A stretch of DNA of 32,000 nt, taken from assembly GCF_003231495.1 (NCBI RefSeq), contig NZ_PQWO01000018.1, forward strand, positions 61,285 to 93,284. The letters run 5' to 3'. Both the position numbers and the translations under genes were made by a program. This document shows positions 1 to 32,000 of the stretch, one piece after another. The DNA is from Acaryochloris thomasi RCC1774 (lineage in GTDB: Bacteria; Cyanobacteriota; Cyanobacteriia; Thermosynechococcales; Thermosynechococcaceae). The notes under the pieces are model-generated. The model made no database searches. It worked only from the letters and a program-made list of their open reading frames with translations, and had not been told where the DNA came from. Positions within the stretch are counted from its first letter, which is position 1. Each line of letters opens with the position of its first letter.

Positions 1-283
1 GAATGCCGCCCAGAGACCAGCCCAGAATAATGCAGTCGTTGAGATGATATTGATCCCAGAGGACATCTAAATCTCGCAGATGATCTGACATCTCAAAGAA
101 CGACTGAGTCTGACTGCGACCATAGCCTCGCAGGTCGGGCGCAATCGTAAGGTAATGCTGCGACAGAGTAGAAGTGAAGACTGATAGGCTTGCACTCGAG
201 CCAGGATGTCCATGTAGGCAGAGAATCGGAACTCCCTCACCCTGAACGCTGACCGCTAAAGATGCTGTTGATTGAGTCGACAC
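1..283 (-). CDS. alpha/beta-fold hydrolase (N-terminal part; C-terminus lies beyond the left edge of the window)
   Basis: Not in the ORF track. My minus-strand translation from GTG at 283-281 reads VSTQSTASLAVSVQGEGVPILCLHGHPGSSASLSVFTSTLSQHYLTIAPDLRGYGRSQ...LNDCIILGWSLGGI. It has an HGxP oxyanion-hole motif and a GxSxG nucleophile elbow (GWSLG). An in-frame TGA lies just upstream of the GTG. Confidence 0.6.
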   Translation of the reverse strand, partial: MSTQSTASLAVSVQGEGVPILCLHGHPGSSASLSVFTSTLSQHYLTIAPDLRGYGRSQTQSFFEMSDHLRDLDVLWDQYHLNDCIILGWSLGGI

Positions 284-601
284 GACTTTCTTGCCTCAAA
301 ATGATTAATAATCTAACAGGCCGGTTGAGAATTCTTCCAGTTTTCTAACGAAGGACCAGCAATCTTAAGAAAACATCGAATATTCGGACTTTTACAAATT
401 GAGTCCGCGACAATGGAGTTACAGAAACTCAGTAGGGCAGACTTAGATTTTGAAGGTTAGAATTCTGTTCTGTGAGTTAGTTGTAAGTACACCTAGCTAG
501 AGGGTTCATGTAGCCGCTCATCTCAATAATTTAGCCTTACATATTTGCATTTCTATGCATACTTCAATCGTCTAAGCCCTGTGACTTATTGGTCAGTCAA
601 A

Positions 602-1171
602 ATGAAGGGGTTGGGGCTTGTTAGTTTCGGACTGCTACTTGGGTGGTTCTATTGGCAGCAGCAACCTAAAGTAGAACCCCAAGCCGTTTTAGTCTTAGGG
701 GGTGCACCGCATCGGGAACGATTTGCCGCTCAGTTTGCCCAGCAGCACCCAGATTTGCCTATTTGGGTATCAGGCGGAAGTAATCCTGAGTATGCTGAGT
801 GGGTATTCGAACAAGCTGGAATTAACGAGCAGCGAGTTCATCTTGACTATGAAGCAATCGATACTCTGACCAACTTTACAACTCTCGTTGATCGGTTCAA
901 GTCCGAAGGTATTACCCACGTTTATTTGATGACCTCTGATTACCATATACGACGAGCTAGTTGGATGGGGCAAATCATCTTAGGAAGCCGAGGTATCCAT
1001 TTTGAGCCGATTGCGATTCCCACTCAACTGCAGGCAGAACCCCTTCAGGTTGCGGTATTTGATGGTGGACGGGCTTTACTCTGGGTGGCAACGGGGCAAA
1101 CTGGCGAGTCACTGAAGCCTATGCTGGAGCTGCAGGGCATGAATTTAGAGCGACATATTGCTCAACCCTAA
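602..1171 (+). CDS. DUF218 / YdcF-SanA-ElyC family protein with N-terminal membrane anchor
   Basis: ORF 545..1171. I prefer the ATG at 602 (MKGLGLVSFGLLLGWFYW is a TM helix) over the TTG at 545. The VLVLGG ... TSDYHIRRA pattern is typical of DUF218. Confidence 0.65.
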   Translation: MKGLGLVSFGLLLGWFYWQQQPKVEPQAVLVLGGAPHRERFAAQFAQQHPDLPIWVSGGSNPEYAEWVFEQAGINEQRVHLDYEAIDTLTNFTTLVDRFKSEGITHVYLMTSDYHIRRASWMGQIILGSRGIHFEPIAIPTQLQAEPLQVAVFDGGRALLWVATGQTGESLKPMLELQGMNLERHIAQP

Positions 1172-1182
1172 AGACGCTGGAT

Positions 1183-1962
1183 ATGGAAGCCCGATTACAA
1201 AAGATTCTTTCCCAATGGGGAATAGCCTCTCGCCGTCAGGCAGAAAGAATGATCCAAGCCGGTCAGGTCACCTTGAACGATCGGCCTGCCCAACTTGGAG
1301 ACAAGGCGGACCCAGAGCGAGACATCATTGAAGTTAATGGTGACCGCATCTATCCTCAGCAGCGGCCTGAATTGGTCTATTTGCTTTTGCATAAACCCGC
1401 GGGTGTGATTACAACCTGCCATGATCCTCAACAGCGTTCAACAATTTTCGATCTCTTGCCTCAGCATCATACTCACAAAGGGCTGCATCCAGTTGGGCGG
1501 CTTGATGCGGACTCAACGGGTGCTTTACTGATTACAAATGACGGTCAACTGACCTGTGCATTGACCCATCCCCGCTATCATATTCCCAAGACTTATCAAG
1601 TGCGGGTTCAAGGTTGTCCATCGGCAGATGCTTTGAAACGTTGGCGTCAGGGGATCATGCTAGCGGGTCAGAAGACCCTGCCCGCGAAGGTTACAATCTG
1701 CCAAAGAGAGGGCGATCAAACAAAATTGGAAGTTATCCTCCGAGAGGGAAGAAATCGTCAGATTCGTAGGATTGCAAAACAGCTGGGTTACCCCGTGCTA
1801 AGTCTGCACCGCAGCAAAATTGGGCCAGTGTGTTTAGAAAGCCCGACAGGTGGCTTGCTGTGCAGTGGGAAATACCGTCACTTAACCCAACGTGAGGTCG
1901 ATCGTTTACGGCCTATGATCGCTAATAGCGCCAGATATCATCAAGAGGAGTGCCCCATATGA
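1183..1962 (+). CDS. pseudouridine synthase, RsuA/RluB/RluF family (S4 domain plus catalytic domain)
   Basis: N-terminal S4-like RNA-binding segment (LQKILSQWGIASRRQAERMIQAG-V-LN). Catalytic motif GRLDADSTGALLITNDG with the conserved Asp. REGRNRQIRR motif. Confidence 0.85.
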   Translation: MEARLQKILSQWGIASRRQAERMIQAGQVTLNDRPAQLGDKADPERDIIEVNGDRIYPQQRPELVYLLLHKPAGVITTCHDPQQRSTIFDLLPQHHTHKGLHPVGRLDADSTGALLITNDGQLTCALTHPRYHIPKTYQVRVQGCPSADALKRWRQGIMLAGQKTLPAKVTICQREGDQTKLEVILREGRNRQIRRIAKQLGYPVLSLHRSKIGPVCLESPTGGLLCSGKYRHLTQREVDRLRPMIANSARYHQEECPI

Positions 1963-2780
1963 GTTCGCCAGAGTTTGAGGAAAAGTCTGCTATGACCTTG
2001 GGGGAAGTTGGCGCTCATCTTAGGGAGGTTCGTCAACAGCAGTCAATGGATTTAGACGAAATTTCAGCACAAACCCTGATCCCAACACGTCTACTGACCG
2101 CTATTGAAGAGGGCCGTGTTCAAGATCTGCCTGAACTCATCTATACGCGAGGTATGATTCGACGCTTTGCAAATACCCTCGGTCTTGATGGCGCAGAGTT
2201 AGTCGCGAGCTTGGGCGGTGGCCAAGCCCCTCAGAAAAATCTCGTGAAGTCAAAAAAGGGGGCTAGCGGTGCTAGTCTAAAGCCCATCCATTTATATCTG
2301 CTATACATCGTGGTTATTGTGGCAGCAGGTAGTGGATTGTCTTACATGATTAATCAGTCGGCTTTGACTCTAGGGGGGGACTCAGTGAATGCTCCTAGTT
2401 CTGGGCCTTCTGGCGGCGAGGAGCCAGCGCCGGAAGCTGTAGCTTCGCCTTCGCCCAAGGCCAATGCTCCGGCTCCGAAGGTCAGTTCTGCCCCCTTGCG
2501 TATTGACCTAAGCGTGAAGCAGGATGCTTGGATTGAGATTTTTGTTGATGGTCAGAAGAGCTATGCCGGTACCTTGACGGCAGGTACTAATCGGACAATC
2601 ACGGGTCAGAAAAAACTTGTCGTTCGCTCCGGTAATGCTGGGGGCGTCCTCTTGGCCGTGAATAAAAAGCCCGCTCAGTTGATGGGCAAGTTGGGAGCCG
2701 TTAAAGAAGTTGTGATTGAGCCAGAGAATACCAATCAATCTAATCAAGCCATCAATCCAAGCATTACTGCTGAGGGATAG
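1959..2780 (+). CDS. rodZ: RodZ-like protein (XRE-type HTH, TM helix, Pro/Ala-rich linker, DUF4115-like C-terminal domain)
   Basis: ORF 1950..2780. The ATG at 1959-1961 overlaps the upstream TGA (1960-1962) as ATGA, and GAGGAG at 1945-1950 sits 8 nt upstream, so 1959 is the likely start. HTH region LGEVGAHLREVRQQQSMDLDEISAQTLIPTRLLTAIEEG. TM segment IHLYLLYIVVIVAAGSGLSY. C-terminal motif WIEIFVDGQ...G...R..GNAGGV. Confidence 0.7.
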   Translation: MSSPEFEEKSAMTLGEVGAHLREVRQQQSMDLDEISAQTLIPTRLLTAIEEGRVQDLPELIYTRGMIRRFANTLGLDGAELVASLGGGQAPQKNLVKSKKGASGASLKPIHLYLLYIVVIVAAGSGLSYMINQSALTLGGDSVNAPSSGPSGGEEPAPEAVASPSPKANAPAPKVSSAPLRIDLSVKQDAWIEIFVDGQKSYAGTLTAGTNRTITGQKKLVVRSGNAGGVLLAVNKKPAQLMGKLGAVKEVVIEPENTNQSNQAINPSITAEG

Positions 2781-2854
2781 TGGATGTTCATAGCCTTTCC
2801 CTTTGTTCCTTAAGTTAAGCTGGGCTAATAATGGGGTTTTGCAAGAGTCTCTCG

Positions 2855-4258
2855 CTAAACCCAGGAGAGCCATGGGTGGAGGCGTAGCCGTAGATTCCAG
2901 TCAGCTTGCGAAAGAGGTAGGCCAAGATAGATAGGAAGCCAGAACAAAAAACCGAACACGGCTAGCGATAGCATCATCATGGCTATAATCCGTAGGACTC
3001 TGTTGGGATGGTCAAGATATCCATCCGTTATCCATGCTGCAGCTAGGCTGCTGAAGGTGGCGGCAGGCATATAGTGATAAATAAACGTGCAGCGACTGAC
3101 TAGGATCCAAGGCAGTAAATTGGTGGTGTAGTTGATGCATAAATATAGGGGCACCCACAGTGTTGTTTCTGCTGGTTCAGAGGGCGCTTCAGTCCCTGCC
3201 TTGGCGCCTAAATCAGTCATGATTCTCCTGTATCCCCAATACAGCAACTGACCGAGCAAGAATAAAATGGCTAAGGTCGAGGCCCACCATAGAGGGGGAT
3301 TGCCCATGCCGTGAACATCAAAAATCCAGGGTGTGCTCTCTTCGGGTAAAGGGGGACCGTAAATCGGGACCCGTGCTGTGGGACTGGTCGCTCGTTGGTA
3401 AAAGTAACTGAGGGAGCGCTGCATTAACGGCCAGGTATACCAAGGGGCACAGTAGGGATGTACGTCTGGACCGCTGCCAACACGATGATGATAGGTCAGC
3501 ATCTCGTAGTGGAGTTGCCAAAAATTGTAGTCAGGATTTTGTCGTAGATGGGGAATCCAGATCAGCCCATAGCAGATCAGGGCGATGCTTCCCATATAGC
3601 CTGCCACCACGGGAGGAGAAAGGCGAGATAGTCTTACAGCCTGTTTCCATGGAGATAAAAGATTGAGTTTTGCTAACGTCCAACAGATTGCCCAGAGCAG
3701 ATAAAGCCCCAGAACTAATCCGAGGCCGTTCCACTTGACCGCAGCTGTCGCACCGATGCAGAGGGCCGATAGGGTTAGCCATAGCCAGCGATGACGGCTT
3801 TCTAAAGCGGATAGAAAACAGTAATGAATGAGGAGGCCAAAGAATAGTAGATATATGTTGATGAGCGCGTAACGAGACTCAACAAGGAGCAGGCCGTCCA
3901 GGACAGCGAAGGCCCCCGCAAGCAGGGCAAAGCGTGGACGATGTGATAGACGATAGGCGATGCCAGCAATGATGATCGGGATGAAAGACCCGACTAGCGC
4001 ATTCATCCAACGATAGCCCCAAGGCGTAAAGCCCTGAAGCCAAATCCCTATTGCGATTAGGTATTTGCCAAGGGGGGGGTGAGCGTCAAAGAAAGGGGTG
4101 TGGGTAAGGTAGTTGTGCCCAAAATTTGCGAAATAAACTTCGTCGAAGACTAGGGTGTCAAAGCGATCAAGGCCCCAGAAGCGCAGCAGTAAAGCAACGA
4201 TCCACAAGAGACCCAGGCCAATTGCCCATGAGGTCTTTCCTAGCCGAGGCTTCAGCAT
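2855..4258 (-). CDS. PMT-family (GT39-like) phospholipid-carrier-dependent glycosyl/mannosyltransferase, polytopic membrane protein
   Basis: ORF 2855..4369. The first 37 codons overlap the htrA 3' end, so I use the ATG at 4258-4256 (MLKPRLGKTSW), 7 nt after the htrA stop. It has many TM helices. The first-loop motif LVFDEVYFANFGHNY carries the Asp-Glu pair (D at 4144-4142, E at 4141-4139) characteristic of protein O-mannosyltransferases. Confidence 0.7.
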   Translation of the reverse strand: MLKPRLGKTSWAIGLGLLWIVALLLRFWGLDRFDTLVFDEVYFANFGHNYLTHTPFFDAHPPLGKYLIAIGIWLQGFTPWGYRWMNALVGSFIPIIIAGIAYRLSHRPRFALLAGAFAVLDGLLLVESRYALINIYLLFFGLLIHYCFLSALESRHRWLWLTLSALCIGATAAVKWNGLGLVLGLYLLWAICWTLAKLNLLSPWKQAVRLSRLSPPVVAGYMGSIALICYGLIWIPHLRQNPDYNFWQLHYEMLTYHHRVGSGPDVHPYCAPWYTWPLMQRSLSYFYQRATSPTARVPIYGPPLPEESTPWIFDVHGMGNPPLWWASTLAILFLLGQLLYWGYRRIMTDLGAKAGTEAPSEPAETTLWVPLYLCINYTTNLLPWILVSRCTFIYHYMPAATFSSLAAAWITDGYLDHPNRVLRIIAMMMLSLAVFGFLFWLPIYLGLPLSQADWNLRLRLHPWLSWV

Positions 4259-4265
4259 CGGAGGG

Positions 4266-5495
4266 TTAGGCCGCTCCCTGCAGCTCACCGGTACGGATTG
4301 CAAATACTTGTGTCTGCTCTCCGCGCTGAATTTCGAGCTGAAGCTGCTGACCGACCTGGCAGTTCTCAACTAGAGTCTGCAGCTGACTGGCTTTTTGCAC
4401 CGGCTGATCGTCAACGCTGAGGATGACATCACCCCATCGAATCCCTGCTAAGGCTGCGGGGGTGTTAGGAAAAACCTGCACGACCAAAACACCCTGGGTC
4501 TCGGGCAATAGAACAGGAGAGTTAGGATTGCGGTTGTTCTCTTGGGCGGCTTCAGGGGTGAGGGTGGTCATCTGGACGCCAATGTAGGGATGAAGGATTT
4601 GCTCCCCTCTAACCAGTCGATCTTTTAAGCTCTTGGCTTTGTCAATGGGAATGGCGAAGCCGATCCCCATGGCGTCGGCTCGAATGGCGGTGTTGATGCC
4701 GATCACTTCGCCGCGATCGCTCAGTAGCGGCCCACCTGAATTCCCGGGGTTGATGGCGGCATCGGTTTGTATGAAGTCTAGACGCTTGCCAGGGATGCCA
4801 ATTTCAGCGCTGGTGCGGTGGAGAGTGCTGACAATGCCTAGGGTAACGGTGTTGTCGAGGCCGACAGGATTACCGACAGCGATGGCCCAGTCGCCGACTT
4901 CGACCTGTTCAGAGTTGCCTAGAGGAGCAACGGGTAAGCTACTGTCTACGTCTTTGAGTTTAACAACAGCAAGATCCGAGACCTCATCAACGCCCCGCAC
5001 TTCGCCCTTGTATTCGCGGCCATCTTTGAGGGTGACGGTGACGGTGTCTGCTTTGCTAACCACGTGGGCGTTGGTCAAGACAATCCCGGTCTCATCAATA
5101 ATGAAGCCAGAACCTTGGCCCCTCAGCCGATCTTCGTGGGGACCGCGAGGGAATGCCCCAGGACCAAAGAATTCACGCAGAGAGGGGTCATCGAAGAAAG
5201 AGTCGGTTGAGGAATGTTTAATGGTCTGCTCGGTGTCAATGCGAACGACGGTGGGACCAACGGTATCCAGCGCCTCGGCAATAAAGTTGCGGGGTTTGAA
5301 ATTTTGAGCTGTATCTATAAGTTGTTCAGCACTTTCGACCGGGATAGCTGCGGGGTGAGTGATGACGATGGATAAACCAGCGATGGCTGCAGGGGGAGTA
5401 AACCCGAACCAGAAAAGAGCGATTAGGCTCAACAACGACAGCCAATTTGAGGCTGAGGGTCGTCTCGGTACTGTCTGGCTCATAGATGTCCTCAA
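4266..5495 (-). CDS. htrA: HtrA/DegP-family periplasmic serine protease (trypsin-like domain plus one PDZ domain)
   Basis: N-terminal signal/anchor (NWLSLLSLIALFWFGF). Catalytic triad context TNAHVV, DLAVVKL and GNSGGPL. C-terminal PDZ-like region (GVLVVQVFPNTPAALAGIRWGDVILSVDDQPV). Confidence 0.9.
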   Translation of the reverse strand: MRTSMSQTVPRRPSASNWLSLLSLIALFWFGFTPPAAIAGLSIVITHPAAIPVESAEQLIDTAQNFKPRNFIAEALDTVGPTVVRIDTEQTIKHSSTDSFFDDPSLREFFGPGAFPRGPHEDRLRGQGSGFIIDETGIVLTNAHVVSKADTVTVTLKDGREYKGEVRGVDEVSDLAVVKLKDVDSSLPVAPLGNSEQVEVGDWAIAVGNPVGLDNTVTLGIVSTLHRTSAEIGIPGKRLDFIQTDAAINPGNSGGPLLSDRGEVIGINTAIRADAMGIGFAIPIDKAKSLKDRLVRGEQILHPYIGVQMTTLTPEAAQENNRNPNSPVLLPETQGVLVVQVFPNTPAALAGIRWGDVILSVDDQPVQKASQLQTLVENCQVGQQLQLEIQRGEQTQVFAIRTGELQGAA

Positions 5496-5596
5496 TTGGG
5501 CAGCAACGCTTTACGCTATAACAAGTTTAATCGTTTCCAATCTTCGCGTTCTATCTCGCCGGTTGGGTTCTCCGTACTGATTCTGTTTGATATACC

Positions 5597-6025
5597 ATGA
5601 GCCAATCATCTGCCTCTGTGACTGAATTGACCAATCCGATCCCGAGCGCTGATCCAAAGTACGGTGAGCGGTCGATTGAGGAGGGTGAGCTGACGACGTT
5701 TCCTAATCCACGACCGGGACGGCGCTATAGCATCCAAATTTCGCTACCGGAATTTACCTGCAAGTGTCCCTTTTCTGGCTACCCTGATTTTGCGACGATT
5801 CACCTGACCTACAGTCCCGATCAGCGAGTGGTGGAACTGAAGGCGCTGAAGCTGTATATCAATGGCTACCGCGATCGCTATATTTCGCATGAGGAATCAA
5901 TCAATCAGATTATGGATGATATTGTGGCCGCCATCGATCCGCTGGAGATTGGGGTGAAGGGTGACTTTTCTCCGCGTGGGAATGTCCATACCGTGATTGA
6001 GGTCAGCCATCAGAAGGCATCATGA
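5597..6025 (+). CDS. queF: NADPH-dependent 7-cyano-7-deazaguanine (preQ0) reductase, type I QueF
   Basis: Diagnostic QueF motif EFTCKCPFSGYPDFATIHLTYSP with the catalytic Cys. About 140 aa, the size of unimodular QueF. E(S/L)K..K.Y motif (VELKALKLYI). Confidence 0.9.
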   Translation: MSQSSASVTELTNPIPSADPKYGERSIEEGELTTFPNPRPGRRYSIQISLPEFTCKCPFSGYPDFATIHLTYSPDQRVVELKALKLYINGYRDRYISHEESINQIMDDIVAAIDPLEIGVKGDFSPRGNVHTVIEVSHQKAS

Positions 6026-6738
6026 GCATTCCTGAGTCTTCTGAGATTCAAGCTATTTTTGATCGTATTGCCCCGGTCTATGATGACCTCAACTTCTGGC
6101 TGAGTTTGGGGCAGCATCGTGTTTGGAAGCTGATGGCGGTGAAGTGGGCGGATCCGCAACCAGGCGATCGAGGTTTGGATATTTGCTGCGGCAGTGGTGA
6201 TTTAGCGAGGCTGCTGGCGCGGCGGGTTATACCTAGCGGGACAGTGGTGGGAGCTGATTTTTCGGCCAAGATGTTGGCTGTGGCCGCTAGCGCGACTCCT
6301 TTGTCAGAGATGGGCCGGAGAGCGGCTATCGAATGGGTTGAGGGTGATGCTCTGGCGCTTCCCTTTGCAGATGCCTCTTTTGACTGCGCCACGATGGGGT
6401 ATGGGTTGCGAAACGTGACCGATATTCCTAAATGTCTGCGAGAGATTCACCGGGTGCTGAAGCCGGGTGCAAAAGCTGCCATTTTAGATTTTCATCGCCC
6501 TCGTCAGCCTTTGCTGCAAAACTTTCAGCAGTGGTATTTACAGTCTGTGGTGGTGCCAGTGGCTGAACGCTATGGGCTAACGGAGGAATATGCCTATATT
6601 ATGCCGAGCTTGGAACGCTTCCCTACGGGTACTCAACAGGTTCAGTTGGCGGTCGATGCGGGATTTGCTGCTGTTCACTACCCCATCTCAGGTGGGATGA
6701 TGGGGGTGTTGGTGCTTACCAAGCCGGAGGATGGATAA
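6022..6738 (+). CDS. menG: demethyl(phyllo/mena)quinone methyltransferase, UbiE/MenG family SAM-dependent methyltransferase
   Basis: The ATG at 6022 overlaps the queF TGA (ATGA). Family N-terminal motif FDRIAPVYDDLNFWLSLGQHRVWK. SAM motif I LDICCGSGD. GYGLRNV motif. Confidence 0.85.
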   Translation: MSIPESSEIQAIFDRIAPVYDDLNFWLSLGQHRVWKLMAVKWADPQPGDRGLDICCGSGDLARLLARRVIPSGTVVGADFSAKMLAVAASATPLSEMGRRAAIEWVEGDALALPFADASFDCATMGYGLRNVTDIPKCLREIHRVLKPGAKAAILDFHRPRQPLLQNFQQWYLQSVVVPVAERYGLTEEYAYIMPSLERFPTGTQQVQLAVDAGFAAVHYPISGGMMGVLVLTKPEDG

Positions 6739-6740
6739 AG

Positions 6741-7646
6741 ATGCAGGAGGTTGCGATCGCACCTAAGTTCAAGCTATGGATGGCGGCAATCAAACCCCCC
6801 ATGTATACGGTGGCGGTGATCCCGATTTCGGTGGGAACGGCGGTGGCCTTTAGCGAAACGCAGCGGTTTGATCTCGGGATTTATCTGACGTTCCTAGGTT
6901 CGGCAATTTTGATTATTGCTTGGTTGAACCTCAGTAATGACGTTTTTGATGCGGATACCGGTATTGATAAGAATAAGGCCCATTCTGTTGTGAATCTGAC
7001 GGGCAATCAATCGTTGGTGTTTTGGATCAGTAATGTGTTTTTGGCCTTAGGGGTTCTGGGGGTGGTTGCGATCGCAACCCAACAAAAAGACCCCACCCTC
7101 ATCGGCATCATCTTGCTTTGCTGCGCTTTAGGCTACACCTACCAAGGCCCCCCCTTTCGCTTGGGCTATCAAGGGCTAGGTGAACTGATCTGCTTTATTA
7201 CCTTTGGTCCCCTTGCCATTGCTGCTGCCTACTACTCTCAGGCCCAGACCTTCTCTACGCTGGGGCTAGCGGTGGGCACCCTCATCGGCATCAGCACCTC
7301 AATTATTTTGTTTTGCTCCCATTTCCATCAGGTCAAAGATGATTTAGCAGCGGGCAAGCGATCCCCAATTGTTCGTTTGGGAACGGCTCGGGGAGCTAAC
7401 GTTTTAGGATGGGCCACCGCCAGCCTTTATCTGCTGACATTGACCTGGGTGGGGTTAGGTGTTTTCTCTCCTTGGACATTGCTGGTGTTTGCCAGTCTCC
7501 CCTTTGCCATTCAGCTTGTGCGGCACGTGCAGCGCTACCACGATCAGCCAGAGCGAGTCAGCAACTGTAAGTTCTTCGCCGTTAATCTGCAGTTTGTGAG
7601 CGGGGTGTTATTTGCGATCTCATTTACTCTGCCTGGGCTGCTGTAA
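6741..7646 (+). CDS. menA: 1,4-dihydroxy-2-naphthoate phytyl/polyprenyltransferase (UbiA superfamily)
   Basis: Starts 2 nt after the menG stop. Eight or more TM helices. UbiA-type Asp-rich motif NDVFDADTGIDKNK and a second motif region KDDLAAGKRSPIVRLG. Confidence 0.85.
   Translation: MQEVAIAPKFKLWMAAIKPPMYTVAVIPISVGTAVAFSETQRFDLGIYLTFLGSAILIIAWLNLSNDVFDADTGIDKNKAHSVVNLTGNQSLVFWISNVFLALGVLGVVAIATQQKDPTLIGIILLCCALGYTYQGPPFRLGYQGLGELICFITFGPLAIAAAYYSQAQTFSTLGLAVGTLIGISTSIILFCSHFHQVKDDLAAGKRSPIVRLGTARGANVLGWATASLYLLTLTWVGLGVFSPWTLLVFASLPFAIQLVRHVQRYHDQPERVSNCKFFAVNLQFVSGVLFAISFTLPGLL
7064..7079. repeat. HIP1 site embedded in a perfect 16-nt palindrome GGTTGCGATCGCAACC (example of the HIP1 family; see findings for all 17 coordinates)
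   Basis: Read directly: ggttgcgatcgcaacc is its own reverse complement, with core GCGATCGC at 7068-7075. Confidence 0.95.
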
Positions 7647-7818
7647 ATTTTCTGCGGAGAGTTCTCTTCCCTACGCCTCTAAAAACCTAACTGCCTCCAT
7701 CGATCAGGCGGAGCACAGATCTTTCTGATTGGCACTGGAATCATGTTGTTTGAGCGCGAACTCCGTTATCATATGCCTTGCGGCTTTCGTAACGTTCGAT
7801 TTTAAGGCACACAGCAGC

Positions 7819-9297
7819 ATGAAAATTCAAGCAACCGATACCCGTCCCCTTGATTGGGCTGGTGATTGCCTCGGCTTAGGCTTTTTTGAAGATGCCGTTG
7901 ATCTCCAGGCGCTCAATGCTGATTCCGACCGCTTGAGTCTGCTGCAGGACTTAGTAGATACATCAGAATTCAAAGGTAAATCTGGAGAGACAGCCTGGAC
8001 TCGGATTGCTGGCTCTAGTCCCGTGCGGCTTGTCGTGCTGGTGGGCCTAGGCAAATCAGAAGACTTCAAGCTTGATAGCCTACGGTTAGCTGCTGCAACG
8101 ATTGCTCGGACAGTACAAAAGCAAAAATGTAAAACTGTCGGGATGCATTTGCCCGTCTGGAACCAGAATGCAGCTCAATCGGCTCAGGCAATGGCTGAAG
8201 GTATTGGTCTTGCGCTTCATCAAGACAACCGGTTTAAATCTGAACCTGAAGAAAATGGACAGACAAACGGCCTGCCTGAGCAGGTTGAACTGCTGGCTAT
8301 TGGATCTCAGCCCGAAGCGATCAAGACCGCACACCAAGTTTGTCAGGGCGTGATCTTAGCGCGTGAGCTTGTGGCTGCACCCGCCAATGTCGTGACTCCC
8401 ACGATGCTTGCAGAGACTGCGGGTACCCTTGCTTCAGAATATGGCCTTACTCTCGAAGTCCTTGAGCAAGCAGACTGTGAGCAGCAGGGGATGGGCGCGT
8501 TCTTAGGCGTTTCTAAAGCCTCTGAAATGCCTCCGAAATTTATTCACCTCACCTACACGCCGTCTGGCGGAGCTAAGCGGAAGCTTGCCATTATTGGCAA
8601 GGGCGTCACCTTTGATTCTGGGGGCCTCAATCTCAAAGGCAGCGGCAGCGGCATTGAAACGATGAAAATGGATATGGCTGGTTCTGCCGCAACGCTGGGC
8701 GCTGCCAAAGTCATTGGACAGCTTAAGCCTGACACCGAAGTTCATTTTATTGTGGCTGCTGCGGAAAATATGATCAGTGGGCGAGCACTGCACCCCGGCG
8801 ATATTCTCACGGCGTCGAACGGTAAAACGATTGAAATTAATAACACCGATGCTGAAGGGCGCTTGACGCTGGCGGATGCCCTTGTCTTTGCTGAGAAGCT
8901 AGAGGTTGATGCGATTGTAGATTTAGCAACTCTTACCGGAGCCTGCATTGTGGCTTTAGGAAACGATATTGCGGGTCTGTGGACCCCAGAGGATCAGTTA
9001 GCCCAGGAGTTAACCCAAGCCTCTGACTTAGCGGGCGAGAAATTCTGGCGAATGCCCCTCGAAGACAAGTATTTTGAGGGTCTCAAATCACCGATTGCTG
9101 ATATGAAAAATACGGGTCCGCGTCCCGGTGGCTCGATTACGGCAGCACTTTTTCTGCAGCAGTTCGTCACAGATACGGCCTGGGCACACTTAGATGTTGC
9201 AGGCCCGGTCTGGACTGAAAAGGAAGGCGGCTATAACAATGTGGGAGCGACAGGTTTCGCAGTGCGCACACTGGTTAACTGGGTATTGGGATCCTAG
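7819..9297 (+). CDS. pepA: leucyl aminopeptidase, M17 family
   Basis: ORF 7729..9297. I prefer the ATG at 7819 ([13 protein letters not shown], the usual M17 N-terminus). Metal/active-site motifs [18 protein letters not shown] and [14 protein letters not shown]. Confidence 0.9.
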
Positions 9298-9503
9298 AAC
9301 CCTATTCGCCTTTGTTGGCTTTGGGGCAAAATAGAGTTAGCCGTTGTCTCAATATGGATCCAAGATCTGAAGATCTTTGCATTTTTTCTGCTGCCTTTGA
9401 TTGTTTCGCGGTCCACACTATAAAAAGATGGTTTCCGCATTAGTGGGTGCAGGCGTTTTTAGCATCTATATCGCGTTCCATAATCAATGCGCTTGGAAAC
9501 AGC

Positions 9504-10424
9504 ATGAGCCTTCCTCCTGACATCGAAACTTTGCCCGCAGCACCCCAGAGCCTTTTAGGCGTCTTCTTGAGATTTTTGCGTAGGCCTGTCTATTCTGAGC
9601 GGCTTTACCCAAGCCCCAATCGACGCGCAATTTTGAGCGATATTCTTCGGCTCTATAGTCTAATGATTGCGGTTCTTATACCGATCCTGTTGATGGTTTC
9701 TGCGGCGAGAGGTCAGGTCGGGGCCAGCGAAGACCCGATCAGTGATTTTTTGCAGAAAACGCCTCTATTAGTGCTGGTGCTCGCCGTTGTTGTCGGCGCT
9801 CCTCTTTTAGAAGAAATGATGTTTCGATTGCCGTTGAGGTTTTCGGCGTTCAATATCTCGCTGCCGCTGACGTTCCTTCTGCTTGCTATCAATGTTGGGA
9901 ATCCGGGGCTAAGATTTTTATTTGCTGTAGCTGTGGGATTGCTGGTCCGCTATTTACTCCATCATCGCGTTCAGAGAGCGGCGGGCCATGCTTTCTATGC
10001 AAAGTACATCGGCTGGATAATCTATGGTTCAGCACTGCTGTTTGGTGCTATCCATATTTTTAATTTTGATGCTAAAACCTATGTTGTGGCACCGCTGATC
10101 GTTATGCCGCAAATAACAGCAGGCATCTTCTTTGCCTTTATTCGCCTCAGACACGGATTTTGGTGGGCGGTTTTTGCTCACGGATTCCACAATTTTTGCG
10201 CAATCTTCCCGCTTAGCCTGATGAAGTTTGGCTCGGCAGGACTGCAGGCCAATGGCTTTTCTGATCTAGAACAGGTGACTCTGACCCCAGTGGACTATGT
10301 GCTTCTGGCTTCTTTACTCATTTTTATTGGCGGCGGGCTGTTCCTCTGTCTGCGATCTGTGGCGCAAATGCTTACAGAGTGGCGTCTGGAACGGCGAGCA
10401 GCCAAACTCTCTCTTAAAACCTAG
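9504..10424 (+). CDS. CPBP-family (CAAX/Abi) intramembrane glutamic endopeptidase
   Basis: ORF 9447..10424 starts at GTG; the ATG at 9504 (MSLPPDIE) is an alternative and the start is uncertain. All three CPBP motifs are present: EEMMFR (EExxxR), FGAIH (FxxxH) and HGFHN (HxxxN). Multiple TM helices. Confidence 0.75.
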   Translation: MSLPPDIETLPAAPQSLLGVFLRFLRRPVYSERLYPSPNRRAILSDILRLYSLMIAVLIPILLMVSAARGQVGASEDPISDFLQKTPLLVLVLAVVVGAPLLEEMMFRLPLRFSAFNISLPLTFLLLAINVGNPGLRFLFAVAVGLLVRYLLHHRVQRAAGHAFYAKYIGWIIYGSALLFGAIHIFNFDAKTYVVAPLIVMPQITAGIFFAFIRLRHGFWWAVFAHGFHNFCAIFPLSLMKFGSAGLQANGFSDLEQVTLTPVDYVLLASLLIFIGGGLFLCLRSVAQMLTEWRLERRAAKLSLKT

Positions 10425-10692
10425 AGATATAGCGGTACGCGTATTGATTCGGACATCAAAATGCTTGAACATCATGTCTGCTAAAGAAGGGCTGTCCCAA
10501 CTCAGCCGCGTATTGCTATACAGCAGTTTTCAATTCCTGTGTACAACAGCAATAATGAGCGAACCAATTTCTTAAATGCCTTCACTGTTGAAGACGCTCT
10601 TCTGTGATGTGGATTAGCCTTTTCAACATATTTGAGGGCAATTTACTTCATGATCAGGGCTGCAACTAATCAAAGCCTGTTGTTCAATGCCA

Positions 10693-11262
10693 TTAACTCG
10701 TCCACTTCGATAGAGTAGGAGCCTTGAACTGAGTAAGCTTGTCGATAAGTTTATCGGCTTCTGTTTCTGTTAGAACGATATGTCTGTGCTCAGGGCGGAT
10801 AAACTGTTCATCTGTTGCATGATCGAGAAACGAAAGCAGCCCATCGTAGAAGCCATCAATGTTCAGTAGTCCGCAAGCTTTGTCTTGGAAGCCAAGCTGC
10901 GCCCATGTCGCAATTTCACAGAATTCTTCTAAAGTCCCTAATCCGCCAGGAAGGGCAATGAATGCGTCTGCAAGCTCAGCCATCAGGGACTTACGCTCGT
11001 GCATAGAGTCAACTATTCGTAGATCACTGAGTCCTTCGTGTGCAACTTCTTTCTGTGCTAGTGCTTTTGGGATGACACCGATTACAGTTCCACCCGCGCC
11101 GAGAACGGAATCAGCGATTGCTCCCATCAAGCCAACGTTACCGCCCCCGTAGATAAGCTTGATTTGACGCTTTGACATCTCTTCTCCGAGTCGTTTCGCA
11201 GCGCTTAGATAGCTATCGCGTGCTCCGAAATTAGAGCCGCAGTAGACGCAGATACTTTTCAT
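10693..11262 (-). CDS. LOG-family protein (TIGR00730; cytokinin riboside 5'-monophosphate phosphoribohydrolase-like)
   Basis: Diagnostic motifs YGGGNVGLMG and PGGLGTLEEF. About 190 aa. Begins MKSICVYCGS, typical of the family. Confidence 0.85.
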   Translation of the reverse strand: MKSICVYCGSNFGARDSYLSAAKRLGEEMSKRQIKLIYGGGNVGLMGAIADSVLGAGGTVIGVIPKALAQKEVAHEGLSDLRIVDSMHERKSLMAELADAFIALPGGLGTLEEFCEIATWAQLGFQDKACGLLNIDGFYDGLLSFLDHATDEQFIRPEHRHIVLTETEADKLIDKLTQFKAPTLSKWTS

Positions 11263-11389
11263 GTAAATTGTGCTTGTGTATGACTAAAATCAGTCTATCA
11301 GTCGCTTTTGGTGGCAAATGACACAATTCTCGATTCTCTTTTGGGATATAGCAAAGCTGTCGTACATTGCTGCCCCACAGGGCTATCAG

Positions 11390-12280
11390 CTACTGCAGCC
11401 ACAGTAGTAGAGCAACGCCGGTAACGGCAGTGGCGGCTCCCAGCCATGCTCTGATGCTGACACGTTCGCCCAGCCAAATGGCAATGGGCAAGACGAATAG
11501 AGGACTGGTGGCCGTTAAGGTTTGGGCAATGCCCGCTTCGGCATACTTGAGGCTAATCTGCTGCAGCCAAATGCCTAAGTAGGTGCCGCCGAAAGCTGCG
11601 AGACAGAGCTGGCGGAGTAGATGTTGCGATCGCAACTCCAGCACCCAACTCCTCAGCTTCCCTTGCCCTAGCCCCCACAACACCAATACAAAAACGCCAC
11701 TGCAAAGGCGCAAGAAGGCTCCCCAGGTCGGACTCAGAGGCGTATCGACTAACGCAGCCCGAGACAAAACCGCACCACTAGCCTGAGCCATTGATGCTAG
11801 TAGCGCGTAGACAATTCCCCAGCGTCGATCGCGCCCCTGCTCTTGAAGCTGTGAAGACCGTTCACTAATCACCCAAGTCACTCCGGCAATAGTGAGGCTC
11901 ATGCCCAGCCAAGCCCAGCTAGAGAGTTCTTCGTTCAGGAATAACAATGCTAGAACGGCTGCTAAGGGAGGCGCTAAAGCTTCAAATAACAGCGTTCGTC
12001 TGGCACCCAAGGCCCGCAGTGCGGCTAGATAAACAGAGTCCCCAAAGCCAATGCCAATAGCACCGCTGAGAAGGAGCAGCAAAAGGCTATGACTCGGAAG
12101 ATCGGGAGCCAGCCCTCCCTGGAAAATGAGGGTTAGCGTTAGAAGTGCGATCGCAACTATCCCTTTTCCCAAATTTATCGCTAGGGGTGAAGCCTGAATA
12201 CGGGCGTAAACAACAGAAGCTAACGCCCATAGAAATGCCGCACTCAACGCCGCTAGCTCCCCAGTCAGATGGGTCTGCAT
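11390..12280 (-). CDS. EamA/DMT-superfamily transporter (10 TM helices, two EamA repeats)
   Basis: ORF 11390..12283. TTG at 12283, ATG at 12280. The protein is uniformly hydrophobic with the two-repeat organisation and Gly/Ala-rich helices typical of EamA. Confidence 0.8.
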   Translation of the reverse strand: MQTHLTGELAALSAAFLWALASVVYARIQASPLAINLGKGIVAIALLTLTLIFQGGLAPDLPSHSLLLLLLSGAIGIGFGDSVYLAALRALGARRTLLFEALAPPLAAVLALLFLNEELSSWAWLGMSLTIAGVTWVISERSSQLQEQGRDRRWGIVYALLASMAQASGAVLSRAALVDTPLSPTWGAFLRLCSGVFVLVLWGLGQGKLRSWVLELRSQHLLRQLCLAAFGGTYLGIWLQQISLKYAEAGIAQTLTATSPLFVLPIAIWLGERVSIRAWLGAATAVTGVALLLWLQ

Positions 12281-12407
12281 CAAATGGCTCTGTTTGCACT
12301 CCAGAAGTTCTGAAACCTGGGTTCTGCCTTCACTTTGAACTTCACAAATTGGTGGTCCTGAAAAATATTATGGAAGGAAGAAGCGGCAGGCCTTTCAAGC
12401 GGCCATC

Positions 12408-14654
12408 TTAAGGCGAGGTTAGGGCAACAGAATTCAGCTGAGTATAGGGCAGGGTCAGAACAAAGGTAGCGCCCTCGTTATCAGGGCTGACTGCCGTAAG
12501 CTCACCACCATGATTCTCAACAATTTTACGGCAGATCGCGAGTCCCATGCCGGTTCCTTCATAGTCTGACTGAAGATGAAGACGCTCGAAGGGCGTAAAA
12601 ATGCGGTCAAGGTATTGAAGATCAAACCCGATACCGTTGTCTCTAATCTGAATTTCTGCGGCTTGATCGACCTCTACGTAAGACACGGTGATTCGGGGAG
12701 GGATGTCAGGACGATGGAACTTGAGGGCATTACCAATCAAGTTTTGAAAGAGTTGCCGCATTTGCACAGGAGCGGCCTCCAATGAAGGCAAGTGACTCAC
12801 CTCAACATGCCCAGCCGTCTTTTCAATCTTCGTCTCTAAATCTGCTAGAACTTCTGTCAGAATTGTGTTGAGATTCACTGAGATAAATGGCTGAACTTTT
12901 GTATTCAGTCGAGAGTAGGCCAGCAAGTCTCGAATCAAAATTTGCATCCGGTTTGCAGCACTCTGCATTCGATTTATAAAGCGTTGTCCTTGCTCATCGA
13001 GTTGAGAACTGTACTTTTTCTGTAGAAGATCGCCAAAAGCTTGAATCTTTCGCAGCGGTTCTTGCAGGTCGTGGGAGGCGACATAGGCAAAATCCTTGAG
13101 AGCCTGATTCGAGCGCTCCAGTTGATGGGCTGTTTTGCGAAGCTGTTGCTCTCGTTCAAGCCGTTCAGCAGCTTCAGCGTGAAGCTGAGTATTGGCCTGT
13201 GTCAGCTCTGCTGTGCGATCTTGAACCCGCTGTTCTAACTCATTTTTTGCAGCCTGTAGTGCTTGTTCTGCCCCCTTCCGCACCGTGATATCAAGAACGA
13301 AGGCAATACTCTCTGTGCGATCGATTCCCAAAAGCACATAGCCAACCAGAACGGGAATTCGACTGCCATCTTTGCGGATATATTCTTTTTCGTAGGGGGT
13401 GCAGCTTCCGTTACGTTGGGCTTCGGCAATGCCAGCATGGTCTTTTGCTAATAACTCAGGGGGGGTTATCTTATCCCAGCGAATTGTCCCGGCCTCCAAC
13501 TCTTGGCGACTGTAGCCAATGATCCGCAAGAACTCATCATTGGTTTCTTGAACCTTGCCACTGATATTGCCAAACAGAATCCCGATCAGATCTGACTGCA
13601 AAAACTGCCCGATTTGTTCTTGGGCCTTTCTCAAGACTTGTCTGGTCTCTTGCTGTTGCTTAAGGGTTAATTGCTGATTCGCGATTAACTCGGCATGCTG
13701 GATGGCGCTGGCAACCTGCACTGATAAGTCACTCAATAATTCCTGTTCGACTGCTGACCATCGGTGAGGAGCCTGACAATGGTGCGCGATCAGAAGTCCC
13801 CAAAGTTTGGATCCATCCATTGATGTCTCTGCGAACAGAATCGGCACGACCAAGTTCGCTTTCACCTGAAACCGCTGCAGCAGATTGAGATGACAAGCAG
13901 ACAGGTGACTCGACTCGACATCAGAAATCGCTAGTGTATGGCCCTGTTGATACTTCTCAGCCTGATGACTTTGCTCGCCTTGAAAGCAGTTATCCTCGAG
14001 GTGCTGTCCTATGGCTGCTGTCCACTCTGCCAGGACGGATTCTGCCACGACTGTACCGCTCATATCAGGCTCAAATTGATAAATCAGGATGCGATCGCAA
14101 CCTAATAACTGACGTGCTCCATCAGCCGCTGTCTGCAGGATTTGAGGCAGCTCCACCATCCGATTCACGCTCAGCGCGATACGAGTGAGCAGCTCACCTT
14201 GCTGACGCTGACGCTGAAACTGTACCCGTAGATTTCGGGCGGTGACAAGATTCGCAACTGACTTAACTAACTTTTCAGCTGTGAGCTGCCCCTTGATGAA
14301 GTAATCTTTTGCGCCGCTCTTCATTGCCTCTACAGCAGTGGCTTCATCCCCCTGCCCCGTCAAAAGAATAATCAGCGGTAGTAACTCTAGCTGCCGCTTA
14401 AGGGCACTCATCAATTCAAGTCCATCTGTATCAGGCAATAGATAGTCAAGCAAAATAACGTCAGGACAAGTCTGCTGACAAAAGGTGAGAGCCTCTTCTC
14501 CTGACCCGCAGTCAAAGATTTTATAGTCAATTGCTTCTGCAGACTCTAGATATCGACGACTAACAGCTCGGTCAATCTCTGAATCATCCACCAGAAGGAT
14601 TGTGATGCTTGGAAGTGAGACAGCCATATTTTCTCTCTGTGAGCTTACTTGCAT
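12408..14654 (-). CDS. hybrid sensor histidine kinase: N-terminal receiver, GAF, PAS, DHp (HisKA) and HATPase_c
   Basis: REC: ILLVDDSEIDR, ILLDYLLPDTDG, LLTGQGDE, DYFIKG. GAF: about residues 165-320. PAS: EKEYIRKDGSRIPVLV. H-box: VASHDLQEPLRKI. N, G1 and G2 boxes: NLIGNALKF, DNGIGF, GTGMGLAI. ATG at 14654 (TTG at 14657); a second ATG at 14627 is possible. Confidence 0.85.
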   Translation of the reverse strand: MQVSSQRENMAVSLPSITILLVDDSEIDRAVSRRYLESAEAIDYKIFDCGSGEEALTFCQQTCPDVILLDYLLPDTDGLELMSALKRQLELLPLIILLTGQGDEATAVEAMKSGAKDYFIKGQLTAEKLVKSVANLVTARNLRVQFQRQRQQGELLTRIALSVNRMVELPQILQTAADGARQLLGCDRILIYQFEPDMSGTVVAESVLAEWTAAIGQHLEDNCFQGEQSHQAEKYQQGHTLAISDVESSHLSACHLNLLQRFQVKANLVVPILFAETSMDGSKLWGLLIAHHCQAPHRWSAVEQELLSDLSVQVASAIQHAELIANQQLTLKQQQETRQVLRKAQEQIGQFLQSDLIGILFGNISGKVQETNDEFLRIIGYSRQELEAGTIRWDKITPPELLAKDHAGIAEAQRNGSCTPYEKEYIRKDGSRIPVLVGYVLLGIDRTESIAFVLDITVRKGAEQALQAAKNELEQRVQDRTAELTQANTQLHAEAAERLEREQQLRKTAHQLERSNQALKDFAYVASHDLQEPLRKIQAFGDLLQKKYSSQLDEQGQRFINRMQSAANRMQILIRDLLAYSRLNTKVQPFISVNLNTILTEVLADLETKIEKTAGHVEVSHLPSLEAAPVQMRQLFQNLIGNALKFHRPDIPPRITVSYVEVDQAAEIQIRDNGIGFDLQYLDRIFTPFERLHLQSDYEGTGMGLAICRKIVENHGGELTAVSPDNEGATFVLTLPYTQLNSVALTSP

Positions 14655-15022
14655 CAATAAGGCAGTGGCAATAAAAGCTCGAAATCATACCCATTGCATC
14701 TACCGTTGGTGACTCACCTCGCCATCAGTCTTGGTTACTCGATTACCTTGAAAGATCAAACAACTTTGCTTGCTACCAACCTTAGTACAGGACAAGAGAA
14801 AGCGTTAGTCATGGTGTGTTGTTAAGAACCAGCGGCGAAAAGCCGGCTTTATCTCTCGGTGATGGGTAGATGTATACAGCGTTTTATGTTGGACCTACGA
14901 ACTCAAAACACCTATTTGATTTGCTTGAATTACTCCCCGCGTGTCTCGTGTGCTGAAGGCTAATGTTAAATCATTGATCTACGAAGCTAAACCATAGCCT
15001 AAATGCGCTGCATCGAATATAT

Positions 15023-16546
15023 CTAACCTTTCAAATGTAAATCCACGGCCACACGATGGGCGCAGGCAAACCCAGAAAAAGCCACTGCGTTTAGCCCCTG
15101 CCCCGGGAACGTACTGTCTCCCACGCAGTAAAGCCCTGGAATCGCCGTGCGATTAAACGGCATCCCTAACAAGCCTCGCAATGGACGGCGTGGAATTGGA
15201 CCATAGGTGCCATCCTGACGCCCTAAAAATCGACGGTGCGTTTTCGGTGTACCCACCTCCTGTAGATGAATATGCTCCTTTAGGTTGGGGATAATCTGTT
15301 CTAGTCGATTAATGATTTGGGTCGCAGCCTGCCGTTTTCGCTCCCGATAGTCCGAAGCTGACAAATTCTGCCACTCCTCGATCCAGCTAGGCGTAAAGGC
15401 ATGCACAATATGATGACCTGGAGGAGCCAAGCTCGGATCAAGCACCGTTGGAATGGAGACGAAAGTGGTTCCGCCGGATTCCGTCATCTGTTCCCAGTCC
15501 GACAGCAACACATGATGACAGTGGATATTCTGGGGCAGTGCCCCAGCCGCGATCCCCAGATGCACGCTCACGAAGCTAGGAGATTTCATATAGCGCTGTC
15601 GCCACCTTTCTTCTGTGGGTGGTACCGTCTCAACTAGTTCACCAAAAGTGTTCCAGCGGGTTGCGTTAGACACAATCCGACGGGCATGAAAGGTCTCTCC
15701 TGTCGCTAGCTGGACGCCCACTGCCTGACCTTTCTCTCGCAAAACTTTGGTCACTCGTGCCTTATATCGAATGGTGCTGCCCGCCGCCTCTAGACCCGCC
15801 ACAAGCTTCTGAGCAATCTGCCCCACTCCGCCCCTCGGATAGTTAACGCCGCCGTAGTGGCGATCGCAAAAGACCATCCCCGCATTCATCATCGGCGTCA
15901 AATCTGCTGGAACCACCGACCAGCAGAAGCATTCCAGATCGATAAACTTCAGCAAAACCGGATCGCTGAGATAGCGCCGCGCCGTGCGCCCCACATTCTG
16001 AGGCAAGAACTTTGCCAACCGCAGACAGATACCCGGATGCCGCAAAAAGGTCTGCATCAGATAGCGGGGCTCCTCCAGGGACAACAGCTCCATCCCGTTG
16101 AGACCGTTGAACACCTGCCAGAACGCATCATAAAAGCGGCGCAACCCCTGACGCTCATGGGGGAAGCGCTCTATCAGCTCTTGCAAGTATTTCTCATAGT
16201 CTCGATGCACCTTAATCTGTAAATTATCGGGTAGGTGGTAGTGAATTTGTACGGGGTCAGGAATCGTCTCTAGACGCTGATTGACGCTATCTAAAGCGCG
16301 GGTCAATAGATTGGTGGTCCCCTGCTTGCCAAAGCCGAAAATCATGGAAGCACCGACATCGAAGCAGTAGCCCTCTCTGCGAAAAGAGCCAGCACTGCCG
16401 CCCGGAATTAGATATCGCTCCAATACCAAAACGTGAGCCCCCTTTGCCGCTAATTGAGTGGCTGTAACCAGTCCCCCAATGCCAGAACCAATCACGATCA
16501 CATCCCACACTGGTTCAGGGACGGCATGTTCAACAGAGTTCATCAT
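15023..16546 (-). CDS. crtH: carotenoid (prolycopene) cis-trans isomerase, CrtISO/CrtH family FAD-dependent oxidoreductase
   Basis: N-terminal dinucleotide fold DVIVIGSGIGGLVTATQLAAKGAHVLVLERYLIPGGSAG, followed by YCFDVGASMIFGFG. About 500 aa. C-terminal GLYCVGDSTFPGQG. The pattern matches cyanobacterial CrtH as I remember it. Confidence 0.8.
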   Translation of the reverse strand: MMNSVEHAVPEPVWDVIVIGSGIGGLVTATQLAAKGAHVLVLERYLIPGGSAGSFRREGYCFDVGASMIFGFGKQGTTNLLTRALDSVNQRLETIPDPVQIHYHLPDNLQIKVHRDYEKYLQELIERFPHERQGLRRFYDAFWQVFNGLNGMELLSLEEPRYLMQTFLRHPGICLRLAKFLPQNVGRTARRYLSDPVLLKFIDLECFCWSVVPADLTPMMNAGMVFCDRHYGGVNYPRGGVGQIAQKLVAGLEAAGSTIRYKARVTKVLREKGQAVGVQLATGETFHARRIVSNATRWNTFGELVETVPPTEERWRQRYMKSPSFVSVHLGIAAGALPQNIHCHHVLLSDWEQMTESGGTTFVSIPTVLDPSLAPPGHHIVHAFTPSWIEEWQNLSASDYRERKRQAATQIINRLEQIIPNLKEHIHLQEVGTPKTHRRFLGRQDGTYGPIPRRPLRGLLGMPFNRTAIPGLYCVGDSTFPGQGLNAVAFSGFACAHRVAVDLHLKG

Positions 16547-16719
16547 TTAGTTGCCCAAAAACGGCCATCGCAGTACCCGGTTAAGGTAGGGCATCCTTGC
16601 TATACCGTCAATGAGCCGTAGCCATTTTTGTACCTTAATCAATACGTGCACGGCTTTACTCACTGGTCTATCGAGAGGTGCCCTTCTGACAAAAATCACA
16701 AGTGACTACCCCTGCCGAT

Positions 16720-16753
16720 AAAAAAGGTCAAAACGCAGAGAGCGCCTTGACCT
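16720..16753 (-). terminator. rho-independent terminator downstream of the four-gene signalling operon
   Basis: Minus-strand read: AGGTCAAGGCGC-TCTCT-GCGTTTTGACCT followed by TTTTTAT. This is a 12-bp stem (two G-U pairs) with a 5-nt loop and a T-tract, 111 nt after the GGDEF gene stop (16864). Confidence 0.5.
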
Positions 16754-16790
16754 AGCATGCTGATTCTTCAAGAGAGGAGAACATGACTTC

Positions 16791-16819
16791 ACTGTATAGT
16801 TATTGAAAAAGATTGTCAA
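16791..16819 (-). promoter_or_regulatory. sigma70-like promoter hexamers TTGACA-17 nt-TACAGT upstream of the terminator hairpin (possible short transcript)
   Basis: Minus strand: TTGACA at 16819-16814 and TACAGT at 16796-16791. The region is AT-rich, so a chance match is plausible. Confidence 0.25.
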
Positions 16820-16863
16820 TAAAAATCAAAAATAGCTTTGCTCGGTCTGTCATCCCTTGGGGG

Positions 16864-18129
16864 TTAGTTGAGAGGTTGGGCTTGATGGGAAGCTATCTGC
16901 GCTCGACCTGCTTTTTTCGCTTGATAGAGGGCGGTATCGGTGGCTGCGATCAATGCTGGGACCGTTAGCTCAGCGGTGGGGACTAGGGTGGAGATGCCAA
17001 TGCTCAGGGTGATGCGATCGCTCACACTAGAAGATTTATGGACCAGTGCTTGCTGATCTAGATCTGCTCTCAACTTCTCTGCCACCGCCATCGCTCCCTC
17101 AGAATTTGTGTTGGGTAAGATGATGGCAAATTCTTCTCCCCCGTAGCGCGCTGCTAAATCTAACGGACGCCTGATGGCCCCGTCAATGGTTTGTGCCACC
17201 ACCTGCAGGCAGTGATCTCCCTGCAAATGACCGTAGGTGTCGTTGTACTGCTTGAAATAATCGATGTCACAGAGCATCAGGGTCAAAGCTTTCTGATCCC
17301 TCACTGCCTGCTTCCAAGACTGTTCAAGATACTCATCAAAGCGGCGTCGATTGGCCAGCTTTGTTAAGCCATCCTGATTGGCAGCCAATGCTAACTGGCG
17401 ATTCAACTGATCGAGTTCTTGATTGGCAAGATCGAGGGCCTTATTGATTGCCTGTAGCTTTTCTTGGGTTTTAAGGCGGGCCTGGATTTCTGCTTCTAGC
17501 TGCTGATTCTTTGCCTCTAACTCTCGTGTGCGAATTTTGACGGACTCTTCTAGATTTCGGTTAAAATCCTGCAGCTTTTCATTGAGGCTGGCAATCTCCC
17601 GGCGATCTTCTTCAGCCGTGATAATGTCCCGGTAGGAACGGATCGCCGTAACTAATGTCGAGAATAATTTCTGCTGCGTTAGCTCAGTCTTGGTTCTATA
17701 GTCATTGATATCGTACCCCTTGATGATTGAGATCTCAGGCACTTCGCCCGGCTGGCCGGTTCGCAGAATGATGCGCACAAATAAATTGTGCAAGTTCTCA
17801 CGGATATATTTGACCAACTCTAGACCGGCCTGACTGGTTTCCATGACCACGTCAAGGAGCAATACGGCAGTATCGGGGTGCTGGCTCAGCATCGCTTGAG
17901 CTTCTTGCCCAGAGTAAGCAGAGATGATTTCTAAGGTCCTGTTCTCAAAAGTAAAATTTTTGAGCGCAAGGCGGGTGACCTCATGTACCTGTCTTTCGTC
18001 ATCGACAACAAGTATTTTCCAGGGCGTTTCGCTGTTGCTGGCAGCGGTGTCTTGGTCGTCCGAGAATAGAGGCTCATCTTCAAAGTCAAGGCGTTCATTG
18101 GCAGTGACTGAATCGTTAGACTGAGGCAT
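16864..18129 (-). CDS. response regulator with coiled-coil linker and GGDEF diguanylate cyclase output
   Basis: Acidic N-terminal tail. REC: ILVVDDE, LLLDVVME (D93), RIILRTGQPG, YDINDYRTKTEL. Long heptad region: LEAKNQQLEAEIQARLKTQEKLQAINKALDLANQELDQLNRQL. GGDEF domain with active site RYGGEEF and an intact I-site RPLD five residues upstream. The start overlaps the upstream gene by 14 nt. Confidence 0.9.
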   Translation of the reverse strand: MPQSNDSVTANERLDFEDEPLFSDDQDTAASNSETPWKILVVDDERQVHEVTRLALKNFTFENRTLEIISAYSGQEAQAMLSQHPDTAVLLLDVVMETSQAGLELVKYIRENLHNLFVRIILRTGQPGEVPEISIIKGYDINDYRTKTELTQQKLFSTLVTAIRSYRDIITAEEDRREIASLNEKLQDFNRNLEESVKIRTRELEAKNQQLEAEIQARLKTQEKLQAINKALDLANQELDQLNRQLALAANQDGLTKLANRRRFDEYLEQSWKQAVRDQKALTLMLCDIDYFKQYNDTYGHLQGDHCLQVVAQTIDGAIRRPLDLAARYGGEEFAIILPNTNSEGAMAVAEKLRADLDQQALVHKSSSVSDRITLSIGISTLVPTAELTVPALIAATDTALYQAKKAGRAQIASHQAQPLN

Positions 18130-19390
18130 GGGTTCCCTCGTCTGTAATCTGTAAGGGTAAGTTCAGAATAAACTTGCTTCCTGAGCCTAAGGTGCTTTCA
18201 CACCGGATGGTGCCCCGAAGGTTTTGCGTCACAATGTTGTGAACAATATGGAGCCCCAAGCCACTACCGCCGCGCTCTCGAGCAGTTGTGAAGAACGGCT
18301 CAAAAATCTTTGCTTGGTGGCTCTCAGAGATACCACACCCATCATCGGCGTACTCTAAGATCACCTGCTCTTCTTGCTGATGCAATGAAAAACTGAGGTG
18401 CCCCTGCTCTCCTGGGCCATAGGCATGTCGTGTAGAGTTGATCACCAAGTTTGTCACAATCTGAGAAAGCGCTCCAGGATAACTTACCATCTTCAGCGAA
18501 ATATCTCCGTCAACGGTCGTTTGGTGTTTTGTGGCCTTAAGGTGAGGCTCTAGGCTAGTGAGCACACTGTTGATATAGGGGATGATTGTAAAGGGTCGCT
18601 TCTCAAAACTGGTCTGATCTACGGCAACTTGCTTGAAGCTTTGAATAAGCTGGGCTGCTCTGTCAAGGTTGCTCAATACGAGACGACTACTATCTGCTGC
18701 AGTTTCGAGATAGCCAGAAAGGGTTGAACGCTTTAAGCTACCTTGCTTATAGAGCTCGTCGAAGGCTTGTGTTTCATTCTGCAGCACGGACGCTGCCAAG
18801 AGGGCGTTGCCGACGGGAGTATTGATCTCATGGGCGACACCCGCTACAAGCTGGCCCAGGGCTGCCATTTTCTCCGACCGGATTAGCTCTGTCTGGGTTT
18901 CCTGTAGCTCCTGTAGGGTTTGGGTTAACTCACGGGTTCGTGCCTGTACCTTTTGCTCTAGCTGGTGCTGATACTCATAGAGCTGTTGCTCTTGGATATA
19001 GCTGTTGAGTGCTTCTCGCACAGTGAGCTGCAGGTCGGCAGGCTGCCAGGGTTTGGCGATATATCGATAGAGCTGAGCTGTATTAATCGCATTGGTTATC
19101 CCATCTACCCCTGCTTGCCCCGTTAGCATCACGGTTAGGGTTTTGGGTGAGAGTTCGTTGACCTGTCGCAGCACCTCGTCACCCTTTAGATCGGGCATCA
19201 GATAGTCAGCAATGATGACAGCCACATTGCACTGGTCCTGCACTAAATCTTTGACAAGTTCAACGGCTTCTACGCCCCCAACTGCGGTTTCTAGCTCATA
19301 GCTCTCCTCAAAGACTTCAGAAAGCTCTCGCCGCAGACTATCAAGAACGGCGGGTTCGTCATCAACGCACACGATCACAGGTTTTGACAT
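18116..19390 (-). CDS. hybrid histidine kinase: N-terminal receiver, coiled coil, DHp and HATPase_c
   Basis: REC: VCVDDE, VIIADYLMPDLKGDE (D62), MLTGQAG, AKPWQ. H-box SEKMAALGQLVAGVAHEINTPVG (His187, codon 18832-18830). HATPase: NLVINSTRHA, DDGCGIS, FEPFFTTARERGGSGLGL. Confidence 0.9.
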   Translation of the reverse strand: MSKPVIVCVDDEPAVLDSLRRELSEVFEESYELETAVGGVEAVELVKDLVQDQCNVAVIIADYLMPDLKGDEVLRQVNELSPKTLTVMLTGQAGVDGITNAINTAQLYRYIAKPWQPADLQLTVREALNSYIQEQQLYEYQHQLEQKVQARTRELTQTLQELQETQTELIRSEKMAALGQLVAGVAHEINTPVGNALLAASVLQNETQAFDELYKQGSLKRSTLSGYLETAADSSRLVLSNLDRAAQLIQSFKQVAVDQTSFEKRPFTIIPYINSVLTSLEPHLKATKHQTTVDGDISLKMVSYPGALSQIVTNLVINSTRHAYGPGEQGHLSFSLHQQEEQVILEYADDGCGISESHQAKIFEPFFTTARERGGSGLGLHIVHNIVTQNLRGTIRCESTLGSGSKFILNLPLQITDEGTHASV

Positions 19391-19393
19391 GGA

Positions 19394-19786
19394 TTACTGG
19401 GGAAGGGCCGATTGAATTGCTTGAATTAAGTCCTGCTCTTGCCAAGGCTTTGCTAGGCAGGTATGGAGGTTCGCTTGATCATGAGCTCGCTCAACCGCGT
19501 CGTGATCAGCTTGCCCTGTCAACATAATTTTAACCACGCCGGGGAAACGCTGATGGACGTCAATCAGGAGTTCGTCGCCTTTGGCTCCCGGCATTAGCCA
19601 ATCAGACACGATCACTAATAGATCTGTCCCTTCGCCCTGGAGTTCTTCGATAATTTCTAGGGCTTCGCTGGCATTCTCTGCCGTTTCGTAGAGATAGGTA
19701 TCATCGAAGGCTGTCTGGAGCTGTCGCAGTAGGCTATTGAGGATGATCGCTTCGTCATCAACGCAAAGAATCGCTAGTTTAGACAT
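19394..19786 (-). CDS. single-domain (CheY-like) response regulator
   Basis: 130 aa. LCVDDE, VIVSDWLMPGAKGDE (D62), MLTGQAD, AKPWQ. Clearly paralogous to the REC domain of the next gene. Its ATG (19786-19784) overlaps the upstream stop in an 8-nt overlap (ATGTCTAA). Confidence 0.9.
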   Translation of the reverse strand: MSKLAILCVDDEAIILNSLLRQLQTAFDDTYLYETAENASEALEIIEELQGEGTDLLVIVSDWLMPGAKGDELLIDVHQRFPGVVKIMLTGQADHDAVERAHDQANLHTCLAKPWQEQDLIQAIQSALPQ

Positions 19787-22700
19787 GATGGTTTCCGGGT
19801 TGAGGATTCATGGGTAAAGACACGATGAAGGTCGTCTGCGAGGGTATCGATTCAAAGGTGATGGTGCCTTGATGCTTATCGATGATCTTTTTGACAATAT
19901 CGAGTCCCAGTCCGCTGCCTTCGCCAGGGGGCTTGGTTGTAAAGAAAGGCTCAAAAATGTTCGCTTGGACCTCTGGAGGGATGCCACTACCGCTGTCGGT
20001 GATTTTTACCTGTGCGCTGCCGCCGAGTTCCTGCAGGCTGACCTCCAATGTGCCTTTGTAGTCCATGGCCTGTAGGGCATTGTGAATCAGATTCGTCCAC
20101 ACTTGGTTGAGTTCATCGGCATAGCACTTTACGGGAGGGATGGCATCGAGGCTACGAATTACTGTGACGCCGTGCTTGATTTGGTTCTGGTAAAGGGTGA
20201 GGACGGCTTCAATGCCATCTGTAAGGTTGACCGTCATCATTTCGCCGCTGTGGTCGTAGCGGGCGTAGGTTTTGAGGGCAAACACGATCTTGGCGGCGCG
20301 ATCGCTAGCGCTGTTGATGTCTCGGGCGCTCTCTTGCACCCGCGTAAATTGACGCGCCATTTTTAGAAGCGGTTCGCTACTCGGATTTGTCAGCAAGGGC
20401 AGTAGGGCATCGAGATCGCTGTAGATGTTCAGGTCAATAAGCAAGCTAGCCAGATCGCTGGCGTTTGCAATTTCATGGTGGCCCAGTTGCTTGGCTAGGT
20501 TTTTGCGTGCTTGACGACGCTCCCGCCCTGAGAGCTTGGTGGTTGACTGGAGCGATCGCTGGAGCAGGCTTTGAAACTGCTGCTCTTGTTCTGGGGAGAG
20601 GGTTCGAAAGAAGTGGGGGAGCGTTTGTAGGTTGTTGTGCAAGAAGTTATTGATGTACTGAATAGAGGAGCCAATGGCACCCAGGGGCGTATTAATCTCG
20701 TGGGCGATACCGGCAATAAGCTGTCCCAGAGCGGCCATCTTTTCGGACTGAACCAGTTCTTGTTGAGTGAGCTGTAGTTCTTTGACGGTTTGAGAAAGGG
20801 TTTGGGTACGCTCATCGACTTTTTGCTCTAGGTTGGCGTAGAGACGAGCGTTGTCAATTGCGATCGCAACCTGTCCCGACAGCAGCTGCAGTAGTTCTAA
20901 TCGATCGGGGGTAAAAGCACTGGTGGTTAAATTATTTTCCAGATAGACCATCCCACTGAGCTGTCCCAGGTTGAGGAGTGGCATACACAAAATTGACTGG
21001 GTCTGTCGCTCTTTGATGTAGGGATCTTGAGTGAAATCACCGGCTTGACTGGCATGGGATAAAACCACGCTCTCCTGCGTGCGGTTGACGTAGTTCAATA
21101 GCGTCTGAGGAACTTGCCCCACTATCGGTGTGGACTGGAGGACGCTATAGGTCTCAGACTCGGTGTTGGCAGAGGCCTCAATCAGGAGACCGTCGCTGTT
21201 AAGAATGAGATAGCCAACCTGGGCACCGGCATTGCGCACCAGGATTTGAATGAGAGTCATCAACAATTTGTCGAGGACAATCTCCGTTGAGATGGCCTGA
21301 GATGCCTGCAGAACAGTGGCTAAATCTAGCGATTGGCTGGTACGAACGGTGTGAGTTGCTGTGGAAGAAGAAGAAGGTCCCGATGCCGTTGTGAAGACTG
21401 CCTTAGAAAGGTTAGGGTACTGCTGTTCTAGCTGCTCGACCTTTGCGGTTGCCCCCCACCGGAAGTAGCCATAGTAGGCATCTTTCAAATAGACCTGGGC
21501 AATCTTGTCTCGATTTTGCCGCTGGTAGAACTGAGCTGCAAGTTCATTCGCAAGCGCTTCTTCTTGAGGGTAGTCGTGGGCTTGGGCCGATGTGATCGCA
21601 TGATCATAGGCCACCCCTGCCTCTGCTATTTGTCCTAAACAGCGATAGCGTTCTGCTTCGACTAGCTCATATTTATGCCGGTGGTTCTCTGGGGCATGTT
21701 CAGCCCACTGCTGCAGCTGTTGCTGGTTGGCATTGACCTGCTCTAGTGCCTGCTGCTGCTCCGATTCATAAAGGTGCTCAAAACGGGCCAGCCGAGTTAA
21801 AGAGTCATAGAAGTTCAGCACGGCAATGGTGTAGGCGGCGGTCATTCCATCGGCGTTGTTTTCTGCCAACTGTGTACAGCTTAAAGCGGTTTCGTAGTCC
21901 GCCAGTAAATAGCAGAGCATTGCTTTATGCGTGTAGAAGAAGGCCAGAGCCAGTTTGTTGTCGGCACTCTCCACCGTGACCTCGGCTTCCTGGAGAAATT
22001 CTCCGTTGAGTTTGCTTAGGTCAGAGGCTTGGCCTCTGAGGTTTGCGAGGGTCTGCTGATAAATCTTCAGGTATAGATGGCAGGCGGCTTGCTTTAGGGT
22101 TGCGATCGCAAAATTATAGGCAGCCATCCGAGTCGCTAACGCTTCTAGTTCTCGACCCGTGAGTAGACTGTGCATGGACTCCCAGCAGAGCGAGTAGCAG
22201 GCATATTCCACATCGCCTGTGTCCAAGCCGATTTGATAGCCGCTGTGAAGATCGGCAATCGTAGCGCTGAGCGGATCCTCCCAGTGACGCACAAACGCAT
22301 TGAAGACAAACATTACCCGACTTTTCGCCTGCTTGGCCTCGAACTTATCCACCACCTGCAGCGCCAAGCGCCCAAACTGGTAGCCCGAAGCAATATCGCC
22401 CACCGCCCCGCACAGCGTGATGCCGTAGCAGTCATAGGCAAAAGCCGAAGCTGCTGTATTGCCATACTCTAACGAGAGTCGAATTTGGGTGAGGTTGCTG
22501 AGAATAAACCGTTCAAAAGCGGCCTGATAGCCAGAAGATAAAATGTCCGATAAAATCTGCATTGCCGCCAGCTTTTCAGGATCCGTCATCGCAGGCAAAT
22601 CAATCAAACCTTCGATGGAGCGCTGATGCTGTAGAGCCTGAGTTCGCTGTAGCTCAAGCTGTAAATTTTCTGGCGTCGGTTCCGGGAACTGAATGCCTAG

Positions 22701-25250
22701 CTGCCCTAAAATTTCAAAACCAATATCGGTTGCTTCAAAATGTCGATTCTGAGACGAACAGGCCAGAATCTTCACCCGATAGACTTTGACTTTATCTAGA
22801 ACACAGCGGGCCTTCTGCAGAATGATTGCCGTTAGCTGCTCTTGCTTTTCGTAGTCCTGATTCAGATAGGCCGCCTCACTGGCCGCCTCATAAAGCCCCA
22901 GGGCTAATTCATAGGTGTTTTGCCAGCCATCCGGTCCTAAAAGCGTCACCCCTGTTAGTAGATAGTTCATCGCAGCTTGGTAAGCGGTTGCCGACTTCGC
23001 CTTCTGACCCGCCTGAAAATTGAGCTGCGCTAACTGCTGTCGTTCAGCCGGTTCAGAGATCAGATCGAGTGCTTGATTGAGATGATCCACGACCTCAAAG
23101 ATGCGGTCTGCCAGACCTTCTTGGGTCACGCCGTCTCTGAGCAGACGACCAATACGGAGATGAACCGGTGCTTTTTGTTCTGGGGTAATCAGGGCATAGG
23201 CAGCCTGCTGGATGCGGTCATGGCCGAAGCGAAAGCGTTCAATTGTTAAATCTGCTGTCAATTCAGACAGGGGAATCACTAAACCACACTGAATCGTCGG
23301 CTTGAGATCAGCAAAAACGGTTTTGAAAGACTTCTGTTGAATAATGGCAAGGGTCGCCAGATCAAACTGAGCGCCGACGCAGGCCGCCAGCCGCAGTCCT
23401 TCTTGGGTGGCGCTTGACAGCTTCTGGAGTTTGCCAATCAGCAGCTCAATGACGTTATCGGTCAAATCTTGGGCCTGAATCTGCTCCATGTCCCATTCCC
23501 AGAGGCGGGATGCTTCATTAAACTGCAGCAGTCTTTCACTGTGGAGACTCTTGAGAAATTCGTTGACGAAAAAGGGATTGCCTTCTGTTTTCTGAAGCAC
23601 TAATTCCGCGAGGGGATCTAGTTCAGCCTGACTGTGCTGCAGTGTATCCGTGATTAGCTGACTGAGGTGCGTCAGCGATAGGGGGGCCAGGGTAATCGTA
23701 TTGACTGTCACACTCTGGGTCTCAAAGTGGTTTAACAGGCTCATTAATGGATGCGCCGCACTGACTTCATTGTCACGGTAGGCACCGATCACAAGCAGCG
23801 ATCGCATCTTACTATCGGTCATCATTCGCTGCATCAGCTTCAGGCTGGCAGAATCAGCCCACTGCAAATCGTCTAGGAACAGCACTAGCGGATGCTCGGG
23901 ATCACAGAAAACCCGAATGAAACTTTGAAAAACCAGATTGAAGCGGTTTTGAGCCTCTGTTGGACCCAGCTCTGGTACCGGGGGCTGCTTTCCTGTAATC
24001 AGAGCTATTTCAGGGATCACATCAATGACCACCTGACCGTTTGGTCCCAAAGCTGCTAGCAAGCGCTGCCGCCACTGGGCTAGCTGGGTCTCGCTTTCCG
24101 TTAAAAGCTGTTTGGCAAGGCTGCGAAAGGCAGCAATCACTGCGGAGTAGGGCACATCCCGCTGAAACTGGTCATATTTACCGGCGATGAAGTAGCCGCG
24201 CTTCTCGGTAATGGGCTTATGGACCTCCGCCACTAGAGAAGACTTGCCAATCCCGGAATACCCTGCCACCAGCATTAATTCGCTGGTGCTGGTGGATTGG
24301 CTGATGCGCTCGAAAGCCGCCAGCAATATTGCTTTCTCGGCCTCTCGCCCATAGAGCTTTTGTGGAATCTGGAAGCGACCGGATAAATCTTGAGTGCCGA
24401 GGACGAAAGGTGCAATCTTACCTGTGCTGCGTAACTGCTCTCGGCAGTTTTCCAAATCAGCCTGGAGGCCCGCCGCGTTCTGATAGCGGTCCTCAGCCGT
24501 TTTAGCCATCAGCTTCAGCGTCAGATTAGACAAGACCTGCGGCACCGCAAGATTAATTTGATGCGGTGGCTTGGGTTGATGGGCAATATGACAGTGAACC
24601 AGTGCCAAAGCATCTTCGGTCGGGAATGGTAACTGCCCCGTCAGCAGCTCATAGAATGTAATGCCGAGAGAATAGAAGTCCGTTCGGTAGTCTAGGGAGC
24701 GATTCATCCGTCCGGTTTGCTCCGGTGACAGATAGGCCAGCGTGCCTTCTAATACCCGTGGGTTTTTGAGGGTGGGGTTCTCACGGCTCAACTGGGTTGA
24801 AATCCCAAAGTCGATGATTTTAAGCTGTCCTGAGGCTGGGTTGACAATGATATTGCTGGGATTAATATCTTTGTGAATGACGTTACGGCTGTGAATATGC
24901 CCCAGGATTTCGACAATCTTGAGAGCTAAATCTAGAAACTCCTCCAGCGGCACTGCCTGCCCTTGGAACCACTCTTTGAGGGATTGCCCTCCAATGTCTT
25001 CGAGCACCATCGCTAAAGTGCGCTGATAGGGTTCTAACCCATAAACCTGAACTGTACCTTCGATGTCAAGATTGCTCGTGATTTCATATTCTTGGCGATA
25101 GCGGGTCAGTTCGGCCGAGGTGGGATAGTCTTCTTTCAAGATTTTGATAATGACAGGCTGATCAGGGTCGCCTCGATGACCCCGATAGACTAATGAATTC
25201 GCGCTCTCATAAATGTGCTTAGTCAAATTACAGCCGACAACACCCGTCAT
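19779..25250 (-). CDS. multidomain Ser/Thr protein kinase, AAA_16/STAND-type P-loop NTPase, helical/TPR-like region, GAF and histidine kinase (HstK-like dual kinase)
   Basis: 1823 aa. STK: VIIK (K36), HKDINPSN (D128, N133), DFG (D147), LAYLSPE. P-loop: Walker A GYSGIGKS (K336, codon 24245-24243) and Walker B LVLFLDD (455-461). Long helical repeat region. GAF-like segment (about 1290-1450). Coiled coil. H-box SEKMAALGQLIAGIAHEINTPLG (His1517, codon 20702-20700). HATPase_c: NLIHNALQAM, DSGSGIP, FEPFFTTKPPGEGSGLGL. Confidence 0.9.
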   Translation of the reverse strand: MTGVVGCNLTKHIYESANSLVYRGHRGDPDQPVIIKILKEDYPTSAELTRYRQEYEITSNLDIEGTVQVYGLEPYQRTLAMVLEDIGGQSLKEWFQGQAVPLEEFLDLALKIVEILGHIHSRNVIHKDINPSNIIVNPASGQLKIIDFGISTQLSRENPTLKNPRVLEGTLAYLSPEQTGRMNRSLDYRTDFYSLGITFYELLTGQLPFPTEDALALVHCHIAHQPKPPHQINLAVPQVLSNLTLKLMAKTAEDRYQNAAGLQADLENCREQLRSTGKIAPFVLGTQDLSGRFQIPQKLYGREAEKAILLAAFERISQSTSTSELMLVAGYSGIGKSSLVAEVHKPITEKRGYFIAGKYDQFQRDVPYSAVIAAFRSLAKQLLTESETQLAQWRQRLLAALGPNGQVVIDVIPEIALITGKQPPVPELGPTEAQNRFNLVFQSFIRVFCDPEHPLVLFLDDLQWADSASLKLMQRMMTDSKMRSLLVIGAYRDNEVSAAHPLMSLLNHFETQSVTVNTITLAPLSLTHLSQLITDTLQHSQAELDPLAELVLQKTEGNPFFVNEFLKSLHSERLLQFNEASRLWEWDMEQIQAQDLTDNVIELLIGKLQKLSSATQEGLRLAACVGAQFDLATLAIIQQKSFKTVFADLKPTIQCGLVIPLSELTADLTIERFRFGHDRIQQAAYALITPEQKAPVHLRIGRLLRDGVTQEGLADRIFEVVDHLNQALDLISEPAERQQLAQLNFQAGQKAKSATAYQAAMNYLLTGVTLLGPDGWQNTYELALGLYEAASEAAYLNQDYEKQEQLTAIILQKARCVLDKVKVYRVKILACSSQNRHFEATDIGFEILGQLGIQFPEPTPENLQLELQRTQALQHQRSIEGLIDLPAMTDPEKLAAMQILSDILSSGYQAAFERFILSNLTQIRLSLEYGNTAASAFAYDCYGITLCGAVGDIASGYQFGRLALQVVDKFEAKQAKSRVMFVFNAFVRHWEDPLSATIADLHSGYQIGLDTGDVEYACYSLCWESMHSLLTGRELEALATRMAAYNFAIATLKQAACHLYLKIYQQTLANLRGQASDLSKLNGEFLQEAEVTVESADNKLALAFFYTHKAMLCYLLADYETALSCTQLAENNADGMTAAYTIAVLNFYDSLTRLARFEHLYESEQQQALEQVNANQQQLQQWAEHAPENHRHKYELVEAERYRCLGQIAEAGVAYDHAITSAQAHDYPQEEALANELAAQFYQRQNRDKIAQVYLKDAYYGYFRWGATAKVEQLEQQYPNLSKAVFTTASGPSSSSTATHTVRTSQSLDLATVLQASQAISTEIVLDKLLMTLIQILVRNAGAQVGYLILNSDGLLIEASANTESETYSVLQSTPIVGQVPQTLLNYVNRTQESVVLSHASQAGDFTQDPYIKERQTQSILCMPLLNLGQLSGMVYLENNLTTSAFTPDRLELLQLLSGQVAIAIDNARLYANLEQKVDERTQTLSQTVKELQLTQQELVQSEKMAALGQLIAGIAHEINTPLGAIGSSIQYINNFLHNNLQTLPHFFRTLSPEQEQQFQSLLQRSLQSTTKLSGRERRQARKNLAKQLGHHEIANASDLASLLIDLNIYSDLDALLPLLTNPSSEPLLKMARQFTRVQESARDINSASDRAAKIVFALKTYARYDHSGEMMTVNLTDGIEAVLTLYQNQIKHGVTVIRSLDAIPPVKCYADELNQVWTNLIHNALQAMDYKGTLEVSLQELGGSAQVKITDSGSGIPPEVQANIFEPFFTTKPPGEGSGLGLDIVKKIIDKHQGTITFESIPSQTTFIVSLPMNPQPGNHHV

Positions 25251-25605
25251 TCATCTGTCCTTAAACGCCGAAAGAGTATCTGGCCTCAGCAAAGCTATGG
25301 ATATTTGGCGTTGAGATCGCAGTCTTTTTGATCAGACTTAGCTAAACTCTCCGTGCAAATACTGAATTAGCAGGCCAGCTCTATAGTGGACGGCTGAAGC
25401 AGCAAACCTGACATCTAAGTCTACTTTTGTGATGTTGCCATGACGAAGTATTGAGCTGAATCTGTAAATTCTCTCAATTCGTTGGCGTTACGGCGATCAA
25501 GAGGGACTGAATAAACGGCATGCTGCCCGTCAGAAACGACAGTCTGTTAAACAAACAAGCGACCTTTACAACTGTTTGAATTCGGGGAACAGAGACAGGG
25601 GAAAT

Positions 25606-25709
25606 TTTTCGATCAAGATTGCTCAGAGACTGGGAACACTGAGTTTGAGAAACGGCACCTCAACGATTTTGACGATTGTGAGATTCACAAGACCCTAGTT
25701 TTCGATCAA
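25606..25709. promoter_or_regulatory. pair of 11-nt direct repeats TTTTCGATCAA (25606-25616 and 25699-25709) in the divergent kinase/lipoxygenase intergenic region; candidate operator
   Basis: Read directly. A shorter third copy, CGATCAAGA, lies at 25494-25502. The protein that would bind it is unknown. Confidence 0.25.
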
Positions 25710-25756
25710 AGATGTGCCTCTGCTTTCTTCTGTTTCCCAACGTGAGTAACTGATAC

Positions 25757-27745
25757 ATGCCCTCATCTTTTACAGCCCTGAATACTGAGTCTCTGAATGT
25801 TGTTCAGCCACCTGTGCCGGCTCTAAAGAAAACAGAGGCTCATCCTGAGCCTGTCCCCCACGCTCTCAGGACTGCTCGCAAAAAATATAAGTACAACTAC
25901 GCCCATATTGCGCCAGTCGCGATGGTAGACAAGCTGCCGCGCGAGGAGAGACCCAGTCTGGTCTGGTGGAGAAAGGTGATTCGGGTCATGCTCGAAATCT
26001 TTATCAACGCCATCGTTAGCAAGCGAGGTCATGTTGAAGAAGTACAGGCCCGTCACCATGTCGCCCACCTCGTCAGACAAACGGTGATCGATATCTTTCA
26101 GCAGGCAGATTTCAAAACGAAACTTCGGCTGGGTTGGCATCTGCTCAGAGCAGTTCCCCAACTCCTTTGGAAGGGATTCAGGTTGGGACTGCATGAGTGG
26201 GAAGATCTGGTTCTGAGTCTGATTTCAGAGGTCGAGAAAGATATTCTGCTGGCGCTCCACGGCGGCGTCAAGGCTCGCGTTGATCAAGACCGCCACTGTG
26301 TGACAGCCACGAGTCTGGAGGACTACAACAGGCAGTTTGCCACGATTGCACTACCTGCGATCGCAACTCATTTCCAAGAAGATGAATACTTCGCCTACCT
26401 ACGGATAGCGGGTCCCAATCCTACGATGCTTGAGCAGGTCCGCGTTTTGTTTGGCGACATCCTCAGCCAAAAATTTCCGGTGACAAACGATCACTATCAA
26501 GCCGTCATGGGCACTGATGATTCCCTGGAGAAAGCTTTAGAAGAGAGCCGCCTCTACATTGCGGACTACGCCATTCTGGCAGGAGCTATCAATGGCACCT
26601 ATCCTGGCACCCACCCCAAATATATTGAAGCGCCTCAGGCGCTATTTGCTGTCCCTCGGGGCGGTTCCGCATCACGAAACCTGCGGCCCATTGCGATTCA
26701 GTGTGGTCAGGTTTCGGGTACGAACGTACCAATTGTGACGCCCTCGACGAACGAATCCGAGCGATACGCTTGGGAAATGGCCAAGGCTGTGGTTCAGGTG
26801 GCCGATAGCAACTACCACGAAGCCATTGCCCACTTAGGTCGCACGCATCTGTTTATTGGCCCCTTTGCGATCGCAACCCATCGGCAACTTCTGCCGGAGC
26901 ATCCCCTTAGTGTTCTACTGCGCCCGCACTTTGAGGGCATGCTCAACATCAATGATGGGGCTCAAAATCTGCTTATGGCTCCCCGAGGTGGCGTTGATAA
27001 GAATTTGGCGGCTACGATTGACTGCGCGCGCGCAGCGACTGTCGCTGGCTTGCAGAGCTACGGCTTCAATAGCGCCATGCTGCCCAAACGGCTTGAGCAG
27101 CGCGGTGTTGCCGATCTAGAGGCATTCCCGGTCTATCCTTACCGCGATGATGCCCTTTTACTGTGGGATGCCATCAAAGACTGGGTTGCGGCTTACCTCG
27201 GTCTTCATTACCAAGACGATACCGCAGTCCAGCAGGATCAGGCGCTCCAGAACTGGGCAGCAGAGCTGATTGCCTTTGATGGCGGTCGCGTCGTTGACTT
27301 CGGTGAAGACGGTGAGATTCGGACTCTCTCATACCTGATTGATGCGGTGACGTTAATCGTTTTTACTGCCAGCGCCCAACATGCTGCTGTCAACTTTCCG
27401 CAGGGAGATGTGATGACCTACGCTCCGGCGATGCCTCTGGCAGGATATGCTCCGGCTCATCCGCTCACCACCGCTAGCGAAGCAGATTATTTTGAGCAGC
27501 TTCCGCCGCTGCATCAGGCACAGGGACAGCTTGAGCTGACCTATCTGCTAGGACAGGTCTATCACACGGTACTGGGTCAGTATGACTTGGGCTGGTTTCG
27601 TGACGGGCAAGAGCAGAGCGCCCTCCAAGACTTTCAAGAGAGATTGGTGGAGATTGAAGATGCGATCGCAACCCGTAACCAAACCCGTCCCTATCCCTAC
27701 TGCTATCTGCAGCCTTCCAAAATCCCCCAAAGCATCAATATTTAA
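25757..27745 (+). CDS. lipoxygenase (bacterial type, no PLAT domain; non-haem iron dioxygenase)
   Basis: LOX signatures: YLRIAGPNP; WEMAKAVVQVAD; HEAIAHLGRTH (His354, His359); QHAAVNFPQ (His542, Asn546); C-terminal IPQSINI with a terminal Ile662 carboxylate ligand. 662 aa. The N-terminal ~190 aa look helical rather than beta-barrel. Confidence 0.9.
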   Translation: MPSSFTALNTESLNVVQPPVPALKKTEAHPEPVPHALRTARKKYKYNYAHIAPVAMVDKLPREERPSLVWWRKVIRVMLEIFINAIVSKRGHVEEVQARHHVAHLVRQTVIDIFQQADFKTKLRLGWHLLRAVPQLLWKGFRLGLHEWEDLVLSLISEVEKDILLALHGGVKARVDQDRHCVTATSLEDYNRQFATIALPAIATHFQEDEYFAYLRIAGPNPTMLEQVRVLFGDILSQKFPVTNDHYQAVMGTDDSLEKALEESRLYIADYAILAGAINGTYPGTHPKYIEAPQALFAVPRGGSASRNLRPIAIQCGQVSGTNVPIVTPSTNESERYAWEMAKAVVQVADSNYHEAIAHLGRTHLFIGPFAIATHRQLLPEHPLSVLLRPHFEGMLNINDGAQNLLMAPRGGVDKNLAATIDCARAATVAGLQSYGFNSAMLPKRLEQRGVADLEAFPVYPYRDDALLLWDAIKDWVAAYLGLHYQDDTAVQQDQALQNWAAELIAFDGGRVVDFGEDGEIRTLSYLIDAVTLIVFTASAQHAAVNFPQGDVMTYAPAMPLAGYAPAHPLTTASEADYFEQLPPLHQAQGQLELTYLLGQVYHTVLGQYDLGWFRDGQEQSALQDFQERLVEIEDAIATRNQTRPYPYCYLQPSKIPQSINI

Positions 27746-27782
27746 CCCCTAGTTCCCTACCCACCCCCAGAGGACAATTTTC

Positions 27783-29330
27783 ATGGTCTTGGACCTTTCC
27801 ACCTCCAGTCAAGCCCCCCGGCAATCGCTTCGCGCGCTAATCTGGAACCGTTTTCTGCAACCCCTACTGCAGAGAATATTCAGATGGCTGACCGCTTCTA
27901 AAGCCCAGCCCTTCGAAGATATCCCAGGGCCGACCCCGATCTTTCCGACTGGGAACGTTTTAGACTTTCAAAAAGATCCCACCTGGGAAGTCTTGGGTAA
28001 CTACGCCCAACAATACGGAAACGTCGCTCGCTTCTGGATGCTGTTTCGACCCTGCCTAGCCGTTAACGATCCAAAGCTAATTCACCAAGTTCTTTCAGGG
28101 GTGGGGGAACAGTCACCGGAAGTCGCAGAAAGCCGCTGTCCCCTGCACAATAACCCAATCTACAAGTTCTATAAAAACCAGCCGCGCAAAGCGCTGCGGC
28201 CCATGCTGACCGACACCAATCCCTTTGAAGCTGCAGCTGCAGATGCTCACTGGAAAGATTTGAAGCAGAACCATCCTTTCAGCATGGATTACTTTGATGA
28301 CTGGCTCGGGTCGCAGATCGAACCCCTCCATGCCTTCATAGAAACAAGAGCGACAGAACTGGTCGCAGCCTCTAACCAAGCGGGTGAATTATCGGCCTAT
28401 GACGCCATTCAAAAGCTGACCTTTGACGGATTTTCGTTAGCAACCGTGGGGCAAGTTTTCCCGGACGAAGTTTTTGAGCAGTTTAACTCCATGTGCCAGA
28501 CCGGTACGAGTCGGATGACGCGCTCGACCTTGGCAACATGGCTGATTCCAGAAAAGCCGTGGGATCGTACCTATCGCAAAGTAAGCAAAGCCTGGTTCAA
28601 CCGCTTTGAACAGATCGTCAGCTTAGAAGAAGCGCCAGCCAACTCGCTGCTAGGCTGGGTGCTTCGCAAAGGCGGCACTAATTTTGAGGCCGAAAAGCTG
28701 CGTAATTTTTGTGCCGGTGTCTATCCCGGTGGAGCCGTCTCTACCCCCAGCGGTATTACGTCAGCGCTCCATCTTCTTCATCAGCACCCAGAAACTCTGG
28801 CCGCTCTCAAAGCAGAAGTCAAAGACTTCTTTGCTGGTCCCCTGACGTTAGAGCGACTGGAAGGCTGCACTCAGCTTGATCAGGTGATGCGTGAATCGCT
28901 ACGGCTCTGGCCTGCCGTCCCGTTTTTCCTACGGACGGTTAATCAAGGTGGTGCCGAATTAGCAGGGCACTCCATTCCAGCAGGTACCCCCATTTTTATG
29001 AGTAACTGGTCGCTGCAGCGCCTTAGCGATCATTGGTCAGAGCCAGAGACTTTCAACCCAGCCCGATGGGATGCAGAGACCTGCCGTCAGAACGACTGGG
29101 GAAGTGACTACTTCTTTCCCTTTGGACGGGGCGATCGGGCCTGCATTGGTCAATATTTTGCACGTTATTTTATGAAGCTTGTGTTAGCGGTCTTAGTCTC
29201 AAAGTTTGGAGTGACCTTTGGTGATCAATCCCCTGAGCAAGAGTTCTTCTTCGGCGTCGCGGTTCCGCGCCAGTTGAAGGCACAATTTATTTACTCGAGC
29301 AAAGATTTGCCAAAATATTCTGGGGATTGA
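27783..29330 (+). CDS. cytochrome P450 with canonical Cys haem loop but non-canonical I-helix
   Basis: Pro-rich hinge DIPGPTPIFPTGNVLDF. K-helix ExxR (RESLRL). PERF-like FNPARW. Haem loop FGRGDRACIGQYFA (Cys454, codon 29142-29144). The I-helix position reads GGAVST (28728-28745) instead of (A/G)Gx(D/E)T(T/S). AGAGGA at 27769-27774 sits 8 nt before the ATG. Confidence 0.9.
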   Translation: MVLDLSTSSQAPRQSLRALIWNRFLQPLLQRIFRWLTASKAQPFEDIPGPTPIFPTGNVLDFQKDPTWEVLGNYAQQYGNVARFWMLFRPCLAVNDPKLIHQVLSGVGEQSPEVAESRCPLHNNPIYKFYKNQPRKALRPMLTDTNPFEAAAADAHWKDLKQNHPFSMDYFDDWLGSQIEPLHAFIETRATELVAASNQAGELSAYDAIQKLTFDGFSLATVGQVFPDEVFEQFNSMCQTGTSRMTRSTLATWLIPEKPWDRTYRKVSKAWFNRFEQIVSLEEAPANSLLGWVLRKGGTNFEAEKLRNFCAGVYPGGAVSTPSGITSALHLLHQHPETLAALKAEVKDFFAGPLTLERLEGCTQLDQVMRESLRLWPAVPFFLRTVNQGGAELAGHSIPAGTPIFMSNWSLQRLSDHWSEPETFNPARWDAETCRQNDWGSDYFFPFGRGDRACIGQYFARYFMKLVLAVLVSKFGVTFGDQSPEQEFFFGVAVPRQLKAQFIYSSKDLPKYSGD

Positions 29331-29409
29331 AGCTTTTGCAAGGTCTGATTCTTGTTATTGCCTAGTTGCTAAGATAAGGAGCATTGACAGTCGAAGTGCA
29401 GCAGACTTC

Positions 29410-29454
29410 ATGAGTGGTCAGTTCTTCAAGCACCCGATCCTCAACTCGCCTTAG
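29410..29454 (+). pseudogene. 14-codon remnant resembling the conserved N-terminus (FFxxPILNSPY) of type III restriction-like Res/helicase proteins
   Basis: The sequence atg agt ggt cag ttc ttc aag cac ccg atc ctc aac tcg cct tag encodes MSGQFFKHPILNSP*. The similarity is from my memory of that family's N-termini. The motif does not continue in any frame after the stop. Confidence 0.3.
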
Positions 29455-29499
29455 CTGTGCTGGCTGACGCTCATGATTAGGGAAAGGCCGGAGGGCTGA

Positions 29500-30099
29500 A
29501 TGATGGCGATGGCAGCACCGAAAACGAAGACCTACACGGCTGAGGAATATCTAGAGCTGGAGATCACGTCTGAGGTTCGCAGCGAATTCCGGGATGGAGA
29601 GATTGTTGAGATGACGGGTGGCACCCCTGCACACAATGAAATTACACGGATGCTTATTTTCTTGCTGACAATGGCGCTGCGCAAGCAGCCATACAGCATT
29701 TTTGTCACCGATCAGCGTCTCTGGTTGCCGGACTGCAATCTCTATACTTACCCCGATGTGATGGTGATGCCCCGTCCGCCGAAGCTTCAGACTGGGCGAA
29801 AGGATACGGTGATGAATCCGATTTTTATAGCTGAGGTCTTATCAGAATCTACTCAGGGATATGACCGAGGTGATAAGTTCTCAGCCTATCGGACAGTTGC
29901 AACGTTTGAAGAGTATTTGCTAATTGATCAATATCAGCCACGGGTAGAGCATTACGCGCGGCAGGAGGCAAATAAATGGTTACTCACGGTTCATGATAGG
30001 CCGGAGGCTAGGGTGTCTTTGGTGTCTGTGCCGGTGGAGTTAGAGCTTGCTGAGCTATATGAGAACTTGGAGTTTGGTGAGTCGTTGGATAATGCCTGA
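29500..30099 (+). CDS. Uma2-family (DUF820) putative endonuclease
   Basis: Typical family pattern: YTAEEYLELE...SEFRDGEIVEMTGGTPAHNEI ... YPDVMV ... FIAEVLSEST...D...K...Y...G..EY.LID. GGAGGG lies 6 nt upstream of the ATG. Confidence 0.8.
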   Translation: MMAMAAPKTKTYTAEEYLELEITSEVRSEFRDGEIVEMTGGTPAHNEITRMLIFLLTMALRKQPYSIFVTDQRLWLPDCNLYTYPDVMVMPRPPKLQTGRKDTVMNPIFIAEVLSESTQGYDRGDKFSAYRTVATFEEYLLIDQYQPRVEHYARQEANKWLLTVHDRPEARVSLVSVPVELELAELYENLEFGESLDNA

Positions 30100-30140
30100 A
30101 ATGAGGGGGATGGTTTTGCATTAGCCCCCCGACAGCCTTT

Positions 30141-30917
30141 TTAAGAATGAGAGTCACGAACTGGAACCTGATGCTGAGCCAGATGCGTTTTTATTTCGGC
30201 GACGGTCAACTGTCCATAGTGGAGCAGTGAAGCCAGCAGTGCTGCTTCCGCTTTGCCCTCGGTCAACGCTTCACGAATATGATCGCAGGTGCCAGCCCCC
30301 CCCGAGGCCACCACTGGGATCTGCACCTGTTCAGCAATGGCGCGGGTTAGCTCTAAATCGTAGCCTGCCTGAGTTCCATCGGCATCCATACTGGTGACCA
30401 GTAGCTCGCCAGCCCCGCGCTGCTCCATCTCTTTGACCCATGAGATCGCATCTAGTCCCGTATTCTCCCGTCCACCGCGAATGTAGACATCCCAGCCGGG
30501 GTTCTCGGGGTCAGTGCGGCGACGGGCATCAATGGCGATCACAATACATTGGCGACCAAAACGCTCACTGGCTTGGGTGACAAACTCTGGGTTGCGAACC
30601 GCAAAAGAGTTGATGCTAACCTTATCGGCACCGGCCCTTAGTAACTTCCGAATTGTGTCCAGCGAGCCAATTCCACCGCCCACGGTCAGGGGAATAAAGA
30701 CTTCCTCTGCCGTTCGATATACCACGTCATAGATGATGTCCCGATCTTCGTGGGTCGCCGTGATATCTAAAAAGACCAGCTCATCCGCGCCCGCCTCGTT
30801 GTAGACCTTCGCTAGCTCCACTGGATCGCCAGCATCTCGAAGGTTCACAAAATTGACGCCCTTCACCACTCGACCCGCCTTCACATCAAGGCAGGGTAGG
30901 ATTCGCTTCGCCAGCAT
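30141..30917 (-). CDS. hisF: imidazole glycerol phosphate synthase, cyclase subunit
   Basis: [54 protein letters not shown]... and SGGAG motifs. 257 aa. A textbook HisF sequence. Confidence 0.95.
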
Positions 30918-30977
30918 CAGGACTCCTTTTATCAGGTGCCTATCTACTCTACCGCTGTTTTCTATCGACCTGGCCGC

Positions 30978-31787
30978 TTATTGATTTGTTGTTTGACCGC
31001 TCTCAATAGGTGCTGTTTGTTCCTGGGTTTTGGACTGACTGAACTGCCAGAAACCCGCTGCTAGAATCGCTGCCACGATGCCCGCTCCTAGCACTACTTT
31101 CCAGCGACCTTGAGATGCTTGCGGCTGTGATTTGCTCTTCTTTGCTTGTCCCTGCGACTTCGATGCCTGGGCTTGAGGAACACTACGCTTAGAAAAAATA
31201 GTAGTCGCGTCTTCCTGCTCTGGCTCGATCGGATCTTCTAGCCAGACAGTTGCTTTCGGATCGGTTGTCCCCGCTTTAATGCTTTGGAATTCTGCTGATT
31301 CTAAGTACTGGGATAGCTCGGCTTCTTCTCCAGAAATAATGAGATAGGTACAGAAGGACTCCTTGCCGAACTGAATCGAATCACCTTTCGCTAGCTCATG
31401 GGACTGGCAAGGCTCACCGTTGACAATAGTACCGTTGGTGCTGGTTTTGCCTTGAGAGTTGCCGTCAATGAGGCGATATCGGTAGCGATTCGCTCCGGGT
31501 ACAGGCATGCGAAGCAACAGCGCATGCTGACGAGAAACTGAGGCGTCGTTGAGGACAATTGCACAGCTCCTATCTCGACCAATGGAATAAGTTGCCGCGT
31601 CCAGGGCAAAGACACCACAGTCTTGGTCATCAATAACGAGAATGTGCTGCTCCTGAGTGGGCAGCGCTTTAGGCTCACGGGTTGCTTCTAGCATAGGGCT
31701 GAGGCGCGTTGTTAGGCGTGATGAAGGATGATTGAAAAAAGGCGCACGATCGATTAGATTTTTCCAACCACTTTGTCGTAGGTCCAT
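30978..31787 (-). CDS. FHA-domain protein with Lys/Ser/Gln-rich linker and a C-terminal transmembrane anchor
   Basis: FHA core YSIGRDRSCAIVLNDASVSRQHALL ... STNGTIVNGEP ... L..GD.I.FG. Low-complexity segment QAQASKSQGQAKKSKSQPQASQG. TM helix WKVVLGAGIVAAILAAGFW. The start may instead be the internal ATG at 31694 (MLEATREPK). Confidence 0.8.
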   Translation of the reverse strand: MDLRQSGWKNLIDRAPFFNHPSSRLTTRLSPMLEATREPKALPTQEQHILVIDDQDCGVFALDAATYSIGRDRSCAIVLNDASVSRQHALLLRMPVPGANRYRYRLIDGNSQGKTSTNGTIVNGEPCQSHELAKGDSIQFGKESFCTYLIISGEEAELSQYLESAEFQSIKAGTTDPKATVWLEDPIEPEQEDATTIFSKRSVPQAQASKSQGQAKKSKSQPQASQGRWKVVLGAGIVAAILAAGFWQFSQSKTQEQTAPIESGQTTNQ

Positions 31788-32000
31788 CCACGATCGGCAC
31801 TGCTTCTACGCTTAGGGTTCCCAACTTGAAGGTTAACTATACTCTACTCAAAGTAATAATTCTTTAGAGATTTGGTAGTCCTAAACGGGTAAGGATATTC
31901 TATCGATAAGGGGATGTATGTTCTCCTATGCTTATGCGAGTGTTGACTCGTCGTCATCCATCGTTTTCCGTGTCTTCTGCTCTACCAGCGTGTCCCAACT

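What the first reader, a model, noticed from the sequence alone, without database searches (positions are those of the whole stretch)
25757..29330. Lipoxygenase plus atypical cytochrome P450 cassette: candidate undescribed cyanobacterial oxylipin pathway
A complete lipoxygenase (25757-27745) is followed on the same strand, after only 37 nt, by a P450 (27783-29330). The gap contains a Shine-Dalgarno-like AGAGGA and no hairpin or T-tract. The pair is insulated by a 506-bp upstream intergenic region and about 170 bp of non-coding DNA downstream, so it looks like a two-gene operon. Lipoxygenases produce fatty-acid hydroperoxides. The known enzymes that consume these are CYP74 P450s in plants (allene oxide synthase, hydroperoxide lyase, divinyl ether synthase) and catalase-related haem domains fused to LOX in corals and some cyanobacteria. 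Here the partner is a separate P450 that is not CYP74-like in its haem loop yet lacks the O2-activating I-helix residues (see the next finding). That points to a third, independent solution for hydroperoxide conversion. To my knowledge no cyanobacterial LOX-P450 pair has been characterised biochemically. I cannot check this against the literature from here.
Basis: partly seen in the sequence, partly recalled or inferred. Interest (0 to 1): 0.8.

Follow-up and report, generated by a model that had tools for sequence, protein, structure and literature searches.

The report
Lipoxygenase with dedicated partner P450
A cyanobacterial lipoxygenase gene is followed by a cytochrome P450 from a small, unstudied family that sits next to, or is fused to, lipoxygenases in five bacterial phyla and often beside a giant signalling kinase, so it probably marks an undescribed bacterial pathway for oxidised-lipid signals.

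Summary
In Acaryochloris thomasi RCC1774, a complete iron lipoxygenase (25757-27745) is followed after 37 nt by an intact P450 (27783-29330). The gap has an AGAGGA and no terminator.

The pairing is not an accident. In 41 genomic loci encoding relatives of this P450, 27 have a lipoxygenase gene directly adjacent. These span Cyanobacteriota, Planctomycetota, Spirochaetota, Myxococcota and Alphaproteobacteria, in three gene orders. Natural P450-LOX fusion proteins also exist. The reverse does not hold: only 3 of the 80 closest metagenomic LOX loci carry the P450, so the P450 is the dependent partner.

The P450 family is small, about 100 representatives among 1.84 billion. It has an ordinary haem loop, so it is not CYP74. 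Its I-helix is altered family-wide: the acid is never present and the Thr is always replaced, usually by Ser.

About half the loci, this window included, also carry an adjacent Ser/Thr-kinase/AAA_16 protein. Here that kinase heads a phosphorelay ending in a diguanylate cyclase.

The P450's chemistry is untested. Hydroperoxide rearrangement is the leading reading, but some clusters also encode a catalase-related AOS-like domain, which weakens the case that the P450 is the sole hydroperoxide converter. I found no published description. Verdict: new variant of a known kind, interest about 0.7.

The parts
25757..27745 (+). Iron lipoxygenase, 662 aa, of the P. aeruginosa LoxA type, with an N-terminal helical domain instead of a PLAT domain. 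Iron ligands are H354 and H359 (26816-26833), H542 and N546 (27380-27394) and the C-terminal I662. The Coffa-site residue is A402 (26948-26965), which predicts an S-specific enzyme.
   Evidence: PF00305 E 5.5e-61. PDB 8x8f/4g32/4rpe at about E 1e-111, aligned over residues 44-662. Invariant columns in the 15-sequence LOX alignment. Motif coordinates. The S-specificity is an inference from the Ala/Gly rule (own knowledge).
27746..27782 (+). 37-nt LOX-P450 intergenic gap with the Shine-Dalgarno-like AGAGGA (27769-27774) 8 nt before the P450 ATG. No hairpin or T-tract.
   Evidence: Sequence; terminator scan. In relatives the LOX-P450 gaps mostly run from -3 to 111 nt.
27783..29330 (+). Cytochrome P450, 515 aa, member of a small LOX-linked family. 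Motifs: PGP hinge 27921-27938, ExxR 28893-28904, PxRW 29058-29069, canonical haem loop FPFGRGDRACIG 29115-29150 (Cys454).
   Evidence: PF00067 E 1.1e-47. AF2 model pLDDT 86.8, pTM 0.87. Foldseek best hits are P450 BM3, CYP3A4, CYP97C1 and CYP184A1 with oleic acid, TM about 0.7. Only 101 representatives reach E<=1e-30 among 1.84e9.
28722..28751 (+). I-helix signature Y-P-G-G-A-V-S-T-P-S. It aligns to the canonical A-G-x-[DE]-T motif as G316-G317-A318-V319-S320, so the acid is replaced by a hydrophobic residue and the Thr by Ser.
   Evidence: Residue-level alignments to CYP24A1, CYP97A3 and 7wzl. Census of 101 family sequences: position 319 is never D/E; position 320 is Ser in 93 of 101 and never Thr; G317 is present in 99 of 101.
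25251..25756 (.). 506-bp divergent intergenic region between the kinase operon and LOX. It contains the conserved 10-mer TGGGAACACT (25631-25640, + strand) about 125 nt upstream of the LOX ATG. This is a candidate promoter or operator of the LOX-P450 unit.
   Evidence: TGGG[AC]A[CT]ACT occurs at the equivalent place upstream of LOX (or of the LOX remnant) in 7 of 7 Acaryochloridaceae-type loci: window, L001, L002, L003, L004, L022, L126. This holds whatever gene lies upstream. No Rfam family matches.
19779..25250 (-). 1823-aa multi-domain sensor kinase, divergent from LOX. Domains: Ser/Thr protein kinase (18-255), AAA_16 STAND-type ATPase (298-488), GAF (1326-1465), HisKA (1508-1565), HATPase_c (1711-1815).
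   Evidence: Pfam. Full-length orthologues (59-81% identity) lie beside the P450 in L001, L003, L004, L005, L006 and L022. A 35%-identical protein (over 1499 aa) does so in Leptospirales L012. Pkinase+AAA_16(+TPR) proteins lie beside the P450 in Planctomycetota.
16864..19786 (-). Three genes downstream of the kinase: response regulator (19394-19786), response-regulator/His-kinase hybrid (18116-19390) and response-regulator/GGDEF diguanylate cyclase (16864-18129).
   Evidence: Pfam. The same four-gene kinase operon lies directly upstream of, and co-directional with, LOX-P450 in L126, and upstream of the LOX remnant plus P450 in L001.

Best explanation
The window carries a two-gene oxylipin unit. 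The S-type bacterial lipoxygenase oxygenates a polyunsaturated fatty acid, free or in a lipid, to a hydroperoxide. The downstream P450 belongs to a small family that has evolved as a dedicated lipoxygenase partner, and it converts that product into a secondary oxylipin. The most likely mode is direct haem-catalysed rearrangement of the hydroperoxide without O2, NAD(P)H or a redox partner, as in CYP74, thromboxane synthase and the fungal dioxygenase-P450 fusions. The family-wide I-helix motif G-G-x-hydrophobic-Ser would replace the O2-activating acid/Thr pair. The product is probably a signal or stress lipid rather than bulk metabolism, because the unit is genomically tied to a STAND-type Ser/Thr kinase. 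In this genome that kinase feeds a His-Asp phosphorelay ending in a c-di-GMP synthase. Shown here: gene integrity, family assignment, conserved linkage, fusions and the I-helix signature. Inferred: co-transcription, substrate, the hydroperoxide-rearranging chemistry and any signalling role. My sub-probabilities: LOX and P450 act in one pathway, 0.9; the P450 acts directly on the hydroperoxide without a redox partner, about 0.5; the kinase link reflects sensing or control of the lipid product, about 0.3.
For: (1) Linkage. 27 of 41 genomic loci encoding family members have a LOX or divergent LOX gene directly adjacent: Cyanobacteriota 7/10, Spirochaetota 6/6, Myxococcota 7/9, Planctomycetota 5/14, Alphaproteobacteria 1/1 and one unclassified. 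The orders are LOX>P450, P450>LOX and divergent, with gaps mostly from -3 to 111 nt. A 28th locus (L001) keeps the LOX start and C-terminal remnants around a deletion.
(2) Fusions. P0143 (P450+LOX, 935 aa) is seen on 4 contigs from 2 sources. P0118 (P450+PLAT+LOX, 1200 aa) is seen once.
(3) Asymmetry. Only 3 of the 80 closest metagenomic LOX loci carry the P450, which fits an accessory enzyme acting on the LOX product.
(4) Co-evolution. Pairwise identities of P450 and LOX correlate at r=0.94; 0 of 2000 Mantel permutations reached that value.
(5) I-helix. The acid is absent in 101 of 101 members, and the Thr position is Ser in 93 of 101 and never Thr. Ordinary P450s just outside the family keep AGHETT or AGSDTT.
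(6) No ferredoxin or reductase recurs in the neighbourhoods, and no family member was seen fused to a reductase.
(7) The nearest structures bind fatty acids: BM3, and CYP184A1 with oleate.
(8) Companion genes in other lineages are lipid-oxidation enzymes: a catalase-related AOS-like domain, an OYE reductase, a MonCI-type flavin epoxidase, a fatty-acid desaturase and a Tle1-like phospholipase.
(9) Kinase link. A Pkinase+AAA_16 protein lies adjacent in 21 of 41 loci plus the window. It is kept next to the P450 through an inversion (window versus L126/L001) and where no LOX gene lies in the sampled flank (L005, L006, Schlesneria).
Against: The Thr position keeps a hydroxyl (Ser). Some true monooxygenases also lack the I-helix acid (CYP51, CYP7A1; own knowledge). 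The haem loop and overall fold are those of ordinary monooxygenases. In Kuenenia (L027, L028) and L045, the cluster also encodes a domain homologous to coral catalase-type allene oxide synthase (E 3.5e-19 to PDB 1u5u). That domain is the expected hydroperoxide converter there, so the P450 may perform another step. Thirteen of 41 loci show no LOX in the sampled flank (three of these are truncated contigs), so some family members may work on other substrates or on non-enzymatic lipid peroxides. Co-transcription in the window is inferred only from spacing and the absence of a terminator. The literature check covers only open-access papers and bioRxiv.
Confidence: 0.55

Rival explanations
1. The P450 is an ordinary O2- and ferredoxin-dependent monooxygenase. 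It hydroxylates or epoxidises the LOX product (or the fatty acid before LOX) using the cell's general ferredoxin/FNR. The cassette would then make di- or tri-oxygenated fatty acids by two successive oxygenations.
For: The haem loop, ExxR and PxRW motifs are canonical. The closest sequences and structures are monooxygenases: CYP24A1, CYP97A3, CYP3A4, CYP46A1, BM3. A hydroxyl is retained at the Thr position (S320). A catalase-related AOS-like domain coexists with the P450 in Kuenenia and L045, which suggests the P450 is not the hydroperoxide converter there. Bacterial P450s commonly lack adjacent redox partners (own knowledge).
Against: The I-helix acid is lost in all 101 members, and the Thr position is strictly Ser and never Thr. 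That pattern is not expected if ordinary O2 activation were simply maintained. Fusions are to LOX, a catalase-related domain or cNMP-binding domains, never to a reductase. Every characterised natural fusion of a fatty-acid dioxygenase with a haem domain uses the hydroperoxide directly (own knowledge: coral AOS-LOX, fungal PpoA and linoleate diol synthases).
Confidence: 0.3
2. The P450's primary partner is the STAND kinase, not the LOX. It processes or senses lipid peroxides from any source, including non-enzymatic photo-oxidation, as part of a membrane-damage signalling or detoxification module. LOX is an optional add-on that supplies substrate.
For: The P450 stays beside the kinase where no LOX gene lies in the sampled flank: L005 and L006 (133-nt kinase-P450 gap in L005), the Schlesneria loci and L128. 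The same holds after a LOX deletion in L001. The kinase tracks the P450: 2 of 3 P450-bearing metagenomic LOX loci have it, against 2 of 77 without the P450. Leptospiraceae replace the kinase with a thioredoxin/AhpC-like protein plus a chemoreceptor. One family member is fused to cNMP-binding domains.
Against: LOX adjacency (27/41) is more frequent than kinase adjacency (21/41). P450-LOX fusions exist but no P450-kinase fusion was seen. Myxococcota and most Leptospiraceae loci have LOX but no such kinase. LOX may be encoded elsewhere in the LOX-less genomes, which I could not check.
Confidence: 0.12
3. The adjacency has no functional meaning. Two unrelated genes happen to lie together in Acaryochloris and were inherited together.
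For: Within Acaryochloridaceae alone, shared ancestry would explain the synteny (L002, L003, L004, L022).
Against: Adjacency recurs in five phyla with three different gene orders. It also appears as gene fusions. It survives rearrangement of the flanking kinase operon.
Confidence: 0.02

Closest known systems
Plant (and CYP74-clan) lipoxygenase pathway: LOX plus CYP74 allene oxide synthase, hydroperoxide lyase, divinyl ether synthase or epoxyalcohol synthase
   Same: A lipoxygenase is paired with a P450 whose I-helix no longer carries the O2-activating acid/Thr pair. The expected logic is that the LOX hydroperoxide is both substrate and oxygen donor (CYP74 properties as reviewed in PMC10813956).
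   Different: The window P450 has a canonical FxxGxRxCxG loop without the nine-residue CYP74 insertion (PMC10813956). Its I-helix motif is G-G-x-hydrophobic-Ser rather than the CYP74 groove. Its nearest sequences and structures are CYP3A, CYP97, CYP46, CYP102 and CYP184; no CYP74 appears among the top 60 profile hits or the top 50 structural hits. It is an independent P450 lineage, and its activity is untested.
Catalase-related haem partners of LOX: coral AOS-LOX fusion (PDB 1u5u, 3dy5) and the Acaryochloris marina catalase-LOX fusion
   Same: A dioxygenase and a haem protein are genetically coupled, up to covalent fusion. The present P450 family also occurs fused to LOX (P0118, P0143).
   Different: The haem partner here is a thiolate-ligated P450, not a Tyr-ligated mini-catalase, and the window encodes no catalase-related domain. 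In Kuenenia and L045 both partner types occur in one cluster, so they are not simple equivalents.
Fungal dioxygenase-P450 fusion enzymes (PpoA, linoleate diol synthases, DOX-AOS)
   Same: A non-CYP74 P450 domain is dedicated to the hydroperoxide made by a linked fatty-acid dioxygenase, with an atypical I-helix and no reductase (own knowledge; the theme is mentioned in PMC9579011 and PMC11719350).
   Different: The fungal dioxygenase is a haem (cyclooxygenase-like) enzyme, not a non-haem iron LOX. The organisms are eukaryotes, and the domain order is DOX-P450, whereas the bacterial fusions are P450-LOX.
Thromboxane synthase CYP5A1 (CYP3 clan) and prostacyclin synthase CYP8A1
   Same: These are otherwise ordinary-looking P450s with a normal haem loop that isomerise a lipid peroxide without O2 or a reductase and have lost the I-helix Thr (own knowledge). 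CYP3A enzymes are among the best sequence matches of the window P450.
   Different: Their substrate is the endoperoxide PGH2 from cyclooxygenase. No direct sequence comparison with CYP5A1 or CYP8A1 could be made here. The bacterial family loses the acid and keeps a Ser, which is the opposite of the pattern I recall for CYP5A1.
Pseudomonas aeruginosa LoxA (PDB 4g32) and characterised myxobacterial LOXs (M. xanthus MXAN_1744/1745, PMC5760719)
   Same: The window LOX is of this bacterial type: E about 1e-111, an N-terminal helical domain, and Ala at the Coffa site.
   Different: Those enzymes were studied alone. No partner P450 was reported in PMC5760719, which tested two unlinked putative 'thromboxane synthase' P450s and found no activity.
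Oxylipin-dependent quorum sensing of P. aeruginosa (PMC6377657)
   Same: It is a precedent that bacteria make oxylipins as signals that control group behaviour. It parallels the link seen here between an oxylipin cassette and a c-di-GMP-producing phosphorelay.
   Different: That system uses di-haem cytochrome c peroxidase-like diol synthases on oleic acid and a LysR-type regulator (own knowledge). It uses no LOX, no P450 and no STAND kinase.

Membership tests
Lipoxygenase (PF00305), iron type | Significant match to the LOX catalytic domain | tested here: met
   PF00305 E 5.5e-61, residues 193-643. PDB LOXs at about E 1e-112.
Lipoxygenase (PF00305), iron type | Five metal ligands: HxxxxH, HxxxN/H and the C-terminal Ile carboxylate | tested here: met
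   H354, H359, H542, N546 and the terminal ...SINI (I662) are present. They are invariant or nearly so in 15 LOXs from P450-linked loci.
Lipoxygenase (PF00305), iron type | Dioxygenase activity on 1,4-pentadiene fatty acids; regio- and stereospecificity | not testable with these tools
   Only a prediction is possible: Ala402 at the Coffa position suggests S-specificity (rule from own knowledge).
Cytochrome P450 superfamily (PF00067) | P450 fold with a Cys-ligand loop FxxGxRxCxG, ExxR and PERF-type motifs | tested here: met
   PF00067 E 1.1e-47. F447-G-R-G-D-R-A-C454-I-G, E371-S-L-R374 and P426-A-R-W429 are present. The AF2 model has pTM 0.87 and P450 structural hits at TM about 0.7.
CYP74 clan | Nine-residue insertion in the haem-binding loop (PMC10813956) | tested here: not met
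   The loop has canonical spacing with no insertion.
CYP74 clan | Closest relatives are CYP74 or CYP74-clan enzymes | tested here: not met
   The top 60 profile hits and top 50 Foldseek hits in the PDB are CYP24, CYP97, CYP3A, CYP46, CYP4, CYP102 and CYP184. No allene oxide synthase appears.
Redox-partner-independent, peroxide-rearranging P450s (functional class: CYP74, CYP5A1, CYP8A1, fungal DOX-CYP domains) | Loss of the I-helix acid/Thr pair used for O2 activation | tested here: inconclusive
   The acid is lost in 101 of 101 members. The Thr is never present but is replaced by Ser in 93 of 101, so a hydroxyl remains.
Redox-partner-independent, peroxide-rearranging P450s (functional class: CYP74, CYP5A1, CYP8A1, fungal DOX-CYP domains) | Genetic or physical coupling to the dioxygenase that makes the peroxide | tested here: met
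   27 of 41 loci have an adjacent LOX in five phyla. P450-LOX fusions P0143 and P0118 exist.
Redox-partner-independent, peroxide-rearranging P450s (functional class: CYP74, CYP5A1, CYP8A1, fungal DOX-CYP domains) | Turnover of the hydroperoxide without O2, NAD(P)H or a reductase | not testable with these tools
   This needs enzymology. The only indirect support is that no ferredoxin or reductase recurs in the neighbourhoods or fusions.
Pentalenene oxygenase (the name carried by the database record) | Score above the NCBIfam equivalog cut-off | tested here: not met
   NF045812 scores 79.4 bits against a cut-off of 800, and only the C-terminal third matches. The record name is an over-annotation.
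Two-gene operon | Same strand, short gap, ribosome-binding site, no intervening terminator, conserved pairing | tested here: met
Two-gene operon | A single transcript spanning 27746-27782 | not testable with these tools
   No transcript data are available.

The most novel reading that the evidence does not exclude
LOX, the G-G-x-hydrophobic-Ser P450 and the giant Ser/Thr-kinase/AAA_16 (STAND) protein together form a previously unrecognised, widely distributed bacterial lipid-mediator signalling module. The enzyme pair makes a specific oxylipin, or converts membrane lipid peroxides into one. The STAND kinase senses or controls it and relays the signal, in Acaryochloris through a His-Asp phosphorelay to c-di-GMP. 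This would be a prokaryotic counterpart of jasmonate or eicosanoid signalling, built around a third, independently evolved hydroperoxide-converting haem enzyme.
Probability: 0.3. Interest if true: 0.85.

Novelty: new variant of a known kind. Interest (0 to 1): 0.7.

Why it matters
Lipoxygenase hydroperoxides are turned into hormones and defence compounds by CYP74 P450s in plants, by catalase-like haem proteins in corals, and by P450 domains fused to haem dioxygenases in fungi. What bacteria do with their lipoxygenase products is largely unknown, and bacterial LOXs have so far been studied as stand-alone enzymes.

This cassette points to a defined, small P450 family as the missing downstream enzyme. 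Three things make it directly testable:
- a clear sequence signature in the I-helix;
- natural fusion proteins that argue for substrate hand-over between the two enzymes;
- a culturable organism that carries the same locus, Acaryochloris marina MBIC11017 (locus L003).

If the P450 rearranges hydroperoxides, it is an independent evolutionary origin of that chemistry and a new source of biocatalysts for oxylipins. If the kinase link is functional, it gives a handle on two open questions: what giant STAND kinases in cyanobacteria and planctomycetes respond to, and whether bacteria use LOX-derived lipids as signals.

Tried and rejected
- CYP74 membership: rejected on the haem-loop spacing and nearest relatives.
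- 'Pentalenene oxygenase' annotation: rejected (79 bits against a cut-off of 800).
- Anti-phage defence system: PADLOC gave nothing for LOX or P450, and only generic kinase-domain hits for the kinase.
- Other recurrent neighbours or redox partners: a Pfam census of 108 neighbouring proteins found no family in more than 3 loci, and no ferredoxin or reductase among the 25 most recurrent families listed.
- Structured RNA or terminator around the cassette: Rfam gave only a sub-threshold chance hit, and no inverted repeats were found.
- Global alignment of the upstream intergenic regions was uninformative. Only anchoring on the shared 10-mer revealed conserved blocks.
- Searching for more fusion proteins failed. 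The word-indexed database returned only P0118 itself and no new members with a broad family profile.
- The 361-aa protein between LOX and the P450-LOX fusion in L042 has only a very weak catalase hit (E 0.034) and no PDB match, so it stays unassigned.
- The FAD protein at window 15023-16546 is CrtI/CrtD-like and is not the MonCI-type epoxidase seen in planctomycete clusters. It is probably unrelated.
- Composition gives no sign of a recently acquired island: GC is 0.48-0.54 throughout and there is no tRNA.
- The two Acaryochloris marina LOX papers of the Brash laboratory could not be read because they are not held.

Full report
**What is there**

The coordinates and gene calls of the finding are correct.
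- ORF 25757-27745 (+) encodes 662 aa and ORF 27783-29330 (+) encodes 515 aa.
- The two are separated by 37 nt containing AGAGGA (27769-27774), 8 nt before the ATG.
- The upstream non-coding stretch is 506 bp and the downstream one 169 bp.
- A consensus scan finds no terminator-like site in the gap or after the P450, and no inverted repeats lie in either flank.
- The P450 is 100% identical to a protein of Acaryochloris thomasi RCC1774 that is annotated 'pentalenene oxygenase'. That name is unsupported: the NCBIfam equivalog scores 79 bits against a cut-off of 800.
- GC content is even across the window and there is no tRNA, so nothing suggests a recent island.

**The lipoxygenase**

It matches Pfam PF00305 at E 5.5e-61. 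Its best solved relatives are bacterial LOXs of the Pseudomonas aeruginosa type (8x8f, 4g32, 4rpe; about E 1e-111), with the alignment covering residues 44-662. The iron ligands H354, H359, H542, N546 and the C-terminal Ile are present. They are invariant or nearly so in an alignment of 15 LOXs taken from P450-linked loci. The Coffa position is Ala402, which by the Ala/Gly rule (own knowledge) predicts an S-specific enzyme.

**The P450**

It matches PF00067 at E 1.1e-47. An AlphaFold model built on 33 homologues is confident (pLDDT 86.8, pTM 0.87).
- Its structural neighbours are P450 BM3, CYP3A4, CYP97C1/A3 and CYP184A1 bound to oleic acid, with TM-scores around 0.7.
- A family profile hits CYP24A1, CYP97A3, CYP3A and CYP46A1 best.
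- No CYP74 enzyme appears among the listed matches.
- The haem loop F447-G-R-G-D-R-A-C454-I-G has canonical spacing. It therefore lacks the nine-residue insertion that characterises CYP74 (PMC10813956). It is not a CYP74-clan member.

The I-helix is unusual. Residue-level alignments place G316-G317-A318-V319-S320 opposite the canonical A-G-x-E/D-T. In 101 family sequences:
- the acid position is never Asp or Glu (Phe 38, Val 21, Ile 20, Tyr 9 and others);
- the Thr position is Ser in 93 and never Thr;
- the second Gly is present in 99.

Ordinary P450s just beyond the family boundary keep AGHETT or AGSDTT.

The family is small and discrete. An exhaustive phmmer search of 1.84 billion cluster representatives gives only 101 proteins at E<=1e-30.

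**Is the pairing meaningful?**

I fetched 41 genomic loci encoding family members with 10-kb flanks and searched them for LOX. Twenty-seven have a LOX, or a divergent PF00305 protein, directly next to the P450:

| Group | Loci with adjacent LOX |
|---|---|
| Cyanobacteriota (Acaryochloris incl. A. marina MBIC11017, Anabaena, Cyanothece, unnamed MAGs) | 7 of 10 |
| Leptospiraceae / Spirochaetota | 6 of 6 |
| Myxococcota | 7 of 9 |
| Planctomycetota (Gemmatales, Ca. Kuenenia) | 5 of 14 |
| Qipengyuania (Alphaproteobacteria) | 1 of 1 |
| Unclassified bacterium | 1 of 1 |

- Gene order varies: LOX then P450 in most groups, P450 then LOX in Leptospiraceae, Anabaena and Cyanothece, and divergent in L007.
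- Gaps are mostly between -3 and 111 nt.
- One apparently LOX-less locus (L001, P450 70% identical) still carries the LOX start codon region and a C-terminal LOX fragment flanking a deletion.
- Pairwise identities of the two proteins across loci correlate at r=0.94, with 0 of 2000 Mantel permutations reaching that value.

The family also contains natural fusions:
- P0143 is P450+LOX (935 aa) and was found on four contigs from two sources, with a second LOX gene two genes upstream.
- P0118 is P450+PLAT+LOX (1200 aa) and sits on a single 3.9-kb contig.

The dependence is one-sided. Among the 80 metagenomic loci most similar to the window LOX (39-60% identity), only three carry the P450. A broad LOX family with a narrow, LOX-bound P450 family is what one expects if the P450 is an accessory enzyme working on the LOX product.

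**A third conserved partner**

The 506-bp 'insulating' region is in fact a divergent promoter region. On the other side lies a 1823-aa protein with Ser/Thr kinase, AAA_16 (STAND-type ATPase), GAF, HisKA and HATPase_c domains. It is followed by a response regulator, a response-regulator/His-kinase hybrid and a response-regulator/GGDEF diguanylate cyclase.

Relatives of this kinase sit beside the P450 in many other loci:
- Full-length orthologues (59-81% identity) do so in six other cyanobacterial loci.
- A 35%-identical protein aligned over 1499 residues does so in a Leptospirales MAG.
- Pkinase+AAA_16+TPR proteins do so in Schlesneria, Zavarzinella, Gemmataceae and Kuenenia.
- In total this is 21 of 41 loci, plus the window.
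- Further examples came from independent look-ups: L045, L117, L120, L126 and L128.

In L126 the whole kinase operon is co-directional with LOX-P450 and immediately upstream of it, whereas in the window it is inverted. The association therefore survives rearrangement. In L005 and L006 and in Schlesneria, the kinase stays next to the P450 although no LOX is in the locus. Among the metagenomic LOX loci, two of the three with the P450 have such a kinase, against two of 77 without it. Leptospiraceae instead have P450-LOX followed by a thioredoxin/AhpC-like DUF6436 protein and a methyl-accepting chemotaxis protein. PADLOC gave only generic kinase-domain hits.

**Other cluster members elsewhere**

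No further family recurs widely, and no ferredoxin or reductase recurs. Lineage-specific companions are nevertheless lipid-oxidation enzymes:
- P0105 is the family P450 fused through a multi-pass membrane region to a domain homologous to the coral catalase-type allene oxide synthase (PDB 1u5u, E 3.5e-19). It is followed by a LOX and an Old-Yellow-Enzyme reductase, has a fatty-acid desaturase nearby and has a divergent Pkinase-AAA_16 gene.
- The same membrane+AOS-like protein precedes LOX-P450 in two Kuenenia loci.
- Planctomycete clusters add a flavin enzyme strongly similar to the polyene epoxidases MonCI and Lsd18 (E 3e-67).
- Anabaena and Cyanothece place a Tle1-like phospholipase upstream of P450-LOX.

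These contexts support an oxylipin-pathway reading. They also show that the P450 can coexist with a classical hydroperoxide-converting haem domain, so its step need not be the first one after LOX.

**How it most likely works**

*Shown:* two intact genes; their family assignments; a conserved and sometimes covalent LOX-P450 association; a family-wide I-helix change; a recurrent kinase neighbour.

*Inferred:* LOX makes an S-hydroperoxide of a C18 or C20 PUFA. The P450 binds that hydroperoxide at the haem and rearranges it without O2 or reducing equivalents, as in CYP74, thromboxane synthase and the fungal dioxygenase-P450 fusions. The widened G-G groove and the invariant Ser would take the place of the O2-activating machinery. 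The product would serve as a signal or stress lipid connected with the kinase/c-di-GMP system.

I put 0.9 on LOX and P450 acting in one pathway, about 0.5 on the redox-partner-independent chemistry, and about 0.3 on a functional kinase connection.

The main rival, at about 0.3, is an ordinary ferredoxin-dependent monooxygenase that further oxygenates LOX products. It is favoured by the normal haem loop, the retained hydroxyl and the coexistence with AOS-like domains. A second rival, at about 0.12, makes the kinase the primary partner and lipid peroxides of any origin the substrate.

**Literature**

Seven full-text searches of the held open-access and bioRxiv library found no description of a bacterial LOX paired or fused with a non-CYP74 P450.
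- A 2026 review of bacterial LOXs mentions P450s only as alternative biocatalysts (PMC13319228).
- The M. xanthus study characterised the LOXs MXAN_1744/1745 and tested two unlinked P450s without finding activity (PMC5760719).
- Reviews of octadecanoids and of the epoxyalcohol-synthase branch list only catalase-related partners for cyanobacteria (PMC11719350 and PMC10813956).
- Subscription-only papers, including the two A. marina LOX papers, could not be checked.

**Verdict**

The proposed chemistry remains a good but untested hypothesis. I classify this as a new variant of a known kind: a dioxygenase with a dedicated haem partner, here from an unrecognised P450 lineage with an unexpected conserved link to STAND kinases. 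Interest 0.7.

Noticed in passing
window 16864-25250 (- strand): A giant Ser/Thr-kinase/AAA_16/GAF/His-kinase protein, followed by a response regulator, a hybrid response-regulator/His-kinase and a response-regulator/GGDEF protein, lies divergent from LOX. Proteins of this kinase type are adjacent to the P450 family in 21 of 41 loci across Cyanobacteriota, Leptospirales and Planctomycetota, including loci without LOX.
   Followed up: yes
window 25631-25640 (+); L001 9631, L002 1586, L003 7709, L004 7685, L022 7671, L126 6787: A conserved 10-mer, TGGG[AC]A[CT]ACT, lies about 110-130 nt upstream of the LOX start in all seven Acaryochloridaceae-type loci, whatever gene lies upstream. Further conserved blocks sit nearer the ATG. 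It is a candidate promoter or operator of the LOX-P450 unit, and no Rfam family matches.
   Followed up: partly
L001 9780-9970: LOX has been deleted in this MAG. Only the first 31 codons (MLQSFDINNTKPQ..., then a stop) and a fragment matching LOX residues 601-624 remain, directly before an intact P450. The kinase operon is inverted relative to the window.
   Followed up: yes
P0143 (L042 8001-10808, L043 5523-8330); P0118 (L044 98-3700): Natural single-polypeptide fusions of the family P450 with a lipoxygenase. P0118 also has a PLAT domain. P0143 was seen on four contigs from two data sources, and P0118 only once.
   Followed up: partly
L045 8001-14329; L027 252-1082; L028 650-3160; L115 10053-10955: The family P450 is fused, via a multi-pass membrane region, to a domain homologous to coral catalase-type allene oxide synthase (PDB 1u5u, E 3.5e-19). 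It is followed by a LOX and an Old-Yellow-Enzyme reductase. The same membrane+AOS-like protein precedes LOX-P450 in Ca. Kuenenia.
   Followed up: partly
L027 4758-6206 (-), L028 6690-8165 (-), L020 16235-17644 (-), L021, L026, L040: A flavoprotein strongly similar to the polyether polyene epoxidases MonCI and Lsd18 (E 3e-67) sits next to the P450 or between the P450 and the kinase in Kuenenia, Schlesneria and a planctomycete MAG.
   Followed up: partly
L011 13354-15546; also L013, L017, L023: In Leptospiraceae, P450-LOX is followed by a thioredoxin/AhpC-like DUF6436 protein and a methyl-accepting chemotaxis protein. This is another signalling-type neighbour in place of the kinase.
   Followed up: no
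L129 7716-12465; L008 8707-13456; L032 7069-13514: In Anabaena and Cyanothece, a T6SS Tle1-like phospholipase gene precedes the P450 and a divergent LOX-like protein that Pfam only partly recognises. The arrangement resembles a lipase-dioxygenase-P450 cascade.
   Followed up: no
window 28131-28148 (P450 residues 117-122): An insertion specific to the cyanobacterial clade (residues about 108-128, model pLDDT below 50) carries a conserved S-[RK]-C-P-[LVF]-H. This Cys-Pro motif is reminiscent of haem-regulatory motifs.
   Followed up: no
P0130 (1239 aa, Logan contig of 4.5 kb): A distant family member is fused to two cyclic-nucleotide-binding domains and has apparently lost the haem-ligand Cys (loop reads APFGVGPQSGFG).
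   Followed up: no
L016, L019, L020, L021, L026 (e.g. L020 4323-9509, - strand): In the LOX-less Schlesneria loci, a 1000-2000-aa protein with no convincing Pfam match (weak DUF4175 only) is divergent from the P450. Its role is unknown.
   Followed up: no
window 27783-29330: The public record names this protein 'pentalenene oxygenase', but the NCBIfam equivalog scores 79 bits against a cut-off of 800. This is an annotation error that would hide the gene from oxylipin searches.
   Followed up: yes
window 29500-30099 (+): The gene downstream of the cassette is a Uma2-family putative endonuclease (PF05685, E 1.9e-33). It is not conserved next to the cassette in other loci.
   Followed up: no

What the first reader, a model, noticed from the sequence alone, without database searches (positions are those of the whole stretch)
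28728..28745. P450 I-helix acid-alcohol pair replaced (GGAVST) while the Cys loop stays canonical
I aligned by spacing to the Cys ligand. Ser320 is 134 residues before Cys454, compared with Thr268 to Cys400 (132 residues) in P450 BM3. With that alignment the motif (A/G)-G-x-(D/E)-T-(T/S) reads G316-G317-A318-V319-S320-T321. The acidic residue of the proton-relay pair is Val and the conserved Thr is Ser. P450s that do not activate O2, because their substrate brings its own O-O bond, characteristically lose this pair. Examples are CYP74, thromboxane synthase CYP5A and prostacyclin synthase CYP8A. The haem loop FGRGDRACIGQYFA (29121-29150) has normal length, without the CYP74-type insertion. Its CIGQxFA signature resembles fatty-acid-metabolising P450s (CYP4, CYP102). 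Combined with the upstream LOX, this supports a peroxide-rearranging role evolved outside the CYP74 clan.
Basis: partly seen in the sequence, partly recalled or inferred. Interest (0 to 1): 0.65.

Follow-up and report, generated by a model that had tools for sequence, protein, structure and literature searches.

The report
Lipoxygenase-coupled P450 lacking its proton relay
A cyanobacterial cytochrome P450 gene sits 37 bases after a lipoxygenase gene and belongs to a widespread bacterial P450 group, not described in the papers I could search, that has replaced the two residues normally needed to activate oxygen, so it most likely converts the lipoxygenase's fatty-acid hydroperoxide directly, as plant CYP74 enzymes and thromboxane synthase do.

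Summary
Nucleotides 28728-28745 encode G316-G317-A318-V319-S320-T321 of a 515-aa P450 (27783-29330, +). Four gapless sequence and profile alignments to solved P450s place V319 at the acid position and S320 at the conserved Thr position. No D/E-T pair exists elsewhere in the I-helix. The ExxR, PERF-type and Cys-loop motifs are canonical.

This is a clade signature, not a one-off. In 138 relatives the acid position is never D/E and the Thr position is never T (Ser in 118). In the nearest ordinary P450s these positions are 83% D/E and 84% T.

The clade is tied to lipoxygenase. A LOX gene abuts the P450 in 27 of 41 genomes from at least five bacterial lineages. Natural P450-PLAT-LOX, P450-LOX and P450-catalase-type-AOS fusions exist. 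No redox partner was seen nearby.

By sequence and fold it resembles CYP102, CYP3, CYP4 and CYP97, not CYP74.

Best reading (confidence about 0.55): a self-sufficient fatty-acid hydroperoxide isomerase or dehydratase that arose independently of CYP74. The product is unknown and no biochemistry exists.

A giant Ser/Thr-kinase/AAA_16 gene is also a recurrent neighbour, in 20 of 42 loci including this window.

The parts
25757..27745 (+). Lipoxygenase gene (662 aa). It has no PLAT domain and carries a bacterial-type N-terminal helical extension. Inferred iron ligands are H354, H359, H542, N546 and C-terminal I662.
   Evidence: Pfam PF00305 scores 207 bits. It is closest to the bacterial 15-LOX 8x8f, P. 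aeruginosa LOX 4g32 and 5med, with the ligand motifs NYHE..HLGRTHL and SAQHAAVNFPQ and the C-terminal Ile aligned.
27746..27782 (+). A 37-nt LOX-P450 spacer with a GAGGA ribosome-binding site about 10 nt before the ATG. No terminator-like or promoter-like site lies in it, so the two genes probably form an operon.
   Evidence: The sequence was read. The scan found no site between 27746 and 27782.
27783..29330 (+). Cytochrome P450 gene (515 aa), a member of a LOX-linked clade that lacks the acid-alcohol pair.
   Evidence: Pfam PF00067. AF2 model with pLDDT 88.4 and pTM 0.88. Foldseek top hits are P450 BM3, CYP3A4, CYP184A1 and CYP97. Family alignment A1.
27924..27938 (+). PGPTP hinge (P48 G49 P50 P52 invariant) after a long amphipathic N-terminal helix (residues 11-44).
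   Evidence: Invariant columns; helix positions.
28170..28202 (+). YKNQPRKALRP, a conserved basic motif in the B-C region (K131 invariant in A1; P134 and A137 family-specific). I infer it is a candidate carboxylate or substrate contact.
   Evidence: The role is an inference only.
28728..28745 (+). I-helix motif GGAVST in place of (A/G)Gx(D/E)T(T/S). V319 sits at the acid position and S320 at the Thr position.
28893..28904 (+). ExxR motif (E371-S-L-R374), canonical.
   Evidence: Invariant in the family and in the outgroup.
29058..29069 (+). PERF-type motif PARW (P426, R428, W429). Trp in place of Phe is a family signature.
   Evidence: W at 429 in 89% of the family against 9% of the outgroup.
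29121..29162 (+). Haem-binding loop FGRGDRACIGQYFA with ligand C454. It has canonical length and no insertion.
19779..25250 (-). Divergently transcribed 1823-aa signalling protein with domains Pkinase, AAA_16, GAF, HisKA and HATPase_c. This type of gene is a recurrent neighbour of the P450 clade.
   Evidence: Pfam domains. The neighbour class is found in 20 of 42 loci in different arrangements.

Best explanation
The P450 is the second enzyme of a two-gene oxylipin operon.

**Proposed sequence of events**
- The lipoxygenase oxygenates a polyunsaturated fatty acid to a hydroperoxide.
- The P450 binds that hydroperoxide at its ferric haem-thiolate and cleaves the O-O bond without O2, NAD(P)H or a redox partner.
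- With a hydrophobic residue (V319) where the proton-delivering acid normally sits, cleavage is expected to be homolytic. That gives an alkoxyl or epoxyallylic radical plus Fe(IV)-OH.
- The radical then collapses to an allene oxide, hemiacetal/aldehyde, divinyl ether or epoxy-alcohol. Which of these forms is not predictable here.
- The invariant S320 hydroxyl is proposed to hydrogen-bond the peroxide. This is the role played by Asn321 in plant AOS, by Asn287 in prostacyclin synthase, and by the distal Thr of fungal 8R/9R-AOS.

**What is shown and what is inferred**
- Shown: the motif replacement, its clade-wide conservation, an intact haem-thiolate scaffold, LOX adjacency and LOX fusions, and the CYP102/3/4-like ancestry.
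- Inferred: the substrate, independence from O2 and NAD(P)H, homolysis, and the role of S320.
For: **Register and scaffold**
1. V319 is at the acid position and S320 at the Thr position in four independent alignments. No D/E-T pair occurs in helix 303-334.
2. The ExxR, PxRW and FPFGRGxRxCxG motifs are intact in all 42 proteins, so the protein is a working haem-thiolate enzyme and not a decayed gene.

**Clade signature**
3. Among 138 proteins scoring at least 225 bits to the family profile, D/E at 319 occurs 0 times and T at 320 occurs 0 times; S occurs 118 times.
4. The next-best P450 domains (165 bits or less, plus one at 220) are 83% D/E and 84% T.
5. Strict Ser with no Thr argues for a changed role rather than a tolerated substitution.

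**Coupling to LOX**
6. A LOX gene lies within 400 nt of the P450 in 27 of 41 genomes. These span Cyanobacteria, Planctomycetota, Leptospirales, Myxococcota and an alphaproteobacterium, and the gene order varies.
7. LOX and P450 divergence co-vary (Spearman 0.71).
8. Fusion proteins exist: P0114 is P450-PLAT-LOX with I-helix GGALST, and P0158 is P450-LOX. Neither has a reductase domain.
9. The known dioxygenase-haem fusions (coral and cyanobacterial catalase-type AOS-LOX; fungal DOX-CYP) all pass a hydroperoxide to the haem domain (PMC13049297).

**Gene context**
10. In Myxococcus stipitatus the order is LOX, PLAT-LOX, P450, fatty-acid desaturase and GDSL lipase. In Anabaena 4-3 it is a Tle1-like lipase, P450 and LOX.
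11. No ferredoxin-like ORF or classical ferredoxin reductase was seen near any member.

**Precedent**
12. Thromboxane synthase shows that a CYP3-clan P450 with a canonical Cys loop can be a self-sufficient peroxide isomerase after I-helix changes only (PMC13049297).
Against: - No biochemical data exist for any member of the clade.
- From my own knowledge, Ser can substitute for Thr in O2 activation (P450cam T252S is active). Some genuine monooxygenases also lack the acid (CYP2D6 has V308-T309; CYP51 has His-Thr).
- The Cys loop, with F447 and R452, looks exactly like that of redox-partner-dependent P450s.
- 14 of 41 loci have no LOX within 10 kb, for example the Schlesneria loci and L001, L005 and L006.
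- A subclade has Asp or Asn one position earlier (GGD(V/I)S, GGNIS), which could conceivably serve as an alternative acid.
- In locus L048 the P450 domain is fused to a catalase-type AOS-like domain that could itself take the hydroperoxide, which would leave the P450 a different step.
- Six planctomycete loci carry a FAD_binding_3 flavoprotein nearby.
- Absence of adjacent redox partners is common for ordinary bacterial P450s, so it is weak evidence.
Confidence: 0.55

Rival explanations
1. It is an ordinary O2- and NAD(P)H-dependent fatty-acid hydroxylase or epoxygenase, like CYP102, CYP4 or CYP184A1. It would add a further oxygen to the fatty acid or to the LOX product (giving di- or trihydroxy or epoxy-hydroxy oxylipins). 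Electrons would come from unlinked ferredoxin and FNR. Ser320 plus ordered water would replace the usual relay.
For: - The closest structures are fatty-acid-binding monooxygenases: BM3, and CYP184A1 crystallised with oleic acid (7wzm).
- The Cys loop, ExxR and PERF-type motifs are fully canonical.
- From my own knowledge, Ser at the Thr position works in P450cam T252S, and CYP2D6 has Val at the acid position.
- Many bacterial P450s have no linked redox partner.
- A FAD-binding protein is present in six loci.
Against: - The acid is absent in all 138 clade members and Thr is never used, although both dominate in the nearest relatives.
- The P450-LOX fusions carry no reductase domain.
- The nearby FAD protein is of the FAD_binding_3/DAO type, not a ferredoxin reductase.
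- No ferredoxin-like ORF was found near any member.
Confidence: 0.22
2. It acts in the LOX pathway but not on the hydroperoxide O-O bond by rearrangement. One option is isomerisation or cyclisation of an epoxide or allene oxide made by another enzyme. Another is action as a peroxygenase or peroxidase that uses the lipid hydroperoxide as an oxidant or detoxifies it.
For: - In L048 the P450 is fused to a domain homologous to coral catalase-type AOS (1u5u, E 3.5e-19) and is followed by LOX and an OYE/OPR-family reductase. A dedicated hydroperoxide-converting domain is therefore already present there.
- Leptospiraceae loci have an AhpC/thioredoxin-like gene right after LOX.
- LOX-less loci exist.
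Against: - Most loci, including this window, have only LOX and the P450, with no catalase-type domain.
- The P450-LOX fusions lack any third catalytic domain.
- I know of no precedent for a P450 acting as an allene-oxide cyclase.
Confidence: 0.15
3. It is a non-catalytic or degenerate P450, for example a haem-based lipid-peroxide sensor feeding the neighbouring kinase, or a decaying gene.
For: - Frequent adjacency to Pkinase-AAA_16 signalling proteins, sometimes without LOX.
- The catalytic acid is lost.
Against: - Conservation is strong across at least five bacterial lineages. There are 37 invariant columns, including all haem-binding motifs and S320.
- The ORF is intact and the model is confident.
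- I know of no precedent for a P450 acting as a sensor.
Confidence: 0.05

Closest known systems
CYP74 clan (plant, algal and metazoan allene oxide synthase, hydroperoxide lyase, divinyl ether synthase, epoxyalcohol synthase)
   Same: Both are P450s partnered with a lipoxygenase. Both have an I-helix without the acid-alcohol pair. The proposed chemistry is the same: self-sufficient rearrangement of a fatty-acid hydroperoxide.
   Different: - This protein has no CYP74-type insertion in the Cys loop; its FPFGRGDRACIG is canonical.
- It has no distal Asn (AOS Asn321 in FATCFNTWGG, PMC13049297); Ser sits there instead.
- The PERF-type motif is retained.
- Sequence and fold neighbours are CYP102, CYP3, CYP4 and CYP97, with no CYP74 structure in the top 50-60 hits.
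- If the function is shared, it arose by convergence.
Thromboxane synthase CYP5A1 and prostacyclin synthase CYP8A1
   Same: Both are peroxide-isomerising P450s that need no O2 or reductase. Thromboxane synthase, like this protein, belongs with the CYP3-type P450s and keeps a canonical Cys loop, with the change confined to the I-helix.
   Different: - Thromboxane synthase keeps the Glu and replaces the Thr by Ile (AGYEIITNT). Prostacyclin synthase uses Asn287 (PMC13049297). Here the acid is lost and the alcohol is kept as Ser.
- Their substrate is an endoperoxide from a cyclooxygenase, not a LOX hydroperoxide.
- They are animal enzymes; this one is bacterial.
- Identity to solved CYP3A structures is only about 20%.
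Fungal dioxygenase-CYP fusion enzymes (linoleate diol synthases, 8- and 9-AOS, 10R-EAS)
   Same: In both, a dioxygenase is physically coupled to a self-sufficient P450 that converts its hydroperoxide. The distal position can hold a hydroxyl residue (Thr in 8R/9R-AOS) or a non-polar residue. Clade members P0114 and P0158 are analogous fusions.
   Different: - The fungal partner is a haem peroxidase/COX-type dioxygenase, not a non-haem-iron LOX.
- The fungal CYP domains have HxC-type Cys pockets, whereas this one has RxC.
- No specific sequence relationship was found.
Catalase-related AOS-LOX fusions (Plexaura homomalla, Acaryochloris marina, Anabaena PCC 7120)
   Same: Both pair a LOX with a haem enzyme that takes the hydroperoxide, and both occur in cyanobacteria, including Acaryochloris. 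A clade member (P0123) is even fused to a catalase-type AOS homologue.
   Different: The haem partner there has a catalase fold with a Tyr ligand. Here it is a Cys-ligated P450.
CYP102A1 (P450 BM3), CYP184A1 and CYP4 fatty-acid hydroxylases
   Same: These are the best structural and sequence matches (TM 0.70-0.73 normalised to the query). The ACIGQxFA Cys loop has the same pattern. They bind fatty acids.
   Different: They carry (A/E)GH(D/E)TT and need a reductase, either fused or separate. This clade has GGx(hydrophobic)S and no reductase domain, even in its fusion proteins.

Membership tests
Cytochrome P450 superfamily (PF00067) | Profile match above the curated threshold and a P450 fold | tested here: met
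   Pfam scores 163.3 bits against a cut-off of 22.8. The AF2 model has pLDDT 88.4, and Foldseek gives probability 1.00 to many P450 structures.
Cytochrome P450 superfamily (PF00067) | Cys-ligand loop FxxGxRxCxG, ExxR and PERF-type motifs | tested here: met
   F447-G-R-G-D-R-A-C454-I-G, E371-S-L-R374 and P426-A-R-W429.
Canonical O2-activating P450 monooxygenases | I-helix (A/G)Gx(D/E)T acid-alcohol pair | tested here: not met
   The motif is GGAVS, with V319 at the acid position and S320 at the Thr position. No other D/E-T/S pair lies in helix 303-334.
Canonical O2-activating P450 monooxygenases | Dependence on O2, NAD(P)H and a redox partner | not testable with these tools
   The only available evidence is negative context. 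No ferredoxin-like ORF or reductase was found in the neighbourhoods, and the natural fusions carry no reductase domain.
CYP74 clan | Insertion in the Cys-ligand loop compared with ordinary P450s | tested here: not met
   The loop has normal length and aligns without gaps to the BM3 fragment and to CYP97A3 and CYP24A1.
CYP74 clan | I-helix hydroperoxide-binding segment with a catalytic Asn (AOS Asn321) | tested here: not met
   G316-P322 contains no Asn, and the polar residue is Ser. Asn at 318 or 320 occurs only in minor subclades.
CYP74 clan | Closest sequence and fold relatives are CYP74 proteins | tested here: not met
   The top 60 PDB sequence hits and top 50 Foldseek hits are CYP24, CYP97, CYP3A, CYP46, CYP4B1, CYP102 and CYP184A1. 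None is CYP74.
CYP74 clan | Cofactor-free conversion of fatty-acid hydroperoxides | not testable with these tools
   This needs an enzyme assay.
CYP5A1 / CYP8A1 peroxide isomerases | Family-level sequence identity (40% or more by the CYP nomenclature rule) | tested here: inconclusive
   Identity to the solved CYP3-clan relative CYP3A4 is about 20%. CYP5A1 and CYP8A1 themselves were not aligned. Neither appeared among the listed top hits.
LOX-linked GGx(hydrophobic)S P450 clade (defined here) | At least 225 bits to the A1 profile, a hydrophobic residue at the acid position and Ser at the Thr position | tested here: met
   The window protein scores 731 bits and has YPGGAVSTP.
LOX-linked GGx(hydrophobic)S P450 clade (defined here) | A lipoxygenase gene directly adjacent or fused | tested here: met
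   The LOX gene ends 37 nt upstream. The same adjacency holds in 27 of 41 genomes, and there are two LOX fusion architectures.
Lipoxygenase (PF00305), upstream gene | Profile match and iron ligands (three His, one Asn or His, C-terminal Ile) | tested here: met
   Pfam scores 207 bits. H354, H359, H542, N546 and I662 align to the ligand motifs of P. aeruginosa LOX.

The most novel reading that the evidence does not exclude
LOX, this P450 and a giant STAND-type Ser/Thr kinase (Pkinase-AAA_16 with a GAF-histidine-kinase, cyclase or TPR output) form a conserved three-part bacterial oxylipin signalling module.

- In this reading, LOX and the P450 make a specific oxylipin from membrane PUFA. The kinase senses it or controls its production. 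This would be a prokaryotic counterpart of jasmonate or eicosanoid signalling.
- The module is found in Cyanobacteria, Planctomycetota and Leptospirales, lineages that include structurally complex or multicellular members.
- Locus L048 adds a desaturase, a catalase-type AOS domain and an OPR-family reductase, so it resembles an octadecanoid pathway.
Probability: 0.3. Interest if true: 0.85.

Novelty: new variant of a known kind. Interest (0 to 1): 0.66.

Why it matters
- P450s that rearrange lipid peroxides are known from plants (CYP74), animals (thromboxane and prostacyclin synthases) and fungi (DOX-CYP fusions). In bacteria only CYP74-like enzymes from a few Proteobacteria are mentioned in the literature I read (PMC8124189 abstract).
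- If the inference holds, this would be a fourth, independently evolved solution. It is derived from CYP102/3/4-like fatty-acid P450s by swapping the proton relay for a hydrophobic residue followed by Ser.
- The clade is widespread: about 115 clusters at 50% identity among the best 150 profile hits, from several bacterial lineages.
- It would supply the missing 'second enzyme' for many bacterial lipoxygenases, whose physiological products are unknown. The 2026 review of bacterial LOXs names no bacterial enzyme acting downstream of LOX; its P450 mentions are generic.
- It would offer new cofactor-free biocatalysts for aldehydes, allene oxides or epoxy-alcohols.
- With the linked kinases, it gives a testable entry point to oxylipin signalling in bacteria.

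Tried and rejected
1. **Alternative register (T321 as the conserved Thr, S320 at the acid position).** I rejected it because it needs a gap inside a continuous helix, contradicts four gapless HMM alignments, and position 321 is variable in the family.
2. **A relocated acid-alcohol pair.** None occurs in 303-334. The nearest, E337-T338, lies after the helix.
3. **Long hits (1000-1600 aa) in the representative search looked like further fusions.** Most are tandem arrays of canonical CYP4-, CYP3- or CYP6-like domains whose summed scores are inflated. Only P0114, P0158, P0123 and P0129 are real multidomain relatives.
4. **NCBIfam.** No family came near its cut-off for either the P450 or the LOX.
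5. **PADLOC.** There were no hits for the P450 or the LOX, and only generic kinase-domain hits for the kinase, so this is not a known defence system.
6. **Literature.** Seven full-text searches and five papers read found no description of a bacterial LOX-adjacent or LOX-fused P450. The library is incomplete, so earlier work in subscription journals cannot be excluded.
7. **Residue-level inspection of the distal pocket.** This was not possible because model coordinates are not exposed to the scripting tool.
8. **Horizontal transfer.** GC content is uniform (0.47-0.55) across 15-32 kb, with no island signal.
9. **Promoter and terminator scan.** Counts were at the level expected by chance and nothing lay in the LOX-P450 spacer.
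Full report
**What is in the sequence**

The window carries a lipoxygenase gene at 25757-27745 (+, 662 aa; PF00305, 207 bits). After a 37-nt spacer comes a cytochrome P450 gene at 27783-29330 (+, 515 aa; PF00067, 163 bits). The spacer has a GAGGA ribosome-binding site and no promoter-like or terminator-like site, so the two genes probably form an operon.

The haem loop FGRGDRACIGQYFA begins at 29121 as stated but ends at 29162, not 29150. C454 is the ligand.

**Is the register right?**

Yes.
- phmmer against all PDB chains aligns GGAVSTPSGITSALHLLHQHPE without gaps to AGHETTATALAFALHLLARHPE of CYP184A1 (7wzl) and to AGHETS of CYP97A3.
- A profile of 34 family members aligns its consensus ggaiS to AAVET of CYP24A1 and to AGHET of CYP97A3.
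That shift requires a gap inside the I-helix, which the AlphaFold model shows as one continuous helix from 303 to 334 (pLDDT 88.4).
- In the gapless register, P336 to S320 is 16 residues, equal to P284 to T268 in BM3. Position 321 is also variable in the family, whereas 320 is invariant in the 34-sequence alignment.
- No acidic residue followed by Thr or Ser occurs anywhere in residues 303-334.

**Is it more than a chance substitution?**

The protein has few close relatives in public data: 61 proteins at E ≤ 1e-10 in the word-indexed search. The exhaustive profile search shows a sizeable clade.

I re-scored every retrieved domain against the family profile, which gave a clean break.
- All 138 proteins at 225 bits or more lack the pair. 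The main form is G-G-x-(F/I/V/Y)-S. Minor forms are (A/G)G(A/V)HP(V/M)A, AGTRNVA, AGMKN(A/V)A and GGQMGIA.
- One protein at 220 bits and everything at 165 bits or below carry the canonical (A/G)Gx(D/E)(T/S). These are CYP4-like EGHDTT and CYP3/6/9-like AGFETS.
- In numbers, the family has 0 of 138 D/E at position 319, 0 of 138 Thr at position 320, and 118 Ser. The outgroup has 103 of 124 D/E and 104 of 124 Thr.
- S320 and G316 are among only eleven positions that are conserved in the family and different in the outgroup. The others include W429, which turns PERF into PERW.
- ExxR, PxRW and FPFGRGxRxCxG are intact in all 42 genome-derived members.

This is a selected clade signature on an intact haem-thiolate scaffold.

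**Relationship to known P450s**

- By sequence, the nearest solved proteins are CYP24A1, CYP97A3/C1, CYP3A4/5/7, CYP46A1, CYP4B1, CYP184A1 and CYP102.
- By fold, the nearest are P450 BM3, CYP3A4, CYP184A1 (crystallised with oleic acid) and CYP97, with TM 0.67-0.73 normalised to the query.
- No CYP74 or CYP8A structure appears in these lists.
- The Cys loop has normal length, and its ACIGQYFA matches BM3's ACIGQQFA.
- NCBIfam has no model that comes near its cut-off.

**Coupling to lipoxygenase**

A scan of one genome per species found 41 loci with relatives at 26-71% identity. They come from:
- Cyanobacteria: Acaryochloris marina MBIC11017, Anabaena sp. 4-3, Cyanothece BG0011, and Synechococcus and Acaryochloridaceae MAGs.
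- Planctomycetota: Gemmatales, Schlesneria, Zavarzinella and Kuenenia.
- Leptospiraceae.
- Myxococcota: Corallococcus, Myxococcus, Cystobacter and Citreicoccus.
- The alphaproteobacterium Qipengyuania.

A LOX gene lies within 400 nt of the P450 in 27 of the 41 loci, upstream in some lineages and downstream in others. Divergence of the two genes from the window's copies co-varies (Spearman 0.71).

Fusion proteins add independent evidence.
- P0114 (1200 aa) is TM-P450-PLAT-LOX, with I-helix FFGGALSTA.
- P0158 (935 aa) is P450-LOX, and a second LOX gene lies two genes upstream. Neither fusion has a reductase domain.
- A member of the HPV-type subclade (P0100) also follows a LOX gene.

Gene context fits lipid oxidation.
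- In Myxococcus stipitatus the order is LOX, PLAT-LOX, P450, fatty-acid desaturase (overlapping stop and start) and GDSL lipase.
- In Anabaena 4-3 the order is a Tle1-like lipase, P450 and LOX.
- No ferredoxin-like ORF or classical ferredoxin reductase was seen near any member.

**How it most likely works**

Shown:
- An intact haem-thiolate enzyme derived from CYP102/3/4-like ancestors.
- A proton-relay acid replaced by a hydrophobic residue, and a Thr replaced by an invariant Ser.
- Genetic or physical coupling to a hydroperoxide-producing dioxygenase.

Inferred:
- The LOX product binds the ferric haem through its peroxide.
- With no acid to protonate the leaving oxygen, the O-O bond breaks homolytically, as in CYP74, thromboxane synthase and fungal AOS (PMC13049297).
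- The radical intermediate then rearranges to an allene oxide, hemiacetal, divinyl ether or epoxy-alcohol.
- S320 would hydrogen-bond the peroxide. That review shows the distal position can be Asn (plant AOS, PGIS, LDS/EAS), Thr (8R/9R-AOS) or non-polar (TXS, 8S/9S-AOS), so a hydroxyl there is compatible with this chemistry.
- The strict exclusion of Thr suggests a steric requirement close to the iron.
- The invariant K131 (YKxxPRKALRP) and R244 are candidate carboxylate anchors.

I put 0.55 on this mechanism. I cannot predict the product class.

**Rivals**

1. A conventional monooxygenase that adds a further oxygen (confidence 0.22).
   - Supported by the canonical proximal face and the BM3-like fold.
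   - Also supported, from my own knowledge, by the fact that Ser can replace Thr (P450cam T252S) and that CYP2D6 (Val-Thr) and CYP51 (His-Thr) lack the acid.
   - Weakened by the absolute clade-wide loss and by the reductase-free fusions.
2. A different step in the pathway, or peroxygenase or detoxifying chemistry (confidence 0.15).
   - Suggested by P0123. Its family P450 domain is fused through a membrane segment to a domain homologous to coral catalase-type allene oxide synthase (1u5u, E 3.5e-19).
   - That locus also encodes a desaturase, LOX and an OYE/OPR-family reductase.
3. A sensor or a decaying gene (confidence 0.05). Strong conservation makes this unlikely.

Other points against the main explanation:
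- 14 loci lack LOX within 10 kb.
- A subclade has Asp or Asn at position 318.

**An unexpected second association**

I clustered all ORFs within 6 kb of the P450. The next most frequent neighbour after LOX is a giant Pkinase-AAA_16 signalling protein, found in 20 of 42 loci including this window (19779-25250, minus strand; Pkinase-AAA_16-GAF-HisKA-HATPase).

The core is constant while the output domain varies among histidine kinase, adenylate/guanylate cyclase and TPR. The arrangement also varies:
- Kinase-P450-LOX on one strand with gaps of 8 and 38 nt (a Leptospirales MAG, L012).
- LOX-P450-kinase with a 34-nt gap (Gemmataceae, L041).
- Convergent with a 16-nt gap (Schlesneria).
- Kinase-P450 without LOX (Synechococcus MAGs).
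- Divergent (this window, Acaryochloris and L048).

Such kinases are numerous in these phyla, and I could not compute a genome-wide background. The repeated tight linkage in different orders is nevertheless hard to ascribe to chance. It suggests an oxylipin-linked signalling module.

**Novelty and verdict**

I found no description of a LOX-adjacent or LOX-fused bacterial P450 in seven full-text searches. The papers read include a 2026 review of bacterial LOXs and a 2026 review of peroxide-converting CYPs. The library is incomplete, so prior work cannot be excluded.

- The object is best classed as a new variant of a known kind: a peroxide-converting P450 that arose independently of CYP74.
- The function awaits a simple enzyme assay.

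Noticed in passing
window 19779-25250 (-); L012 4612-9993; L041 11462-15910; L016 4802-9301; L005 3920-9664; L048 3621-7697: A giant Pkinase-AAA_16 (STAND-type) signalling protein neighbours the P450 clade in 20 of 42 loci across Cyanobacteria, Planctomycetota and Leptospirales. Its output domain varies (GAF-histidine kinase, cyclase or TPR). Gene order and strand differ between lineages, and gaps are sometimes only 8-34 nt. This suggests a LOX-P450-kinase module.
   Followed up: partly
window 28131-28151 (P450 residues 117-123, SRCPLHN): A 20-40 residue insertion occurs only in the cyanobacterial subclade, in a low-confidence loop (pLDDT below 50 for residues 110-125) between the beta-1 region and the B' region. 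It contains a conserved Cys-Pro-(L/F/V)-His motif, which resembles a haem-regulatory CP motif or a possible extra haem ligand. Its function is unknown.
   Followed up: no
L048 8001-11060 (protein P0123), flanked by 3621-7697(-), 11057-12820 and 12989-14329: A clade P450 is fused through a multi-pass membrane segment to a homologue of coral catalase-type allene oxide synthase (1u5u, E 3.5e-19). The locus also holds FadL, a fatty-acid desaturase, a Pkinase-AAA_16 protein, LOX and an OYE/OPR-family reductase. The gene set looks like an octadecanoid or jasmonate pathway in a bacterial-looking 4.3-Mb metagenomic contig.
   Followed up: partly
L047 98-3700 (P0114); L042 6001-8808 (P0158): These are natural single-ORF fusions, TM-P450-PLAT-LOX (1200 aa) and P450-LOX (935 aa), from metagenomes. 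The organisms are unknown. The PLAT-LOX architecture of P0114 is more typical of eukaryotes.
   Followed up: partly
L045 3778-11501 (Myxococcus stipitatus DSM 14675): A compact lipid-oxidation cluster: LOX (-), PLAT-LOX, P450, a fatty-acid desaturase whose start overlaps the P450 stop, and a GDSL lipase.
   Followed up: no
proteins P0100, P0115, P0124, P0151, P0177 (xHPVA); P0102, P0111, P0153 (AGTRNVA); P0127, P0145 (AGMKNxA); P0094, P0143 (GGQMGIA): These sister subclades have other non-canonical I-helix motifs with neither acid nor alcohol. P0100 also sits next to a (split) LOX gene (L044). This suggests several distinct distal-pocket solutions within one LOX-linked superclade.
   Followed up: partly
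L036 9044-10807; protein P0129 (1239 aa): Relatives of the P450 are fused to cyclic-nucleotide-binding domains. P0129 has lost the Cys ligand in its first domain (loop APFGVGPQSGFGAG). These are possibly regulatory or non-catalytic derivatives.
   Followed up: no
L017 13210-13857, with equivalents in L011, L013 and L023; L023 5142-6689; L017 16544-17848: In Leptospiraceae the P450-LOX pair is followed directly by an AhpC/thioredoxin-like (DUF6436) gene. A methyl-accepting chemotaxis protein and a SpoIIE phosphatase lie nearby, so redox and signalling genes appear here too.
   Followed up: no
L026 10469-11890; L028 6690-8165 (also L020, L021, L027, L040): A FAD_binding_3/DAO-type flavoprotein of about 480 aa recurs between the P450 and the kinase in six planctomycete loci. 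Its role is unknown. It is not a classical ferredoxin reductase.
   Followed up: no
window 29500-30099 (+), 30141-30917 (-), 30978-31787 (-): Downstream genes are a Uma2-family putative endonuclease (Pfam), a gene whose translation looks like HisF (my reading, no family search) and a 269-aa ORF that I did not analyse. None shows an evident link to the operon.
   Followed up: no
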